Of a stretch of DNA of 64,000 nucleotides, positions 1 through 64,000 are shown one piece after another. The notes below the pieces were generated by a model. That model made no database searches. It had not been told where the DNA came from and saw only the letters and a program-made list of their open reading frames with translations. The translations under genes were made by a program, and so were the position numbers. The stretch covers positions 2,924,099-2,988,098 of the forward strand of contig OZ253469.1 of assembly GCA_965261535.1 (NCBI GenBank), in the 5' to 3' direction. Numbering within the stretch: position 1 is the stretch's first letter; each line of letters begins with the position of its first letter. Source of the stretch: Candidatus Azotimanducaceae bacterium. Its GTDB lineage: Bacteria > Pseudomonadota > Gammaproteobacteria > Pseudomonadales > Azotimanducaceae.

Positions 1-4
1 AAAG

Positions 5-880
5 ATGAAACTGGCGACATTCACGGACGGCGACGGTGCGCGAATCGGCGTCGTGGTCGGCGAACTCGTTATCGATCTCAGCGCCGCGGCACCCGAATTG
101 CCGACCGAAATGACCGCGTTTCTTGCTGCGGGAGACACGGCGATGGCGCGCGCGCGGGAAGTGCAGGAGGCCGCCGATCATGCCGTGCCGGTCGATGCCG
201 TCGAGTTTCTTGCCCCGGTGCCCCGCCCCGGCAAGATCCTGGCTATCGGGCTCAACTATGCCGACCACATCGCGGAGACGGGTTCACAAACGCCGACGAC
301 GCAGATCTGGTTCAACAAGCAGACCACGGCGACCAACGCACCCTATGCCGGTATCGCGAAACCTTCCGTATCCGATCACGTCGACTACGAAGGCGAACTC
401 GTCTTCGTGATCGGCAAACGTGCGAAGCATGTGCCGGCCGAACGCGCGAGCGAGGTGATCGCGGGATACTGTTGCGGCAACGATGTCAGCGTACGCGACT
501 GGCAGTCGGCCTCCAGGACCATGCAGATGGGCAAGTCGTTCGATACGCACGCGCCCTTCGGTCCATGGATCGTAACGCCCGACGACGTGGGAGACCCGCA
601 CACGCTCGGCTTGCGCACTTTCGTCAACGGCGAGAAGCGCCAGGACTCCAACACGCGGTTCCTGGTCTTCAACTGCTTCGAACAGATCGCGCACCTGACC
701 CAGGCGTTCACGCTGGAACCCGGCGACGTCATCTTCACGGGCACGTCGGCTGGGGTGGCCGCCGCCATGAACCCGTCGCCATGGCTCAAGGTGGGCGACG
801 TTGTCCGGATCGAAATCGACCGCATCGGCTACATCGAGAACACCGTGGTCGAAGAAGCGGCGAACACCGTGGTCGGCTAG
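5..880 (+). CDS. fumarylacetoacetate hydrolase (FAH) family protein
   Basis: 291-aa ORF with FAH-fold signatures (GLNYADHI, DYEGELVFVIGK, GDVIFTGT). TAG stop lies 2 nt before the next gene. Confidence 0.85.
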   Translation: MKLATFTDGDGARIGVVVGELVIDLSAAAPELPTEMTAFLAAGDTAMARAREVQEAADHAVPVDAVEFLAPVPRPGKILAIGLNYADHIAETGSQTPTTQIWFNKQTTATNAPYAGIAKPSVSDHVDYEGELVFVIGKRAKHVPAERASEVIAGYCCGNDVSVRDWQSASRTMQMGKSFDTHAPFGPWIVTPDDVGDPHTLGLRTFVNGEKRQDSNTRFLVFNCFEQIAHLTQAFTLEPGDVIFTGTSAGVAAAMNPSPWLKVGDVVRIEIDRIGYIENTVVEEAANTVVG

Positions 881-882
881 CC

Positions 883-2157
883 GTGACGCTGCTGCGCTTC
901 ATTCACGCCGCGGACCTGCACTTGGATAGCCCGTTCAAGGGCTTGCGGGCGGAGGCGCCGGAGTATGTCGCCGACGCGCTCTACAAGGCGACTTTCGAGG
1001 CCTATGACAACATCGTCGATCTTTGCGTCTCGCAGAAGGTGGACGCGCTGTTGGTGGCCGGGGATATCTACGACTCGGCGGACCGCAGTCTGCGCGCGCA
1101 ACGCAAATTCGTCGATGGCTTGGAAAAGCTCCACGCGTCCGGCATTCGTTCGTTCGTCTGCCACGGCAATCACGATCCCCTCGACGGCTGGGAGGCGCGG
1201 CTTGCGTATCCGCCGAGTTGCCATCGGTTTGCCGCCGCGTTCCAAGCGGCGCCGGTGTTCGAGTCCGACCCGGGCCGCGCCGTCGTTCATGGCATCAGCT
1301 ATCCGCGCCGCGCAGTGACCAATAACCTCGTGCGCCGACTGGGGAGCGTTGATCGGGGGCCGTTCTCCATCGGGCTATTGCACACCAATGCAATCAACGA
1401 TCGGGGGCACGCCCCCTACGCTCCCTGCTCGCTGGACGATCTGCGGCGCTGCGGCATCGACTATTGGGCGCTCGGCCATGTGCATACGCGCCAGGTGCTG
1501 CATGAGCAAGCGCCCACGGTGGTCTATCCGGGCAATCCCCAAGGCCGGCACGCGGGCGAGGCTGGCTCGCGTGGGGTATATCGGGTCGAAGTGGACGACG
1601 ACGGGCATGTCGATCTCCAATTCCGCGCCGTGGACAAAGTTCGCTGGGAGCGGCTGTCTGTGGACATCGGCGCTTTCGGCACGGAGCAGGAACTGATCGA
1701 CACCCTTCACGATGGCATGGAACGGGTCGCGGACACCGCCGACGGCCGGTCGGTGATCGTGCGCGCGACGCTTCAAGGGATGGGCGAAATCCATCGCTTC
1801 CTGCGTCGACCGAATGCGTCGACCGATCTGGTCGAGCAAATCAACGAAGCGGTCGCGGGGCGTTCGCCGTTCGTTTGGTTGGAGAGGATTGAGGATCGGA
1901 CGAGACTGCCGTTTGATCGAAAGGCGCGCTTGGCAGGCGTCGACTTTCTCGCCGAGGTGCTGCGTGCGGCGGATCAAGCCAAGGGTCAACCGGCCCGGCT
2001 GGAGCGCCTGCGGGACGGCCTCGTCGATCTCTATGAACACCGCGGGTTGCGCCGTCATCTAACGGCCCTGGACGATGCGGAACTCGCCGGATTTATCGAC
2101 GAGGCGGAAATGCTTGCCGTAACCTTGCTCGACGAGCTTGACGAGGACAAGGCGTGA
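883..2157 (+). CDS. metallophosphoesterase, SbcD/Mre11-like DNA repair exonuclease (YhaO-type)
   Basis: GTG at 883 is in frame with ORF 472..2157. N-terminus is LRFIHAADLHLDSPF, with GDIYD, GNHD and GHVH phosphoesterase motifs. Has a 4-nt GTGA overlap with the downstream ATPase gene. Confidence 0.8.
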   Translation: MTLLRFIHAADLHLDSPFKGLRAEAPEYVADALYKATFEAYDNIVDLCVSQKVDALLVAGDIYDSADRSLRAQRKFVDGLEKLHASGIRSFVCHGNHDPLDGWEARLAYPPSCHRFAAAFQAAPVFESDPGRAVVHGISYPRRAVTNNLVRRLGSVDRGPFSIGLLHTNAINDRGHAPYAPCSLDDLRRCGIDYWALGHVHTRQVLHEQAPTVVYPGNPQGRHAGEAGSRGVYRVEVDDDGHVDLQFRAVDKVRWERLSVDIGAFGTEQELIDTLHDGMERVADTADGRSVIVRATLQGMGEIHRFLRRPNASTDLVEQINEAVAGRSPFVWLERIEDRTRLPFDRKARLAGVDFLAEVLRAADQAKGQPARLERLRDGLVDLYEHRGLRRHLTALDDAELAGFIDEAEMLAVTLLDELDEDKA

Positions 2158-5100
2158 GGATTCGCAGCCTGCACGTGGCCGGGTTCGGGAAGTTCGCCGA
2201 CTTTCGCCGCGGTCCGTTCGAGCGGCCGGCGACCATCTTTCACGGCGCGAACGAGGCCGGCAAGAGCACGCTGTTGGCTTTCATTCGCCGGGTGCTATTG
2301 GGTTTTCCGGACGGCCGCAGTCGAAGAAATCCCTATCCGCCGCTCGCGGGCGGGCGCCACGGCGGGAACATCACCCTCGTCAGCGATGCCGGCGACGCCG
2401 TGACCGTGGAGCGCTATCAGGGTTCGCGCGGCGGTCCGGTCACGCTCACATCCGTCTCAGGCGAGCCCATCGCCGCGGCGGCGCTGCCGAAGTTGCTGGG
2501 AGGCCATTCCAGACACATATTCGAGAGTTTATTCGCCTTCACGCTCGACGAATTGCACGACGAAGCGCTGCTTAAGGACGAGAGTGTCAACAGCCAGCTA
2601 TACAGCGCGGGCATGGGCGCGGCGCGGCTGCCCCATGCCAGACGGACGCTGGACGAACGCAAACGCCGATTGTTCCTCAAAGGCGGCAGCAAGCACGCGC
2701 TGCATATCGCCGCCAATTCCCTTGACTCCGTGGCCGCCAAGCTGCGGGATGTGCGCGACAACGCGGCCACATACGGGCGACTGTCCGCCCGGCTGCGTGA
2801 TGTCGAATCGGAACTCGCGCGGCTGAACGACGACCGCAAGGCGCAGCGCGGCCGGCTCGACCGCGCCAACCAGCTAGGAAGCGCTTGGGACGACTGGATT
2901 GCGTTCAATTCCGCCTCAGCGGAGCTGGCCGAACTGCCGGCGCTGAAGGACTTTCCCGCCGATGGCGCGAGGCGGCTCGACGCGCTGGAAGAGGCTCTTA
3001 AGACCACGCAAAAAGAACGCGACGACGCACGTGACGAAACCCGCCAAGCGAGGGCGCTGGCCGAGGCGGCCATCGAGCATGAATCCTTGTTGGTTCGCGA
3101 GGACGTGATTCGCGATTTGGAGCGGCGGCGGACTGCATTTGATAACGCGGTTGCCGACCTTCCGAAGCGCCAAGCGGATCTTGCGCAGTGCGACGGTCGG
3201 CTCGCCGCGACCCTGAAGGATGTCGGATCGGATTGGGATGCTGATCGCTTGGAGGCGTTCGATCTCTCTTTGGCCGTCCGCGAAGACATCGCCGGCCATC
3301 AGGAAAGCCTGCGCGAGGGTGACGCCAATGTGCGTCGCCGCGAATCTAATCTGGAACAGGCGCAAGCGGCGCTCACAGAGGCGAACGAGGCGGTGGCCGA
3401 GGCCGAACAGAACCTCAACTCTGCCGAGCAACCCGCATTCGATGAACAGGAAATCAACCAGCGAAGGACGCTCCTGCGCGAGGCGCGGGCCACGCTTGCC
3501 GAAGAGAACGCTACCCGCCAGCGAATTTCGGATTTGCAGCTTCAACTGAACGCCGTCGCGGGCGGTCCGACCCCGACGGGCGCGAAGCGCGGAGGATGGT
3601 TGCCGGCGGTGATCGGAGTGGCAGGTATTGCCGCCGCTGGCGCTGGCATGGTTTACGGGGTCGAGCTGATGCTTGTCGGCGGCGCACTGCTTGGTTATGC
3701 CGCATATCGCTTCGCCCTCGGCAAGGTTGCCGCCGATCCGAGCGCATCGGCGCAGGCGAATGCAATAGGGGATTTGTTGCGCCAGGCCAAGACGGACGCG
3801 GTGAAGCTCGAATCGTTGCTGTTAGAGGCTGCCTCGACGCTCGGTGTAGAGGCGATTGACGATACCGCGTTGCGCGCCGCCGAGACCGCCCTGGACGAAG
3901 CGCAGGCGCGGGTGCAGGAAATCAAGCGCCGGGCCGCAGATCTCGAACGCGAGCAGGCCTCGGCGCAACGGCGTGACATAAACTTGCAGAGGGCCAAGGA
4001 GGCAGTCGCGGCGGCGTGCGCGGAACGTGATCGCGCAAGGAATGATTGGGCGGACTGGCTGCGGGCGCGCGGCCTGCGGGAAACGCTGTTGCCGGAGACG
4101 GTGGGCGAGCTCAGGAGCGATGTTGATCTCGGGCTCAATCAGCTCGGCGAACAGCGCGACTTGCAGGGCCGGGTCAAGGCGATTCAGACAAGCATCGACC
4201 AGTACGTCGCCCTCGCCGAAGCATTGGCATCGGATTTCGGCGTCGCCTTAAACCGGAACGATTACGGGTCGGTCGCCGCTGCCGCCGACAAACTGGTGGA
4301 TCTCCATAGAGATGTCGCCTCGCAGGCGGAGAAACGGCGCGGCGCGGCGGACAACCTCAAGCAGGCAGAGGCGCGGCTGGAACGGCGCGAGAAGGATCGC
4401 GAGGCGGCGGAGCGGGCCATTGCGGGGCTGCTCAAGGCCGGCGGCGCCGAAGATGCCGAGGTGTTTCGGCTGCGGGCGGAACAGCAGGAGAAACGCGGCG
4501 CGCTAGATGATCAGCGGCGCAGCGCGCTTGGACGATTGCAGCGTCTGAGCGGGGCGGGAGAACCACTCGAATCGCTCATGGCGGAACTCAAGGGCACCGA
4601 CATTCAGCACATCCGCGGGCGCGTGGAAGAACTGCAAGAACAGAGCGACGCCACCGCCGGAAAGATCGAGGAGCTGTCAACCGAGCGCGGCGAGATTCGC
4701 TCCGAGCTGGATCGTCTGATCGGAGAGGAGGAATCATCAAGGCTGCGACTTGAGCGCAACCGGCTGCTGGAGCAGATGGACGGCCACGCGCGGGACTGGG
4801 CGGTGCTTGCCGTCGCGGAGAATCTACTCGCCGAGGCGCAGGCGAAGTTCGAGCGGGAGCGTCAGCCGGAAGTGCTATCCAGCGCGGGCGATTACTTCCG
4901 CGGAATGACCCGTGGACGTTACACCAACGTGTTCTCCCCGCTCGGAGAGTCGGAGCTGCGGGTGACGGACGGCGACGGCCAGTCGCTCCGACCCGATCAA
5001 TTGAGCCGCGGCACCCGCGAGCAATTGTTCCTGTCGCTGCGGTTCGGGCTCATCCGCGAATTGGGCCAGCATTCGGAGCGCCTGCCCGTCATCGTCGACG

Positions 5101-5276
5101 AGGCGCTAGTGAACTTCGACCCGGATCGTGGCCTCAAGGCGGCGCACGCGTTCCTCGAACTGGCGGAACAGAATCAGGTTCTGGTTTTCACCTGTCACCC
5201 GCAGATCGTGGACTGGTTCGCGACGGCAGCGGATGATCGCGGTTCGGCGCCGCCGGAAATGGTCTCATTTGGATAG
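2154..5276 (+). CDS. AAA/SMC-like ATPase, SbcC/YhaN-type
   Basis: 1040-aa ORF with Walker A GANEAGKST and long Glu/Arg/Ala-rich coiled-coil stretches. Has a central hydrophobic segment (LPAVIGVAGIAAAGAGMVYGVELMLVGGALLGYAAY). C-terminal LSRGTREQLFLSLRF signature and PVIVDEALVNFD Walker B. Translationally coupled to the phosphoesterase. Confidence 0.8.
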   Translation: MRIRSLHVAGFGKFADFRRGPFERPATIFHGANEAGKSTLLAFIRRVLLGFPDGRSRRNPYPPLAGGRHGGNITLVSDAGDAVTVERYQGSRGGPVTLTSVSGEPIAAAALPKLLGGHSRHIFESLFAFTLDELHDEALLKDESVNSQLYSAGMGAARLPHARRTLDERKRRLFLKGGSKHALHIAANSLDSVAAKLRDVRDNAATYGRLSARLRDVESELARLNDDRKAQRGRLDRANQLGSAWDDWIAFNSASAELAELPALKDFPADGARRLDALEEALKTTQKERDDARDETRQARALAEAAIEHESLLVREDVIRDLERRRTAFDNAVADLPKRQADLAQCDGRLAATLKDVGSDWDADRLEAFDLSLAVREDIAGHQESLREGDANVRRRESNLEQAQAALTEANEAVAEAEQNLNSAEQPAFDEQEINQRRTLLREARATLAEENATRQRISDLQLQLNAVAGGPTPTGAKRGGWLPAVIGVAGIAAAGAGMVYGVELMLVGGALLGYAAYRFALGKVAADPSASAQANAIGDLLRQAKTDAVKLESLLLEAASTLGVEAIDDTALRAAETALDEAQARVQEIKRRAADLEREQASAQRRDINLQRAKEAVAAACAERDRARNDWADWLRARGLRETLLPETVGELRSDVDLGLNQLGEQRDLQGRVKAIQTSIDQYVALAEALASDFGVALNRNDYGSVAAAADKLVDLHRDVASQAEKRRGAADNLKQAEARLERREKDREAAERAIAGLLKAGGAEDAEVFRLRAEQQEKRGALDDQRRSALGRLQRLSGAGEPLESLMAELKGTDIQHIRGRVEELQEQSDATAGKIEELSTERGEIRSELDRLIGEEESSRLRLERNRLLEQMDGHARDWAVLAVAENLLAEAQAKFERERQPEVLSSAGDYFRGMTRGRYTNVFSPLGESELRVTDGDGQSLRPDQLSRGTREQLFLSLRFGLIRELGQHSERLPVIVDEALVNFDPDRGLKAAHAFLELAEQNQVLVFTCHPQIVDWFATAADDRGSAPPEMVSFG

Positions 5277-5327
5277 CGTACGCGTCTCGGCGCCCCGCGC
5301 AAATTTGGGCGCCAAGACCCAGAGCTG

Positions 5328-6110
5328 TCAGACGACGGGCGAAACGCCGCCGTCGACGTTTACCGACGCGCCCGTTACGTAGCTCGCGCGTTCGGAACAG
5401 AGGAAGGCGATCACGTCTCCGGCTTCGGACGCCTCGCCCACGCGCCCCATCGGCACGCGGGCACCCGCATTGCTGTAGTGATCTTCCAGCGTGTAGTCGG
5501 GCTTCTGCATGGTCTCCCATCGGCGATAGTGCTGGCGGCTCTTCAGCGTGCCCACGCACACCGTGTTGACGCGGACGCCGTCTTCCGCGAACTCCTTCGA
5601 CCAGGCCTTGGTGAGGGAGATGCCGGACGCGCGGGAGAGGGCTGTGGGCTGGCTGCCGGCACCCGGCGCCTTGCCGCCTGGTGTCGTCGTGTTGCAGATC
5701 GCGCCGCCGTTGCGCTTCAGGTAGGGCAGTGCGTGGCGGGTGCAATAGATCGCGCCCATGACCTTGAGCGTGAAGTCCTCCATGACCTGTTCATTGGTCA
5801 TATCGGCGAACCGCGCGCCGGACGATGTGCCGGCATTATTGACCAGGATGTCGATTCTGCCCCAGCGGGCGGCGACGGCTTCCACCATGGCGCGCACGGA
5901 TGCCTCGTCGCGCACGTCGGTGGCGATGCCCGCCACCGCTTGCCCCGTGGCGACGCTGATTTCCGTCGCAACACGATCCAGATCGGACTGGGTGCGCGCC
6001 ACGATCGCAACCTTCGCGCCCTCCGCCGACAGCCGCTCGGCGGCAGCGCGCCCGATGCCATGAGTGCCGCCGGTGACGATGGCCACCATGCCCGTTATTT
6101 CGAGGTCCAT
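5328..6110 (-). CDS. short-chain dehydrogenase/reductase (SDR)
   Basis: Start chosen at MDLEITG, with GGAG upstream. Contains the TGGTHGIGRA dinucleotide motif and NNAG. Confidence 0.85.
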   Translation of the reverse strand: MDLEITGMVAIVTGGTHGIGRAAAERLSAEGAKVAIVARTQSDLDRVATEISVATGQAVAGIATDVRDEASVRAMVEAVAARWGRIDILVNNAGTSSGARFADMTNEQVMEDFTLKVMGAIYCTRHALPYLKRNGGAICNTTTPGGKAPGAGSQPTALSRASGISLTKAWSKEFAEDGVRVNTVCVGTLKSRQHYRRWETMQKPDYTLEDHYSNAGARVPMGRVGEASEAGDVIAFLCSERASYVTGASVNVDGGVSPVV

Positions 6111-6132
6111 GTCTGCTCCATTGGCCAAGTAA

Positions 6133-7335
<1,203 letters not shown>

Positions 7336-7345
7336 GGGAGGCCCC

Positions 7346-8347
7346 ATGATTCGAGACGACTGGCTGGACCAGGTTGAGGAAGAGATTCTCGAACCCGACC
7401 TGCCGATCTGCGACCCGCACCATCACCTTTGGGACCACCCGGAGAGCCGCTACCTGCTGGACGAACTGCTCGCGGATACGGGCAGCGGCCACAACGTCGT
7501 GTCGACCGTCTTCATGGAGTGCTCGTCGATGTACCGGGCGGCCGGGCCCGAGGCGATGCGGCCGGTCGGCGAGACCGAGTTCGTCAACGGCATCGCCGCC
7601 ATGAGCGCGAGCGGCGGGTACGGCGAGGGTCGAATGTGCGCGTCGATCGTGAGTTTCGCGGATCTGACGCTGGGCGCGGCTGTCGGCGACGTGCTCGATG
7701 CGCACCTGGCCGCCAGCCCGCGGTTTCGCGGTATCCGCCACGCCTCCTCCTGGGACGCGGATGCCTCGATTCGCAACGCGCATACGAATCCGAAGGAAGG
7801 CCTGCTCGAAGATTCCGAGTTTCGCGAGGGGCTCAAGGAACTCGGCAAGCGCGGCCTCACCTTCGATGCCTGGCTCTACCATCCGAACATCCCCGAACTG
7901 ACGGCATTGGCGAGAGCGTTCCCGGAACAACCCATCGTGCTCGACCACTTCGGTGGACCTCTCGGTATCGGTCCATACATCGGCAAGCGCCGCGAAATTT
8001 ACGAAACCTGGAAGGGCGATGTCGCGGAGTTGGCCGAGTGCGAAAACGTCGTCGCGAAGCTCGGCGGTCTGGTGATGCCCCTCAACGGATTCGGCTTTCA
8101 CAAGCGCGCCGCCCCGCCGTCGTCAGACGAGGTGGTGTCGGCTACCCGTGACTACTACCGGCACATGATCGATTGTTTCGGACCTCGGCGCTGCATGTTC
8201 GAAAGCAACTTTCCCGTGGACAAGCAGAGCTGCTCGTACCAGGTGTTGTGGAACGCGTTCAAGAAGATCGCGAGCGGCTTCTCGCCGGCAGACAAGGCCG
8301 CCTTGTTCCACGATACGGCGACCCGCGTCTACCGCGTCGAAACATAG
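7346..8347 (+). CDS. amidohydrolase-2 family metal-dependent hydrolase
   Basis: 333 aa with N-terminal ICDPHHHLWD metal-binding motif and TIM-barrel amidohydrolase-like layout. Confidence 0.7.
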   Translation: MIRDDWLDQVEEEILEPDLPICDPHHHLWDHPESRYLLDELLADTGSGHNVVSTVFMECSSMYRAAGPEAMRPVGETEFVNGIAAMSASGGYGEGRMCASIVSFADLTLGAAVGDVLDAHLAASPRFRGIRHASSWDADASIRNAHTNPKEGLLEDSEFREGLKELGKRGLTFDAWLYHPNIPELTALARAFPEQPIVLDHFGGPLGIGPYIGKRREIYETWKGDVAELAECENVVAKLGGLVMPLNGFGFHKRAAPPSSDEVVSATRDYYRHMIDCFGPRRCMFESNFPVDKQSCSYQVLWNAFKKIASGFSPADKAALFHDTATRVYRVET

Positions 8348-8385
8348 GGTGGCCGGGCGCCGGTAATGCGGGAGCGGGACATCCC

Positions 8386-9033
8386 ATGATCATAGAGAAC
8401 AGCGACGTGCCAAGCCTGACCGTCAAGGAATTGGGCAGGGCGAACTACATCGCATCCCAATTGTTTCACCACGGAACGGGAACTATCCCGAAACATGATT
8501 TGGCGTCGTACCTGTTGATTGCCCGCGCGGTATTCGAGGCGGCCATGAGTGCCGCGGAGCAGAGCACGGACGCCGAAGACCGCGCGGGCTACTCAAAGGT
8601 CGCCTACATGACGGCATACAACATTGCCGCCAATTGCTGGCCGGGCTGGAGTGAAGAGGGCGCTGCTGTCACCAACGAGCAGCGTGAGTTGGGTGCCGGC
8701 TTCGCGAGGGCACATCTGCAGATCGTCTCCAGGCTGGATGTGTCGGCTGAGGCCGACGCCTACTGGATCAACGCTGTACACGAACTCGCCGCTGGTGATC
8801 ATGAAGCCGCAAAGCGCATGTTTTCCACTTGCGCCGATCGGGCGGCGAGCGCCGGGGCCAGGGATGTCGAGGAAATGGCTCGCGGCTGGATCGCGCTGGT
8901 GGAAGTGCTGCAGGGGGTCGAAGGCGCGGAGGATGCACTGGAAGCCAGCAGGAGACGCCGGATTGAAATGGGCGGTGACGGTCCGTTTTACGCAGAACAG
9001 TACGGTCCGGCCCTGGCCGTGTTCGGATCCTGA
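8386..9033 (+). CDS. hypothetical protein
   Basis: ATG at 8386 is in frame within ORF 8173..9033. Helical Ala/Glu-rich product with no family recognised. Confidence 0.5.
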   Translation: MIIENSDVPSLTVKELGRANYIASQLFHHGTGTIPKHDLASYLLIARAVFEAAMSAAEQSTDAEDRAGYSKVAYMTAYNIAANCWPGWSEEGAAVTNEQRELGAGFARAHLQIVSRLDVSAEADAYWINAVHELAAGDHEAAKRMFSTCADRAASAGARDVEEMARGWIALVEVLQGVEGAEDALEASRRRRIEMGGDGPFYAEQYGPALAVFGS

Positions 9034-9153
9034 GCGCGCTTGGCGCTTCGTGACCTGGGCCAAGGCGGTTTAGCAAAGCCTTTGGCGAGCCTTTCGCCTT
9101 CCGAGGGTCGATCTGCTTCAATATGCACGCGAGTGCCTGACACGGGAAGAGAC

Positions 9154-10083
9154 ATGGAACATCGAAGACTGGGTAACAGCGGCTTGCAGGTTTCCGAGGT
9201 GGGCCTCGGCTGCAACAACTTTGGCCAGCGCCTCGATGAAGCGGGAACCCGCGCCGTGGTGGACGCCGCCATCGATGTCGGTATCGACTTCTTCGATACC
9301 GCCGACATGTACGGCTCCCAGCGCTCCGAGGTATATCTGGGCCGGGCCCTCCGCGGCCGGCGGGACGACGTGATCGTTGCGACCAAGTGCGGTTATCCGA
9401 TGGGCCCCGGACCACACAATCGCGGCGCTTCCCGGCGCTACGTCACTTCAGCGGTAGAAGCGAGCCTGCGCCGCCTGGACATGGACTACATTGATCTCTA
9501 CCAGATCCACCTTCCGGATCCGCTGACGCCCATCGATGAGACCCTGCGTGCGCTGGATGATTGCATCAGGCAGGGCAAGATCCGCTACGTCGGTTGCTCC
9601 AACTTTGCCGGTTGGCAGATTGCCGACGCCCATTGGACCGCGTTGCGGGACCATCTCAACCCGTTCGTCACCGCCCAGAACCACATGAGCCTGCTGGAGC
9701 GCGGAGTGCTGCGGGAGGTCATTCCCGCCTGCGACCGGTTCGGACTCGGCATGCTTCCGTTTTTTCCGCTCGCGAGCGGTTTGCTGACCGGCAAGTACCA
9801 GCGCGGCGTGCCGGCCCCGGAGGGCACGCGACTTGCCGGGGCGAGGGCTGCCCGCGCGTTGAGCGAGGACAACTTTGACCGCGTAGAGAAACTCGATGCC
9901 TTTGCGCGCGCGCGCGCCCGTTCGTTGCTTGAGTTGGCGTTCGGCTGGTTGTTGTCGTTCCCGGTGGTGTCGTCGGTGATCGCGGGCGCGACCCGGCCCG
10001 AGCAGGCGCGAGCCAACGTGGAAGCGTCGACGATGCGTCTGGACGCCGACGAGATGAAGGAAGTCGACGAGCTACTTCGCTGA
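9154..10083 (+). CDS. aldo/keto reductase
   Basis: Start at MEHRRLGNSGLQVSEVGLGCNNFG. Contains FFDTADMYG and further AKR motifs. Confidence 0.85.
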   Translation: MEHRRLGNSGLQVSEVGLGCNNFGQRLDEAGTRAVVDAAIDVGIDFFDTADMYGSQRSEVYLGRALRGRRDDVIVATKCGYPMGPGPHNRGASRRYVTSAVEASLRRLDMDYIDLYQIHLPDPLTPIDETLRALDDCIRQGKIRYVGCSNFAGWQIADAHWTALRDHLNPFVTAQNHMSLLERGVLREVIPACDRFGLGMLPFFPLASGLLTGKYQRGVPAPEGTRLAGARAARALSEDNFDRVEKLDAFARARARSLLELAFGWLLSFPVVSSVIAGATRPEQARANVEASTMRLDADEMKEVDELLR

Positions 10084-10139
10084 TAGGTACTACGTAGACG
10101 GAGTCAACTCCGGCGAGCCGCCGGCGCGGGTATCCCCGG

Positions 10140-10877
10140 CTACGCGGGCGAGCCCCCATCGTTCCGACGCAACCTCAGGTCTTGGTAGGTTGCGTATATC
10201 AGGCAAGAGCCCAATGGAACGATGAACGCCGTAAATACCGCATAGGTGAGCATCCAGGCGGCGTTCCCAACCCAGCCTGTCTCGAACGAGAGGGCCGATG
10301 TCATGATCGTGCTCATGACAAGGCTTGGCACGAGCAAAATCGCCGTCACGATCACCAGCACGGCCAGCGTCCGCCACCAGTATCCTCTGACCAGGACGAA
10401 ACTCTCACGCAGGCTGTCGACAGGCCCCATCTCTTCGGCGATTGGCAACAGCACGCTGGCAAACAGCGCGACCGTCAGGAAGATTCCTGGAACGATCAGC
10501 AGCAGCGCGCCGACGGCGATGGCGATGGCATACATCAGATAGACGGCCGCCATCACCAACAGCCGGTGCGCGGCGATGTCGAGGGAAGCGCGGGTGTCGC
10601 CTGGATCGCCCGAGGCAATGTCATGAGCGCGTGCGATGACTACGCCATACATGTAGACGCTCGCAGCGAATGAGACAAGCAAGTTAAGCCAGTCGACCAC
10701 GCCGAAGTCGACATACGCCACGACATCCGGGCCAGCCTCAAGACCCATCAGCCCCATGATCAACGCGAGCACGAATACCGGGGCGTAGACCGAAGCGATG
10801 CTCGCCTTAAAAAGGCTGAACCCATCGGCAAGCACTTCGCTGACGCTTGAGGGTTGAGTTGGTCGTACGTACGTCAT
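10140..10877 (-). CDS. multi-pass membrane protein (YciC/UPF0259-like), paralog 1
   Basis: Start at MTYVRPTQP. Has several hydrophobic helices and an LLIVPGIFL motif. Its start overlaps the stop of the upstream paralog. Confidence 0.6.
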   Translation of the reverse strand: MTYVRPTQPSSVSEVLADGFSLFKASIASVYAPVFVLALIMGLMGLEAGPDVVAYVDFGVVDWLNLLVSFAASVYMYGVVIARAHDIASGDPGDTRASLDIAAHRLLVMAAVYLMYAIAIAVGALLLIVPGIFLTVALFASVLLPIAEEMGPVDSLRESFVLVRGYWWRTLAVLVIVTAILLVPSLVMSTIMTSALSFETGWVGNAAWMLTYAVFTAFIVPLGSCLIYATYQDLRLRRNDGGSPA

Positions 10878-11608
10878 GGTGTCATTTTCGTTTGGCGCAA
10901 CCGCAGGTCTTGATACATCGCGTACGTGAGGCAGAAGCACAACGGCAGGATGATCGCCTCGAGCGCCGAATACGTTAGCGCCGAGACGGCATTTTTTGCG
11001 AGGTCGCCCTCGAACCGGTTCGCTTGGAACAGAGCGATCTCTTCACTGGCCATGCCCATCAGGTACCCGATGGCCAACGTGATCGCGACAATCGCGAAAG
11101 CTCGCCACCAATATCCTTTGACCAGGTTAAAACTCCCACCCAGGCTTTCGATCGGTCCCTTTCCTTCGGTGATAGGCAAAATAGGACTGAAACACAGGGC
11201 GATAAGCAGGAAGATACCGGGAATGATCAGCAGCAGCGCCCCGATAGAGACGGCAAGCATGTTCAAGAGATTGACAGCCAATATCGTCGGGAACCGATGC
11301 GTCGCGATACTCAGCGGTGAGCGAGCGCCTCGCGGAGAACTGGACGCAATGTAATGAACGATGGCCGCGATGACTCCCCACATGTAGAAGCCTGCAACCA
11401 AAGAGGCAACAAAGCGAAGCCAATAGTACGCGCCGACATCGAGATCACCTCCGTCATCCGAGAACGGAATCGGACCTATCATCCCAACTATCAGCGCGAG
11501 CAAGAACGCGGGCACGTAGAGCGACCTGATGCTCGCTCGAAAAAGATTGAAACCATCGACAAGAACGCCGTCGATGCTTAATGGCTGGGTCGGTCGTTCG
11601 TATGTCAC
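10874..11608 (-). CDS. multi-pass membrane protein (YciC/UPF0259-like), paralog 2
   Basis: GTG start at 11608 gives VTYERPTQP, parallel to the paralog 1 N-terminus. Same helix layout and LLIIPGIFL motif. Confidence 0.6.
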   Translation of the reverse strand: MTYERPTQPLSIDGVLVDGFNLFRASIRSLYVPAFLLALIVGMIGPIPFSDDGGDLDVGAYYWLRFVASLVAGFYMWGVIAAIVHYIASSSPRGARSPLSIATHRFPTILAVNLLNMLAVSIGALLLIIPGIFLLIALCFSPILPITEGKGPIESLGGSFNLVKGYWWRAFAIVAITLAIGYLMGMASEEIALFQANRFEGDLAKNAVSALTYSALEAIILPLCFCLTYAMYQDLRLRQTKMTP

Positions 11609-11648
11609 GATGACGGTTTCCTTAGCGGTCCGGCGAACATGAACCGAC

Positions 11649-12926
11649 TTACAGCACGTCCAAGCCTGCACCGATGGCCGATGTCAGGTAAGTCAGATCA
11701 TCCGCGCCGATGACGTACGGCGGCATCAGGTAAATCAGGTCGGCGAAGGGGCGAATCCACGCGCCCCGTTCCACGAAAACGCTTTGCAGTTTCGCCACCG
11801 GAACGGGCGCACGGGTCTGCACCACGCCGATGGCGCCGAAGACGCGGACGTCCCGCACCGCCGAATGTCCCCGGTAAGCGTCAAGTTCCCGTCGGAGTTG
11901 GCGTTCGATATCGCCGACGCGCGACATCCACGGCCCGTCGCGCAGCAGTTCGATGCTCCTGCGCGCGACCGCGCACGCCAACGGGTTGGCCATGAAAGTG
12001 GGCCCATGCATCAACACGCCGCCATCGGCGGATATGCCCTTCGCCACGCGGGAGTTGGTCAACGTGGCCGCCAGGGTCATGTAGCCGCCGGTCAATGCCT
12101 TGCCGAGACACATGATGTCGGGTTCGACGTGCGCGTGTTCGCATGCGAAAAGGCGCCCGGTGCGGCCGAAACCGGTGGCGATTTCGTCCACGATCAGCAG
12201 CACGTCCCGTTCGGCGCATAGCTCGGCGACGCGAGCCAGGTATGCCGGGGAGTAGAACCACATGCCCCCGGCGCCCTGCACGACCGGCTCCAGCACCACG
12301 GCGGCGAGTTCGCGGTGGTGAGTGGTCAACGCCATTTCGATGCGCTCCGCGTCCTCCGCCGACAGCGGCTCGTGGACCCTGGAGGCCGGCCTCTCGACGA
12401 AGATGTGTTGCGGGAGGACGCGGTGGAAACGTTCGTGCATTCCGGTGACGGGATCGCAGACGCTCATGGCGCCGAAGGTATCGCCGTGATAGCCGCCCTT
12501 GATGGTCAGCAGGCGATGTTTTTCGGGGCGTCCGAGCGCTCCCCAATATTGGATGGCCATCTTGATGGCGACTTCGACCGACACGGACCCGGAGTCGGAG
12601 AAGAACACGTGGCGCAAGCCGGCCGGCGAGATATCGATCAGGTCCTGCGCCAGTTTGATCGCCGGTTCGTGCGTCAAGCCACCGAACATGACGTGCGCCA
12701 TCTTGTCCAGTTGGGCGCGCACGGCTTCGTTCAACGCCGGATGGTTGTAGCCATGAATGGCACACCACCAGGACGACATGCCATCGATCAGTTCGCGCCC
12801 GTCCGCCAAGCGGATGCGCACGCCGTTGGCCGAATCCACGGGGTATGTCGGCAGCGGATCCGTCATCGATGTATAGGGATGCCAGATGTGCCGACGATCG
12901 AAGTCGAGGGATTCGTTCAGTCGCAC
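11649..12926 (-). CDS. bioA: adenosylmethionine-8-amino-7-oxononanoate aminotransferase
   Basis: Contains FDRRHIWHPYTSM, DGMSSWWCAIHGYNHP and SDSGSVSVEVAIKMA, closely parallel to E. coli BioA. GTG start at 12926 was chosen by N-terminal alignment. Confidence 0.9.
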   Translation of the reverse strand: MRLNESLDFDRRHIWHPYTSMTDPLPTYPVDSANGVRIRLADGRELIDGMSSWWCAIHGYNHPALNEAVRAQLDKMAHVMFGGLTHEPAIKLAQDLIDISPAGLRHVFFSDSGSVSVEVAIKMAIQYWGALGRPEKHRLLTIKGGYHGDTFGAMSVCDPVTGMHERFHRVLPQHIFVERPASRVHEPLSAEDAERIEMALTTHHRELAAVVLEPVVQGAGGMWFYSPAYLARVAELCAERDVLLIVDEIATGFGRTGRLFACEHAHVEPDIMCLGKALTGGYMTLAATLTNSRVAKGISADGGVLMHGPTFMANPLACAVARRSIELLRDGPWMSRVGDIERQLRRELDAYRGHSAVRDVRVFGAIGVVQTRAPVPVAKLQSVFVERGAWIRPFADLIYLMPPYVIGADDLTYLTSAIGAGLDVL

Positions 12927-13588
12927 AAGGGCTCCAGATCGAGGAACCGTGCGGCGTCTTGCGGGCTGCCCACATGCGGCACGGTACCGAGGCACGGACC
13001 GGGCAGCCGTTGCCGCAGCGTGTCGACGTTCTCCTTCAGGCAGGGCATGGGATCCCCAATGCAGTTTGCGACCCAGCCCGCCAGACCCAGCCCCGCGCGT
13101 TCGATTGCGGCGGCGGTTAGCAGCGCATGGTTCAGACAACCGAGCTTCATGGCGACCACAAGGATAACCTTCGCCCTCAGAGCGACGCAGACATCGGCCA
13201 GCGTCTCCCGTTCATTCAGGGGGACGAACCAGCCGCCCGCCCCTTCGACCAGCGTGAACGCTGCCGATTCGGGGCACGCTGTGGCCAATTCCTGGGCGGT
13301 GACGCGGCGACCTATCTGTGCGAGGGCGATATGTGGGGCGATCGCCGGGCGCAAGACCACCGGATTGATGTCCGCATATTCGCGCTTGGTCTGGGCCGCC
13401 GAGATGAGTTCCAGGGCGTCTTCGTTCTTGAGTGTGCCGTCCCGCAGCGTGGCGCCTGCCGCGATCGGCTTGTAGCCGACACACATAAGGCCACGCGCCC
13501 TGGCTGCCCGCAACAACGCGCTCGCGATCAACGTCTTGCCGACGCCGGTGTCGGTGCCGGTAACGAAGTACACGTTGTCTTGACCCAT
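12917..13588 (-). CDS. bioD: dethiobiotin synthetase
   Basis: 223-aa tail of ORF 12917..14614 starting MGQDNVYFVTGTDTGVGKT (P-loop). Overlaps the bioA start by 10 nt. Confidence 0.85.
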   Translation of the reverse strand: MGQDNVYFVTGTDTGVGKTLIASALLRAARARGLMCVGYKPIAAGATLRDGTLKNEDALELISAAQTKREYADINPVVLRPAIAPHIALAQIGRRVTAQELATACPESAAFTLVEGAGGWFVPLNERETLADVCVALRAKVILVVAMKLGCLNHALLTAAAIERAGLGLAGWVANCIGDPMPCLKENVDTLRQRLPGPCLGTVPHVGSPQDAARFLDLEPLCD

Positions 13589-13742
13589 CGCCGCTCCGGT
13601 GGGGGATCGCTGAAGACGAATCTTTCGATCATACCGCCCGACCTGTCTTATCGGGCGGTCCCGCCCACACCGCGCTGCTACAATATTTCGGCGGACCGGC
13701 TCGTCCGGCCAGAACACAAACCGCTGCCTCAAGATCGAGCCA

Positions 13743-14473
13743 ATGCCTAACGTCGAAACAGCGATCCAGCAGATAAAGGATGTCGGTTGCACGATCATCC
13801 CGAAGCTCATCGTTGGAGAGCGATTAGAGCAGGCGCAGGCCGATGCGGAGGCGCTTCTCGAGGCGACGCCCATCGAGATGCCTGGTCTCGACGGCAAGGT
13901 GTTCGGTCGAATGTGCAAAAGGGCCTGTTCCGCAAATCCCGCGCCTTCGACGATCTCTACGCCCATCCCACGGTCCTTGCCGTTGTTCGCGGCGTGCTGG
14001 TCGACCCTGACCGAAAGCGAGGCTACTTCCCCTTCGGTGGCGGTATTCAGCTCTCGACGGTCATGATCAAGGACGTGCAGCCGCGCGAAGACATCCGCCA
14101 CATGCATCGCGACGATGCGGGCTATCCCATTCCCCGCCCGCGACCGCCCATCGTCGTGAACACCTTGCTGGCGCTCGATCCGTTCACCAGGGAGACAGGC
14201 GCCACGCTGGTTGTGCCGGGTAGCCACAAGTGGACCGGACCTGTGCAACAGGACTGCGAGTACGTAGCAGTGGAGATGGAAGCGGGTTCCATCCTCATGT
14301 TCGACGGTTCGCTCTGGCACAACAACGGCGCCAATCAAACCGCCGGGAAGACGCGGCGCGCGCTCAACATGTACTACAGCCAGTCCTGGCTGCGCCAGGT
14401 GGAAAGCCCGTACCTGGGTCTGACCACCGACGAGGTCAAGGAACTGCCGGAACGGCTGCGGGCCATCGTCTGA
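13743..14473 (+). pseudogene. phytanoyl-CoA dioxygenase (PhyH) family protein, frame-broken
   Basis: The N-terminus (MPNVETAIQQIKDVGCTIIP...) is in one frame up to about 13915. The PhyH body (FRKSRAFDDLYAHP...HRDD...PGSHKW...WHNNGAN) continues in ORF 13787..14473. A single frameshift lies near 13900-13920. Confidence 0.65.
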
Positions 14474-14507
14474 GTGGCGTACCTGGGTTCCGCCATTCGG
14501 TAGAGAC

Positions 14508-15620
14508 TTGAACACCTCCATGACCTTCGGTGGGCGCCATGAACGCCCACGTACGCTGTTCATCACTTCCGACGACCGCACCGGCGCGCTGGAGATTGCG
14601 GGCACCGTTGCCAACGAGCGCTTCTCGGTGCCCGCGGGGCCACATGCCGACGACGGAACCTGCTGCGTGGTCGATATCGCATCGCGGCACCTGGACCCGG
14701 AGGCGGCGCAGCGACAAGCCGCAGGCGCGCACGCGAGAAGCGCGCGCTATCGGTGCCACAAGATCGACTCCGGTCTACGGGGCAACTGGCCGTTCGAGGT
14801 GAAGGGATTGTTGCAACTCGGCCATGGGGTCGCCGTGGTGCCGAGTTTTCCCGACGCTGGCCGTCGTTGCGTGGACGGCGTGGTGTACGTGGACGACGTT
14901 CCGGTGTTGGAGTCCCCGTTCGGCAAGGACCCGCTGACGGCGCCGCTGAGCAACCGGCCCATGGAAATCCTGGAGTTGACGGGTTGTGCGCGAGGCGACG
15001 TCGTCGTCTGGGACGCCAACGACAATGCGGAACTCGAAGCGGCTGCGCGACGATGCCACGACGAAGGACGCGCAATGGTTGGCCCCAGTGGGGCGGTCTC
15101 CGCTTATGCGGCCACCGTGTTCCCGGCATGCAAACCTCGGGAAGTCCCTATCGTTCCCCCGGTTCTGATCCTGTGCGGCAGCCTTAACACCATGAGCCGC
15201 GAGCAGATCGCGAGACTTGGAGTCCCGGTTTTCACCCTTTCGGACGACCTTCAACCACCGGGCGCGACGACCGGATCAAACCAGAGCCCGATTGCCGTTG
15301 TGGCAACGCCGGTACCGTCTGGCATCATTTCGCCCCGGGACGCGGAGCAGGTTGCGGCGGCGATGGCGGAATTCGCGAACAGCGCCCTGGGGACCGGCTA
15401 TGGGAACGGCACATTGTTTGTTCTCGGCGGCGACACCGCCGCCGCGATTGTCGGCGACGAAACCCTGGACGTGCTCGGCACGATAGACACGGCGATTCCG
15501 ATTGCGCGATTTCGCGGCGGATACCTGGTCACCAAGGGCGGCGGCATCGGCCGACCCGACACGCTGACGGAACTTCTCGCCACAGTGAGACCAGGCTTTG
15601 GAGATGTCGATGACCAATAG
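14508..15620 (+). CDS. four-carbon acid sugar kinase family protein (DUF1537-type)
   Basis: N-terminal ITSDDRTGALE and C-terminal VLGGDTAAAIV...TKGGGIG match the family layout. Exact start is uncertain. Confidence 0.6.
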   Translation: MNTSMTFGGRHERPRTLFITSDDRTGALEIAGTVANERFSVPAGPHADDGTCCVVDIASRHLDPEAAQRQAAGAHARSARYRCHKIDSGLRGNWPFEVKGLLQLGHGVAVVPSFPDAGRRCVDGVVYVDDVPVLESPFGKDPLTAPLSNRPMEILELTGCARGDVVVWDANDNAELEAAARRCHDEGRAMVGPSGAVSAYAATVFPACKPREVPIVPPVLILCGSLNTMSREQIARLGVPVFTLSDDLQPPGATTGSNQSPIAVVATPVPSGIISPRDAEQVAAAMAEFANSALGTGYGNGTLFVLGGDTAAAIVGDETLDVLGTIDTAIPIARFRGGYLVTKGGGIGRPDTLTELLATVRPGFGDVDDQ

Positions 15621-16704
15621 CCCGCAGCTTGTTTGCTTGGCGTTGACGCTGGTGCTTGCAGCTTCCAACGGGGACGACCCAGGAGAGCCGGCCCCGCCAG
15701 CGGTCGATACTGTCGCCACGATCGAGGACGAGCCGTTGATCTACAACGACAGTGTATTCGTCCTCCCCGTCGCCGAAAGTCTCGCCACCGACAGGCTGCC
15801 TTTCAGAAGATATGCGGCAAGGTTCTACGATTATTTCGACGATGACTTCGATTTCCTGATGTTCGTCTCAAATCTCGAGGACGGTCAGCCCGGCTATTTC
15901 GGCATTTACTACACCGTCATGAACGATACGGCGGGTATCGGTCTTGCAACCTATTCGAACACCGCTGCTTGGGGATCGGATGCAAGGCTTCAGGGCGTAT
16001 TGCACTTTCCCCGATTTGACTTGTTGCGTGGAGGTCCATCGCTGCACGAGTTGATGCATCGGTGGGCGAACTATGTCGTTGGGCCGAACCCGTCTCGGGC
16101 GCACTCGGGATTCAGCAGCGCCGACGGTCAGCTTGGCGGTTTCCGTCTTGCGGATCTGGTCGACCTTGCGAACAGTCAATTTTCCGCAGGCGATTTCGGA
16201 ATAGGCGCAAACGGCGGCAATTCCGTTCCCTACAGTCCCATTGAGTTGTATCTGGCCGGTTTTTTGCCGCTGGAGGAAATCCCCGATCTGACGATTGCCG
16301 AGGATGGCGAGTGGCTGCTTGACGAAAATGGTGACGACGTTCGCACCGATAGCGGACTTCCCATATTTACCGCGAGTCGACTAACGACCTATACCGCCGA
16401 GGACCTCGTCGCAGAACACGGTGAGCGCGTCCCGGCATATCCGCACGCGCAGCGAGACTTCCGGGCCGCGGCGATTCTGTTGATAGATGAAGATCATCCT
16501 GCCGTCAGGCCGAAATTGGATAGGCTGAGCGAGGATGTTTCATGGTTCAGCGAAGACGGTCCTGGTGGGCGCAGCCTTTACAATTTTTTTGGAGCGACCG
16601 GGGGGCGCGCGACCATCGGGATGGACGATCTGCTCCGATACAACACGGGTATTCCCGTTAGGGCGATAGATGGCCAGCCCTCGTCCGGGCCCCCATCGTC
16701 GTAG
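15598..16704 (+). CDS. secreted/lipoprotein-like putative zinc metallopeptidase (HExxH)
   Basis: Signal-like N-terminus (LVCLALTLVLAASNG) and an HELMH motif (SLHELMHRWANY). No further family recognised. Confidence 0.55.
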   Translation: MEMSMTNSPQLVCLALTLVLAASNGDDPGEPAPPAVDTVATIEDEPLIYNDSVFVLPVAESLATDRLPFRRYAARFYDYFDDDFDFLMFVSNLEDGQPGYFGIYYTVMNDTAGIGLATYSNTAAWGSDARLQGVLHFPRFDLLRGGPSLHELMHRWANYVVGPNPSRAHSGFSSADGQLGGFRLADLVDLANSQFSAGDFGIGANGGNSVPYSPIELYLAGFLPLEEIPDLTIAEDGEWLLDENGDDVRTDSGLPIFTASRLTTYTAEDLVAEHGERVPAYPHAQRDFRAAAILLIDEDHPAVRPKLDRLSEDVSWFSEDGPGGRSLYNFFGATGGRATIGMDDLLRYNTGIPVRAIDGQPSSGPPSS

Positions 16705-16707
16705 GGT

Positions 16708-16875
16708 TCAGGGAATCAGTTCCCCGACGTGAGCAGCCACGTTGCGCGAGAGTGATCCGAGGTCGTAGCCACCCTTCAGCATCGAGACGACGCGCCCGCT
16801 CGCGTGGCGGCTCGCGGCGTCCGTGATGAGACTCGTAACCCAAGCGTGATCATTCTCGGTCGTCGGCGCAGAAGA
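16708..16875 (-). pseudogene. C-terminal fragment of a histone-deacetylase-family gene
   Basis: Translates to ...TTENDHAWVTSLITDAASRHASGRVVSMLKGGYDLGSLSRNVAAHVGELIP*. This parallels the C-terminus of the intact gene at 17772..18689 (..EDDYAWVTGLITDAANRHANGRIVSMLEGGYDLGALSRSVAVHVEGLLG*). No upstream coding continuation. Confidence 0.6.
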
Positions 16876-16997
16876 AACTACTCGCAACGGTGGGATGAAC
16901 CCTGATCGCTCTGGGTCGGGCGTGGACGTAGGCTCTCCGGTCGAGTGCTCTCCGGCGACCCATCATTCTCGCGCCGATCGGATTGCGCCGGACCGAT

Positions 16998-17345
16998 TCA
17001 TCGTGCGTTACGCGCCATCCTGTCTATGGCTACCGACAAGCCAGGCAGGTCCTGTTCGACCGTGTTCCACACGACCTCCACATCGATTGACAAGTATCCG
17101 TGGGCCAGGACGTTCCGGAAACCAGCGATCTGACGCCAGGGAACATTTGGCTCGGTCGCCTTGACGTGGTCACTCAAGCGTTGTGTGGACTCCGCGAGCG
17201 TCTGGAGGTTACGTAACACCGCATCTTGAATCATCTTCGAATCAAGGAATCTTTGCCGGTCTCTCTTCGTGTATTCATGAACACGTTTGATGTTTTCGGC
17301 AATGCTGGCAAGCAGGAGCTGGTCCGTTGTCGTACCAGGCGTCAC
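16998..17345 (-). CDS. hepT: HepT-family (DUF86) RNase toxin
   Basis: 115 aa with the Rx4HxY motif (FRNVLAHGY). GTGA start/stop overlap with the upstream MNT gene. Confidence 0.85.
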   Translation of the reverse strand: MTPGTTTDQLLLASIAENIKRVHEYTKRDRQRFLDSKMIQDAVLRNLQTLAESTQRLSDHVKATEPNVPWRQIAGFRNVLAHGYLSIDVEVVWNTVEQDLPGLSVAIDRMARNAR

Positions 17346-17626
17346 AGGGGCTCGGCTTCCTTTAGGACACGCTCACGCAGATCCGGGTGCAAACCTCGTT
17401 CGGTCACGACATCCACGCGGCGCTGCAGAAGATCCTGAACGTCCATCAGCAAGCCGCCTAGCGCCAAGCCACTCCTTCCAGGCGGCAGCCGGACCAGGAG
17501 GTCCACGTCGCTGGATTCGTCGGCATCTCCCCTTGCCATTGAGCCAAAGACGCGGACGTTTTGAATGCCGTAGCGATTCGCCAAGGATCGAATCTCGGCA
17601 CGGTGGCTTTGTATCAACGGATGCAT
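17342..17626 (-). CDS. mntA: MNT-family nucleotidyltransferase antitoxin
   Basis: Start at MHPLIQ, with GGAGG 8 nt upstream. Contains the GSMARGDADESSDVDLLV nucleotidyltransferase motif. Confidence 0.85.
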   Translation of the reverse strand: MHPLIQSHRAEIRSLANRYGIQNVRVFGSMARGDADESSDVDLLVRLPPGRSGLALGGLLMDVQDLLQRRVDVVTERGLHPDLRERVLKEAEPL

Positions 17627-17771
17627 ATGTCTTACCTCCATCAACCCAAAGGACCGAATCGGACGTAGCGCGGATAGGTTGCCACAATAGCATCGCGTCC
17701 GCTGGATTTCGTTGCCTTGCAACGTCAGCCCAACTGGGTGCGCGTGGTTCGCCACCGCCGCGCCGACAGGG

Positions 17772-18689
17772 TCAGCCGAGTAACCCCTCGACATGCACGG
17801 CCACGCTGCGCGAGAGTGCGCCGAGGTCGTAGCCGCCCTCCAGCATCGAGACGATGCGCCCGTTGGCGTGCCGGTTCGCGGCGTCGGTGATCAGCCCGGT
17901 TACCCAGGCGTAGTCATCCTCGGTCAACAGGAATCCGCCCAGGGGGTCGTCGGCGTGCCCGTCAAAGCCGGCCGAGACGAGGATAAGGTCGGGTCTGAAG
18001 CCGTCAAGGGCGGGCAGCCAGTCGCGTTCCACGGCTTCCCTGAACGACGCGCCGCGCGTGCCCGCGGGCAAAGGCGTGTTGACGATGTTGGGTCGCTGCA
18101 CGTCCTGCAGCCGGTAGGGATAGAACGGAAACTGGAAGCTCGAACAGACAAGGACATCCGGGTTGTCCATGAAGGCCGCCACGGTGCCGTTGCCGTGGTG
18201 GACATCGAAATCGAGGATGGCAACGCGGTCGATGCCGGGATTATCCAGGGCCCGGGCCGCGGCCACCGCGATGCTGTTGACGAAGCAGAATCCCATTGCC
18301 CGGGACACCTCGGCGTGGTGTCCGGGGGGCCGCACGGCGCAGAACGCCCGGTTGTCAGTGTCTCCGAGCACCAGCTCGACGGCCGCCACTGCCGCGCCCG
18401 CCGCCGTGCGAACGGCGCGGAGCGAACCCGGTCCCATCGCGGTGTCGGGGTCGAGGCGGACAAGGCCCTCCTCCGGCGACAGTTGCGCAAGCGTGTCGAG
18501 GAACGCTTCGCCGTGCACCCGCGCCAGATCCGTGTGATGGGCTTCGGGGGCTTCGTATACGTCGAGTTCGGCTACTAGCCCAGTTTCGTCAAGGTGCTGC
18601 AATACGGCGGCGAGTCGCGCCGGACGTTCCGGGTGGCGGTTGCCCATTTCGTGGTCAAGACAATTCAAATGGGTGAAGAGGGCAGTCAT
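17772..18689 (-). CDS. histone deacetylase family protein (acetylpolyamine/acetoin-type amidohydrolase)
   Basis: Start at MTALFTH. Contains DFDVHHGNGT and other HDAC class II-like motifs. Confidence 0.85.
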   Translation of the reverse strand: MTALFTHLNCLDHEMGNRHPERPARLAAVLQHLDETGLVAELDVYEAPEAHHTDLARVHGEAFLDTLAQLSPEEGLVRLDPDTAMGPGSLRAVRTAAGAAVAAVELVLGDTDNRAFCAVRPPGHHAEVSRAMGFCFVNSIAVAAARALDNPGIDRVAILDFDVHHGNGTVAAFMDNPDVLVCSSFQFPFYPYRLQDVQRPNIVNTPLPAGTRGASFREAVERDWLPALDGFRPDLILVSAGFDGHADDPLGGFLLTEDDYAWVTGLITDAANRHANGRIVSMLEGGYDLGALSRSVAVHVEGLLG

Positions 18690-18813
18690 TCGAGTGTCGC
18701 TTCCAGGGGCAATGGGCATTGTACCGGCCTGGATTCAGATGATCCGAAGGACGGCTTTCGCCCCTCTCGGGTTACAGTGCGCATCCGTGGCTCGTGATGT
18801 CGAGGAAGGACCC

Positions 18814-20205
18814 ATGACAACGCCGTATCCCACCCACGCCCAACTGATGGGGAATTTCGCGCCGATCCGCATGGAATGCGACATCGACGACGTGATCGTT
18901 CGCGGCGAATTGCCCGCCGATCTCGACATTACCTACTATCGCAACGGTCCCGACCCGCAGTTCCCGCCCCGAGGCGACCACCACTGGTTTGCCGGCGACG
19001 GCATGCTGCACATGTTCCGCATCCGCGATGGCCGGGTGCGCTACCGCAACCGTTGGGCGCGCACCGTGAAGTGGACGCTGGAGCGACGCGAGGGCCGCAG
19101 CCTCTACGATCCCTTCAATCCTCCGGATAACGATCCCATCACGCAGGGGGTGACTGAGGACGGCCTGGCCAACACCAATATCGTCTGGCACGGCGGCAAG
19201 CTGCTGGCGTTAGAGGAGGGACATCCACCCTTTGAGGTCGAGCCCCAAACACTGGACTCGATCAGTCCCTGGCGCTTCGACGACCGGTTCGAGGGGCCGA
19301 TGACCGCTCATCCGAAAGTCGATCCGAAGACCGGCGAAATGCTGTTCTTCGGCTACATGGCGTCGGGTATGTTCAGTCAGGATATGAGCTATCAGAGCGT
19401 GGACGCGGCCGGGACGCTGACCCGTTCGGAGCGATTCGAAGCTCCCTTTGCCAGCATGGTGCACGACTTCATCGTGACGGACGAACACGTGGTCTTTCCG
19501 ATATTCCCGGTCACGGGCAGCCTGGAGCGGGCGATGCGCGGCCAGCCGCCCCTGGCCTGGGAGCCTGACAAGGGCACGCACATCGGCGTCATGCCTAGAG
19601 GCGGCTCGGTTGAGAACCTGCGGTGGTTCGAGACGGACCCCTGCTACGTGTTCCATACGATGAACGCCTATAGCGACGGCAGTCGCGTCGTCGCCCACGT
19701 CATGCAGTACGAGGAAGTGCCGCTGTTCCCCAACGTCGACGGCAGTCCGACATCTCCGGGAAACGCGCGCCTCGCCGAGTGGACCATCGACCTCGCCGAC
19801 AATTCGAATGGCGTGCGGCGACGCTATCTCGACGACGTTGGCGGTGAGTTTCCGCGCACGGACGAGCGCTTCGCCTGCGGTCGCTATCGCCACGGCTACT
19901 ATGCCGCATCGATGGGAGGCGAGACCTTCAACACCTTCGTGAACCACGACTTCTCGGCGGGACAACGCAATCAGTACGTGCTCCCGGAAGGAGATGTTAC
20001 GGGCGAGCCCGTATTCGTGCCGAGGTCCAGGGAAGCCGAGGAGGGCGACGGCTACCTGTTGAGCGTCGTGTACCGCGCCGCCGAGAACCGCAGCGACCTG
20101 ATCGTTCTCGACGCGCGCAACATCGCGGATGGGCCGATCGCCTGCGCGGAACTGCCCCATCGCGTGCCCTATGGGTTTCACGGCAACTGGAGGTACAACG
20201 GCTAG
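18814..20205 (+). CDS. carotenoid cleavage oxygenase family protein
   Basis: ATG at 18814 follows GAGGAAGGA. Contains NFAPI..., YYRNGPDPQF and the C-terminal GFHGNW typical of the RPE65/lignostilbene dioxygenase family. Confidence 0.85.
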   Translation: MTTPYPTHAQLMGNFAPIRMECDIDDVIVRGELPADLDITYYRNGPDPQFPPRGDHHWFAGDGMLHMFRIRDGRVRYRNRWARTVKWTLERREGRSLYDPFNPPDNDPITQGVTEDGLANTNIVWHGGKLLALEEGHPPFEVEPQTLDSISPWRFDDRFEGPMTAHPKVDPKTGEMLFFGYMASGMFSQDMSYQSVDAAGTLTRSERFEAPFASMVHDFIVTDEHVVFPIFPVTGSLERAMRGQPPLAWEPDKGTHIGVMPRGGSVENLRWFETDPCYVFHTMNAYSDGSRVVAHVMQYEEVPLFPNVDGSPTSPGNARLAEWTIDLADNSNGVRRRYLDDVGGEFPRTDERFACGRYRHGYYAASMGGETFNTFVNHDFSAGQRNQYVLPEGDVTGEPVFVPRSREAEEGDGYLLSVVYRAAENRSDLIVLDARNIADGPIACAELPHRVPYGFHGNWRYNG

Positions 20206-20440
20206 GAGCCTGCGCCGTACAAGCGTCTGTAACCGACTAGGCAGCTGTGCATTAGAGTCCACAAGGTGCCGAATCGTACCGTAACTCGTTTATAAACATA
20301 TCTTTATGTTAAATCAGGCGCGGTGATACGGTCTTGTAAGGACTCGGAAAGTACCGCTACGTCCGCGTTTTTTAGTGGGATTCATTGTGTTCGTCCTAGG
20401 AATTTGATAGGCTGGGGATACGCCTTTCGGAAACGACTCC

Positions 20441-21592
20441 ATGCCCAGACTATGCCGCAACGCCCTCTCCGCCGCCATGGTGCGCACCGCCGGCCCCGGC
20501 AGCTACGTCGACGGCAACGGCCTCATGATGCGCGTGAAGGCGCGCGGGACGCGCCAGTGGGTACAGCGCCTCACCATTCACGGGCGCCGCGTCGATCTCG
20601 GGCTCGGCAGCGCGGAGCTGGTTTCGCTGGCGGATGCGCGGCGGACCGCGGCCGACAACCGGGCGATCGCCCGCACGGGCGGGGATCCCCGCCGCGTCCG
20701 GGTGCCGACCTTCGCCACGGCGGAGGAAGCCTGCTTCGCCGAGAAGCTCGAGACGTGGCGGACCAAGAGTCCGGCGCGCAACTGGCGGGTGGCGGTGGAC
20801 AAATACGTGCTGCCGAGGCTCGGCGGCGTGCCGGTGGACAGGATCGGCACCGCGGCGGTGTACGAGGTGCTGCGCCCGATGGCTCTGGCGGGCAAGCACG
20901 CCACCGTGAAGACGACCGGAGCGGCGATCACGGCGGTGCTGGACTGGGCGCGGATCAACGAGTACCGGTCGGAGGGCTCGCCGGTGGAGACGGTGCGCAG
21001 GAGCCTGCCGAAACGGGCGGCGGGACCGAAGCACCACGACGCCCTGCACTTCTCGGCGGTGGGCGCGGCGCTGGCGACGATCGACGCCACGAACTGCGCG
21101 TCGTCGACGAAGCGGGCCATCCGGTTCACGGCGCTGACAGCGGCGCGGCAGATCGAGGTGCGCCGGGCGACCTGGGAGCAGTTCGACCTGGAGGCGGCGG
21201 TGTGGGTGAAGCGGGCGGAGTCGATGAAGACGGGCAAGGCGCACCGGGTACCGCTGTCTGTGCAGGCGTTGGAGGTGCTGCGGGAGACACGCACGGAGGT
21301 GCCGGGTGCCGGTCTGGTGTTCCCGGGGTCGCAGCCGGGGAGGATGCTGGGCGACAAGGTGATGACGCAGGCGTTGCGCAACTCCGGCATCGCGGCGTCG
21401 GGCCACGGCTTCCGGTCGAGCTTCAAGGACTGGGCGCGGCAGCACGACGTGGACGAGCTGCTCTCGGAGTTCGCGCTGGCGCACGTCGAGGGCTCGGCGA
21501 CGGTGGCCGCCTATGCCCGGGACGACTTGCTGGAGAAGCGGCGCCCGGTCATGCAGGAATGGGCGGATTGCATCTTTCCAACTCATGGATAG
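20441..21592 (+). CDS. P4-type tyrosine integrase
   Basis: N-terminal DUF4102-like LSAAMVRTAGPGSYVDGNGLMMRV...WVQRL. C-terminal catalytic region is HGFRSSFKDWA...LAHVEGSATVAAYAR. An AT-rich junction lies immediately upstream. Confidence 0.85.
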   Translation: MPRLCRNALSAAMVRTAGPGSYVDGNGLMMRVKARGTRQWVQRLTIHGRRVDLGLGSAELVSLADARRTAADNRAIARTGGDPRRVRVPTFATAEEACFAEKLETWRTKSPARNWRVAVDKYVLPRLGGVPVDRIGTAAVYEVLRPMALAGKHATVKTTGAAITAVLDWARINEYRSEGSPVETVRRSLPKRAAGPKHHDALHFSAVGAALATIDATNCASSTKRAIRFTALTAARQIEVRRATWEQFDLEAAVWVKRAESMKTGKAHRVPLSVQALEVLRETRTEVPGAGLVFPGSQPGRMLGDKVMTQALRNSGIAASGHGFRSSFKDWARQHDVDELLSEFALAHVEGSATVAAYARDDLLEKRRPVMQEWADCIFPTHG

Positions 21593-21645
21593 AGGCCCGT
21601 CAAGTCTGGGGTTGGCGCATTTTTCGCGGCTGGAGAGTCCCCAAG

Positions 21646-22722
21646 TTAAGAGAACGTGTCGATCAGGTCCTGACGATGCATGACCGTGTTAACGTGCGTT
21701 ACGAATGCTCGTACTTTTTCGATGAACGCGAGATAGGGCTCCTGATCTGCTTCGGATCCGAAGTAGTATGTGCCCAAGAGTAACCAAGGAGATTGTCCGT
21801 TGATCTTTGGGCTAGCTCTATCTCGACTCGGGTTGGGAGCCAGCGTGCGCGCAACCTGGAGCAGAGCCAACCAGGTCTGGTCAGCAGCAGCCAAGTCGGC
21901 GCCAACCTCCTCTTGTAGCCCCAAGAGATAATGCGCCTCGTGTTGGGCGAGACTACGGTACTCGTTTCGGAAGAAGTCATCGTCCAGGACCTCTTGGAGT
22001 AGCTGAATCGTCTTTGCATCAAGCGTCGCGATATAGGTATCCCGGGCTTCGCTGATTTTGGCTTCGCCAGTAGCTACACAGAAGTCAAACAACTCGTAGA
22101 GCGCCCGGAATCCTTGGTGCGGTGCGCCACATCGCGTTGTCACGCGAGTTCCGTGAGGCGTGATCAGAAAAAACCTCGTGTCCTCAATCATCGCCATGGT
22201 GTCCTTTGCTCGATCGGGATGTGGAACCAAGCGCGTATTCGCCAGCGTGCCGATGGTTGCTTTACTCCGGGCCAGATCGAGGATGGCCATGTCGCCCGTG
22301 GGATCCTCGCGCCAACTGGAGGTGACAGGAAAGAGCACCATGCTGATGCCAGTCATGAGTTGGCGATAAGCGATGTTCTGTATCGTTGCGACGTCTGCAA
22401 GCTTGGAGTGGTTGATCTGAGTGTTGCGAACGCCTGCAACAAGACCGAGAAGGGCCAGGGCGAACAAGAGAACTCCTGTTGCTGTGAGGCGTGAAATCCC
22501 CTGGCGTGTGGCATCCCAGCTCTTTCCACGGATCGCGGCGACCGCGGAGAGAAAGACCAAAATCAGCGGGACGTAGTCTGCGGCGGGAGTCCTCGTCGAA
22601 TAGAACCAAACCGCTAGAAGGATGAAGGCGATGACGAACGTCGTCACCAATACGGCTTGAAACGCCGAAGGCCGTGCTTTCCGGGTCACGTTCTGGCTCG
22701 TCTGTTCGCTAGCATCTGGCAT
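21646..22722 (-). CDS. hypothetical membrane protein
   Basis: Start at MPDASEQ. Has 3-4 N-terminal hydrophobic helices and visibly lower GC than its surroundings. No family recognised. Confidence 0.5.
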   Translation of the reverse strand: MPDASEQTSQNVTRKARPSAFQAVLVTTFVIAFILLAVWFYSTRTPAADYVPLILVFLSAVAAIRGKSWDATRQGISRLTATGVLLFALALLGLVAGVRNTQINHSKLADVATIQNIAYRQLMTGISMVLFPVTSSWREDPTGDMAILDLARSKATIGTLANTRLVPHPDRAKDTMAMIEDTRFFLITPHGTRVTTRCGAPHQGFRALYELFDFCVATGEAKISEARDTYIATLDAKTIQLLQEVLDDDFFRNEYRSLAQHEAHYLLGLQEEVGADLAAADQTWLALLQVARTLAPNPSRDRASPKINGQSPWLLLGTYYFGSEADQEPYLAFIEKVRAFVTHVNTVMHRQDLIDTFS

Positions 22723-23340
22723 CTGTGTGACCCTCCGAAGACTGCAAGCTGGTGAGGCTTGAAGTGGATCACCATGCCAGATTGAGCAGACAAGGTCATT
22801 GCGTTTCCGGTAGGGGGGTTCGCGGGAGCGAAGGAGGACATGCACCGATTTACAGCAGGGCGGACGGGTAGGGCGGCTTGTCGGTCAAACGGACGTTTTC
22901 CGTACATTTGGCGGCGCAGCCGCGTTGCGATGCCGCGAAACCAGGTGGATCGACGGGTCGCCTACGGAAACCGTATCCGGCAGTCATAGTCTGGTTGGAC
23001 ACGTTTGCCAGACAAACAGTGGTGGTCGCGCCCGCGTCTCCATCGATGACACGTCTGCGGTACCCGAGAGCGGCTGCGTGCTGAGGTGCCTTGCAGCCGA
23101 CCGGGGCGGGCTGTTGGCGAGGTCTGCTGTTGTCGGATCCGGGACGGTCGTGTTGAGCCGGCGCAGGACTTACGCTTCCGTGGTTGCATCTGCTAGGCTC
23201 GGGTCATGAATTCGGGACTCTCCTTCGATCGGCTCGGGCGGCGCGTGGTCGACCGCCAAGCCTGGTGGCGGGAAGAGAGGCCGGTCCGCGGGTGCCGTCT
23301 TGCCCGGAGGTCGACTCGGGCACTACCGGCTTGACGGCCA

Positions 23341-24852
23341 ATGTCGGGAACTGAGCGAACGCGGCGAGCACCGCGGGCGGGCGCGTCGGTTGCCATGGCG
23401 CTCGGTGCGGCGAGGTTCCTGGCGGCCCTGGCGCTGCTCCTGTCGCCACTCGGCCACGCCGCGCCGAGGGATCCCTCGAGCAGCCTGCTGTTGCTGATGG
23501 ACGTCTCCGGGAGCATGGGCGACGAGGTCGGCAACGGCAATGGCGAAGTCAAGATCGAGGCGGCCAAGCTGGCGGCGGTCGCCGCTGTTCGGCAGGCCGC
23601 GAAAAAGGGGACGGCAGAAGTGGCGGTGCTCGCCTTCGAGGGCGACTGCGCGCAGCCGGTGCCGCGCCACGCCGGCTTCACGACGGACTACGCCGCGCTG
23701 GAACGCTTCATCGGCGGCCTGCAGCCGGGCGGGGGCACGCCGATGGCGGCGGCGGTGCTGGTCGCCAACCGGTTCATGAAGGACGAAGGCGCGACGACGG
23801 CCCGCGACCGGATGATCGTCCTGCTCGCCGACGGCCAGAACGACTGCGGCGATGTCGCCGATGCGCTGGCGGAGTTGGCGGCGTCGGGCGTGATCTTCCG
23901 CCACGAGACGGTGGGTTTCGGCATCGAACCCGATTCGGGCGCGGCCCGCGACCTGCGCGACATCGCCACGGCGAGCGGCGGCGCCTACCACCACGCGGCG
24001 GACGCGACCCAGCTCGGAGACCTGTTCGTGCAGTTCGTCGACACGTTCACCGTCATCGACATGCTGGGGATGTTCGGGGGCGGCAGGAGCGCGACGGTCC
24101 CACGGGCACCCGGTCAGGCACCGACGCCAGCGGCCCAACCCGCCGCCGCAGCGCCGCGACCATCTTCGCAAGCGGCGCCGTCCGCCAAACCGGTGAGCGG
24201 TCTGCTGGGGCAGTTCAAGGCGAAGACGCCGGCTGCCGAACCCGACGAACCCTCTCCTGCGGCGCAGGCCTTGTGCTACCGGCAGTTCAGGAACCCCACC
24301 GGACTGGCCGGCCTCGGATCCGATGCCGTGACCGAATTCACCTGCGCGCCGTCGTGCCGATCGCTCGATTCGACGTTCTACGGCACCGGGGAGACGAAGG
24401 TGGACGACCCGCCGGGCATGACGTGCGCCGCGCAATGCGCCTTCGCCGCCGGTCCGGATTCGCGGGCGGCCTTCGTCTGGGGACGCTCGATCACGCACAA
24501 CCACTGCGTAGCGGCGCTCGATCCGCTGCGACCGCCCGCAACCGTCGTCCACTACTACCGCGACAACTCGGACAACAAGCACCGTATCGCCTGGGAGCGG
24601 GGGACGCCCGCGACCGGCGGCTTCCGGGTGTACGTGAACCACTACCCGGAGCGGAACGGCGACACGGAGCTGCTCGGCGAACCCCGGGACGACCATTTCG
24701 ATTTCGAGTACGGAATCAACTTCCACGACGGTCCCGCGGTGGACGGGATGAACCTGTGGAAACCGTTTCCGCAGGCCGGTGTGAGCGCCTGCAACAAATA
24801 CGGCATCTGCACCCCGGTCGTCTACGGCGATCTGGGGGACTGCGGCCCGTAG
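23341..24852 (+). CDS. secreted von Willebrand factor A (VWA) domain protein with Cys-rich C-terminal region
   Basis: Signal-like ALGAARFLAALALLLSPLGHA, MIDAS motif MDVSGSMGD and GGGTPMAAA. The C-terminal roughly 230 aa are unassigned. Confidence 0.75.
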   Translation: MSGTERTRRAPRAGASVAMALGAARFLAALALLLSPLGHAAPRDPSSSLLLLMDVSGSMGDEVGNGNGEVKIEAAKLAAVAAVRQAAKKGTAEVAVLAFEGDCAQPVPRHAGFTTDYAALERFIGGLQPGGGTPMAAAVLVANRFMKDEGATTARDRMIVLLADGQNDCGDVADALAELAASGVIFRHETVGFGIEPDSGAARDLRDIATASGGAYHHAADATQLGDLFVQFVDTFTVIDMLGMFGGGRSATVPRAPGQAPTPAAQPAAAAPRPSSQAAPSAKPVSGLLGQFKAKTPAAEPDEPSPAAQALCYRQFRNPTGLAGLGSDAVTEFTCAPSCRSLDSTFYGTGETKVDDPPGMTCAAQCAFAAGPDSRAAFVWGRSITHNHCVAALDPLRPPATVVHYYRDNSDNKHRIAWERGTPATGGFRVYVNHYPERNGDTELLGEPRDDHFDFEYGINFHDGPAVDGMNLWKPFPQAGVSACNKYGICTPVVYGDLGDCGP

Positions 24853-24903
24853 CCGCACGTGCGCCGCGAAGACGCGGGGGCCATCGAGCCGGTTCGGCGG
24901 CTC

Positions 24904-24919
24904 CGGATTTGCGACACTG
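24904..24919 (+). promoter_or_regulatory. conserved 16-mer CGGATTTGCGACACTG, 30 nt upstream of the DGR target 1 start
   Basis: 15/16 identical to 27978..27993, which sits 31 nt upstream of the target 2 start. The flanking sequence on both sides has diverged. Confidence 0.35.
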
Positions 24920-24948
24920 GCAGTCGCTCGAATCCGAATGGAGGAACG

Positions 24949-26079
24949 GTGGAGAAGACGATCGGAACGACTATCCTCAAGGTGCCGGTTCGGGTGGTGG
25001 CGGTCGCCCTGGTCCTGGCGGTCGCGGCGTTGCCGGCCCGCAGTGCCGAGTTGCCGCCAGCCATCCAGGCGGACCGACACCTCATGCAGGCGGAAAGACA
25101 GATCGGCGACGGCGACTACGCGGCGGCGCTGGCCTCCCTCGACGGAGTCCTGGCGTTGGAGGCGGAACACGATCTGGCGATTCCGGATGCGTTCTGGTTC
25201 AAGCACGGCCAGGTGTCCCAGGAAGCGGGGCTTCACGCCCAGGCGGTGGAGTCGGCAACCCGGTACCTCGTGACGGCGGGCCAGGGCGGCGAGCACTATC
25301 TGCCCGCGCTCGAGTTGCTGGACGTCGCGGAGCGCGAGGCCAGGGCAGTCGCGGACGCGACAGCAGCCGTAGCCCGCGAGATGGTGGTGATCGGGGCGGG
25401 CCGGTTCCGCATGGGCTGCCTGTCGGGCGACGACGCCTGTTCATCCGGGGAGCAGCCGGTCCACGAGGTGGCGGTCGCGGCGTTCGCACTGTCGAAGCAC
25501 GAGGTGACGTTCGCGCAGTGGGACGCCTGCGTGTCGGGCGGCGGCTGCGGCGGCCACCGGCCCGGCGACCGGGGCTGGGGCCGCGCCGACCGGCCGGTGG
25601 TGAACGTGAACTGGCAGGATGCGCAGTCGTACGTGGCGTGGTTGTCGCGCGAGACGGGCGAGGCGTACCGGTTGCCGACGGAGGCGGAATGGGAGTACGC
25701 GGCGCGGGCGGGGACGACGACGAAGTACGGTTGGGGGAACGAGATCGGCGTGAACCGTGCCAATTGCGAAGGCTGCGGAAGTCGATGGGATAACAAGGAA
25801 ACGGCGCCGGTGGGTTCGTTCCCGGCCAACGCCCGGGGGCTGCACGACATGCACGGCAACGTGTGGGAGTGGGTTCAGGACTGTTGGAACGGGAGCTACG
25901 CGGGTGCGCCCGTGGACGGCAGCGCGTGGCTGAGCGGAGACTGTTCCCGGCGTGTTTCGCGCGGCGGTTCCTGGCTCTACGATCCGAGGTACCTCCGCGC
26001 CGCGAACCGGAGCTGGGTCACCTCCGGCATCCGGCTCAACTACGACGGGTTCCGTGTGGCCCGGACGCTCACGCCTTGA
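24949..26079 (+). CDS. DGR variable protein 1: signal peptide, helical N-module and FGE-sulfatase (C-type lectin fold) domain
   Basis: GTG at 24949 follows GGAGGA. FGE-sulfatase motifs are GRFRMGC, RPVVNVNWQDAQSYVAW, YRLPTEAEWEYAAR, HDMHGNVWEW and RGGSW. The last roughly 40 codons are VR1. Confidence 0.85.
   Translation: MEKTIGTTILKVPVRVVAVALVLAVAALPARSAELPPAIQADRHLMQAERQIGDGDYAAALASLDGVLALEAEHDLAIPDAFWFKHGQVSQEAGLHAQAVESATRYLVTAGQGGEHYLPALELLDVAEREARAVADATAAVAREMVVIGAGRFRMGCLSGDDACSSGEQPVHEVAVAAFALSKHEVTFAQWDACVSGGGCGGHRPGDRGWGRADRPVVNVNWQDAQSYVAWLSRETGEAYRLPTEAEWEYAARAGTTTKYGWGNEIGVNRANCEGCGSRWDNKETAPVGSFPANARGLHDMHGNVWEWVQDCWNGSYAGAPVDGSAWLSGDCSRRVSRGGSWLYDPRYLRAANRSWVTSGIRLNYDGFRVARTLTP
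25950..26071 (+). repeat. DGR variable repeat VR1
   Basis: 122 nt, collinear with TR 27683..27804. By hand alignment there are 20 mismatches, 15 of them at TR adenines. Confidence 0.85.
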
Positions 26080-26107
26080 GTCGTTACCTCCTTACGTCCC
26101 GGGGGTT

Positions 26108-26130
26108 CCAAGGGGGCGCAGCCCCCTTGG
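26108..26130 (+). other. GC-rich hairpin downstream of VR1
   Basis: CCAAGGGGGC-gca-GCCCCCTTGG, a 10-bp stem that begins 29 nt after the stop codon. Equivalent hairpins follow VR2 and VR3. Confidence 0.75.
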
Positions 26131-26179
26131 TCGGTTTTCGGGCACATTCGCCCGTCGAGGCGAAGCGGCGGCGTCGAGT

Positions 26180-26587
26180 GTGACCGCGGAGGAACCGAAC
26201 GACGACCGACCGGCGCGGCCCGATCGCGCGCGCAGCACCGGCGCGGCCCTGGAGGCACACTATCGTTTCGTCCTGTGGCTCGTTCCGACGGTGGAACGTT
26301 TTCCCCGCAGTCAGAAGTTCCTGCTCGGCGACCGCATTCAGGCGACCGCACTCGACGTGCTGGAGCGCTTGATCGAAGCCACCTACACCAGGCGCCGGGG
26401 CGGACATCTGGCCGCCGCCAACCTCGGTCTCGAAAAGCTCCGCTTCCTGTTCCGTCTGGCGCGGGACCTCCGGGTCGTCGACCCGCGTCCCCATGAACAC
26501 GCGGCGCGCAGCATCGACGAGACGGGACGCCGGGTCGGTGCTTGGACCAAGGCGCACGATGCCCAGGAAGGAACGCGACCTGTTTGA
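26180..26587 (+). CDS. avd: DGR accessory variability determinant (Avd, four-helix-bundle family)
   Basis: HYRFVLWLVPTVERFPRSQKFLLGDRIQ...LEKLRFLFRLARDL...IDETGRRVGAW matches the Avd / 23S-IVS-protein family pattern. The GTG start at 26180 is tentative. The stop overlaps the RT start. Confidence 0.75.
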   Translation: MTAEEPNDDRPARPDRARSTGAALEAHYRFVLWLVPTVERFPRSQKFLLGDRIQATALDVLERLIEATYTRRRGGHLAAANLGLEKLRFLFRLARDLRVVDPRPHEHAARSIDETGRRVGAWTKAHDAQEGTRPV

Positions 26588-27157
26588 CGGCATCGCGTCG
26601 TTCCAGGCGTTGCCGGGGCCGCTCTGCGCGCGGCCCGGGGCAAGCGCGACAAGCCGGGCGTGGCGGCATTCCTGGCCAACCTCGAACCGGAAGTCCTGCG
26701 GTTGGAGCGCGAACTGGGCAGTGGCCGCTACGTTCCCGGTCGCTACCGGAAGATCGAGATATTCGACCCCAAGCACCGCATCGTGTCGGCCGCGCCGTTC
26801 CGCGACCGGGTGGTGCATCACGCCCTCTGCGCGATCTGCGAGCCGATCTTCGAGCGCGGCTTCGTCCACGACAGCTACGCGAACCGGCTGGGCAAGGGCA
26901 CGCACCGCGCCATCGCCCGCTACGAGCGGTTCCGCGACCGTTCCCGGCACGTCCTGCGGTGCGACATCCATCGATATTTTCCGGCCATCGACCACGAGCT
27001 GCTCAAACGCGATCTGCGCCGCCGCATCGCCTGCGAACGCACGCTGGCCCTGGCGGACCGGATCGTCGACGGCTCCAATCCGCAGGAGCCGGTCCACATC
27101 CACTATCCGGGCGACGACCTGCTGACACCGCTCGAGCGCCGCCGGGGGCTTCCGATT

Positions 27158-27198
27158 CTGTTTTCCCGTTTTGGCGGTCTGTTTCCGATAACAGAATC
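27158..27198 (+). repeat. 41-nt insertion splitting the RT IGxxxSQ motif
   Basis: Removing 27158..27198 joins ...RRGLPI to GNLTSQFF in frame. The insertion forms an 11-bp perfect inverted repeat with its flanks (CCGATTCTGTT / AACAGAATCGG). It also contains direct repeats TCTGTTT x2 and TTCCGAT x2. Confidence 0.7.
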
Positions 27199-27682
27199 GG
27201 CAACCTGACCAGCCAGTTCTTCGCCAACGTCCATCTCGACGGGTTCGACCACTTCTGCAAGGAGGTGCTGCGCGCGCGCGGATACCTGCGCTACGTCGAC
27301 GACTCCGCACTGTTCCACGACGACCCCGCGCAGCTCGACGAGTGGCGGCAACGGATCCGCACCTACCTGGAGGGCAGGCGGCTGCAACTCCATCCGCGCA
27401 AGACGATGATCCTGCCGACCGGCGAGGCGGCGCCGTTCCTGGGGTTCGTGCTGTTGCCCGACGGCCGGCGGCGCCTGCCCGAAGAAAACGTGCGGCGCTT
27501 CCGGAACCGGCTGCGCAGCCTGCGCGACCGCTGGCGGCAAGGCACCGTGACGAAAGAGGAAGTCCTGCGGCGGGTGCGTTCCTGGAACGCGCACGCCGCC
27601 CACGCGAACACCTGGCGCATGCGCCAGTCCATCTTCCGCGCCGGCTGGTTTCAGCCGGCGCGGGAGCTTGACCCTCCCCCGA

Positions 27683-27804
27683 GCGTGTTTTGCGCGGCGG
27701 TTCCTGGAACAACAATCCGAGGAACCTCCGCGCCGCGAACCGGAACAGGAACACCACCGGCAACCGGAACAACAACAGCGGTTTCCGCGTGGCCCGCACG
27801 CTCA
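27683..27804 (+). repeat. DGR template repeat (TR)
   Basis: Adenine-rich in the target reading frame: 10 AAC and 1 AAT codons, 28 A in 120 nt. Collinear with VR1, VR2 and VR3. The 3-prime end reads GCCCGCACGCTC where all VRs read GCCCGGACGCTC. Confidence 0.85.
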
Positions 27805-27878
27805 AAGGCCGGAACCGGCGGCGCCACGGCGCCGGCGGGCGAGCGATGAGCGTCCAGGGAGGGTCATGGTGAGCGGCC

Positions 27879-27921
27879 GGCACCGCCCCTCTTGCCCGCC
27901 GCGGCGGGGAGGGGCGGTGCC
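27879..27921 (+). other. 13-bp perfect stem-loop downstream of TR
   Basis: GGCACCGCCCCTC, 17-nt loop, GAGGGGCGGTGCC. There is no trailing T-run, so it is not a canonical intrinsic terminator. Confidence 0.6.
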
Positions 27922-27977
27922 AACCTGCCATGCGATGTCGGTCGAATGCACCCAAGGAGCAGCCACATGTCCAACTG

Positions 27978-27993
27978 CGGATTTGCGATACTG
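27978..27993 (+). promoter_or_regulatory. conserved 16-mer CGGATTTGCGATACTG, 31 nt upstream of the DGR target 2 start
   Basis: Second copy of the motif at 24904..24919. Confidence 0.35.
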
Positions 27994-28023
27994 CGGTCTC
28001 TTTCGGACCCGGTCGGGGTGGTC

Positions 28024-29160
28024 ATGGAAACCGCAGTCGGGAGCAAGTCGCGGGCGCTGGTCCTGGCGTTGACGCTGGTCTTGTCGTGGGCGTTGCCGGC
28101 GCGGGCGGCGGAACTGGCCCCGGACATCCAGGCGGACCGGTACCTGGTGCAGGCGGAGCGGCAGATCCGAAGCGGAGACCTCGCCGGCGCCCTGGCGACG
28201 CTCGATCGGATTCTGGGCTTGCAGGCGGAGCACGGCCTGGAGATTCCGGATGCGTTCTGGTTCAAGCGGGCCGAAGTGTCGCGGCAGGCGGGGCTGCATG
28301 CCCTGGCGGTCGAGTCGGCGACGCGCTACCTGGAGGCGGCGGGGCGGTCGGGCGAGCACTACATGGCGGCGCTGGAGTTGCTCGATGTGGCGGAGCTGGC
28401 CACGGCGACGGCGGAGCGGGTCGCGCGCGGAGAGTTGCCGGCGATGGTGGTGATTCCCGCGGGCCGGTTCCGCATGGGCTGCCTGTCGGACGACGACGAC
28501 TGCGGTCGCTACGAGAAGCCGGTTCGAGAAGTGGCGATCGCGTCGTTCGCGCTGTCGAAGCACGAGGTGACGTTCGCGCAGTGGGACGCGTGCGTGTCGG
28601 GCGGCGGCTGCGGCGGCCACCGGCCCGACGACGGGGGCTGGGGCCGCGCCGACCGCCCGGTGATGAACGTGAGCTGGGAGGATGCGCAGTCGTACGTGTC
28701 GTGGCTGTCGCGGCAGACGGGCGGGGAATACCGGTTGCCGACGGAGGCGGAATGGGAGTACGCGGCGCGGGCGGGGACGACGACGAAGTACGGTTTTGGG
28801 AACGAGATCGGCGAGAACCGCGCCAACTGCGATGGCTGTGGCAGCCGTTGGGACGACTCGGAAACGGCGCCAGTGGGTTCGTTCCCGGCCAACGCCTGGG
28901 GGCTGCACGACATGCACGGCAACCTGTGGGAATGGGTTCAGGACTGTTTGGGCGGGAGCTACGCGGGTGCGCCCGTGGACGGCAGCGCTTGGTTGGGCGG
29001 GAGCGCTGCGGTCTACGCCGACTGTTCCAACCGTGTTATGCGCGGCGGTTCCTGGGCGATCTATCCGAGCGCCCTCCGCGCCGCGCAGCGGCTCTATTCC
29101 GGCTCCGGCCGCCGGAGCCACGACATCGGTATCCGCGTGGCCCGGACGCTCACGCCTTGA
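28024..29160 (+). CDS. DGR variable protein 2 (paralog of target 1)
   Basis: ATG at 28024. Same signal peptide, helical N-module and FGE-sulfatase layout as target 1. C-terminal VR2. Confidence 0.85.
   Translation: METAVGSKSRALVLALTLVLSWALPARAAELAPDIQADRYLVQAERQIRSGDLAGALATLDRILGLQAEHGLEIPDAFWFKRAEVSRQAGLHALAVESATRYLEAAGRSGEHYMAALELLDVAELATATAERVARGELPAMVVIPAGRFRMGCLSDDDDCGRYEKPVREVAIASFALSKHEVTFAQWDACVSGGGCGGHRPDDGGWGRADRPVMNVSWEDAQSYVSWLSRQTGGEYRLPTEAEWEYAARAGTTTKYGFGNEIGENRANCDGCGSRWDDSETAPVGSFPANAWGLHDMHGNLWEWVQDCLGGSYAGAPVDGSAWLGGSAAVYADCSNRVMRGGSWAIYPSALRAAQRLYSGSGRRSHDIGIRVARTLTP
29032..29152 (+). repeat. DGR variable repeat VR2
   Basis: 121 nt, collinear with TR 27684..27804. By hand alignment there are 29 mismatches, 19 of them at TR adenines. 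Confidence 0.8.
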
Positions 29161-29188
29161 ATCGTTACCTCCTTACGTCCTGGGGGTT

Positions 29189-29223
29189 CCAAGGGGGCGC
29201 AGCCCTGGGCGCAGCCCCCTTGG
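29189..29223 (+). other. GC-rich hairpin downstream of VR2
   Basis: Same 10-bp stem as at 26108, with the loop enlarged to 15 nt (GCAGCCCTGGGCGCA). The 29161..29282 flank is homologous to 26080..26185. Confidence 0.7.
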
Positions 29224-29552
29224 TCGGTTTTTGGGCACTTTCGCCCGCCGAGGCGAAGTGGCGGAGTCGAGGGTGACAGTGGAATGTTGCTGGAACTTTG
29301 CTCCGGCCGCGAAACAGGGCTCCTGCCGCGTCGCGTGGCGACGCAGTCGAACCTTGCCAGCGGCCGAGGCGCCGGATGGAGGCGGATGGAGCCGGTAGCA
29401 CGGCCACGTTGCGTCATGACGTCGGTTGGCCGGGCACGCCACGCGGCCCCGTCATGATGGCAGTCGTACTTGTCCGGACCGCGGCAACGAGACGGAGATT
29501 CGCAGCGTTCGCAGCATAGGGGCATTGCGGGGTCGGAAGGTCTGGATGCTCT

Positions 29553-29605
29553 CCCGTCACTACCGGGCGCGCGCAATGGGCGCGGCGAAAACCGGTAGTG
29601 ACGGG
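29553..29605. repeat. 14-bp perfect inverted repeat with 25-nt loop
   Basis: CCCGTCACTACCGG ... CCGGTAGTGACGGG. It lies in a roughly 1.37-kb stretch with no convincing ORF, upstream of the second integrase. Confidence 0.6.
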
Positions 29606-30530
29606 GCGCTAAACGCGGCGCGGGCCCTTTGGCGGCAAGGGCTGCTAAACACGCGGCGCTGGTGATGCGCTGATTATGGGTGTACCGTAACTCTCATGTT
29701 GGCGCCGTCGTATGACGGCATCGCCGGGGCCACCCGGAAGCCCAGGGCACGTCTTGGGCGCGTCGAAGCAATTCGGCGTAGACCGCAGCGCTGCGGCCAT
29801 TATCGGGGAAACCCGTAGTCCGGGAAGCCGGACGCGCCGAGGGGCAACCCAGGCGTCTGTCGGGGAACCCGGCCCGGGCGCGGAACACCGCGACCGACGT
29901 GCCACGCTGCGAGATTAGCGCAGCGGGCGGGGAGATGCACCGCCACAGGCACCGTGCGCCATGTCGCTGATTTCAGCAGCGATGGGGGCGTACCCGAGAC
30001 GGCAGACGGTCTCCGCGAACCTTTCCGATACCTCGCGGACGATCCGGCAACAGCCGGGCGTTTGAGCCGGACTGTCGTGGCGCGAAGATCGCGACGGCTG
30101 GGGTCTAGTCCACCCTGCCATTGCGGATCGCCGGACTGAAACAGTCTCGCGGTTCCGCGTGTCGCGAACGAAAGTCGCGCCGAAGAAGCTCGCGGCCGCT
30201 GCCGGAAGGCAAGCCGCAGCCGCCGCATTGGACGGCAACCGCAAGAAATGCATCGAGGGCTATTCGCAGTTGAATCTGCGCTCCGACGACCTGTTGAAGG
30301 CGTTGGATGGCCCATCAAAACTCACCAGGATCACCCTCCCCGGCCGCCGCCCGGCGGCCGCGGGCGGCGACTCCCGCGATCTCCCCGAACACGGCGGCGC
30401 ACCTCGCGCCAATTGCCCGTCCAGCGGCGTCCCGACCGTCCGCAACCTGTTGAAACCACTTGAGAAAAAATTAGCACGGTGCTTGACGCGCAGTCGTTGA
30501 CGGCGCTGGCCAGGCTGCTAGGTTGGACGG

Positions 30531-31397
30531 ATGCGGCAGTTGAACTACGACCTGAAGCGCCTGCAGGACGACGCCAACCACGGCTCGTTCGGCACCCGGA
30601 CCGGGCGCTCCTTCAATCTCGCCCGCATGGCGAACACCCTCCACGATCTCGGCTACCGGCGCCTGCGGGCGACGGGGCTGAAGGGCAAGCACGTCGAGGC
30701 GCTGGTGCGCGAGTGGAAGCGGAAGGGGCTCTCGATCGGCACCGTCAAGAACAGGATGAGCCACTTGCGCTGGTGGGCGAGGCGGATCGGCAAGCCGAAC
30801 GTGGTGCGCTCCGACAACGCGAGCTACGGGATCGGGGAGCGGAAACGCGTCACCAACGAGGACAGGAGCCGCGACCTGCCGGACGACAGGCTGGCGCTGG
30901 TGCGGGACGCACACGTCCGCATGGCGCTCCGGCTGCAGGAGGCGTTCGGGCTCAGGCGCGAGGAGGCGATCAAGTTCTCGCCGTCGTACGCGGACCGCGG
31001 TTCGAAGATCGTGCTGAAGGCGTCGTGGACCAAGGGCGGCCGGTCGCGGGAGATCCCGGTACTCCAGGAATCGCAGCGGCGGCTGCTCGACGAGGCGCGC
31101 GCCTTCGCCGGCGGCGGGGCCATGATCCCCGGTCACAGGAATTACAAACAGCAGCTCGAGGTCTACGAGAGACAGACGGCGGACGCCGGACTGAAGCGCA
31201 TGCATAGCCTGCGTCACGGTTTCGCCCAGAAGCGCTACGAGGAGATCACCGGCTGGAAGCCGCCGGCCGCGGGCGGGCCGCCGATGCGGAGCCTGAAGGG
31301 GGCGCGCAAGCGGATCGACCGGGACGCCCGGGCGACGATTTCAAGGGAGATGGGACATTCCAGAATTTCAATAGTGGAGATTTATTGTGGTGCATGA
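30531..31397 (+). CDS. tyrosine recombinase / integrase-domain protein (plasmid/ICE-type)
   Basis: 288 aa. Contains LRLQEAFGLRREEAIKF, ASWTKGGRSREIP, HSLRHGFAQKRY and ELGH-like MGHSR. Confidence 0.75.
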   Translation: MRQLNYDLKRLQDDANHGSFGTRTGRSFNLARMANTLHDLGYRRLRATGLKGKHVEALVREWKRKGLSIGTVKNRMSHLRWWARRIGKPNVVRSDNASYGIGERKRVTNEDRSRDLPDDRLALVRDAHVRMALRLQEAFGLRREEAIKFSPSYADRGSKIVLKASWTKGGRSREIPVLQESQRRLLDEARAFAGGGAMIPGHRNYKQQLEVYERQTADAGLKRMHSLRHGFAQKRYEEITGWKPPAAGGPPMRSLKGARKRIDRDARATISREMGHSRISIVEIYCGA

Positions 31398-31809
31398 AAG
31401 CCGTTCTGCGGGCGTCGACGTGGCGCTCATGATCGATTTCTGGAACCTGGTGCGCGGCGTCGAGAACGACGTCGACTGCGAGGCGCTGTACCGGTTCGCC
31501 GGGGAGCACGGCAGGGTCGCCGCGGCCAACGCCTACGCCGACTGGGGCGAGGACGAGGTGAACAGTTACCAGCCGGTGCTCCGCGGTCTCGGCGTCGAAC
31601 CGGTGCAAGTGTCGGTGCGGTCGGACAGGGCGCACGGGGTTGGCATCAGGATGGCCGTCGACGCGGTGGACCTGATGTGGTCGGAGCCGACGGTGGGCGT
31701 CTACGTGATCGTGGCGGCGGACACGGGGCTGTTCCCGGCCGTGAAGACGTTGCGGCAGCGCGGGAGGAAGGTCGTCGGCGTGTGGCCGGCGGGCGGCAGT
31801 CCGTTGTAG
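31387..31809 (+). CDS. NYN (LabA-like, PIN-related) domain protein
   Basis: 140 aa. VALMIDFWNL...AYADW...VDLM...YVIVAADTGLFPAVKTLRQRGRKV matches the NYN layout. Overlaps the integrase stop. Confidence 0.65.
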   Translation: MVHESRSAGVDVALMIDFWNLVRGVENDVDCEALYRFAGEHGRVAAANAYADWGEDEVNSYQPVLRGLGVEPVQVSVRSDRAHGVGIRMAVDAVDLMWSEPTVGVYVIVAADTGLFPAVKTLRQRGRKVVGVWPAGGSPL

Positions 31810-31860
31810 GCCGGGACGCGCGTTCGCGGACGGCCGCGCGCCCCGGCGGGAAAGGCGGGC

Positions 31861-32400
31861 TCAGTAGCGATGGAAGCGCCTACCGTTGTCGTAGATCGAC
31901 TTCGCCCATTCGCGCTCTTCGACCGGCTCGGGATCCGGCAGCGGACTCCAATACGCGGCGGAGGGTTGCGGCTTGGGGCGGGCGTTCCAGGGCGACCGGC
32001 CGCAGTCGAGATTGGAAGCCTTGTGGACGCGTTCCGGCTGCGCGGCGAACGCGTCGATGGCGGCGGCGTCGATGGCGTCCTGGCGCTTCTGCGCGCGCTC
32101 GATGTCCCGGTCTTCGCGGCACCGAGCACAAAGGAAGTCGCCTTCCAGCCTCTTGCGGTACGCGCAGCGCCGGCAGCCGCCTTCTGCCACCAGCGCGGCC
32201 CTGCGGCGCTTGCACGACTTTGCGCGCCTGATCCGGCAGGGCTCGCAGCTTTTCGCGTACTCGCCGTTGGCCTTGAGCGATGCTGGGCGACGGCAACGGG
32301 GCCGCACGCACCGAGGTGCCTTGCGGCGCATGACGGCGGGCGGAACGAAGCCATCGGGAAGCTTGCCGCTCCAGCTGGCGATGAGGGTTTCGAGGTCCAT
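31861..32400 (-). CDS. hypothetical Cys-rich (CxxC-rich) protein
   Basis: Start at MDLETL follows AGGAGA. Has several CxxC pairs (CEPCRIRRAKSC, CRRCAY, CARC). Confidence 0.45.
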   Translation of the reverse strand: MDLETLIASWSGKLPDGFVPPAVMRRKAPRCVRPRCRRPASLKANGEYAKSCEPCRIRRAKSCKRRRAALVAEGGCRRCAYRKRLEGDFLCARCREDRDIERAQKRQDAIDAAAIDAFAAQPERVHKASNLDCGRSPWNARPKPQPSAAYWSPLPDPEPVEEREWAKSIYDNGRRFHRY

Positions 32401-32933
32401 GTGGTTCTCCTGTTCAGACTCGCGACGCGGAGTGCGTCGGTGCCTGGACAGGCGGCACGCGCGCGCAGGCCGGTCACCTCGCGCCAGCGAGGTCGGAGCG
32501 CGCGGAGAACCCGCCCTGCGGGTTGACCGGCGGAGCACGCGTGACACGCTTGGCGCGCACGACGGACGACCGGACGTGTGGTTGGTGCGGGGCAGTGCGC
32601 GCCTGCCGCCCACGCGACCAGGACCGCGTGTTCGGAGAGACCGGCGGTCACGGATCGGAACGCCTGGTTGACGGCCCGGCGTCCCGCGCCGCATAGTCGT
32701 TGCCACGCATCAGCCGCGGAAACCCGCATGCCGGGTTGGCCGCTGAATACAACAGCCCCTCGTATGGGGTCGGGGTAGCTCCCCGCTCCGGGCGAACAGG
32801 CGGCACGTCAACCACGTTCTGCGTGCTGATGCGTATGGCCCGGCGCCCTTCGGCGGCGCAGCCGGGAGAGCGCGAGCGATGCCTGCCGCCCGGGTCCGCG
32901 GGCGCCGGATTTTGGGAGAACGGAGACGGACGA

Positions 32934-33263
32934 GTGAAGATACTCGACGACGGACCCGGCGACGCCGGCGCGCACGCGTTCGCGGTCGAACTGGAGACCG
33001 GCGAGGAGCCCGACGGGGCGCGGCTGCGGGAACTGTGGGAGTCGGCCCCGGAAAGCGCGGCCCATGGTGTCCCCCATGTGCTGGTGCGGTGCGATGGCGG
33101 CAAGGCCGAAACGGCCGACGTGCGGGAGGCGCTTGAGCAGTTCAACGCGAACCCCGACGACGGCTGGCGCTGGACCGCGGACGCGCTGGCCGCGTACCTG
33201 CTGCACGAGCTGTGCGGGATCGCGCTGCTCGACTGCCGCGAGCCGCCTTCCAGCGATGCGTGA
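32934..33263 (+). CDS. hypothetical acidic protein
   Basis: GTG at 32934 follows GGAGACGGA, within ORF 32700..33263. No family recognised. Confidence 0.3.
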   Translation: MKILDDGPGDAGAHAFAVELETGEEPDGARLRELWESAPESAAHGVPHVLVRCDGGKAETADVREALEQFNANPDDGWRWTADALAAYLLHELCGIALLDCREPPSSDA

Positions 33264-34252
33264 CGAAGCGGCCTCGCCGCCCGGAGGGCGGAAGCGATAG
33301 GGATCGCCACCCGCCAGGGCCGGGACCGCGTAGCGGGCCTGGTCGCCGAAGGCGAAAGAGCCCGGGCCGCTCCGCGGCATCGCCCACAATGGCCCGTAAA
33401 CGCCGCTGCGGCTGCTTTGCCGGAACCTTGCCAACCGCGACCCGGATCACACCACCGGTCCGCCCTGTGGTCGCCGACGATGCGTCAGGAGGGACGCTCG
33501 CCGAGGAGGCAGGGATCGGGCGGGTTGCGAGGACGATGCGGAACGGCGCGACATGGCCGCGCGATGCGGCGGGCCGGGGCTGCCCGCCCGCTCCCCGGCT
33601 CAAGCGTACTGCCGCCTTCGTCGCCTCAAGGGTGCGCGTCCGGCGCAGCCGGACGCCCTGGCGGCCCTTGACCCGACGCCGGCGGCGGGGGACGATTAGC
33701 GGCAGTTTGCGATGGCGCGGAAGGTGAACCGAGAGGTCGGACGGTTACCGAGTCTCGGCAGGAATGTCCAGCTCGGGATAGAGCGGGTTTGGGCGTCAGG
33801 CAGCGCCGGGAAGCCGCGAGAGGGGTCTTGGCATCGCGGATCGGGAAGGTGATCCGTAGTGGGATCGACTAGGTGCTAAGCACGTAGGTGATGGATATTT
33901 AAGGGATTTGTCAATGGTACGCCGCTATGTCGTATGGCGTTCTAGACCCTGCAGCTCGGGACGCGGTCTTGGGGGCGTCGCGGGACAAGGGTGAGGTGGA
34001 CGCCAGCGAACTTTGAGGAGGTGTGCGATACGCGCGCTGTTGAGTCAGGTCTGGACTTGGCTCTGAATCCGGCTCCGACGAGGACGGTGAGCGCGGTTTC
34101 GGCAATCATGGCCGAGTCGCTCGCTCGCGAACCGCGATTTGAGGGCTAGTGCGACCGGTCAGACGGTCAGAGGCGTCCTTCCGGAGTTTACGTCTGCGGG
34201 CCGCGCGGTCGTCGAGGGTTCAGCGATGCATGGCGAAGATGTCAAATGCCGA

Positions 34253-36187
34253 TTAGACGATTAAACGGCCCCCGTCATTACCCGCCCGACGAGGCCGGAT
34301 GGCGCGAAACGGAGCCGTATCGGCACCATTTGACGCACGAAAATCCGGTAGTGACGTGGCGCAACCCGGCTGAAGCGCCATGCGGATGCGGACTGCTAAG
34401 CACAAAGTTGTGGTGACGCATTGATGATGCGGCATTTCGGCAGTGTAGAGTGCGCGGCCATGTTGGTGTCGCTTCGGCGATGTGGTCGGGAGACACACCC
34501 GACGTGGTGAGTCACCATCGTCCGCGCAATCGCGGGCCGGCCAGACGACCCGGCAGATGGTGCTCGGACCTGACGCGCCGGGCAACCGGCGGGACGGGTC
34601 GGCGGCCTGGCAGCCGCGCGAGAGTGAGATGCGCGCACGACCGGGAACGACCCGGATCGAGGCGGCCAGGACGTGGCGCGAAGGCTCACGGTGGCTCGGT
34701 GGCGGAACACCTTGCCGTGGCGGATCCCGCCAACCGTGGAGCCCGGAACCTACTGACGGCTGGTATTCGGCCTGGCGGGTGTTGGTGCCCACACTTACGC
34801 CGATTTGCGGTATCCCCGTTACCGTCACACGCCGGGCGAACCACACGGTGACCTCGATCTGCTCGCCCAGGCCGTAGGCTGTCTCCGTCTCGGAAGTCAA
34901 CGCGAGCCTGACGATGTCCGGCGCGCCGGTTGCGGTGTCGTCGTTGTCGGCCAGCGTGACCGTCGTTGTGGGGAAGGTCGGACCAATGGTGACGCCGGCG
35001 GGCAACGGGTCGGCAACGCCGAGCACCACGGTCTCGCCGTCGTCGTCGGCTCCGTCGTCGATGGCTTCGACGCTGAAGGTCCGCACCCTATCGGTTGCGG
35101 CAAACCGGACAGTTGCGGGCACATCGTAGTCGAACCGCGAGGCGCCCGTGCTGCCGGTCGCGGTGAGGGAAATGTCGATCGGCCGCGTCGGCTCACCGCT
35201 CAGGCGCAGCGTCACGGTCGCCGCGCTCCCGGCCTCGGTCGCGGTGTACGTTTCGGCGTCGAAAGACACCGTGATTGCCGGGGCCTGGCGGTACTCGGCG
35301 ACGATCGGGCCGGTCTGGTTCTGGGTACGGACGGCATCGGCGGGGCCGTCGACATCGGTGGTGTGATCCTCGCCGGACGTCCCCATGGGGTCGCCGCCCG
35401 GGTCTGGATGGACTTGGTTCGGATTCGAAAACCGCAACAGTGGCGGACATCGGAAACCGGCTTGGGCGCACTCGTCGTCGTAGGCCATGATCGTGTGCCA
35501 ACGGGCGGAGGCCGGCGCGCCAGCCTCGAAGGCGCGCCGGTTGACGTAGCCAAACGCCCACGGAGACATCGGCATGGAGGTCCTTGAGTCGTGTTCGTAG
35601 TGCCTGTAGCGGTCGTGCCGAAGTCCCATGACGTGGCCCAATTCGTGGGCGAAAAAGAACCCGCCGCCATACAGGCCTACGATGGCAGAACCGGTATCGT
35701 CGGGATTGCCCGTAACGGAAGACACATCGACTGCGTCCCCCGTATCACGCTTGTTGATCAGTACGACAACATCCTCCGCGACCTGGTCACGTATGTGGTG
35801 AACCTCGTCCACGACTCCGTCCGACGGGTCCTGAAGCTCATCGATAGTGACAGTGTGGTCCGCCTCCCCGACCTCGGCTACCGCGGCCAACGAGACTCTG
35901 AGGTTGACATCTCCGTCGGCGTACGCCTGATTGGTCTCCGCCACCATGAGGTCGATCTCAGCCTCGATCCTGGCCGCACCCCTGGCAATCTCCCGGGCGC
36001 GGATCGAGTAGAAGACGGCGACGTCGATGACCGCGGGCTCCGTCGTCATTTGCGCGTGCGCGGTCGTCGTATGGCCCACGATGCACTGCACGAACACAAG
36101 CGACCGCACGCTGAGGGGAAGTCGATGCGTGCCGGCGGTTGAAAGACGCTGGCGACCGAGTGTCCGTGCGTCCATGAGCCGGTTCAC
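34253..36187 (-). CDS. reprolysin-like (M12B-type) zinc metallopeptidase with Calx-beta domains; C-terminus probably degraded
   Basis: Contains VIDVAVFYS..., HELGHVMGLRHD and Calx-beta-like segments (TVSFDAETYTATEAGSAATVTLRL, VTLADNDD). Beyond about 34745 the translation becomes low-complexity Arg/Pro-rich. Confidence 0.65.
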   Translation of the reverse strand: MNRLMDARTLGRQRLSTAGTHRLPLSVRSLVFVQCIVGHTTTAHAQMTTEPAVIDVAVFYSIRAREIARGAARIEAEIDLMVAETNQAYADGDVNLRVSLAAVAEVGEADHTVTIDELQDPSDGVVDEVHHIRDQVAEDVVVLINKRDTGDAVDVSSVTGNPDDTGSAIVGLYGGGFFFAHELGHVMGLRHDRYRHYEHDSRTSMPMSPWAFGYVNRRAFEAGAPASARWHTIMAYDDECAQAGFRCPPLLRFSNPNQVHPDPGGDPMGTSGEDHTTDVDGPADAVRTQNQTGPIVAEYRQAPAITVSFDAETYTATEAGSAATVTLRLSGEPTRPIDISLTATGSTGASRFDYDVPATVRFAATDRVRTFSVEAIDDGADDDGETVVLGVADPLPAGVTIGPTFPTTTVTLADNDDTATGAPDIVRLALTSETETAYGLGEQIEVTVWFARRVTVTGIPQIGVSVGTNTRQAEYQPSVGSGLHGWRDPPRQGVPPPSHREPSRHVLAASIRVVPGRARISLSRGCQAADPSRRLPGASGPSTICRVVWPARDCADDGDSPRRVCLPTTSPKRHQHGRALYTAEMPHHQCVTTTLCLAVRIRMALQPGCATSLPDFRASNGADTAPFRAIRPRRAGNDGGRLIV

Positions 36188-36206
36188 GAAGTCGCGCGGC
36201 CGGGCC

Positions 36207-36755
36207 CTACCGGCGGAGGTCGACCGCTGGCCGATTCTCTGCTTGCCCCGCTATATCAACCAAACAGTCGAACGGGCTCCTGGATTCGTCCACCTCTTCG
36301 ATGGAGACGACGCCTTTGCCCGCGGAACGAATCCGGTAGGTGCCAAAGACCGTGCGTACCGTGCCCGCCACCGTTTCGCCGTTGACCACCAGCGTGACGG
36401 TACCCGTCGGGTCTTCCACTATCTGCCCGGAGAGCGCGTACCCCCCGGAGAAAGTCGGCGCTCTGCGCTCGACGATACCTTCGAACAGAACATCGTCGAA
36501 GAGGTTCAGGGTCAGTCTGGCGGGGGTGGCGCTTCCGGCGGGGTCCGGGGCGAGCGCAAGTGCCGCAGGTGCGATCCTCGCCCGGCGGCTGCGAAGAACC
36601 ACTTCGTGCCCGGGTTGCGTCTGCCCAGCCAGCGACGCTGACGCCGGCTCCGTGGCGAGAAGGAGCGGAGTTCCGCTTGTCTGCGCTGCCATCGTCGTTG
36701 GCGATTGAAACGTGGCAAACGCCGCCAGTACGACGACCGCAGGAAACACGACCAC
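36207..36755 (-). CDS. secreted pro-region-like protein, probably the N-terminal part of the metallopeptidase gene
   Basis: Signal-like VVVFPAVVVLAAFATF, then LTLNLFDDVLFEGIVERR...YRIRSAGKGVVSIEEVDE, typical of the region preceding reprolysin-like catalytic domains. Its stop lies 20 nt from ORF 34253..36187, in another frame. Confidence 0.5.
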   Translation of the reverse strand: MVVFPAVVVLAAFATFQSPTTMAAQTSGTPLLLATEPASASLAGQTQPGHEVVLRSRRARIAPAALALAPDPAGSATPARLTLNLFDDVLFEGIVERRAPTFSGGYALSGQIVEDPTGTVTLVVNGETVAGTVRTVFGTYRIRSAGKGVVSIEEVDESRSPFDCLVDIAGQAENRPAVDLRR

Positions 36756-36815
36756 GCGGAGCTCAACTGATGCCGTCGCCGCTGAAGAGCAAGCTTCCGG
36801 GTCGCCTTCCGGCAA
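36755..36815 (-). repeat. about 60-nt conserved leader element, copy 1
   Basis: Near-identical to 47080..47142 (core GGAGCTCAACTGATGCCGTCGCCGCTGAAGA.GCAAGCTTCCGG on the + strand). On the minus strand both copies lie upstream of secreted-protein genes. Confidence 0.6.
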
Positions 36816-36967
36816 GGCTTGGAGTGGGTGTCCCGTTTGGCGTCCACTGCGCAATCGATCCGCCCCCAGCTCGCGCCCGTGGCATCCACGGTGCCTTTGC
36901 GATCGCCCCAGCGTCGGTCGCGATCCCGGGGAAGAGAGGAACGCGCTAGCGCGTCCGCGAGAGCAGC

Positions 36968-37696
36968 TCACTCTGCCGCGAAGATGGCGGGCAAAGGCGT
37001 GCTGGGTCGTGACATCTCACTGCGGGGACCGGAATGACTTGAACCTAGACACCATTCTGTGGATGCCGTCCCCCCGCCAGCAAGTACGAGGGCCGTCATG
37101 ACAGTGTCTGTCACACGAAACACGTTAAGCTGGAGCCTGCATTCGGCCAAGGCACAGATTGGCTCGCAGACCTGCATAGGAATGAACTGGCCAAGAACGC
37201 GAATGCCCGCGACGGCGGCAAGAACGCCGAGAACGACGGAGAGCAGGCTTGCTGATCTAACCTTGGAGCCCCGCAGCTTCGAGAGCCGATTCCACGTCTG
37301 CTCATCTGCGGAGTCCACTGCCTCTCGGCCTTGCCCGACATCCTCGACGAGCTCTTCCATGTACTGTCGGTCCGCGTCGGTCGGGACTCGGGTCGAGCCC
37401 TGAGCCCGCTCCCGCTCCTCAGCAAGGGCTGTCTCCGCTCTTGCCAACGTGGCCTCCGCGCGTGTCAGCGGACGCCGCACGCGGAGCTTCTCGGCGTCGA
37501 ATCGCGTGGACACGTAAACCTCGACCGCCCGTTCGATCACCAATGCAACCAAGATCAGGGTAAGAAACAACGCCCCGATGTCCTCAAGCGCGATCGCCGA
37601 GAACCGAATCTCGCTGAAGCCTAACGCGGCAGCAAGGACGGAGAGAGCGACTAACGCCGCACCGAGCCAGACGGCCAGCTTAGCTTCCACAGACAT
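36968..37696 (-). CDS. hypothetical membrane protein
   Basis: 242 aa with N-terminal and C-terminal hydrophobic helices flanking a charged helical segment. Confidence 0.5.
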   Translation of the reverse strand: MSVEAKLAVWLGAALVALSVLAAALGFSEIRFSAIALEDIGALFLTLILVALVIERAVEVYVSTRFDAEKLRVRRPLTRAEATLARAETALAEERERAQGSTRVPTDADRQYMEELVEDVGQGREAVDSADEQTWNRLSKLRGSKVRSASLLSVVLGVLAAVAGIRVLGQFIPMQVCEPICALAECRLQLNVFRVTDTVMTALVLAGGGTASTEWCLGSSHSGPRSEMSRPSTPLPAIFAAE

Positions 37697-37849
37697 GCGA
37701 AGTCTCCCTTTCTCGAAGAGATTCTAAGAACGCGCGCCGAGTGAGCCTGAGCATCGTGAGCCACCGCTTGCCTGAACCGAGCCACTGCTGGTATAGGGGC
37801 TTGCCCACTTGGGAGCGATTCCCGACACGGCTGCTATGGCACCGCCGGC

Positions 37850-38010
37850 GCGAACGTGACCTCGTGTACCGACAGCGCAAATGCCGGCGAAATCGACACC
37901 GCGTGCACCGGCTTCTCGTCCTCGACAGTCCAGACCCGAGACGCACCCCATGCGGAAACGGTAAGAGCCGGCGTCATCTCAAGGAGAGAAACAGGTCTCG
38001 ACCCCGTCAC
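37850..38010 (-). pseudogene. fragment of an FGE-sulfatase domain gene
   Basis: Nucleotide-level homology to 46175..46310. Translates in pieces to MGCVSGLDCR and EKPVHAVSISPAFALSVHEVTFA, with frame changes. Confidence 0.5.
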
Positions 38011-38011
38011 T

Positions 38012-39394
38012 TCAGTTCGGTACCACAACGGGCACGGCTTCCACCCGCCCGTGTTCAGGCTCTCCGACTTCTCTTACAACCCTGAATCCAACAGTCAGCC
38101 CGCTGTTTCGACGGTGAGGATCCTGAGACTGATCCAAGGGAATTGCCATCCCCCAACCCCGCGGATGCCAGTTCCCCAAAGCCACCGACGGGCACTCAAG
38201 GAGGCTCTCGTAGGCACCGCCCACGTCTCTTCCGACCCAGATAAAGTTCTTCGTCACCGCGCAAGAGTGGAGGATCTCTGAGATCGAGTTGAACGCCACC
38301 CCGACCTCGTTTGTCCAGCAATGCGCAGGCCCTGGATCGCATTGGGCCGCACCCACCCCGTCGCACTTCTGAAGGTCTCGGACGCAATCGGTCGGTATCG
38401 GCCGCGCGTGTCCGGGCCGGATCGCGCGCAGTTCGCTAGCGACCTGCGTTCCGATCCAAACGGCGTACTCCCACTCGGCCGCACCAGGGAGCCTGTAGCG
38501 ACGGCCTGTCTGCTGGCTGAGCCAGTGGGCGTACTCCTCGGTGTCGCGTACGGTGACACACACGACCGGATGTTCACTGGTCTGACGATACGCGTGCGAC
38601 TTCCAGATCATGCCCGAGTTTCTTCCTGACGCGAGAGGAGTGTGGCACCCGAAGCTGGAACGCCGTTCCGCCTCCGTCTTGTAGCGAGTCGCTTTGACGA
38701 ACGCTTCGAACTGACCAACCGTTGTCGCGTGCTTCGCAACCGCGAAGCTGGCAAGCTCGACGACTTCGCACTGTTGCGCGGTTCCTTCTTCGTTGTACCT
38801 CCCGCTGTTGTAGCAGAACTGCCCGCCGGGCAGATACACCAGTTTCGGCCCGATGCCGCCGTCTGACAGTTCGTCGCCAGGCAATTCGACCGACGCTTCA
38901 ATCTGCCTCTGCGCAATCGCCCGAGCTCGTTCTCGACGCATCGTCTCTTCCCGCTGTCTCTGCGCCTCGAGTTCAGCTTCCCTCCTCGCCTGTGCCGCTT
39001 TGTCTTCCAGCCGAATGGAGAGCCTAAGCGCGGCCCGATAGTGTTCTCCCCGGCGACCGGCCAACCGCAGATAGACGTTCACGGAGTCTACGGCCGCGTC
39101 CAAAATGCCCAACTCGTCGCACAACCTCGCATGCGCGTACCAGAGTGCTGGCGGAATCGATTCGGAGTCTGGATCCATCGCCCGCAGGGCATCGAACGCG
39201 GCCAGGGCTTTGGCATGCTGGCCGTCCTCGACGCGCAACTCGAACTCGGCAATGCGCCGGTCCAATGCCAGCGGGGATGCGGAGGATTCCCCGCCGACAT
39301 CGGCGGCGCCGGCTGCGAGCGCAACCATGGCGCAGGTCGCCGCGAAGCCGGTGCGAAGCACCCTTCGAGCCGATTTCGAGTTCCGTCTCAGCAC
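38012..39394 (-). CDS. FGE-sulfatase domain protein with the shared helical N-module (no cognate VR)
   Basis: GTG start at 39394 precedes a signal-like segment. The N-module (ALWYAHARLCDELG...YLRLAGRRGEHYRAALRL) parallels the DGR targets. Contains RYRLPGAAEWEYA. The C-terminus is unrelated to the TR. Confidence 0.7.
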   Translation of the reverse strand: MLRRNSKSARRVLRTGFAATCAMVALAAGAADVGGESSASPLALDRRIAEFELRVEDGQHAKALAAFDALRAMDPDSESIPPALWYAHARLCDELGILDAAVDSVNVYLRLAGRRGEHYRAALRLSIRLEDKAAQARREAELEAQRQREETMRRERARAIAQRQIEASVELPGDELSDGGIGPKLVYLPGGQFCYNSGRYNEEGTAQQCEVVELASFAVAKHATTVGQFEAFVKATRYKTEAERRSSFGCHTPLASGRNSGMIWKSHAYRQTSEHPVVCVTVRDTEEYAHWLSQQTGRRYRLPGAAEWEYAVWIGTQVASELRAIRPGHARPIPTDCVRDLQKCDGVGAAQCDPGPAHCWTNEVGVAFNSISEILHSCAVTKNFIWVGRDVGGAYESLLECPSVALGNWHPRGWGMAIPLDQSQDPHRRNSGLTVGFRVVREVGEPEHGRVEAVPVVVPN

Positions 39395-39512
39395 GCTTTG
39401 CCCGAACGTATCGTGTACTCCGTACGCTCGAGAACGACGGCTCACCCCCTTCCTACCACCCGCTGCCAGTAACGGAGGGCAACCGCTGGCATTCTGACCG
39501 GTGCAAGCCGAC

Positions 39513-40319
39513 TCATCGTCCGTGTTCACGCCGCCAATTCTCCGACCCTGCGGGGAGAATCTCGTCCGCCGGTTGTGCCGTGCGCGACAGAGCGTCCTTG
39601 ATTCGCGACTTCCACGCTTCGGGTATCGAGAAACAGAGACCTTCTCGGCACATGCGAAGGTCAAGATCGCGCTCCACGACCTGCTCCTTGAGCCCGGGTA
39701 TGGCGTTCAAGTCGCCGGCGCTGGCTCTCAGAATCTCCAGTTGGCGCTCTTGCCTGAGTCCACGGATCTGGTTGAGGACCCCTTCCTGTTGTTCGGGAGC
39801 GAACGTGGCCGCCAGCTTGGATAGGGTTCCGACCCCAACAGCGCCTTGCGAAGTACTGACGGTCGCTTGGATCGAGGGTGCGAGCTTGAGAAGGTCGAGG
39901 TAGCGTCGCACGGTACGTGCGGTCACCCCCGTTGCCTGCGCGACGCGCCCCAAGTCTCCGCACTTGGCTCGGATGGCGTCGTACGCTTTGGCTTTGTCGA
40001 TCGGATGCATGTCGGCCCGCTGGACGTTCTCGACGAGGGACACAACCGTCGAGTCAGTGTCGCTGAGGTCGTCCCTGATCGTCGCAGGAATAGTTGCCAG
40101 TCCGAGTGCGCGGCATGCCAGCAGTCGTCGCTGACCGGCGATCAGGTCAAAGCAGCCATCGGCCGCCTCGCGCACAATGACCGGGCTAAGCACGCCTAGG
40201 TCGCGAATGCTGCTGGCAAGCTCGGCGAGCCCGGCGTCTTCCGTGCCGGCATCGAGGTCCTTGCGGGCATTGAAGTCAGACACCCGAATCGACTCAAGGG
40301 TGAGTTCGGTGGTCTCCAA
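39513..40319 (-). CDS. ParB/Srx N-terminal domain (ParB-like nuclease) protein
   Basis: Contains IRVSDFNARKDL, GVLSPVIVRE, DLIAGQRRLLACRALG and ENVQRADMHP, typical of the ParB N-domain. Confidence 0.8.
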   Translation of the reverse strand: METTELTLESIRVSDFNARKDLDAGTEDAGLAELASSIRDLGVLSPVIVREAADGCFDLIAGQRRLLACRALGLATIPATIRDDLSDTDSTVVSLVENVQRADMHPIDKAKAYDAIRAKCGDLGRVAQATGVTARTVRRYLDLLKLAPSIQATVSTSQGAVGVGTLSKLAATFAPEQQEGVLNQIRGLRQERQLEILRASAGDLNAIPGLKEQVVERDLDLRMCREGLCFSIPEAWKSRIKDALSRTAQPADEILPAGSENWRREHGR

Positions 40320-40540
40320 AACGGGCTCCGTGTCGCTTCGCGTGGAGTGAGGTCTCGCTCACAGTGCCAAGACCTGGACATTATGGGGCATCGTCGCTTG
40401 GTGGACCAGCAGCCTGCCTGCAGGGAACTGCTCTGGTTCGACGAGTGGGCCACAAACTCGATTCTCCTTGACCTGGAGGGTCGGTTCACGTCACGGTTGC
40501 GTCGCCAATACGGGGACCACCTCGGCTCAGGGACGAACAC

Positions 40541-43507
40541 ATGACCAGGGAAGGCGACTCGACGCAGGCTGACAAACTTCGGCAACTGGAGCACATCGCG
40601 TATCCGGAAGCGCTCCGGTGCCGCGAGGAGCAACTGGTCGCCAACCGTCACAGAAAGGCGGGCGAGAAGGCGCTCGAGCGACGCGAACCTCAAGTAGGCC
40701 TCGCTCTCTCCGGGGGAGGCATCCGGAGCGCCACTTTCGCGCTCGGGGTGCTTCAGGCGATCGCCAAGCGCAGAGCGCTGCAGCAAGTCGACCTGCTCTC
40801 GACCGTATCCGGGGGCGGCTACACCGGCGGGATGCTCACCCGTCTCTTCTCCAGGAAAGAGGTCCACGGCGTCCACGACGTAGAGAACGCCATCCTGGCG
40901 CCCTGGGAGCGGCGCGAGCCGGACGATCCCAATGCCAAGACCATCGAGCCCGGCGCCGTGCTGGCGTGGCTTCGGGAGAACGGCCACCACCTTGCGCCCA
41001 ACGGGGCGGGAGACCTGCTCCTCGGCGGAGCGGTCATCTTCCGCAACTGGCTCTCCGTGCTCGTCGTGCTCGCGACCCTCGTTCTTACCGGATTCGTCCT
41101 GATGCAACTGGCGCGCCACGGCGTTCCGTTCATCGACTTCGCCATGCCAGGTTGCGGCGGCCCGGTCGCGGCCGCGGCAACGGGCTTCGAAGCGTGGCTG
41201 ACCTGCCATTTGCCCCTCGGCGGGGAATACGTGTGGTGGAGCCCATGGGTGGCCCTGCCCTTCCTCGTCTTCGTCCTCTGGGTCGCACCATGCGGCTTGG
41301 CCTACTGGCTGATGCCCGGAACGGCCGGGACCAGGCTGGCCGTCGCGGGGAGATTGTTCGGAGTGCTGGTCCTGCTTGGCGCATCAGCCTGGGGCCTGCA
41401 CGTCACCGGGACACCGTCCGCATGGGCAATCGGACTGGTCTTCGGTGTAGCGCTGTTCGCGTTCATCGTGTACGACATTGCTGACCACGCACTCCGACGC
41501 AAGCAGTGCTCTGAGGCGTCGAAGCGGCTTGAGTTGAGCCACCGTCTCTCCTCGTGGCTGAAGCGCGCCCTGCTGGCGTTCGCCGCGGTCACGGCCCTCG
41601 CCGTCCTGGATACGCTTGGGCAGACGCTCTACACGGTCGCCATCGATCCCGACATCCGCATGGGCGCCGTCATCGGCGGGGCGTTGAGTGCCGTGGCGGC
41701 GCTGGCTGTCGGTGGCCGAAGGCTCGCCGTCCGATTCCGTGGCGACGGGGACCCGGCCCGACCCCGTTTGCCACTCAAGGTGACGGCGAGCGCCGTTACG
41801 GCGCTCGTTCTGATCGCGACGCTCGCACCTCTTAACGCGCTATCACACGCCATCGCCTGGAACCTCGACTATCCGGCTGGCGTGCCCGCCGACCTCTGGA
41901 CTTCGGCGACGGTCGAGTCACGATGTCCGCCGGTCCTGCGACGTTGTCCCGATTCCGCAGCGTCAGATCTGGTCAGCTGCCCGGTCGCATGTCCGGAGGT
42001 CGGGAAGCCAGCCCTTGCGAGCGCAGGAATCTACTTCGTGCTACTGGCACTCCTTTCTTTCGTCTTCGGCCATGCCCGCCGGTTCCTGAACGACTCGACG
42101 CTGCAGCCCCTCTATCGGGCACGCATCATCCGGGCCTACCTCGGCGCCTCCAACCCCAGGCGCCTCGACAGACGCCACCCCAAGCCCGTCACCAGAATGC
42201 TCCACGGAGACGACGCGGCTGTCGACTGGGATCGTGGAAGCGAACTCGCTGAGGACGAGGAGAACCCACTGAAGAAGTACGACCATGGGGCTCCCCTGCA
42301 CATCGTCAACGTGACCGTCAACGAGACGGCGGAGAAGAAGACAGGGATCCAGCGAAACGATCGCGGCGGCATCGGCATGGCGGTAGGCCCCGCCGGGATC
42401 AGTGCGGGCGTTCGCCACCACGTGGTGTTCCACGCGTCGGCGGACAGCAACGGGTTGCTGGCACAGGTGTTCCCCGACGCCGGGGACAAGCATGCCTTCC
42501 GGATGTTCGACTACGCGGACGCCGCGGAGTCTTCCGGTCAGGAGACGACGGCGCGCTATCGCGGCGAGTCGCTTACCCTGGGCCAGTGGATCGGCATTTC
42601 CGGCGCTGCTTTCTCGACGGGTGTCGGGTCGCGGACGAGCTTCCCGCTCTCCTTCCTGGCAGGCATCCTGAACGTGCGCCTCGGATACTGGTGGGACTCC
42701 GGGATCGGGCGTGGATCCCGCCTCCTGCCCAAGTTATCCAAAGGGGACGACCAGACGGCAGATGGTTCTAGCAGCGACGGGCTTGCATCGAGGACGTTCG
42801 CCACCCTGTTCCCCGTGCAGAGCTATCTCCTCGACGAGCTGTTCGCACGGTTTCGCGGTGTGCACCGACCACGGTGGAATCTCTCCGACGGCGGCCATTT
42901 CGAGAACCTGGGCGCATACGAGCTGATCCGACGCCGCGTGCCCCTGATCGTGATCGTCGACGCGGAGGCCGACCCCGACTATCGCTTCGAGGGGCTCGGG
43001 AACCTGGTGCGCAAGGCCCGGGTGGACTTCGGCGCGAAGATCACGTTTCTCGATCCCCAACAGGTTGGGCGCCTGGCGAGCGACAACGCCTGGATGACAT
43101 ACTACGGTTCGCTGGACATGCTGCGCCGGGATGCTAGGGATAACGAGGCAGGCGCAGGCGTCCATGGGCACACGCACGCGACTTCTTCTCGCGACACCGG
43201 GCGCTCACTCGCGCACGTCGCGCTGGCAACAGTCTGTTACGAGGGCGGCGATGCCGACAAGACCTCGCTGATCCTATACCTCAAGCCCACACTGGTGGGA
43301 GACGAACCCGTGGACATCACCCACTATCACGAGGCCAACCCGGCGTTCCCGCAGCAGACGACCAAGGACCAGTTCTTCGACGAAGCGCAGTGGGAGAGCT
43401 ACCGGAAACTCGGAGAGATCGTGGGGTTGCGCTCGATACCGGAGAGCGGCGGGTTTGAGTCGGTCCGCAAGCTGACAAGGCCACTCAACCAGGATCCGGA
43501 GGCCTAG
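40541..43507 (+). CDS. patatin-like phospholipase with a large internal multi-pass membrane region
   Basis: 988 aa. Oxyanion motif LSGGGIRSA and Ser motif STVSGGGY lie near the N-terminus. The catalytic Asp motif SDGGHFENLG lies about 690 aa later. Several hydrophobic helices sit in between. Confidence 0.75.
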   Translation: MTREGDSTQADKLRQLEHIAYPEALRCREEQLVANRHRKAGEKALERREPQVGLALSGGGIRSATFALGVLQAIAKRRALQQVDLLSTVSGGGYTGGMLTRLFSRKEVHGVHDVENAILAPWERREPDDPNAKTIEPGAVLAWLRENGHHLAPNGAGDLLLGGAVIFRNWLSVLVVLATLVLTGFVLMQLARHGVPFIDFAMPGCGGPVAAAATGFEAWLTCHLPLGGEYVWWSPWVALPFLVFVLWVAPCGLAYWLMPGTAGTRLAVAGRLFGVLVLLGASAWGLHVTGTPSAWAIGLVFGVALFAFIVYDIADHALRRKQCSEASKRLELSHRLSSWLKRALLAFAAVTALAVLDTLGQTLYTVAIDPDIRMGAVIGGALSAVAALAVGGRRLAVRFRGDGDPARPRLPLKVTASAVTALVLIATLAPLNALSHAIAWNLDYPAGVPADLWTSATVESRCPPVLRRCPDSAASDLVSCPVACPEVGKPALASAGIYFVLLALLSFVFGHARRFLNDSTLQPLYRARIIRAYLGASNPRRLDRRHPKPVTRMLHGDDAAVDWDRGSELAEDEENPLKKYDHGAPLHIVNVTVNETAEKKTGIQRNDRGGIGMAVGPAGISAGVRHHVVFHASADSNGLLAQVFPDAGDKHAFRMFDYADAAESSGQETTARYRGESLTLGQWIGISGAAFSTGVGSRTSFPLSFLAGILNVRLGYWWDSGIGRGSRLLPKLSKGDDQTADGSSSDGLASRTFATLFPVQSYLLDELFARFRGVHRPRWNLSDGGHFENLGAYELIRRRVPLIVIVDAEADPDYRFEGLGNLVRKARVDFGAKITFLDPQQVGRLASDNAWMTYYGSLDMLRRDARDNEAGAGVHGHTHATSSRDTGRSLAHVALATVCYEGGDADKTSLILYLKPTLVGDEPVDITHYHEANPAFPQQTTKDQFFDEAQWESYRKLGEIVGLRSIPESGGFESVRKLTRPLNQDPEA

Positions 43508-45262
43508 CCCGGATTTCTCACCAAGGGAGTTGAACAAAGGCCGCGTTCTGGGCGTAAATGTATGTTGGGACAAGCATTTACGGACACCGGAGACGCGGCC
43601 TTATGGGAACGGAGTGTAGCGCATCGCAACTGGAGTTTGGAGGTCTTGGGAAGCGCGCGGTGGTGGGTGTTTTCGACGGCGGCGAGATTGCGACGGACGG
43701 CGGCGGGCTGGCGTTGCGGGAGTTGGAGGAACGGGTCGGGATACTGAAGCGTCTGGGCGGGTGTTTTTCGGACCACCGCGATCCACGGCGCATCGAGCAC
43801 CGCGTGGAGACGTTGGTGAAGCAGCGCGTGCTGGGCATCTGTCTGGGGTACGAGGATCTGAACGATCACGACGAGTTGTGCCGAGACCGGCTGCTGGCGC
43901 TGCTGTGCGACTGCGAGGATGTGGCGGGCGCACGCCGCCAGCGGGAGACGGACCGCGGCAAGCCGCTGGCTGGCAAGAGCACGCTGAACCGGTTGGAACT
44001 GACGCTGGCGGCGGACGCCGCGGCGCATCGCTACAAGAAGATCGTGGCGGATATGGCGGCGATGGACGCGTTGCTGGTGGAGACGTTCCTGGAGGCGCAC
44101 GAGACGCCGCCGGCGCGCATTGTGCTGGATGTCGACGCCACCGATGACACCTTGCACGGCATGCAGGAAGGGCGCCATTTCCACGGTCATTACGACAGCT
44201 ACTGCTACCTGCCGCTGTATGTCTTCTGCGGCGAGCACCTGCTGTGCGCGCGGCTGCGCTCGGCGTCGGTCGACGGCGCGGCGGGCACGGTTGCGGAACT
44301 CGACCGGATCGCCGCGTCGATCCGCGCGCGCTGGCCGGCGACGCGCGTCGTGGTGCGCGGCGACGGCGGCTTTTGCCGCGAGGACCTCATGGCGTGGTGC
44401 GAGACGACCGGCGTGGATTACGTACTCGGGCTGCCGGTCAACTCGCGCTTGACGGGCATGGTCGCGGCGACGCTGTACGAGACGCGCGTCATGGCCGAAA
44501 TGACGGGCGAGACAACGCGGCGCTTCGACGCGCTGCGCTACGCGGCGCGCAGTTGGTCGCGGTCGCGGCGCGTAGTGGCGCGCGTGGAGCACTCCGCGCT
44601 CGGCCCCAACCCGCGCTTCGTGGTGACCAGCATCGCGACCGAGGCGATGGACGAACAGGCCTTGTACGAGAACCTCTACTGCGCGCGCGGCGACATGGAG
44701 AACCGCATCAAGGAACAGCAACTCGACCTGTTCGCCGACCGCACCAGCACGGCCACGATGCACGCCAACCAACTGCGCCTGTACTTCGCCTCGTTCGCCT
44801 ATGTGCTGATGCAGACGCTGCGTCGCGTCGGACTCGCCGGAACGCGGCTGGCCAAGGCGCAGTGCGGCACGATTCGCGACAAGCTGCTCAAGGTCGGCGT
44901 GCGGGTGCGCGTCAGCGTGCGCCGCATCAAGTTGTCCTTCTCCGAGTCCTGGCCACGCGCCGCACTGTTCCGACAGATCCTGTACAACCTCCAGGCCATG
45001 CCATTGCGTTGTTGACGCAACGCTCGGTTCTCCGACTTTTCGCCGCCACTGGCATCTCGCCAGCGGTTGTACCTGTCCGGCAACTTTGGCGGCGCCCAGC
45101 CCAACACCCCAATGGCCCTTGGCGCCACCCGAATTCTCCTTTTTTCGACCTTTTGCACGCCAACCCACCGGCTGTGAACGCAATGTCACGAGTTCCCCGA
45201 ACATTCGCCGTCCGTTCCGACGTCGTTCGGGCATCATTCGTCGCATTGGTGAGAAATGCGGG
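43508..45262 (+). mobile_element. IS1380-family insertion sequence, apparently intact
   Basis: Terminal inverted repeats CCCGGATTTCTCACCAA and CCCGCATTTCTCACCAA (revcomp of the right end) match at 16/17. Flanked by a 4-bp direct repeat CTAG (43504..43507 and 45263..45266). Confidence 0.85.
43558..45015 (+). CDS. IS1380-family DDE transposase
   Basis: Contains FDGGEIATDGGGLALRELEERVGIL, LGYEDLNDHDEL and a DDE-type body. Alternative start at 43603. Confidence 0.85.
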   Translation: MYVGTSIYGHRRRGLMGTECSASQLEFGGLGKRAVVGVFDGGEIATDGGGLALRELEERVGILKRLGGCFSDHRDPRRIEHRVETLVKQRVLGICLGYEDLNDHDELCRDRLLALLCDCEDVAGARRQRETDRGKPLAGKSTLNRLELTLAADAAAHRYKKIVADMAAMDALLVETFLEAHETPPARIVLDVDATDDTLHGMQEGRHFHGHYDSYCYLPLYVFCGEHLLCARLRSASVDGAAGTVAELDRIAASIRARWPATRVVVRGDGGFCREDLMAWCETTGVDYVLGLPVNSRLTGMVAATLYETRVMAEMTGETTRRFDALRYAARSWSRSRRVVARVEHSALGPNPRFVVTSIATEAMDEQALYENLYCARGDMENRIKEQQLDLFADRTSTATMHANQLRLYFASFAYVLMQTLRRVGLAGTRLAKAQCGTIRDKLLKVGVRVRVSVRRIKLSFSESWPRAALFRQILYNLQAMPLRC

Positions 45263-45552
45263 CTAGTAGGCCGGACGAAGAACGAAACGCGTGATCGCGA
45301 ACGCTACTTCTCGCTGAAGACCACCAGGGCCGGAGTCGAGGCCGCCGGTCGAGCCCCCGCGCCGTACTCGACCGCCCGCGTCGTTCCGGCCACCACGATG
45401 CCATCGTTCTCCCGCGAGGCTGTCGTCCGCCCACGGTCCCTTCCACAGGGCTGCCCCTGTCGTGTGCGCCCGGTCCGGCCGCCGCCCCGCGTCCGGCACC
45501 GGCGCCCCGTGCGGTCCCTCAGTCATGAGCGCCGACTCGCCAAATCCCGCCG

Positions 45553-45576
45553 CCAAGGGGGGCAAGCCCCCCTTGG
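45553..45576 (-). other. GC-rich hairpin downstream of VR3
   Basis: CCAAGGGGGG-cttg-CCCCCCTTGG on the minus strand. Same position as the VR1 and VR2 hairpins. One stem pair is changed on both sides. Confidence 0.7.
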
Positions 45577-45607
45577 AACCCCCCACAGGAGGTAAGGACG
45601 TAACGAC

Positions 45608-46969
45608 TCAAGGGGTGAGCGTCCGGGCCACACGGAACCCGATGAAGTAGTCGCGGTAGTCGGCGGAGTGCCTGAGGCGGTACGCGGCGCGGAGGGACCT
45701 CGGGAAGAGGTACCAGGAGCCGCCGCGCAACACGGGCAGGACACAGTCCCGCTGCAGCCAGGCGCTGCCATCCGACGGGGCGTCTGTATAGCTGCCGTTC
45801 CAGCAGTCCGCCACCCACTCCCACACGTTCCCGTGCATGTCGTGCAGCCCGAATGCGTTCGGAGCAAACGAGCCTGCGGGAGCGGTTCGGTCAGCGTCCC
45901 ATCGGCTACCGCAGCCACTGCAATGCGCCCGGTTCACGCCGATCTCGTTGCCCCAACTGTACCTCGTCGTGCTCCCCGCCCGTGCCGCGTACTCCCACTC
46001 CGCCTCGCTCGGCAAACGGTACTCCTCCTCCGTCTCGCGGGACAGCCACGACACGTAGGATTGCGCATCCTCCCAGCTCACGTTGATCACGGGGCGATTG
46101 GCACGCCCCCAGCCTTCGTCGTCTGGTCGATAGCCCCCGCACCCGCCTCGCGCGACGCACCCGTCCCACTGCGCTAACGTCACTTCGTGCACCGAAAGCG
46201 CGAATGCCCGCCGAATCGACACCGCATGCACCGGCTTCTCGTCATCGCGACAGTCCAGACCCGTCACGCAACCCATCCGGAACCGGCCCGCTGGGACCAC
46301 CACCATCTCGGGGCCCTCGCCACCCGAACGCAGCGCGTCGCGGAATACCGTGCCGGGCGCGCCGGCGGTCGGCGCCGCCCGCGGCGCGGGCGTGGATGGC
46401 TGCCGTCCGGCGGCGCGCGGTTGCGGGGGATCGGCGGCCGGTGCGTCGCCCGCCGCAGCGGTGGGCGCGAAGGTGTAGTCGACGGACCACCTCGAGAATC
46501 CGGGCGTGTCGGTGTGGAACGCGACGACCGAGAGCGTCTCGGTCAACGTCTCCCCGGGGCGCACGGATATGGGGTCGGCGCTGCGCTGGATGTGGCCGGC
46601 CGGGTCCGCCCACCGCGCGCCCGCCGCCCCGTCCCAGTTGGTGCAGGGCGGCTAGGGCGCGTCGATCTGGTAGCGGGCGATGAGGTGGTTCAGGGGCTGC
46701 CCGGAGTCGTTGCGCACCGAGAACTCGAGCTCCCACAGATGCAGGGGCTGGCCGTCGTTGGCCTTGATCTGCTCGTAGACCTGCTCCGAGTGATGAGCCT
46801 CCAGCACGCGGCAGGTTGCCGCGCCGTACTCGACCAGCCGCGCCGTCCCGGCCAGCACGATGCCGTCCTTCTCCAGCAACTGCTCCGCGCGGCTGCCGAC
46901 GGCGGCGAGGACCAGCACCGGCAGAACTGTGCTGGCGGCCCGGCACGCGGCGCGCTGTCGTCCGCCCAT
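45608..46969 (-). pseudogene. DGR variable protein 3 (FGE-sulfatase domain) with an in-frame TAG
   Basis: ORFs 46652..47065 and 45608..46564 are in the same frame, separated only by the TAG at 46652..46654. Start at 46969 (MGGRQRAACRAASTVLPVLVLAAVG) follows GGAGGGA. C-terminal VR3. Confidence 0.8.
45616..45735 (-). repeat. DGR variable repeat VR3 (remote, opposite strand)
   Basis: The reverse complement is collinear with the TR. By hand alignment there are 28 mismatches, 18 of them at TR adenines. Carries the same GCCCGGACGCTC 3-prime end as VR1 and VR2. Confidence 0.8.
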
Positions 46970-47079
46970 GGTCCCTCCACGAAGCCTATGGTCGGTGGAA
47001 GAGCGAATCCGAGCGGCCATTCTATCGTCGTTTGTTCGACGCCTGGCGTGTCTGAGTCTCGCCATGCGCCGTCCAGGCT

Positions 47080-47142
47080 CGCGGAGCTCAACTGATGCCG
47101 TCGCCGCTGAAGAAGCAAGCTTCCGGCCCGCCTTCCCGGCAA
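47080..47142 (-). repeat. about 60-nt conserved leader element, copy 2
   Basis: See 36755..36815. Lies about 110 nt upstream of the target 3 start. Confidence 0.6.
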
Positions 47143-47346
47143 CATCGGAGGACCTGGTACGCGGATTCGCGGGTTGCGCAGGTGCAGTGGAAGCGCCGCC
47201 AGACCTGTCGGACCGGCGCCATGCCGGGCACAGCCGAAGTTCAACGCAACAGGTCCTGCGGCCGGAACAGGAGCGAGCACCGCAGCAGACGACTCTGGCG
47301 GCACTTGTCCTGCTCTTCGCCGTTGCGGTGCAGGCGCAACGGGCCG

Positions 47347-47936
47347 ATGAGGCGCCTGCGCGAACGGGTGGTCATCACCCGCGCCGATGGCGGTCTCGAG
47401 GAAGGGTTCATGGTCGACGGACAGAGGGTCGGCCGGTGGACGATCAGAGTCTCCCCCCAGTACGTGTCATCGGGGAGTGCGACGACGACGCTGTGGCTTG
47501 GGCGCTCGTCGGCCGACTGACTGCGCTTGGGCTGGACATCGACACAAGAGGCGAGCAGGGGAGTACGCCATTGAACGAAGCAGCCGCCAGGAAGAGGTCG
47601 GTTGCCGTGGTTCGAGCGCTGATTGCAGCGGGAGCGGACGTCAACTCGCGCGATCGATCCGGTCGCACGCCTCTGCACAACGTGATCGTGCGCCGGCAAA
47701 CCCATGCAACCCGCGAAGTCGTCGAATACGACCTCACGCCGGGGATTCATGTTCGATCGGATCGGGAGAATGCGCGCCAACCGTCGGCTATCGGCCTCCT
47801 GTTGCTCAGCAACGGAGCGGATCCCAACCTGCTGGACGCCAACGGCATGCAGCCGCTGGATGGCGTTGAAGAACACTCGCCGCTGAGGCGCACCCGGTTC
47901 CATCGACAGCTCGTGAGACGCACGGGGAGCCCGTAG
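47347..47936 (+). CDS. ankyrin-repeat protein, frame-broken at a C-run
   Basis: Ankyrin repeats (GSTPLNEAAARKRSVAVVRALIAAGADVNSRDRSGRTPLH, LLLSNGADPNLLDANGMQPL) are in ORF 46860..47936. The upstream part (MRRLRERVVITRADGGLEEGFMVDGQRVGRWTIRV) is in ORF 47095..47520. The frames meet at CCCCCC 47453..47458. The true start is unresolved. Confidence 0.5.
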
Positions 47937-48000
47937 CGTTCGGTGCGTCCCGCCACAGGCCCGCCCTCGCTGCGGAAGTGATGGGCGGACGAATACGGCG

Positions 48001-48709
48001 TCAAGGCCGGCGGTAGGACGCCTGCAGGGCCTGGAAGGCGTCTTCGGAGGTCGCGTGCGTGATGTCGAGCTGACCCTCGAAAACGTCGACGAGCACCAGG
48101 ATGATGAAGGTGCCGGGGGACAGGGGGCGGATTGAGGCAACGGCCTGGCCGCTGGCGTGCAGAACCTCGGCGCCTTCCAGGCGGAGCTCTGGAGTGCCGG
48201 GAAGGGCGCGCTCGCTGGCATCCACGTGGGGGACCTTTTCGATGGTCTTGATGGCGCGGCGGCGGAAGCGCCGGTAGGGAATCAAGACGCCGGCGGCATA
48301 GCCGGCGAAGAACAGGGGTAGCGCGACGAACATCAGTGCCGGCTGCGCAAAGGGTGATGCTCCAATGAGGAACGTCGCACTCGGAGTCAGCGGGTCCTTG
48401 GGGGTCGACGACGAAGAGGGCGCCAGCGATTCCCGTGACGACAAGCGCAGCGGTGACTCGGGCAGTAGCAGGCATGCCGCCAGCCATGGCGTCGAACGCG
48501 TTGGGCCGTTCGATGAGTAAGGACGCGGGTGCCTTGAGGTCCGCAAATCGGCTGACGTTGACGGCTTTGGATCGCACACCCTTGAACCACTTGGCCCTGA
48601 GGTTGGTGAGGGCCTCCCCTATCCGGCGCCAGAGCGCGGACCAGACGCCAATGAGGAGATTGATGGCGACGGAGACCTCGAGAAAGGGGGCGTAGTCGCC
48701 GAAAGACAT
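48001..48709 (-). CDS. hypothetical membrane protein, frame-broken
   Basis: The N-terminus (MSFGDYAPFLEVSVAINLLIGVW...) is in ORF 47747..48709. The C-terminal part (FLIGASPFAQPALMFVALPLFFAGY...) is in ORF 48001..48579. The frames meet at the G5 run 48400..48404. Confidence 0.4.
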
Positions 48710-48750
48710 GGGAGCGTTGTCAGCAAGGCGGCGGTGACGACCGCGAAGGG

Positions 48751-49332
48751 TCAGGCCGAGACGACCTTGGTTGTGTCTGCCTCGCGGGCAACGTTGTTGA
48801 AGATGCGAGCGAGATTGCCGGCGATTTCCGGGGAGCCGAAGTTGACATGGGCATCCTGGTTGTCCGGATCGTGCTCAAGGCGGTAGGCGCCCGTGTCCAT
48901 GACCTGCCAGTGGCCGCCATGGGCGAATCTGGCGCCTGCTCCCGGAGGCGCCTTGGCGATCCACAGCGTACCCCGCAGATCGTTCGTCTCCTGCTGCATG
49001 TTCGTGATGGCGCGAATCAGGGGATGTTCACCCTGTTCGTCGAGGTCGAGGTCGAGGTCGTTGTCGGTGAGGACCATGAGAATCGTGTCGTCCTTCGTCA
49101 GGAAGTCGCGAGCGGCGTTGACGACGTCGGCGCTCGCGAAGACGGGCACCTCGTCGCCGTCGACCTCGGTGAAGCGGGGCAGCGAGGTCGAGTAGATGCG
49201 GACCACGCGCTCGGCGTTCTCCAGGAACTTGGCGACGATATAGCTCGCGTGGTCAGGTTTGGCGTTCGAGATGACCAGATCGGCCTTGGCGGCCAACGCG
49301 CGGTCGATGACGGTCTTGTATTGGTCCTTCAT
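48751..49332 (-). CDS. hypothetical protein
   Basis: Start at MKDQYKTVIDRAL. 193 aa with balanced composition, upstream of and co-oriented with 48001..48709. Confidence 0.5.
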   Translation of the reverse strand: MKDQYKTVIDRALAAKADLVISNAKPDHASYIVAKFLENAERVVRIYSTSLPRFTEVDGDEVPVFASADVVNAARDFLTKDDTILMVLTDNDLDLDLDEQGEHPLIRAITNMQQETNDLRGTLWIAKAPPGAGARFAHGGHWQVMDTGAYRLEHDPDNQDAHVNFGSPEIAGNLARIFNNVAREADTTKVVSA

Positions 49333-50506
49333 GGCGCAGCGATGATGCGTGGTCTTCTGATCATTAGGCCGACTATAGCCCAGGTCAGAACAGGCTGTCA
49401 GGATTTCCGTGTCACAGGCCACAGCAAGAGTCCGCCCCGCACGACTTCAAGGCGCGATCGAGCCTATGGAAGTCCCGTACCTCGCGGTGTGCCGAGTCTC
49501 CCAGCCAGCGTGTCAGAACCGCTACGTCAGACATCCCGAACACCCGCCACCCCATCTGAGGCTCGTCGTGGCCGTCGCCGTCGAAGTCAGCGGTAGCGGA
49601 TTGCGCACCGGCCTGGAGGGCAACAAGGAGCAGCATAACTAGCGCCGGACGAAATCGAGCGCAGGGGCGCCGTGCCGATGCTCATCGGATGATTCTGTCT
49701 GACGTCGCCCGCACCGTGCCTTCACACGCTCGCGGGGACCGTCCAGGCAGCGCCCGCCAGGTCGATGCCGTTCGTTCCGGGGCCGGCCCCAGCCACGGCA
49801 GGCTGGCCTTGCGGCGAACTTGCGGCGGCGTTCGCGGCGCCGGACTCTTTTGGGGATGAACTGAAACCGCGGCCGGGACCGAGAGACGGCGGGCCGGTTG
49901 GGGTTAACTACGTGTGCAGCTTCGCGGCGGCGTTGGCGGCTTGTGAAGCGCATGCGCAAGTCGCGCCGGGGCACGGGACCTGTGTGTCGAACTTCTTTGC
50001 CGGCACAGTGTCGCTCGCGCATAGCGAGGGGACGGGCGTTCACGTGTGGCTGGAGATCGACTGCGGGATTCCACGGTGACGCGCGAGACAGGACCATGCC
50101 AAATCCGAGCCGCAAAAGAACACTCGGTAGCCTCGCACAGCTAGCTGTCGACACTCTGCACTTGACCATCCGCCCTCCGCGGCGAGTTAAGCGTCGATCC
50201 ACCGCCCCCCACGCACGTCGCTGCACGTCGATAGCGCCGCCCGGATCCGGAGGCTGCTGGTGTACGACGAGACCCCGGACGACAATCTGCACCGGCCAGG
50301 TCGCGCAGAATGCCGGCCCCGCTGGTGCCGATTCCAGCAGCCACCACCTGTTACCACTGCGCGCGCGCCGCCATCTCCCACCGTGACGTGGACAGAAAAC
50401 CGCAATGGAACGTCTGCACCACGAGCGCCATGTGTCCGCAAAGTAAGGTAGGCGGCGAGGCGGAGCAAGCTGCCGACATTCGCCGTCCGGTCCACGGGGG
50501 GTGTCC

Positions 50507-53500
50507 TCATCGTGACGCCGGCAAGCTTACCTGTTCGTCCGCGCCGAACACGCGCAGCCGCCGGTTGCCTTCCAGCACCGTGAAGTCCCCGATCCGGTTG
50601 CCGCCCGCGTCCAGCCGGACCAGGTCAGACAGCACGGCCAGTGGCGCAACGTCCGTCACACGGTTGTCGCGCACATCCAGAGTAGCCAGCCGCCGCAATC
50701 CCGCCAGCGGCCCGATATCGGCCACGGCGTTGCCGTCGAGGCGCAGCGTCCTCAGTTCCGCCAGGCGGACAACCGGACCGAGATCGGCGATCCGGTTGTT
50801 GCCGAGGTCGAGCACCTGCAGGCCCGTCAGCGACGACAGGGCCTCGACGTCGGACAGGTCGTTGCCCCGCACCGACAGGTCCCGCAGGCCGGTCAGTCCC
50901 GAGAGCACCCACGGATCCGATACGGCGCCGTCGAGGTTGAGCGACCCAAGCGCCGGCAGCGATCCCAGCGGACGCAGGTCCGCGATCGCGTTCAAGCCGA
51001 GATCGAGGCCTTCCAGATTCACCGCCTGCTCCAGACCCGTCAGGTCCCGCACGCCCGCGTCGCGCGCGTCCAGTACCGTCAGCGCCGCCAGCTCGTGCAC
51101 ACCGATCACCGCACCCGGCGCCTTGCCCAGCGCCGCACCAATGCGCAACCGCAGACCCGCGTCCGGGAGCGATACCGGCGGTCCCGGGTCCGTCCCCGGA
51201 ACTCCCTCGGCGCGGTTCGTCAGCACCAACTCGGGAAGCACGCCGCCGACGCGCCGCAGACCCGGCACCGCGTACGCGTACAGCTTGCGGTCCGTGCCGT
51301 CCAACACCCACAGCGTCTCACCGTCCGACCACAGACCCTGCGGATTGCCGTTGCCCGACGATCCCGTGGCAATGTCCCGATCCCGCTGCCGTGCGCCGTT
51401 CGACAGACGGTAGGCGTACACCTGGCCGCGCCGGTACCACGACACCAGTACCGTCGCACCGTCCGACCACAGTCCCCAAGGCCAACCCGTCTTCACATCG
51501 CCGCTGCGGAACCCGAACTCTTCACCCGTCAACCGCGCGCCGTCCGACACACCGTAGGCATACAGGTGCCCATCGCCGTTGTCCGCCACCCACAGCGTCG
51601 TGCCATCCGACCACAGTCCGGCCGGACGGTTGTTGCCCGCCTCGGTCAGCGTCTCAAGGTCCAGGTCCGCCGCCGCGGCCCGCGCACCGTCCGACAGCCG
51701 ATGCGCCAGAACACCCCCGTAATAGTCCGCCACCCACAGCGTCACACCGTCCGACCACAGCCCCGACTGCGAACTGTCCGGGCCAATATCCAGGTCCCGG
51801 TCCGCCAGCCGTCGACCGTCCGACAGCGCGTAGGCCCGCACCACCTCGTAGCGGTCCGTCACCCAGACCGTCTCCCCGTCCGACCACACACCCGACGGCG
51901 CCGACGTGTCCGTCACGGCGATGTCCCGGTCCGGCAGCCGCGTGCCCCACGCCGGCAGCGCTGCCCGCGTCACCGTCACCGCGTACGTCCGACTGGTTTC
52001 ACCGTCCTCCGCCGTCACCTGCGCCGCGATCTCGTTCGCGCCCTCGGCAAGCGTTGATGTCCGCTCCGTCCCCAGCGTGCTGCCCGCCGCGTCCGTCAGC
52101 TCCACGCTCGCATTCGCATCCGTCGGCGTCGCTGCCACCGTCGTTGTCCCGATCTCGTGTGACACCTCCGCCGCGTACGCCGTCACCTCGCTGTCGAAAC
52201 TTCCGATGTCCACGTCCGTCAGGCTCAGCTCCGACAGGCTTGCATCGTCCGACGGCACGTCGCTCGCCCCGATCGTCACCTCCGCCGAGCCCAGCTCCGT
52301 GCCGTCCAGACTCGCCGTCACCGTCGCCGTCTCGGCCTCTTCATGCTCCGCGTCGTCCGTCGCCGTCACCGCGTCCTCGCCCGCTGCCAGCGTCAGACTC
52401 GCCGCCGTCAGCGTGTAGTCCGACTCCGATGCGCCCGTCACGCTCAACTCGACCGTCTGCTCCTCCGCATATGTCACACCGTTCGTGATCGACACCGTCA
52501 CCGTCGACGTGCCGCCTTCGTCGATCTCGGCAGGCTCGGCCGCTACCCCGAACGTGCCCTCGTCGTCGTCCGTCACCGTCACCGTCGCCGAGGCCGGCGT
52601 GCCGAGCTCGTATCCAGCACCCGCCAGCAGTTCGACCGTCAGCGCGCCATCCGCTTCGTTCACCGTGTCGTCGTCCGTCGCCAGCGTCAGCGTCGCGCTC
52701 AGCGCCCCCGCCGTCACCGTCACCGTCGACGGCGGCCCCGACACCAGCACCGAAGCCTCGTCCGTCACCGACACGGATACCGCGAGCTCCTCGCGTAGCG
52801 CCGCGTCCACCGTCACCGTGTACTCCGCCGCGCTGCCTTCCGTCACCGACTCCGCAACGGCCGCGATCGACACCGCCGGCACCGACGCCGTACTGCGAAT
52901 CGACAGCGCCACCCGCACCCCGTCCGACGCACCGTGCCAGTAGCGTCCGTACTCGCTGCTTGGCTGCGTCGCCGCCGTCTCCCAGTAGCGCTCGCCGATC
53001 AGGGTCGTCTCCTCGAAGCCGCGCATTCCGTAGCCGTTCCAGTACACCGTCAGCCCTGCCGTTCCCGTCAGGTGCGGGCTCGTGCCAAGCACGAAACGGC
53101 CCTGATTGTTCACCGCCGCGGTGGTCACCGTGTAGCGCGTACCGCCGACCTCGAAGTCGCCCCCCGTCAGCGAGCCAAAACGCTCATCCCAGAAATGGCC
53201 GTAGCCCGCGATGTCCAGCAGCAACCCGTCCGCCGCTTCCAGGGTCAATACCGTACCCAGCAACTCCTCTTCGCCACCGGTCAACGGCGGGTTCGCCGGC
53301 GCCTCCCATACCGGGTCCGTCGCCGCGCTGGTGCGTGACACCGCGCGCCGCGTCGCCCGCACCGACAGCGCAACGTCCGAGGCCGTCGGCGCGTAGCTCA
53401 AGTCCGTCGCACCGGCAATATCTTCCTCGTCGCGCAGCCACTGGACCGTCACGTCCGACTGCGGCGCTTCCGCGAAACTCGCCTCGAGCGTTCCGCCCAC

Positions 53501-54235
53501 CTGCGCAATGCCGGCGATCACGGGCTCCGGCGGCAGTGCCGGATCCGTGATCGCGACGCTCACCGAACCGACCGCCGAACCGTCCAGCGTCGCTTCGATC
53601 AGCGCCGTCTCCGGCTCCTCCGAAACACCGTCCGCCGTCGCCGTCAGCGTCGCCGTCACCGCGGCCTCGCCCGCCGCCAGCGGCAGGGCTGTCGGCGTCA
53701 GCGCGTAGTCCTCTCCCGACAACCCCGTCGCCGTCAGCAGGATCGACTGGTCCTCGGCGTACGTCACGCCGTTCGTCACCGCCACCGTCACCGCCGCTTC
53801 GTCCCCTTCCTCGATCTCGGAAGGCTCCGCCGTCACCTCGAAGACACCCGCGTCGTCGTCCTCCACCGTCACGGTGGCCGATACATCGTTGCCGAGCGCG
53901 TAGCCATCGCCCGCCAGCAGCGTCGTCGTCACGAACCCGTCACCTTCCACCACCGCGTCGTCTTGCGTCGCCACGCTGAGCGTCGCCGCAGTCGCACCCG
54001 CCGCGATCAGCACCGACTCCGGCGGCTCGCCCGACAGCATCGAGCCGTCTTCCGACACATCCACCGACACCGTCAGCGACCAGGCCGCCGCCGCGCTGCG
54101 CGTCACCGTGAACGCCGCCGCCGAACCCTCCGTCACCGACGCCGCGACACCCGCAATCGACACCTCCGGCTTCGGCGGACCCGCCACCGTCGCCGTCGCT
54201 CTGTTCGACAGCGCCGCGCCCGCCGCCGTGCACAC
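50507..54235 (-). CDS. giant surface protein, C-terminal part: Calx-beta, cadherin-like domain, WSDG-repeat region, leucine-rich repeats
   Basis: Contains Calx-beta-like units (SVTEGSAA.FTVT...TVTV.DDD) and a cadherin-like unit (DASLSELSLTDVDIGSFDSEVTAYAAEV). About 7 repeats of LWSDG.T.WV....Y precede the C-terminal LRRs (LxxLxLxxNxIxDLxPL). Confidence 0.75.
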   Translation of the reverse strand: MCTAAGAALSNRATATVAGPPKPEVSIAGVAASVTEGSAAAFTVTRSAAAAWSLTVSVDVSEDGSMLSGEPPESVLIAAGATAATLSVATQDDAVVEGDGFVTTTLLAGDGYALGNDVSATVTVEDDDAGVFEVTAEPSEIEEGDEAAVTVAVTNGVTYAEDQSILLTATGLSGEDYALTPTALPLAAGEAAVTATLTATADGVSEEPETALIEATLDGSAVGSVSVAITDPALPPEPVIAGIAQVGGTLEASFAEAPQSDVTVQWLRDEEDIAGATDLSYAPTASDVALSVRATRRAVSRTSAATDPVWEAPANPPLTGGEEELLGTVLTLEAADGLLLDIAGYGHFWDERFGSLTGGDFEVGGTRYTVTTAAVNNQGRFVLGTSPHLTGTAGLTVYWNGYGMRGFEETTLIGERYWETAATQPSSEYGRYWHGASDGVRVALSIRSTASVPAVSIAAVAESVTEGSAAEYTVTVDAALREELAVSVSVTDEASVLVSGPPSTVTVTAGALSATLTLATDDDTVNEADGALTVELLAGAGYELGTPASATVTVTDDDEGTFGVAAEPAEIDEGGTSTVTVSITNGVTYAEEQTVELSVTGASESDYTLTAASLTLAAGEDAVTATDDAEHEEAETATVTASLDGTELGSAEVTIGASDVPSDDASLSELSLTDVDIGSFDSEVTAYAAEVSHEIGTTTVAATPTDANASVELTDAAGSTLGTERTSTLAEGANEIAAQVTAEDGETSRTYAVTVTRAALPAWGTRLPDRDIAVTDTSAPSGVWSDGETVWVTDRYEVVRAYALSDGRRLADRDLDIGPDSSQSGLWSDGVTLWVADYYGGVLAHRLSDGARAAAADLDLETLTEAGNNRPAGLWSDGTTLWVADNGDGHLYAYGVSDGARLTGEEFGFRSGDVKTGWPWGLWSDGATVLVSWYRRGQVYAYRLSNGARQRDRDIATGSSGNGNPQGLWSDGETLWVLDGTDRKLYAYAVPGLRRVGGVLPELVLTNRAEGVPGTDPGPPVSLPDAGLRLRIGAALGKAPGAVIGVHELAALTVLDARDAGVRDLTGLEQAVNLEGLDLGLNAIADLRPLGSLPALGSLNLDGAVSDPWVLSGLTGLRDLSVRGNDLSDVEALSSLTGLQVLDLGNNRIADLGPVVRLAELRTLRLDGNAVADIGPLAGLRRLATLDVRDNRVTDVAPLAVLSDLVRLDAGGNRIGDFTVLEGNRRLRVFGADEQVSLPASR

Positions 54236-54324
54236 CGCCCCCGCGCCGAACAGTCGGATCGCGCCGGCAGAACGATCTCCAGGTCGCCCGCGCCCGTCGG
54301 CTCGACGCTGATGCGCCAGGCGAT

Positions 54325-57321
54325 CTAGCTCGGCGGCGACAGCTGCCGCGCACCGCGCACCACACCGTTGGTCACCTCGAAGCTCGCGTCCCGCAGCGTC
54401 ACGCCGCTGAGCTCCACCTCCTCGCTGAAACGCAGGTCAAACGTGAACTCCGTCGCGCCGTCGTGCGCATCCGGAATGTTCTCCAACGCCGCCGTCAGCG
54501 GCGCTGCGCCCGACTCGATCGACAACGACACCGACCCTACTTCAGCGCCGTTGTGGAATGCCCGTACCGTCACCGTCTCCGCCTCGTCCTCGACCTTGTC
54601 CCGCAACGCTGCGAGCGGCGCCACCGCGGAACGCGCGTAGGCCGCCAGCACCGTCTCGGACGGCAAACTGTAGTCCTCGCCCGCCGCCGCACTCCCGCTG
54701 GCCGTCAGCGTGATCGTCTGGTCCGTCGCGAACGTCACCCCGTTCGTGGTCGAGACATCGATCGCCACGGACGCGCCCTCCGCAACCTGCGACGGCGCCG
54801 TCACCGCAAACTCCGCCACATCGTTGTCCGCCAGCACCGTCTGTGCCGTGCCCGACTCCGCCGATACCCCGTAGCCCTCGCCCGCCAGCACCGTGCGCAC
54901 CACCGTCACCGCCTCGCGCACCACCCGGTCGTCCGTCAGGCCCAGCAGCAGCAGCGCCTCGCGCCGCTGCCCCAGGTTCACCGTGTGGCTCCGGTAACGC
55001 TCCTCGCCGCCGCTCACCGTCAGCTCCAGGTTCGCAGTCAGGGCGCCGAACGCCTGGATGCCGGTGCGCGACACCGTGAACGCGATCCGGTCGCCCTCCG
55101 CCCCGCTCGCCGATGCCGACGACACCGACACCTCCGGCACCCGCGCATCCGCCCCGGCCGTCACCGTGCCCACCAGGCCGTGCGACAGGCCACGCCCGTC
55201 CGCCGTGCACACCGCCCCGGCCGCCGCGCAGTCGGTCGCCGCCGGCAGCGTAACCACGATGTCTTGTGCCGCCGTCGGATCGACGACGACGTTCCACAGG
55301 TCGGAGCGTCTGTCCACGCGGTTCGCCAGCGTCACCTGCCCGTGCGTCACCCCGAAACCGGCATCGCGCAGCGTCCTGTTGCCTGTCGCGATCGGCTCGC
55401 TGAACCGCACCCGCAGCGCGAATGGCACCCCCGAGTGCGACGCCGGCAGCCCCACGAAACTCGCCGTCAGCGGCGGAAACACGCGCACCACCGTTACCGC
55501 GTACGTGCGAACCGTCTCACCGCCCTCGACGGCCACCTCGATCGAGATCTCGTTCGAACCCTGCACCAGCGCCACCTGGTGACCCGCCGTGTCGGCGTCC
55601 GCGTCGGCCGGCGTGATCGTCACCTCCGCGTTGGCGTCGCTGGCCGTCGCCTCCACCGTCGTCGTTGCCACACTCCGGTCCACACTCGCCTGGTAGCTCG
55701 TCGTCTCCGCCGAGAACGTGCCAATGTCGACATCCGCCAGACTCAGGCCCGACAACGTGGCGTCGCTTGACGGCGGCGGCGCCGTACCCGGTGACCCCCC
55801 ACGCGTCACGCGGAACGAACCGGCACCCTCCGGTGTCCTGGCGTACGCCTCGTCTCGGGCCAGCCCCGGGAAGTCCACCGCGTCGATCACGGCGTTCCCG
55901 TTGTCCTCCGTATCGGACAGCACCACGCTCTCTCCGCTGGCCGAGAGCTTGAAGTTCGCGTGCAGGCCGGGACTGTCGCCGGAGTCGTCGTCCGCCCACA
56001 CCAGCAGCCGGCCGCCGGCCCCGATCGATGTGCCTTCCGGGAATTGCCACTTCTTTGGCCTATCACGCCTGTCCGACAGATACATGCCGGACAGGTCGAT
56101 TGCCGACGCGGTCGTGTTGAACAGCTCGATCCAATCGTCATACTCGCCTTGCGGATCCGCCACGGTATTGCCGTTCGACGCCATCAACTCGTTTATCACC
56201 ACCGCGGCCGCGGCCGGATTCGCATCGTCGTCGCGTACGGTCAGGCTCGCGCTGCCTGGCGATGCCACCACGTAGCCATGGCCGCTCGCGAGCGTCACCG
56301 TCAGCAGGCCGTTCGGCTCATCCACTGTGTCGTTCGGGATCTGGATGCCAAGCAACGCCTCGCTCGCGCCCGCGGGCACGGTCGTCGATGTCGGCAGGGA
56401 GGCCGGCAGGTAGTCCTGGTCCCTGCCTTGGGTGACCTGCACGCCCACTACCAGATCCCCGCTCGGTGGCGGCGCCGCACTTATCGTGAGCGTCGCCGTG
56501 CCCCCCTCGGTGACCGGTCCGTCCGCGGCGATCGCGATCTCCGGGACAATCGGAGTCGCGCGCCCCGGCGAGGCGACAGCGGGCACGCTGAACGCGCCGC
56601 TCGCTTCAGGCGAGCGGCCGTATGACACGTCCGTGGCGAGTGCGGGGAAGTCGACGCTGTCGATCACCACGTTGTCACGGGCGTCGATATCCGACAGCAC
56701 GACGCTCTCGCCGCCTGCCGAGAGCTTGAAATTCGTGTGTAGTCCAGGACTGTCGCCGGAGTCGTCGTCGGCCCACACCAGCAGATAGCCGCCCGCCGCG
56801 ATCGCCGTGCCCTCCGGGAACTGCCACTTCAGCGGGTTGGTCGCCTTGTCCGAAAGGTACATCCCCGACAGATCGATCGCGTCGGTGCCCCAGTTCAGCA
56901 GTTCGATCCAGTCGTCGTCGTCCCCCTGGGGATCCTCGATCGTCCCACCATTGGACGCCATCAGTTCGTTGATGACGAGCGTGGTGGGAGTCGTGCCCGC
57001 GTCCACTTCGGCGTCCGATTGCTCGGCGGCGGTCAAGGTGTACGTGAAGAGGTAGCGTGGCAGATCGTCGGCGTAGGCGGACACACGCGCGGTGAATACG
57101 CCATCGCCCGCCGTGGCGTCGGCGTCCTCGCCGGCGTCCCCCATGGCAACCGACGTGAACTCGCCGCTCGACCCGGCGTGTTGCACGGTGGCGGCGGTCA
57201 CGGCGCGTGCCGCAGCCGCTTCCACGCTCATCGCCAACGCAATCACGGCCAGACATGGCATCGTCGCCGACCGCAGCGCGTGGCGGCCGAATGTCCCACG
57301 CCAAAGCGTCAGTACACCCAT
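54325..57321 (-). CDS. giant surface protein, N-terminal part: signal peptide, two lamin-tail domains, Calx-beta and cadherin-like units
   Basis: LTD signature occurs twice (VINELMASNG...DDWIEL.N...IDLSGMYLSD...KWQFPEGT...LLVWADDDSGDSPGLH.NFKLS). Alternative start at 57261 (MPCLAVIALAMSVEA). Ends at an in-frame TAG. Confidence 0.75.
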   Translation of the reverse strand: MGVLTLWRGTFGRHALRSATMPCLAVIALAMSVEAAAARAVTAATVQHAGSSGEFTSVAMGDAGEDADATAGDGVFTARVSAYADDLPRYLFTYTLTAAEQSDAEVDAGTTPTTLVINELMASNGGTIEDPQGDDDDWIELLNWGTDAIDLSGMYLSDKATNPLKWQFPEGTAIAAGGYLLVWADDDSGDSPGLHTNFKLSAGGESVVLSDIDARDNVVIDSVDFPALATDVSYGRSPEASGAFSVPAVASPGRATPIVPEIAIAADGPVTEGGTATLTISAAPPPSGDLVVGVQVTQGRDQDYLPASLPTSTTVPAGASEALLGIQIPNDTVDEPNGLLTVTLASGHGYVVASPGSASLTVRDDDANPAAAAVVINELMASNGNTVADPQGEYDDWIELFNTTASAIDLSGMYLSDRRDRPKKWQFPEGTSIGAGGRLLVWADDDSGDSPGLHANFKLSASGESVVLSDTEDNGNAVIDAVDFPGLARDEAYARTPEGAGSFRVTRGGSPGTAPPPSSDATLSGLSLADVDIGTFSAETTSYQASVDRSVATTTVEATASDANAEVTITPADADADTAGHQVALVQGSNEISIEVAVEGGETVRTYAVTVVRVFPPLTASFVGLPASHSGVPFALRVRFSEPIATGNRTLRDAGFGVTHGQVTLANRVDRRSDLWNVVVDPTAAQDIVVTLPAATDCAAAGAVCTADGRGLSHGLVGTVTAGADARVPEVSVSSASASGAEGDRIAFTVSRTGIQAFGALTANLELTVSGGEERYRSHTVNLGQRREALLLLGLTDDRVVREAVTVVRTVLAGEGYGVSAESGTAQTVLADNDVAEFAVTAPSQVAEGASVAIDVSTTNGVTFATDQTITLTASGSAAAGEDYSLPSETVLAAYARSAVAPLAALRDKVEDEAETVTVRAFHNGAEVGSVSLSIESGAAPLTAALENIPDAHDGATEFTFDLRFSEEVELSGVTLRDASFEVTNGVVRGARQLSPPS

Positions 57322-59645
57322 GGCCGCGCCTGCTTGATCGCGACTTCGTTCGCGGCGGTGACCTTGAACTCGATGTCCATCGCGAACTCGTCGTCTTCGC
57401 TGACGCCGTACAATGTCGCGAAGCGGACATGAATCGTCTCCAACGCCGCGTGCAACGTCGCCGTGTGCGCCTCGCTGAGCACGCGGACCTCGTCCGCAAC
57501 CAGGTTCGACCGGCGCACCACCGTCGTCTCGAAGTTCTCGCCCTCTCTCAACAGCAACTCCTCAGGCACAGCCGCGGCGGACGGATTGGTCACCAGTTCC
57601 TCGCCGACCTGCGTGTTGACGTAGTACGCGTCAGCCGTGCCATAGATCGGGTCGTCGGAGACCGCCACGCCGTTGGACTGCTCATCGCTGAAGTTGGGAT
57701 GCAGCAGCACGCCCATGGCCGCTGCCTTGTGATCCACCCGGTAGAACGCGCGCTCCTCAAAGGCGCGCAGGTTCCACATGCTGGCGAACACCTGCTTGAC
57801 GGATTTCTCCAAGTGCCCCTCCGTCGGGTGGTGCGTATACGAGTCGTAGAGGCCGGCGCCGCTGAAGCCCGGCAGGTCCTCGTTGTTCGTGCTCGACCGG
57901 CAACGGATCGACGTGTCCGCCGGAAACAGCGCTTGCAGCGCGGCCAGGGACGTGCGCATCCACTCTGGCATGGCGCCGTTCTCGATGCGCCGCCGCAGCT
58001 TCTTCAGTTCGGCGTCGCGCGTGCCGATGCTCGCCTGGAAGTCAGCATCGCCGAGCATTTCGTCGATGGTGTCGTAGAAGCCGTTGTGCTTCATGAACTC
58101 GTGGTAGTAGTAGAACGGCAGCGCGTAGCCGTCGGGCACCGCCACATCCGGCAGTGCGAGGGTGCGCAGCACGGCCAGGTTGGCGGCCTTCACACCGAAG
58201 GTGTCCGAGTCGTTGAAGACGATCCCATCCAGATCGCTGTAAGTGGTCGCCGCGAGGTTCCGGGGTGGCGTCTGCGCCGCATCGGGGCGGCGTGCCGCGT
58301 GGTGCGCCGCCACCTCATCCACAGTCGACTCGGTAATCGAGAAGCCGGCCCTCGACACGGCCTCGCCGGTGTTGGGGTCGGTCCATTCGAACCGCGTTTG
58401 GGGGTTCGCCGCCACCTCGAAACGCACGTACTTCCCGACGAGCGCGGCGATGGCAGGGTCGTCTAGCGCATTTCCGATGTACGCGTTCGGCACGCCGTCC
58501 TGGATGGCGCGCAGGTTGACGTGCGACAGTGGCGTCTGCCGATCGAGCGAGATGACGCCGCCGACCGCGGGCAACTCGTTCGGTATGCGACGCAGGAGCG
58601 CCACGTCCTTGAACGTCGGCCGCTCGCTGCCGTCGAACACCCGCAGCAGCCCGTAGCCCACGGCCGCGTTCAGTGGGCTGAAGACCGAAGCCTCGAACAG
58701 ATCCTCATCGAGGTACACGGGTACGCGCGAAGCGTCGTACTTGGCCTTCTGCGCCTCGTAGCGCTCCAGGCCGGGCCCCGCCGCCGGGTGGTAGACGAGG
58801 TTATTGCGCAGAAACGGCATGCTCGCCGCGATCAGCTCGTGGCCCCTCGCCACCCAATTGAAAGACCAGGAATTATGTGGCTGATATTGGTAGCGGAACG
58901 TTCCCACCTCGCCGCCCGGTCCCACAACGTTCGGGAAGTAGGTGATTTCTCCGAGCAGGTGATTCGGCCTGTAGAGTTCAAACCTGTCCCACCGGAGAGC
59001 GTAAAGCCAGAAGTTGAGATGCGCGCTCCAGCGATTGGAGTTCATGAAGTGGACAGCAGCCCTGGGCCTCTGGAAATAGGACACGATGAACTTGATGTGT
59101 TCGAGCTCGCCCAGATGCTCGTCCCATACTTCCCGGTGGCCCTGGAAGGACAGCCGCTGGAACGTGGCCATGTCCGGGATGGCGACAGCACCGTCTCCGA
59201 TCGGGATCGACTCTGCCCCATTCAACGGTGCCCGGGCACCCGCCTCGGCATGTCCGAGCTCCGTCAGGTCGTCGGTGCCGTCGCCGTCCACGTCGCCGGC
59301 CGCGCCCGTCGAGTGCGTCGCCACCCGGTACGCCCCACCGGACCCTGCACGCAGCGGCTCGCTCAGTATGACGCTGCCTTCCTTTCCCGGGTGGACCGCG
59401 ACGGCATCCTCCGTGAGAGCGTCATCCGGCGACGCGCGGTAGTACAGAACGTGGTATCGGTCCGTCGCGCTGGGCACCTCGATCCGTACCCGGTCGTCGT
59501 CGCCAACCGAGAAGGAAACCGTGCCGCCGTCGGTCTGTGCCTGGCCCACGCCGGCAGCCGCGCAGCACGCGACAGCCGCGCCAAACCGGCGCCACCCGGT
59601 GCCGCGGCGCCCCCGGTCGGTCAGGATCTCAAGAGAGATTCTCAT
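57309..59645 (-). CDS. secreted PEP/pyruvate-binding (PPDK_N, ATP-grasp-like) domain protein
   Basis: Start at MRISLEIL, with signal-like AAVACCAAAGVGQAQ. The C-terminal half (FGVKAANL...RCRSSTNNEDLPGFSGAGLYDS...VFASMWN.RAF..R) matches the PEP-utilising enzyme N-terminal domain. Ends 13 nt inside the next gene. Confidence 0.75.
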   Translation of the reverse strand: MRISLEILTDRGRRGTGWRRFGAAVACCAAAGVGQAQTDGGTVSFSVGDDDRVRIEVPSATDRYHVLYYRASPDDALTEDAVAVHPGKEGSVILSEPLRAGSGGAYRVATHSTGAAGDVDGDGTDDLTELGHAEAGARAPLNGAESIPIGDGAVAIPDMATFQRLSFQGHREVWDEHLGELEHIKFIVSYFQRPRAAVHFMNSNRWSAHLNFWLYALRWDRFELYRPNHLLGEITYFPNVVGPGGEVGTFRYQYQPHNSWSFNWVARGHELIAASMPFLRNNLVYHPAAGPGLERYEAQKAKYDASRVPVYLDEDLFEASVFSPLNAAVGYGLLRVFDGSERPTFKDVALLRRIPNELPAVGGVISLDRQTPLSHVNLRAIQDGVPNAYIGNALDDPAIAALVGKYVRFEVAANPQTRFEWTDPNTGEAVSRAGFSITESTVDEVAAHHAARRPDAAQTPPRNLAATTYSDLDGIVFNDSDTFGVKAANLAVLRTLALPDVAVPDGYALPFYYYHEFMKHNGFYDTIDEMLGDADFQASIGTRDAELKKLRRRIENGAMPEWMRTSLAALQALFPADTSIRCRSSTNNEDLPGFSGAGLYDSYTHHPTEGHLEKSVKQVFASMWNLRAFEERAFYRVDHKAAAMGVLLHPNFSDEQSNGVAVSDDPIYGTADAYYVNTQVGEELVTNPSAAAVPEELLLREGENFETTVVRRSNLVADEVRVLSEAHTATLHAALETIHVRFATLYGVSEDDEFAMDIEFKVTAANEVAIKQARPWVY

Positions 59646-60085
59646 TCGAGCGTCGGTGTCTTGCGACCGAGGACTTTCAGCCCCGCACGGCCGTCGAGCG
59701 GCGCGAAGTCCGTGATGCGGTTGCCGCCGCGGTCGAGTTCCTCGAGCCGCGTCAGGGACGCGAGCGCCGCCAGCTCGTGCGCGCCGATCACCGCCCCCGG
59801 CGTCTGGCCCAGCACCGCCTCCACGTGGCCCCGCAGAGCCGCGTCCGCAACCGACTCCGCCGGCCCCGGGTCCGAACCCGGTGCCGACACCGCCCGACTC
59901 TGCAGCGTCAACCCAAGGCCCCGCCCCGTCAACGACGACGGCTTCAACAGCCCCGGCACCGCGTACGCAAACAGCGTACGTTCCTCCTCGTCCGCTACCC
60001 ACAACGTCTCACCGTCCGACCACAGGCCGAACGGCCTCATGTCCTCCATATGCCCTCCGGTCGGGCGCCGCGTGAACTCCGCCAA
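59642..60085 (-). pseudogene. 5-prime-truncated paralog fragment of the WSDG-repeat/LRR protein
   Basis: GLWSDGETLWVADEEERTLFAYAVPGL...AVIGAHELAAL...GGNRITDFAPL parallels the C-terminus of 50507..54235, with most LRRs missing. Abuts the transposase remnant. Confidence 0.5.
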
Positions 60086-60319
60086 CGCGATACCGATCTA
60101 CTCGTACCCTTTGCGCATGCATTCGATCAAGGCAACAACTTTCGAGTGATTGTCATAGGCAATCGGCTGTCGGTCAACGGTCGCATGGGCGTTCTGTCCG
60201 TCGCACGGAAGTTCCCACTCCGGGGGCTGGGGTGCGGACGCGCGGGGCGCTGGGTGGGGGCCGGCAAGACGATGAGGCGGGCGGCTATGGATGCGAACGC
60301 GTCGGGGTTTTGGCCGTGA

Positions 60320-60891
60320 GCCCAGTGGGCTGTCAGTGCCCGCTACGCGGTCGGCTGGATGGTCGCCGACCGGGAGAACTCGGTGCTGGCCAGTCATCTC
60401 ATCGAAGAAACCTGCCACAAACAGAGGGTGTCCAGCCCCAGGTGCTCACCCTGCACTCCGACCGCGGCGCGCCAATGACCAGCAAGTGCACCGCACAACT
60501 GCTCGCCGATCTCGGCGTGACCCGCTCACTGAGCCGCCCCCAGGTGTCCGACGACAATCCGTTCTCCGAGGCGCAGTTCAAGACCCTGAAGTACCACCCC
60601 GGCTTCCCTGGCCGCTTCCACGACATCACCGCCGCGATCGCCTTCTGCCGCACGTTCTTCCCCTGGTACAACACCGAGCATCGCCATGGCGGGATTGCGA
60701 TGCTCACCCCGGACGACGTCCATCATCATCGAACCGAAAGCGTGCTGGACCAGCGCGGGCGCACCCTTCAAGCCGCCTGGACCCGTCATCCCGAACGCTT
60801 CGTTCGAGGCATCCCAAAAACCAGACCCCTTCCCGAAGCGGTCTGGATCAATCCACCCGTGACATCCACGACCGGAGACACTGCTCAGTAA
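60320..60891 (+). mobile_element. remnant of an IS3-type (rve/integrase-core) transposase, 5-prime truncated and frameshifted
   Basis: AVGWMVADRENSVLASHLIEE is in one frame. LTLHSDRGAPMTS...DDNPFSEAQFKTLKYHPGFP...WYNTEHRHGGIAMLTP is in ORF 60232..60891. No orfA and no terminal repeats were seen. Confidence 0.7.
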
Positions 60892-61720
60892 ATCGCTATC
60901 AGCTGTGTCTCAAAGTCGTTGACAGGTTCCGCTCGGTAGGGACGAACTCGCGACCATAGGACTCCCGGCAGCCGCCTCTCTGCTGGCCATTGCAGCCCAG
61001 GAACGAGTGTCGGTGATGTGCGGGTCCGCGCGAAGGGCACTCGTGCGTGGGTCGATTGGCCGTTCGCCGGAGCTGGCAATGCCGCCACGGTGACGGGTCT
61101 GGTAACGGGAAAGACATAACGAGCTGGGAACCGAGAGCGTACGGGGGACTGGTCGCTCCCGACTCACGGCGCGCCCCAAGGCCCGCTGTCAGGAGTGACG
61201 AGGAGAACGCCGTGGCATCTCACCAACGTGTGGCTCGAGTTTGCGAACGAGCCGGAGGACATCGAGTCCTATTGCGTGACGTTCAGTCTCGACGCGGACG
61301 CTTCCGGACCATGTCAATCTGTACATAGCTCCCCTCAATCAGGCGATCAACCAGATCGCCTTCTGCGGCGGTGCTCCAAACGCACATCGATGGTCACCTG
61401 GACAGGGACGAATTCAAGCAGCTTCCAACGCAAGGGTAGGGGAGTGATCTTCTCTCGTTGGGGCGTACGGGCGTGGAGTGCCATCCAGTGGGCTCCAAGT
61501 GGTCTCGTCGAGAGCTCCGGCCACGAGGGGAGTTTCATCAGTGTGCGCAACGACTTCTCCTGGCGCGAAGGAAGCTGGCGACTCTGCCTGCGCAAGGCCA
61601 GGGGTCGTCAAAGGACATCTGGCTCCGACCCCTGCGCAAGGACTGGAAGCGCATCCTCAATCGGTAGATCTGCAACCGTCACGACTCGACCGAACGCTTA
61701 CGGCTAGCGAAACGTCCGTG

Positions 61721-62500
61721 ATGAGCCTGCTGGCGAGTCCGGAAGGCCACCTCACGAACCTTTCCGCGGGTGAGCCGGCGGCGCTCCACGGCGATGGCGT
61801 GCATACGGTTCCGCTGTTCCCCTCGGCGGCGGATGCACTGGGGCGGCAAGGCTTCGTGCGCGTCGTGAACCGTTCCAACGCGGCGGGCGAGGTGCGCATC
61901 CAACCCTACGATGATAGCGGGCGCGCGTACGAGGCCCTCAAGCTCGCCCTGGGCGCCGGACGGACAGCGCACTTCAATTCGGACGACCTAGAACTGGGCA
62001 ACGCCGCCAAAGGCATTGCGGGGAGCACGGGATCGGGAACGGGCGACTGGCGCCTGGAACTGTCGAGCGAACTCGACATCGAGGTGCTGACCTACGTGCG
62101 CACACCGAGCGGTTTTCTGACGTCAATGCACGACACGGTTTTCCGGACCGGACGACGGCATGAGGTGGCCATGTTCAATCCTGGAAGCAACACGGAGCAG
62201 GAAAGCCGCCTGCGAATCGTCAACCCGGGATCCCGGCCGGCGCCTGTCTCCGTCGCAGGCGTGGACGACGCAGGGATGTCTTCCGGAGACGTCGTGCGGG
62301 TGACGATTCCCGCGACAGCGGCGGTTACGCTGACGGCGGCGCAGATGGAGGGCGGAGACGATTCGTTGCGCGGGGCGATGGGCGACGGCACGGGCAAGTG
62401 GCGGCTGCTGGTCGACAGCGAGCAGCGCGTGTTCGTGATGAGCGTTCTGGCCAGCCCGACCGGGCACTTGACGAATCTCTCAACGAATCCAAACCCGTAA
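61721..62500 (+). CDS. hypothetical secreted-type protein with terminal ASPxGHLTNLS motif
   Basis: Part of ORF 61478..62500. MSLLASPEGHLTNLS occurs at the start and VMSVLASPTGHLTNLS at the end, bracketing two similar halves (GDWRLELS / GKWRLLVD). The upstream sequence looks degraded. Confidence 0.5.
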   Translation: MSLLASPEGHLTNLSAGEPAALHGDGVHTVPLFPSAADALGRQGFVRVVNRSNAAGEVRIQPYDDSGRAYEALKLALGAGRTAHFNSDDLELGNAAKGIAGSTGSGTGDWRLELSSELDIEVLTYVRTPSGFLTSMHDTVFRTGRRHEVAMFNPGSNTEQESRLRIVNPGSRPAPVSVAGVDDAGMSSGDVVRVTIPATAAVTLTAAQMEGGDDSLRGAMGDGTGKWRLLVDSEQRVFVMSVLASPTGHLTNLSTNPNP

Positions 62501-62916
62501 CGCGCAGCGTGCGATCCACAGCCCTCCAAGTCTGTTTTGGAAGGGACCCGTCGCCCCCCCCCCAATTCGACTCGACATGCTACTGACTCGCGCAGTCGGT
62601 GCCTGAGCGTCTGCTGTCCTTGTTCGAAACCGTCATCCCTTCCCACCTCGATTCGCGCGCATGCAAGTCCCCGGCGAGACGATGAGAAGTGGCCCCGGAA
62701 TATTGAACGGTCCAGTTTTCTTGGAGGCAGGTCAATGGTACGGTTTCTCCCGTTTTCCGCGCATTCGGGACGGACCCCTTGCCGATCGGCTACGCCCGCG
62801 TATCGACCGACGACCAGAGGCTCGGTTCTGCAGCGCGGCGCGCGCCGGTTTGGGTGGGCACGCCGCCAAGGGGTCGGACCAGGATCGCGTTGAGTAGGAC
62901 ACGACCGACAGTCACC

Positions 62917-63342
62917 ATGCGAGGCGCAGCAGACAACTCGGGGCTCTTGAAGGAGATGCTCAAGCCTGCCGTGCCGGCGATCTTCGCACTGATCGCCGCG
63001 GGGTCGGCCGGGGCCCACGAAGACGACGGCATCGCCTCGGACTGCCTGGAAGTGGTGGCCGAGGGGGAGCGCTGGCAGATTCGCAACGGATGTGACGTGA
63101 AGGTCCATATCGCGTGGTGCGAGGAGGAGGATGGAGGCTACTGCTCTTGGAAGGGCGGCCCCAACCTCGAGCCCGGAGGCACGCACTCGACGGGACTGGT
63201 CAGCGACGTTGCGTTGGGTTCGGCGCTGAATACCAGAGTCTCGCAATGGGGCGGAGTAGCTCGGAACCCAACGGCTGCCGGTGCGTCGCATTGGCGCATC
63301 CCTCATACTGCGTTGTGTCCTGACCGGAGGAACGGCGTTTGA
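62917..63342 (+). CDS. small secreted Cys-containing hypothetical protein
   Basis: Signal-like MLKPAVPAIFALIAAGSAGA. Alternative start at 62956. Its stop overlaps the TTG start of the following FGE-domain gene. Confidence 0.4.
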   Translation: MRGAADNSGLLKEMLKPAVPAIFALIAAGSAGAHEDDGIASDCLEVVAEGERWQIRNGCDVKVHIAWCEEEDGGYCSWKGGPNLEPGGTHSTGLVSDVALGSALNTRVSQWGGVARNPTAAGASHWRIPHTALCPDRRNGV

Positions 63343-64000
63343 CTAAGAGTTCACCTTCAGTCTGGATCGCAGCATTTGGGATCATTCTCGCGTTCAATTC
63401 AAACCCCGCAGAGCTGCCTCCCGAGATCCAGGTGGACCGGTTGCTGGTCCAAGCTGAGCGCCAGTCCGTGAACGGTGAGCATGCGTCCGCCGTGTTGACA
63501 CTGGAGCGAGCTCTGGATGTCTACGAGGAGCACGACTTGGAGATTCCTGCTGTGTTCTGGTTTCTGCAGGCCGGGGCACAACAGCGGGCGGGTTTCCATG
63601 AGCGGGCCATCGAAGCGGCAACCCGTTATCTGCAGAAGGCGGGGCGCGAGGGTGAACTCTATCGGGACGCATTGAAGATCCTGGACGAAGCGGAGGTCGA
63701 TCTGGCTGAGGCCCGTCGAGCCGAGGCTCAAGTTCGCGCCGAACAGGAACGCGCGGAGCGCGAAGCGGCGGCGAAGGCGGCAATACGCCAAGCGGCCCAA
63801 GCGCGACCCACGAAACCGCCAGAGATGATCGTCGTCCCGTCGGGGACGTTCCGGATGGGGTGCCTCTCGATGAAGGGCATCCGCGGGCGCGGGATGGGAC
63901 GGAATTGCCCGCGGCCGGAACTGCCCGTCCATAAGGTGCGAATCGAATCCTTTCGGTTGGCGAAGTACGAGACCACGGTCGAGGAGTTCAATCACTTCCT
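63339..64000 (+). CDS. FGE-sulfatase domain protein with the shared helical N-module (partial, runs off the window)
   Basis: TTG at 63339 lies 7 nt after GGAGGA. ELPPEIQVDRLLVQAERQ...IPAVFWF...ATRYLQKAGREGELY parallels the DGR targets, then MIVVPSGTFRMGC...FRLAKYETTV begins the FGE domain. No stop before 64000, so it is absent from the ORF track. Confidence 0.7.
   Translation, partial: MTKSSPSVWIAAFGIILAFNSNPAELPPEIQVDRLLVQAERQSVNGEHASAVLTLERALDVYEEHDLEIPAVFWFLQAGAQQRAGFHERAIEAATRYLQKAGREGELYRDALKILDEAEVDLAEARRAEAQVRAEQERAEREAAAKAAIRQAAQARPTKPPEMIVVPSGTFRMGCLSMKGIRGRGMGRNCPRPELPVHKVRIESFRLAKYETTVEEFNHF

Follow-up and report, generated by a model that had tools for sequence, protein, structure and literature searches.

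Diversity-generating retroelements (DGRs) are bacterial systems that rewrite the tips of binding proteins through error-prone reverse transcription, and the DGR family is very large and known. The prototype is the DGR of Bordetella phage BPP-1, which is organized mtd-avd-TR-brt (where TR is the template repeat). The locus described here lies in a 64-kb stretch of DNA (the window) and has a reverse transcriptase (RT) of the same clade, the I/LGxxxSQ and YxDD motifs being common to both. It also has an Avd protein and adenine-specific differences between the TR and its variable repeats (VRs) at AAC codons. As in BPP-1, the 3' end of the repeat shows an IMH/IMH* difference, the VR is followed by a G+C hairpin, and the TR is followed by a structured RNA that pairs with the TR end. 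Unlike the BPP-1 DGR, the window cassette is not found in a phage, but among metabolic genes, with flanking integrase genes and an IS. Its order is avd-RT-TR and not avd-TR-RT, with the tail of the RT ORF running on through the TR, and it has three targets with FGE-sulfatase-type domains in place of the single Mtd tail fibre. At its IMH*, just one or two positions differ. The hairpins of its family have loops of 3-4 nt, not GRNA, and lie approximately 37 nt from the VR, compared with 4-34 bp (PMC3240598). Finally, the window RT gene appears to be inactivated.

The gene order of the window is that of the chromosomal DGRs of architecture B2 (avd-RT-TR; Wu et al. 2018, PMC5758913), and both this architecture and the FGE-sulfatase target type are already catalogued. 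As in the window, B2 DGRs have multiple targets, including non-adjacent targets within 50 kb, and evidence of horizontal transfer is common to both. The curation of the catalogue was aimed at putatively functional DGRs, whereas the window RT is frameshifted and interrupted. TvpA of Treponema denticola (PDB 2y3c) has an FGE-sulfatase-like C-type-lectin fold with the VR at the C-terminus, as do the window targets. The T. denticola DGR also has several remote targets per TR, but it belongs to architecture C, with an HRDC accessory gene instead of avd (PMC5758913).

The window contains a bona fide avd-RT-TR DGR with two flanking targets and one remote target of the FGE-sulfatase/C-type-lectin fold, whose own RT was likely inactivated recently by two independent lesions, such that the cassette alone could not diversify. 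The features of the locus are as follows.

20441 to 21592, forward strand: P4-type tyrosine integrase, left of the cassette (Pfam Arm-DNA-bind_3, Phage_int_M and Phage_integrase)
24949 to 26079, forward strand: target gene 1, with a signal-peptide-like N-terminus, a helical region, an FGE-sulfatase/C-type-lectin-like domain and VR1 at the C-terminus
25950 to 26071, forward strand: VR1, the cognate variable repeat of the TR
26180 to 26587, forward strand: accessory gene avd (135 aa, from a GTG start codon), with a 29-nt overlap with the start of the RT
26559 to 27849, forward strand: DGR reverse-transcriptase gene, disrupted (three tblastn segments in three frames)
27683 to 27804, forward strand: TR, with 29 A in 122 nt and 10 AAC and 1 AAT codons in the target frame
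28024 to 29160, forward strand: target gene 2, a paralogue of target gene 1 (ATG at 28024, METAVGSKSRALVLALTLVL...), with VR2 at the C-terminus
29031 to 29152, forward strand: VR2, TR-related but non-canonical or drifted
30531 to 31397, forward strand: second tyrosine recombinase gene, right of the cassette (Phage_int_SAM_2, 62.5 bits; Integrase_1, 52.8 bits)
43558 to 45015: IS transposase gene adjoining target gene 3 (DDE_Tnp_1_4, 490 bits)
45608 to 46564, reverse strand: target gene 3 (318 aa), an FGE-sulfatase paralogue not adjacent to the cassette (PF03781, 203 bits)
45616 to 45737, reverse strand: VR3, a fourth TR-like copy at the C-terminus of target gene 3, 18 kb away

A first-pass annotation had described a DGR cassette (target/VR1, Avd, RT, TR, target/VR2) in an integrase-bounded region. 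This arrangement stands, with tyrosine-integrase genes on both sides, but with its broken RT the cassette as encoded would be unable to carry out mutagenic retrohoming on its own. The RT breakage, VR3 with the third target and the covarying RNA 3' of the TR were absent from that annotation. No tRNA gene was found within the 64-kb window.

The start of target gene 1 is uncertain, because the ORF is open from 24859. Its PF03781 match (205.9 bits) covers profile positions 3-255 of 255 and reaches the stop codon. In the PDB, it is related to PvdO, FGE and TvpA, the variable protein of the Treponema DGR. The ORF of target gene 2 is open from 27892 and matches PF03781 with 200.2 bits, so the earlier assignment of both as FGE-sulfatase targets with a C-terminal VR is upheld. 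All targets remain intact genes. Avd matches NCBIfam NF033474 (DivGenRetAVD, 101.4 bits; cut-off 80), a curated DGR-Avd model, and Pfam bAvd (63 bits; cut-off 40), which bears out the Avd-like ORF of the first reading. In the sister loci, a 135-aa gene is called at the equivalent place. The best PDB match of the RT is BPP-1 Brt (8ub7, E-value: 6.8e-44), over its full length. This is far ahead of the best group II RT (E-value: 7.6e-17) and of retron RTs (1e-7), and the RT was thus correctly taken to be of DGR type.

The 122-nt direct repeat (family D3) is present in three copies, at 25950-26071, 27683-27804 and 29031-29152, as previously annotated except that VR2 begins at 29031; a family profile places the limits of TR homology at approximately 27683-27803. 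The codon count of the TR given above and the claimed bias towards TR adenines were both reproduced programmatically. In an ungapped comparison over 122 nt, 15 of the 20 mismatches between the TR and VR1 fall on TR adenines (one-sided Fisher p = 1.0e-7), and in the core (27700-27777) there are 15 mismatches at A and 0 at non-A, in agreement with the central conservation originally noted. VR2 has 30 mismatches (29 over the 121 nt first used), 19 of them on TR adenines (p = 4.4e-8); its core has 19 at A and 6 at non-A. VR3 also has 30 mismatches, with 18 at A (core: 18 at A and 5 at non-A). Among 54 clean family TR/VR pairs, core mismatches are on TR adenines only, with essentially none at non-A. 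In the catalogue of Wu et al. 2018 (PMC5758913), 23% of DGRs show occasional substitutions other than A-to-N, and no target has more than 11. VR2, with 11 over 122 nt, equals this maximum, and VR3, with 12, is above it.

Two sister elements, L079 (ENA ERZ28763718 ctg118206) and L080 (ENA ERZ25069191 ctg578052), have the same cassette as the window (FGE target, 135-aa Avd, RT, TR, FGE target). Their RT proteins are 95% identical to that of the window, and their TR differs from the window TR at 4 of 122 positions. L079 and L080 have 100% identical TRs but share 85% identity in VR1 and 83% in VR2, and 17 of 18 VR1 differences and 19 of 21 VR2 differences between them are on TR adenines. This lineage is therefore active. 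Upstream of the VR, the paralogous target genes share 75-92% identity (repeats D1 and D2), as would be expected if the repeats were only conserved C-termini shared by paralogues, together with one gene fragment, and had been homogenized by gene conversion. Such an origin has next to no probability. The TR lies outside any target gene, directly 3' of the RT, Avd and a DGR-type RT sit between the repeats, and the mismatches are strongly adenine-specific, a pattern that recurs in the 54 related pairs and between sisters with identical TRs. The non-DGR reading is refuted by the adenine bias, the Avd score, the RT match, the 54-pair profile and the sister comparison.

The signals at and beyond the 3' end of the repeats are as follows.

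27797, forward strand: IMH* marker, C in the TR and G in all three VRs
26108 to 26130, forward strand: hairpin 3' of VR1, CCAAGGGGGC-GCA-GCCCCCTTGG, with a 10-bp stem (fold)
29189 to 29223, forward strand: hairpin 3' of VR2 (fold), lengthened by a 12-nt internal duplication
45553 to 45576, reverse strand: hairpin 3' of VR3, CCAAGGGGGG-CTTG-CCCCCCTTGG
27798 to 27921, forward strand: structured RNA 3' of the TR (alignment A3, 32 loci)

All VRs end in GCCCGGACGCTC, whereas the TR has GCCCGCACGCTC. The suggestion that this is an IMH versus IMH* difference is supported by the family: the column differs in 89% of the 54 clean pairs (C or T in the TR, G or A in the VR), and the columns beside it almost never differ. 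The difference is confined to one or two positions (27797, plus 27782 in the sisters). The G+C hairpin of VR1 corresponds to the target hairpin described for DGRs by Guo et al. 2011 (PMC3240598), and the VR3 hairpin has a compensatory top pair relative to that of VR1. Such hairpins lie beyond 36 of 62 family VRs, mostly 31-43 nt past the VR, and their variation preserves the stem.

In the structured RNA, TR bases 27798-27803 (ACGCUC) pair with 27848-27853 (GAGCGU) to form stem P1. P2 is a hairpin at 27815-27838, followed by a conserved unpaired stretch (27854-27873) and a long two-part hairpin (27879-27921). In alignment A3, 89.1% of cells are paired, compared with 45-51% in slid registers, and 26 of 34 pairs are changed on both sides, which was reached by 0 of 500 shuffles. 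Compensatory changes are seen even among the window, L079 and L080.

The first-pass annotation correctly noted the RT motifs IGNLTSQ and YVDD, which lie at 27196-27216 and 27292-27303, but treated the RT as an intact gene. It is in fact read in three frames: the first opens at ATG 26559, the frame of 26660-27208 takes over past approximately 26613-26620, and that of 26542-27849, which holds both motifs, past 27196. The conserved domain ends at approximately 27666 and the ORF tail runs on through the TR. Conceptual repair (+1 nt, -41 nt) gives 416 aa, the length of the intact, 95%-identical sister protein P0001; the sister RTs are intact (416 and 424 aa). The two lesions are as follows.

26613 to 26620, forward strand: lesion 1, a 1-nt deletion in CCGGGGCC, at about codon 19 of the RT
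27156 to 27196, forward strand: lesion 2, a 41-nt insert, TTCTGTTTTCCCGTTTTGGCGGTCTGTTTCCGATAACAGAA

At lesion 1 the window has GCCGG-GGCC and the sisters GCTGGAGGCC; the deletion is supported by alignment with eight relatives (A2 column 62), the two-sister alignment and a frame scan. Lesion 2 is an AT-rich hairpin (44% GC inside a 68% GC gene) with 7-nt terminal inverted repeats. It lies at the centre of the palindrome CCGA/TCGG and splits the catalytic-core motif GLPI/GNLTSQ (slashes mark the insertion point), which excision of exactly 41 nt restores. Both lesions are absent from approximately 80 relatives, including the two 95%-identical intact sisters. The insert has no second copy in the window and none in metagenome, viral, plasmid or phage collections.

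The insert might be a recoding element over which ribosomes hop from AUU (27155-27157) to AUC (27196-27198), as in phage T4 gene 60 or the yeast mitochondrial byps, so that RT is still made. Both codons encode Ile, the terminal inverted repeats join them in an 11-bp helix and the product would be exactly the wild-type peptide. This is nevertheless highly improbable: the take-off codon has no stop behind it (the next in-frame stop is 17 codons on), the codon match is explained by a 2-nt duplication at the junction, the stability of the hairpin is unremarkable (z = -1.55), the insert is found nowhere else and the upstream deletion independently breaks the ORF.

It is also doubtful that the DGR is fully intact and active, with both lesions being assembly or sequencing artefacts. 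The deletion does fall in a G run (CCGGGGCC), a classic site of sequencing error, and a clean VR1 and an RT dN/dS of 0.17 would suit an intact element. However, a 41-nt non-repetitive AT-rich insert, past which the gene resumes precisely, is atypical of such errors, and it is not known to resemble a sequencing adapter. The lesions are two and independent, and other window ORFs of 2.7-3.7 kb are intact, evidence against frequent indel errors in the assembly. RT decay is also common in the family, at least 13 of 78 related loci having decayed RTs with lesions unrelated to those of the window.

With two lesions, the RT has presumably lost its function, and the cassette as encoded is not self-sufficient for mutagenic retrohoming. 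Between the window and its sister, dN/dS is 0.17 for the RT (0.15 before the insert and 0.19 after), 0.06 for avd and 0.33 for the targets. Because VR1 is a near-perfect, adenine-only derivative of the TR and the RT has been under purifying selection, the cassette was probably silenced recently; the RT value in particular suggests recent lesions. A low dN/dS and a clean VR1 are also expected of an active element.

The proposed mechanism for intact members, by analogy with the Bordetella phage system and with support from the sister elements, is as follows. RT-Avd would bind a transcript that contains the TR together with the structured RNA downstream. cDNA synthesis would misincorporate opposite TR adenines, and the cDNA would replace the VR. 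The IMH/IMH* difference at 27797 would determine the direction, and the G+C hairpin approximately 37 nt beyond each VR would aid homing. Rewriting would be limited to AAC-type codons in the last approximately 40 codons of secreted binding proteins.

The window cassette may instead be non-autonomous yet still diversifying, if an intact paralogous RT-Avd elsewhere in the genome acts in trans on its TR RNA or VRs. This appears unlikely, although several observations favour it. Several DGR copies per genome are frequent in the family. Cross-recognition is plausible, given the family-wide conservation of the IMH, the VR hairpin and the RNA that follows the TR. In the BPP-1 work of Guo et al., plasmid-supplied avd-TR-brt was reportedly functional. 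VR3 is fitted better by eight other family TRs than by the window TR (non-A mismatches: L001 TR, 3; sister TRs, 4; window TR, 6), and family TRs vary at all five of its core non-A sites. The local TR carries a rare G at 27778, a position occupied by A in most family TRs and by A or T in all three VRs. On the other hand, no second RT was found within the 64-kb window. Among 67 family TRs, the window TR best explains VR1 (1 non-A mismatch in the transfer zone) and is still the best fit for VR2 (7 non-A mismatches). The match extends to variants that are rare and local, among them G at 27743, so these repeats were not written by a foreign TR. An older or a paralogous template probably wrote VR3, leaving it as an orphan.

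The 27778 difference and the six non-A core differences of VR2 count against a complete account of TR/VR history. Multiple copies in the family include three in one alphaproteobacterial MAG (L016-L018) and the pairs L014/L024, L026/L033, L044/L075 and L048/L053; in L079, a decayed cassette lies next to an intact one.

The window contains a 122-nt direct repeat in three copies, at 25950-26071 (variable repeat VR1), 27683-27804 (the template repeat, TR) and 29031-29152 (VR2), and the two outer copies form the final ~40 codons of paralogous ORFs. In ungapped comparisons, the TR and VR1 differ at 20 positions, 15 of which are TR adenines (one-sided Fisher p = 1.0e-7), and the TR and VR2 have 30 mismatches over 122 nt, 19 of them at TR adenines (one-sided Fisher p = 4.4e-8); adenine makes up 29 of the 122 nt of the TR. 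The hand counts of the first-pass annotation, which had compared VR2 over 121 nt (29 mismatches), are reproduced almost exactly, and the enrichment at TR adenines that it described holds in the programmatic alignment. Read in the target frame, the TR has 10 AAC codons and 1 AAT codon. A fourth TR-like copy, VR3, is on the minus strand at 45737..45616, where it makes up the C-terminal end of a third FGE-sulfatase gene. Within the core of the repeat (27700-27777, with 27 A among its 78 nt), mismatches at TR adenines and elsewhere number 15 and 0 for VR1, 19 and 6 for VR2, and 18 and 5 for VR3.

Avd and target genes of the diversity-generating retroelement (DGR)
24949-26079: target 1 (PF03781, 206 bits, profile covered as far as the C-terminus)
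26180-26587: Avd (NCBIfam NF033474 DGR-Avd model, 101.4 bits, cut-off 80; Pfam bAvd PF22296, 63 bits, cut-off 40)
28024-29160: target 2 (PF03781, 200 bits)
45608-46564, minus strand: target 3, an FGE-sulfatase gene (PF03781, 203 bits); an IS transposase gene adjoins

The Avd-like ORF scores above the cut-off of both family models. The PF03781 match extends to the last residues in all three target ORFs, which bears out the proposal of FGE-sulfatase/C-type-lectin-type targets with the VR at the C-terminus, and a PDB search places the Treponema DGR variable protein TvpA among the solved relatives of the target proteins. The reverse transcriptase (RT) has the motifs IGNLTSQ (27196-27216) and YVDD (27292-27303). 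When conceptually repaired as described below, it gives a full-length match to the 328-aa chain of PDB 8ub7-8ube (E-value: 6.8e-44, residues 2-340). The chain shows 100% identity with brt as annotated in Bordetella phage BPP-1; since the bRT-Avd cryo-EM preprint does not mention the accession 8ub7 in its text, the structure was identified by this sequence match. Among group II intron RTs in the PDB the best E-value is 7.6e-17, retron RTs match with 1e-7, and the NCBIfam group II intron RT model gives 120.6 bits, far under its 300-bit cut-off. Judged by these similarity scores, the RT is of the DGR type, nearer to other DGR RTs than to those of group II introns or retrons.

The locus was correctly named as a DGR. 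None of the outcomes that had been listed as counting against this assignment (mismatches without enrichment at TR adenines, an RT placed with retron or group II intron RTs, an Avd-like ORF failing family searches) was obtained, and the chance that the locus is not a DGR at all is negligible in our view. As a DGR it is ordinary, in that its avd-RT-TR architecture, target fold and multiple targets are already catalogued. The layout of the window corresponds to architecture B2 of Wu et al. 2018 (PMC5758913), in whose catalogue this class is avd-RT-TR. A scan of species-representative genomes recovered 78 related loci, among which the order VR - avd - RT - TR is constant.

All VRs carry GCCCGGACGCTC at the repeat end where the TR has GCCCGCACGCTC, a difference annotated earlier as IMH versus IMH* (the VR and TR versions of a marker at the 3' end of the repeat). 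In a position profile built from 54 clean TR/VR family pairs, homology spans window positions about 27683-27803, and mismatches in the core occur only at positions where the local TR has A. A single non-adenine column, 27797, differs in 89% of the 54 pairs (C/T in the TR, G/A in the VR) and is flanked by columns that are ~100% identical; the window has C in its TR and G in all three VRs. The IMH/IMH* reading thus describes a conserved family feature and, by analogy with BPP-1, the difference at 27797 would set the direction of homing. A 10-bp G+C hairpin also lies 36-39 nt past each VR of the window.

Hairpins downstream of the VRs
26108-26130: hairpin after VR1
29189-29223: hairpin after VR2
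45553-45576, minus strand: hairpin after VR3

Of 62 family VRs, 36 are followed by a perfect stem of at least 8 bp, usually at a distance of 31-43 nt and usually built on a CC..GGGGG motif with compensatory (stem-preserving) variation. These hairpins correspond to the target-site hairpin that is required in BPP-1 (Guo et al. 2011, PMC3240598). The loop consensus in phage DGRs is GRNA, whereas the loops in the window are of 3-4 nt and are not GRNA.

A structured RNA was derived for window positions 27798-27921, immediately 3' of and overlapping the TR end, from an alignment (A3) of 32 related loci.

Elements of the RNA 3' of the TR
27798-27803 with 27848-27853: P1, in which the last six TR bases (ACGCUC) pair with GAGCGU
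27815-27838: P2 hairpin
27854-27873: conserved unpaired stretch, CCAGGG.CGGUCAUGAUGAG
27879-27921: long two-part hairpin

Pairing is found in 89.1% of cells across the 32 loci, compared with 45-51% in slid registers. Both sides change in 26 of 34 pairs, and 0 of 500 shuffles reach the observed values. An Rfam scan of the window matched no family, including at this RNA. By analogy with BPP-1, it is most likely the priming RNA of DGRs of the avd-RT-TR type. Its strong covariation and its pairing with the TR end make the alignment immediately useful for comparative work on priming RNAs in DGRs outside phages, and such family-level products (the single-base IMH* marker, the conserved VR hairpin, the covarying RNA and a cross-phylum spread) may outvalue the locus itself.

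The RT had been treated as an intact gene, and this does not stand: the ORF list shows the gene split over three reading frames by a 1-nt deletion and a 41-nt insert. The first frame begins at ATG 26559 (MPRKERDLFDGIASFQAL). After the deletion, in CCGGGGCC at 26613-26620, a second frame (AALRAARGKRDKPGVAAFLANLE...) takes over; the missing base is present in eight relatives and in both sister elements. The insert (TTCTGTTTTCCCGTTTTGGCGGTCTGTTTCCGATAACAGAA, 27156-27196) has 44% GC in a gene of 68% GC and lies at the exact centre of the palindrome CCGA|TCGG, splitting a conserved motif as GLPI|GNLTSQ. All relatives carry unbroken CTTCCGATCGGCAAC at this site. Conceptual removal of exactly 41 nt brings back both the GLPIGNLTSQ motif and the frame, and with both lesions repaired the RT ORF is 416 aa, the same length as the intact, 95%-identical homologue P0001 of a sister element. 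The split motif aligns with IGSLTSQ of Brt, the BPP-1 RT, ~35 residues ahead of the catalytic YxDD. We take this to be the RT motif 4 region, so that an RT split there should presumably be inactive. The DGR of the window as encoded is not self-sufficient; the broken ORF lowers the claim of an active DGR and not that of being a DGR.

Both lesions could be sequencing or assembly artefacts, which we consider distinctly improbable given that the 2.7-3.7-kb ORFs of the window are intact and given the nature of the insert. Its 7-nt terminal inverted repeats are lengthened to 11 bp by the palindromic target; the stability of its hairpin is unremarkable (z = -1.55). Exact-protein look-ups with the integrase, vWA, Avd and RT fragment of the window returned no match on record, and metagenome contigs contained no copy of a 37-mer that flanks the insert. 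An origin of the insert as a MITE/REP-like mobile repeat was rejected because no further copies were found: not in the 64-kb window (up to 3 mismatches, or by short-word BLAST), not in 0.9 Mb of related loci (short-word BLAST), not as an exact 27-mer in metagenome and viral contigs, and not by blastn in plasmids or phages. Alternatively, the RT could be rescued by recoding, with ribosomes hopping from AUU to AUC across the insert. The insert shares with translational bypass of the T4 gene 60 or mitochondrial byps type its matched take-off and landing codons, both Ile. Unlike those systems, it has no stop codon next to the take-off site and does not recur, and the ORF is already frameshifted upstream, a lesion that a hop would leave in place. 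Bypass and programmed frameshifting were both rejected as unlikely, and the AUU-to-AUC hop in particular is very hard to credit.

No stop codon ends the RT ORF ahead of the TR, which it crosses (27667-27849) in a frame other than that of the targets. Such run-on products are 416-424 aa in the sister RTs (P0001 and P0005). Other family members end earlier (357-397 aa), so the tail through the TR is probably incidental.

The sister elements, L079 (ENA ERZ28763718) and L080 (ERZ25069191), have the same cassette with intact RTs. They are 98.2% identical to each other in avd, 99.5-100% in the RT and 100% in the TR, compared with only 85% in VR1 and 83% in VR2, and the differences fall on TR adenines in 17 of 18 cases in VR1 and 19 of 21 in VR2. 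This pattern is direct evidence that intact family members undergo mutagenic homing. Between the RT of the window and that of a sister, dS is 0.134 and dN 0.023 (dN/dS 0.17), with dN/dS of 0.15 ahead of the insert and 0.19 past it; the corresponding values are 0.06 for avd and 0.33 for the non-VR parts of the targets. An RT dN/dS of 0.17 suggests that the gene was under purifying selection for most of its divergence from the sister and that the lesions are recent. The likely reading, in our view, is a true DGR in which the resident RT has only recently been knocked out, the three target genes remaining intact with their VRs frozen.

Decayed RTs occur in at least 13 of the 78 related loci, and beside its intact cassette L079 has a second, decayed one (13400-18750, minus strand) containing an RT fragment of 243 aa and an Avd of 101 aa alongside several pieces of FGE-sulfatase. 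Together these observations make RT loss a common fate in the family. The 11 decayed relatives examined in detail show a mixture of deletions (of 1 nt or of 20-196 nt), truncations and a single insertion of 648 nt. These lesions are unrelated, and small hairpin inserts do not recur among them as a route of RT breakage. The insertion of ~648 nt is in a Chloroflexota MAG (L067:6687-7336), just past the YVDD of the RT, and the flanking parts stay in frame. A recently disabled copy, two diversifying sisters at 95% identity and decayed copies form a well-resolved snapshot of the DGR life cycle, one that permits inactivation to be dated against the last homing, TR drift to be tracked and the question to be asked whether orphan VRs are served in trans.

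To compare templates, each VR of the window was scored against 67 family TRs. The local TR fits best to VR1 (1 non-A difference) and also to VR2, there with 7 non-A differences. For VR3, eight other TRs fit better, the non-A differences numbering 3 for the related locus L001, 4 for the sisters and 6 for the local TR. The five discordant core sites of VR3 are polymorphic among family TRs, with a sizeable share bearing the VR3 base at each. On both grounds, VR3 resembles an orphan whose last rewriting came from a template that is older or paralogous. The better fit of VR3 to other family templates also favours the possibility that diversification continues in trans through a paralogous RT-Avd, to which we give a small but appreciable chance. 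RT-defective cassettes would then not be dead and would live on, though non-autonomous, as clients within networks of several DGR cassettes, a proposal that is tentative and, on balance, unlikely to hold. A paralogous RT-Avd elsewhere in the genome would recognize the family-conserved RNA 3' of the TR, together with the shared IMH and hairpin, and the local and orphan VRs would keep being rewritten. If this is true, a DGR network would enable symbionts to share and trade their repertoires of hypervariable surface proteins.

At position 27778 all three VRs have A or T (VR1 26045, VR2 29126 and the VR3 equivalent), in contrast to G in the local TR. G is rare at this position (5 of 66 family TRs, most having A); the two sisters share the TR G, and their VRs also have G. 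Either the lineage of the window has fixed no homing event since its TR gained G, or the history is more complex. The non-adenine mismatches of VR2 and VR3 were considered as proof of long decay and are not kept as such, because clean family pairs also show between 2 and 5 non-A differences across the 122 nt (located at the edges and IMH*), the VR1 core has none and those of VR3 are explained by a different template. Differences matched by no family TR are found in VR2 only (27710 and 27749). The hairpin after VR2 (29189-29223) contains a 12-nt internal duplication (GCGCAGCCCTGG) that makes its stem longer and imperfect compared with those after VR1 and VR3. Given this duplication and the non-adenine differences of VR2, target 2 may be a poorer homing site.

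The RT has at least 7,919 homologues at E-values of 1e-50 or below in a large protein collection. RTs 75-82% identical to it are encoded in MAGs labelled Pseudomonadales, Acidobacteriota, Palauibacter, Dehalococcoidia, Spirochaetia, Nitrospirales, Latescibacterota, Binatia, Thermodesulfobacteriota and others. Such identity across very distant phyla points to horizontal transfer of the RT family and suggests that transfer has been extensive within one habitat. Many of the MAG names in the family look sponge-associated (Poriferihabitaceae, Porisulfidus, Palauibacter, Rariloculaceae); a search of a literature library found no paper dedicated to DGRs in sponge symbionts.

The first-pass annotation had placed the cassette in an integrase-bounded region, and integrase or recombinase genes are indeed present on both sides.

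Genes surrounding the DGR
20441-21592: P4-type integrase gene, left of the cassette
30531-31397: second tyrosine recombinase gene, right of the cassette
31387-31809, plus strand: NYN-domain gene, adjoining the right-hand integrase
39513-40319, minus strand: ParB-like gene
43558-45015, plus strand: IS transposase gene (DDE_Tnp_1_4)
40541-43507, 46860-47936, 50507-54235 (minus strand) and 54325-57321 (minus strand): eukaryote-like repeat-protein/patatin-like cluster

The G+C content climbs from ~0.64 to ~0.69 across 24-34 kb, and no tRNA genes are present in the window. The NYN-domain, ParB-like and IS transposase genes are further signs that the region of ~20-46 kb is mobile or accessory DNA. 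Metabolic genes occupy the left part of the window. To the right of the DGR are genes for eukaryote-like repeat proteins (ankyrin, LRR with cadherin-like and Calx-beta, lamin-tail) and patatin-like proteins, a set that is typical of host-associated symbionts.

In a fourth FGE-sulfatase-related ORF (38012-39664, minus strand; 550 aa), the domain match is confined to the first half (profile positions 3-126 of 255). The ORF has a helical N-terminal region like that of the DGR targets and a C-terminus without VR resemblance; it is a paralogue that has diverged or degenerated. A von Willebrand A-domain (VWA) gene (23341-24852, plus strand) lies immediately upstream of target 1, and in the sister L079 a VWA gene (2972-4201) likewise adjoins an FGE-sulfatase target. 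Because the gene lies beside targets in both elements, VWA proteins may be functionally linked to the variable proteins.

Follow-up and report, generated by a model that had tools for sequence, protein, structure and literature searches.

The window, the whole 64-kb stretch of DNA analyzed here, has a GC content of 65.6% and contains a DGR cassette (cassette A) together with a third target gene, T3, about 18 kb away on the opposite strand. Cassette A is arranged in the order VWA-domain gene, target gene T1 with its variable repeat (VR1) and hairpin, bAvd-family accessory gene, RT, TR, and target gene T2 with its variable repeat (VR2) and hairpin. The accessory gene (26084..26587) sits between T1 (24859..26079) and the RT (26588..27672, plus strand); the TR (27683..27804, plus strand) is AAC-rich and has 29 adenines among its 122 nt, and T2 spans 27964..29160. 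Between cassette A and T3 lie genes for an integrase, an NYN protein, a reprolysin-like peptidase, ParB, and a patatin, followed by an IS element, so that T3 is placed beyond unrelated cargo, as an earlier note made from the sequence had described. The GC profile of the window did not delimit this cargo, and a scan of the window at Rfam gathering thresholds gave zero matches. A truncated paralogue of the target genes, T4, is found at the window end; a protein search with it recovered no full-length form.

T3, an FGE-sulfatase-domain gene on the minus strand, occupies 46969..45608 in one frame, which a single TAG at 46652..46654 interrupts, in agreement with the earlier reading; it ends in TGA at 45608..45610. 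Its first part (46655..46969, minus strand; 105 codons, P0001) consists of a signal-peptide-like start and a conserved N-domain of unknown function. This part has no Pfam match, and its N-domain is 47 to 49% identical to the homologues P0002, P0003, P0004, and P0006, one of which is from Candidatus Palauibacter. The second part (45608..46651, minus strand) comprises a linker and, according to Pfam, a complete FGE-sulfatase (CLec-fold) domain at approximately 45623..46315, which matches PF03781 with E = 9.9e-60 over profile positions 2 to 255 of 255. This domain shares 68 to 70% amino acid identity with those of T1 and T2, and the mismatch between T3 and T1/T2 is 0.16 to 0.19 at codon positions 1 and 2 and 0.38 to 0.40 at position 3. 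Outside the TAG, T3 bears the mark of past purifying selection.

The TAG lies 318 nt into the ORF, in the context ..YQIDAP*PPCTNW... Four homologues of the N-domain align without a break across it and carry, at this codon, Trp in three cases and His in one; the ORF of T3 is interrupted where most homologues have Trp, and one TGG>TAG transition would account for the stop. Reassignment of TAG, or its decoding as pyrrolysine, was considered and rejected: several long ORFs of high GC3 and several well-supported genes of the window terminate in TAG, which is therefore read here as an ordinary stop, and tRNA genes are absent from the 64 kb.

To locate variable repeats, we scanned the 64-kb window without gaps using the TR at 27683..27804 with its adenines masked. 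Exactly three VR-like matches were obtained: VR1 (25950..26071, plus strand), a clean cognate of the local TR; VR2 (29031..29152, plus strand); and VR3 (45616..45737, minus strand), a 122-nt repeat that takes up the final ~40 codons of T3. Mismatches between VR3 and the TR number 18 among the 29 TR adenines and 12 among the 93 remaining positions (Fisher p = 5.3e-7). The count of 18 adenine mismatches given earlier is thereby reproduced, and the total rises from 28 to 30. The TR adenines fall in codon positions 1 and 2, in AAC codons as read from the codon table. With a TR-collinear repeat whose differences are concentrated at TR adenines, placed at the C terminus of a CLec/FGE-sulfatase-fold ORF, T3 carries a genuine DGR variable repeat, as had been proposed.

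The 3′ end of VR3 has the expected anatomy. VR1, VR2, and VR3 share the end GGCCCGGACGCTC, where the TR has GGCCCGCACGCTC, and all three terminate in GGCCCGGACGCTCAC as against GGCCCGCACGCTCAA in the TR, the classical IMH/IMH* arrangement. The IMH-like end of VR3 itself (GGGTTCCGTGTGGCCCGGACGCTCA; 45616..45640, minus strand) has G where the TR has C (GCCCGCACGC) and is thus distinct from the IMH* of the TR. It is identical to the IMH of VR1 and to that of a VR belonging to a second DGR (DGR2), read from the metagenome contig L010; the same G/C difference between VR and TR recurs in L010 and in a further related locus, L004. A GC-rich hairpin lies downstream of each of the three VRs. The one 3′ of VR3 (45553..45576, minus strand) is a hairpin or cruciform with a 10-bp stem (CCAAGGGGGG/CCCCCCTTGG) and a CTTG loop; it has z = −2.5 and is conserved in L004 and L012, the latter being the closest relative found. 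A role for such hairpins in DGRs has been described (PMC3240598). The shared VR end and downstream hairpin reported earlier are accordingly real. Mismatch between VR3 and the TR at third codon positions is 4 of 29, compared with 38 to 40% for T3 against T1/T2 in the rest of the FGE domain (binomial p = 0.003). Together, the adenine bias and the low third-position mismatch indicate that, once the genes had diverged, a TR of this family served as template for the VR3 tract.

The RT of cassette A occupies two frames, split by a 41-nt insertion at 27157..27197. Its fragments match bRT (PDB 8ub7) in different frames, over residues 23 to 168 (E = 7e-26) and 181 to 314 (E = 4e-12). The insertion is AT-richer, follows ..RRRGLP and precedes IGNLTSQ, and gives rise to an inverted repeat of 11 bp; the frame is thereby displaced after motif 3 and ahead of the IGNLTSQ motif. 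It is absent from the intact RTs of L012, L010, and L004, which are 95%, 85%, and 82% identical in amino acid sequence to the RT of cassette A. In the source annotation, only a 194-aa C-terminal fragment is called (P0253). When the sequence was read by eye for programmed frameshifting or bypass across the insertion, no canonical slippery heptamer and no matched take-off and landing codons were seen; the idea that it is a repeated mobile element was rejected, as it is unique in the window and the fetched loci. As assembled, cassette A is, by its reading frames, without a functional RT.

Positions outside the TR adenines distinguish candidate templates of VR3. Within the hypervariable tract (idx 25..93 of the repeat), VR1 has no non-adenine mismatches to the local TR, whereas VR3 has four, at idx 33, 60, 77, and 84. 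Nine of the 12 non-adenine mismatches of VR3 are at third codon positions, a weighting that fits drift or another template and not RT error. Against the TR of cassette B in L012 (TRb, described below), VR3 has a single tract mismatch of this kind, at idx 25, and the two agree at all four discordant positions. The TR of L004, which differs from the local TR at 7 of 122 positions, likewise leaves one tract mismatch: it fits VR3 at three of the four discordant positions, being identical at two and having an adenine at the third. VR1 and VR2 agree with the local TR at six of the seven positions that separate it from the L004 TR; at the remaining one, idx 95, they have A and T, as would fit a template with an adenine there, like that of L004. 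VR3 agrees with L004 at four of the seven positions, and two others are adenines in the L004 TR. We considered an AAC>AGC change in the TR at idx 95 after the last VR homing and dropped it, since the cassette A TR of L012 also has AGC; positions from idx 95 onward were treated as IMH or ambiguous.

The sequence downstream of VR3 gives a second line of comparison. L012 is syntenic with the window and 87.6% identical in nucleotide sequence (8259..12803 against 24871..29411), and directly downstream of its T2 lies a convergent cassette B comprising a target with its VR, avd, an RT broken by a frameshift, TRb, and another target with its VR. From the stop codon of T3 to the end of the hairpin, the VR3 flank is identical to L012 cassette B at 58 of 63 positions (92%) with no gaps, and to cassette A at 46 of 59 (78%) with four gap columns. 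Features specific to B in this flank are CTGTGGGGGG, the CTTG/CTGG loop, CTGAGGGACCG, and a deletion of 8 nt, and the hairpin itself is of the cassette-B type. Beyond the hairpin, the following ~100 nt are 70% identical to L012 cassette B, as against 53% to cassette A, and read as the 5′ end of avd. This remnant of a second avd (45443..45545, minus strand) reads RPDRAHTTGAAL where Avd reads RPDRARSTGAAL, has an internal deletion of ~24 nt, and ends at ..CCTGTGG. Fused to it is a decayed copy of the T3 5′ end (..ENDGIVVAGTTRAVEYGA..; 45357..45440, minus strand), which had been noticed before as lying just downstream of the gene. Segment 45357..45415 of this copy shares 86% identity with 46819..46877, and 45419..45440 agrees with the sequence around the T3 start codon at 21 of 22 positions, with ATG>GTG; the signal-peptide segment is deleted. 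The copy extends as far as the right-hand end of the IS element (43495..45275, plus strand), which bounds the relic downstream and carries a DDE_Tnp_1_4 transposase (43558..45015, E = 5e-147) and terminal inverted repeats of ~30 bp.

Farther along, a fragment of the start of an FGE domain (37849..37969, minus strand) is most similar to T3 (84% amino acid identity over 25 residues, 86% nucleotide identity). Its position and orientation are as expected for the second target of cassette B, of which it is possibly a remnant. The FGE domain of T3 itself is 60% identical in amino acid sequence to the L012 cassette B target and 68 to 71% identical to T1, T2, and their orthologues, and the IMH and GSW codons of VR3 are of the A/DGR2 type and not of the L012 B type. 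The cassettes have therefore recombined, and "B" serves as a mosaic label.

Searching with the repaired RT of cassette A retrieved P0131, an intact 416-aa RT with 85% identity to the query. We infer that the exact P0131 sequence is carried by the same source contig, outside the window. Two metagenome contigs, L010 and L011, have an RT identical to P0131, and the TR of this second DGR (TR2) was read from them and not from the source genome. VR3 has six non-adenine mismatches to TR2, three of them in the tract (idx 33, 60, and 77), as against 12 to the local TR, and it matches TR2 at every non-adenine position from idx 78 to 113. A TR that matches VR3 better than the one at 27683..27804, which the earlier note had named as the finding that would overturn its assignment, thus seems to exist in this genome, with an imperfect fit. 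The VR of L010 differs from TR2 at 16 adenines and the IMH G/C position only. The VRs of L010 and L011 differ from each other at 24 sites, of which 21 are TR2 adenines, and their flanking sequences are 98.8% identical. From these sequences, DGR2 looks canonical and active. A conserved element of ~115 nt lies downstream of the TR in all cassettes, and a TR/VR pattern scan of genome contigs returned nine loci, from other MAGs.

Taken together, the VR/IMH/hairpin anatomy, the B-type flank with its avd remnant, the TAG where most homologues have Trp, and the broken local RT lead us to propose that VR3 is probably an orphan left behind by the decay of a sister cassette, and T3 the survivor of the first module of that cassette, now with a TGG>TAG nonsense codon. 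T3 would be what remains at the head of a convergent cassette B of the form target-VR-hairpin-avd-RT-TR, perhaps with a second target. Its avd would have been cut after ~30 codons, at ~45443, and the rest of avd, the RT, and the TR lost through rearrangement and cargo insertion. A partial copy of the T3 5′ end, the IS, the ParB and patatin genes, and other cargo would stand in their place. We infer, then, that a TR-B was formerly present at the T3 locus. VR3 would last have been rewritten by a B-type TR carrying C33, C60, A77, and C84, and its adenine-specific differences from the local TR would arise mainly because sister TRs are ~86 to 97% identical to that TR. With the B-type template lost, VR3 would be frozen, and T3 would since have acquired, or at least now carries, the nonsense codon. 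Other decay is found nearby, namely the 41-nt insertion in the RT, the fragments 45357..45440 and 37849..37969, and the IS. Only four tract positions speak for a B-type template, and three of these are G/C swaps at third positions that could have recurred by chance. No TR-B occurs within the 64 kb read of the 4.84-Mb genome, and an intact B-type TR may be present elsewhere in it.

The earlier note had taken the TR at 27683..27804 as cognate to VR3, which would make T3 a third, remote target that is functional or was so until recently, reached in trans across 18 kb on the opposite strand and recently inactivated by the TAG. The collinear 122-nt match with its strong adenine bias, the conserved hairpin, and the identity of the IMH with that of VR1 agree with such an arrangement, and this IMH would make homing of VR3 in trans from an extant TR mechanistically possible. 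Targets that are not adjacent, at kilobase to megabase distances, are moreover documented in 45 of 372 DGRs (Wu et al., PMC5758913). The same survey, however, assigned targets by A-to-N differences only, with minor exceptions allowed, and required the target to lie outside another DGR. In that survey 23% of DGRs had differences other than A-to-N, never more than 11 in one target, a number exceeded by the 12 of VR3. The cassette-B-type flank and avd remnant place VR3 with another DGR, and its third-position weighting is what drift or a different template would produce. VR3 also has four tract mismatches where VR1, a true cognate, has none, and the RT that should serve the local TR is frameshifted, an intact one being found elsewhere in the genome. 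We therefore find the assignment of the local TR as the template of VR3 unsupported and regard its role as improbable. DGR2 would supply an intact RT for VR3 as a remote target from outside the window, and it has in its favor the inferred presence of P0131 on the source contig, the closer fit of TR2, an IMH in its own VR that is the same as that of VR3, and the signs of activity between L010 and L011. The three tract mismatches at idx 33, 60, and 77 nevertheless stay, whereas the L010 VR has none to TR2, and TR2 comes from metagenome contigs with an identical RT and not from the source genome; we consider it unlikely that DGR2 wrote VR3. The ~115-nt element common to the cassettes and the shared VR IMH and hairpin make servicing of VR3 in trans by DGR2 mechanistically conceivable. 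A broader arrangement, in which the RT and Avd of DGR2, as the single intact pair of the genome, would serve the sister TR RNAs and the orphaned VRs in trans, strikes us as very unlikely. Were it true, VR3 would stay a live diversification site despite the loss of its cassette, and the broken RT of cassette A would be irrelevant.

Whichever template is favored, the TAG could be an assembly or base-call error, which would leave T3 an intact gene of 453 codons. The earlier note had offered recent inactivation and base error as alternatives, and we keep both. The TAG is the one disruption in the 1,362 nt of T3, the FGE domain is complete, and codon positions 1 and 2 are more constrained than position 3; given this signature of purifying selection in the rest of the gene, the lesion should be either recent or a base error. 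An error is nonetheless rather doubtful in our judgment. The 41-nt insertion in the nearby RT is not a lesion of the error type, several gene remnants surround T3, and the gene calls of the source are split likewise, T3 being divided at the TAG into P0001 (105 aa) and P0005 (318 aa) and the RT being reduced to P0253. Neither a collection of 5.8 billion clustered proteins nor the JGI metagenome contigs contained an intact near-identical copy of T3, a scan of the JGI metagenomes with the TAG flank and N at the middle base gave zero matches, and none of the collections searched held a second copy of T3. On balance, the TGG>TAG change is presumably a real mutation.

For the annotation of DGRs, the locus carries a caution. 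An adenine-biased TR/VR match within a few tens of kilobases is insufficient as proof of template, since sister cassettes of a single genome differ very little in their TRs; such cassettes can be told apart by their non-adenine positions and by the flank downstream of the VR. The locus also offers a snapshot of DGR turnover in one lineage, with one cassette reduced to its target, one with a broken RT, and one intact and apparently active. All of this is within known DGR biology and calls for no new mechanism, and the relic T3 is an ordinary decay product of a known system.

A close known system is the DGR of Bordetella phage BPP-1, for which we compared the mtd VR, the IMH/IMH* pair, the hairpin or cruciform, and the RT–Avd structure (PDB 8ub7). 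As in BPP-1, the TR is AAC-rich, the VR differences are adenine-specific, and a CLec-fold target carries the VR at its 3′ end. A G/C difference separates IMH from IMH*, and a GC-rich hairpin with a 3- to 4-nt loop lies just 3′ of the VR; the local RT fragments match bRT, and a bAvd-family accessory gene is present. Unlike BPP-1, the system described here is chromosomal and multi-target, uses an FGE-sulfatase-type CLec domain and not the Mtd tail fiber, and has its TR downstream of the RT, where the BPP-1 TR lies between avd and RT; in addition, the local RT is broken and VR3 is without a cassette of its own. T3 resembles the targets of chromosomal DGRs with remote targets, such as that of Treponema denticola, in being a VR-bearing FGE/CLec gene kilobases from the RT and TR, with unrelated genes in between and on either strand. 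It departs from them in its failure to follow both the A-to-N-only rule and the rule that the target be no part of another DGR (PMC5758913). A further comparison is with genomes that have several cassettes. Multiple DGRs are found in ~10% of DGR-bearing complete genomes (PMC5758913), and paralogous target-avd-RT-TR cassettes occur in L012, with A and B, and in the Pseudomonadales MAG OY282519.1, where four matches are dispersed. In these genomes the TRs share ~86 to 97% identity with the local TR, the ~115-nt element recurs, and RT frameshifts are frequent. The window differs from them in keeping, of its second cassette, only a stub of target, VR, hairpin, and truncated avd, the target itself carrying a nonsense codon.

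The reverse transcriptase (RT) gene of cassette A, the local DGR, carries an insertion of exactly 41 nt (27157..27197, plus strand), which lies between the residues RRRGLP and IGNLTSQ and shifts the reading frame. The insertion has a higher AT content than the genome, is located within the palindrome CCGAT|CGG, and gives rise to an inverted repeat of 11 bp, CCGATTCTGTT/AACAGAATCGG. All three intact homologous RTs compared lack this insertion, and no second copy was found within the window; it may represent a footprint, a very small mobile element, or something else. In L012, a close relative with cassette A and a convergent cassette B, the RT of cassette B (L012 14881..15850, minus strand) is also split between two frames, with the break near residue 165. 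RT frameshifting is a recurrent route of cassette decay among these related DGR cassettes.

We examined VR2, the variable repeat of target gene T2, together with its downstream flank (29031..29235, plus strand). Within the hypervariable tract (idx 25..93), VR2 differs from the local template repeat (TR) at six positions that are not adenines in the TR. Five TRs were compared, and these mismatches are not explained by any of them. The loop of the VR2 hairpin contains a 12-nt duplication. The region that follows VR1 and includes the 5′ part of avd recurs 3′ of this hairpin as a copy of 77 nt (29207..29283) with 90% identity. The same avd-derived stub follows T2 in L012.

DGR2, the second and intact DGR of the source genome, was read from L010 and L011, two contigs of one metagenome whose RT and TR are identical. 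Their VRs (L010 9396..9517; L011 1251..1372) differ from each other at 24 sites, 21 of which are TR adenines. This pattern, against an identical RT and TR, indicates that DGR2 diversifies at the population level. The L010 target was called as two ORFs, of 293 and 76 aa.

The window holds further FGE-domain paralogues. The fourth, T4 (63366..64000, plus strand), is open at the window end; it encodes a TPR-like N-domain resembling those of T1 and T2 and, after it, the first part of an FGE domain, and its VR and any further cassette would be situated just past that end. A 550-aa ORF (38012..39664, minus strand) resembles T1 in its N-region (30% identity), but its FGE domain stops halfway, covering profile positions 3-126 of 255; the ORF stands directly upstream of the FGE fragment at 37849..37969. 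This ORF is another paralogue, divergent or rearranged.

Two tyrosine-recombinase/integrase genes (20441..21592 and 30531..31397) flank the cassette A region and the window contains no tRNA gene, so the entire region from 20 to 47 kb may be an island. The patatin-like gene has its stop codon inside a complete IS (43495..45275), which encodes a DDE_Tnp_1_4 transposase and has inverted repeats of ~30 bp, and a putative IS3-type integrase-core transposase fragment (60232..60891) was recognized by reading the sequence alone. Three very large minus-strand ORFs occupy 50507..60008, a region with internal DNA repeats throughout; the one scanned, 50507..54436, matches the Pfam LRR, cadherin-like, and Calx-beta domains.

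Approximately 115 nt immediately 3′ of every TR are strongly conserved between cassettes and genomes: in the window (27805..27920, plus strand), L012 (11207..11320 and, on the minus strand, 14630..14742), L010 (11207..11320), and the further relative L004. The element contains the conserved motifs GCGCCACGGCGCC and GAGCGTCCAGGGAGGGTCATG, and a hairpin resembling a terminator, CCGCCCCTC..GAGGGGCGG, forms its end. Rfam has no match to this element, which probably corresponds to a structured 3′ portion of the DGR RNA.
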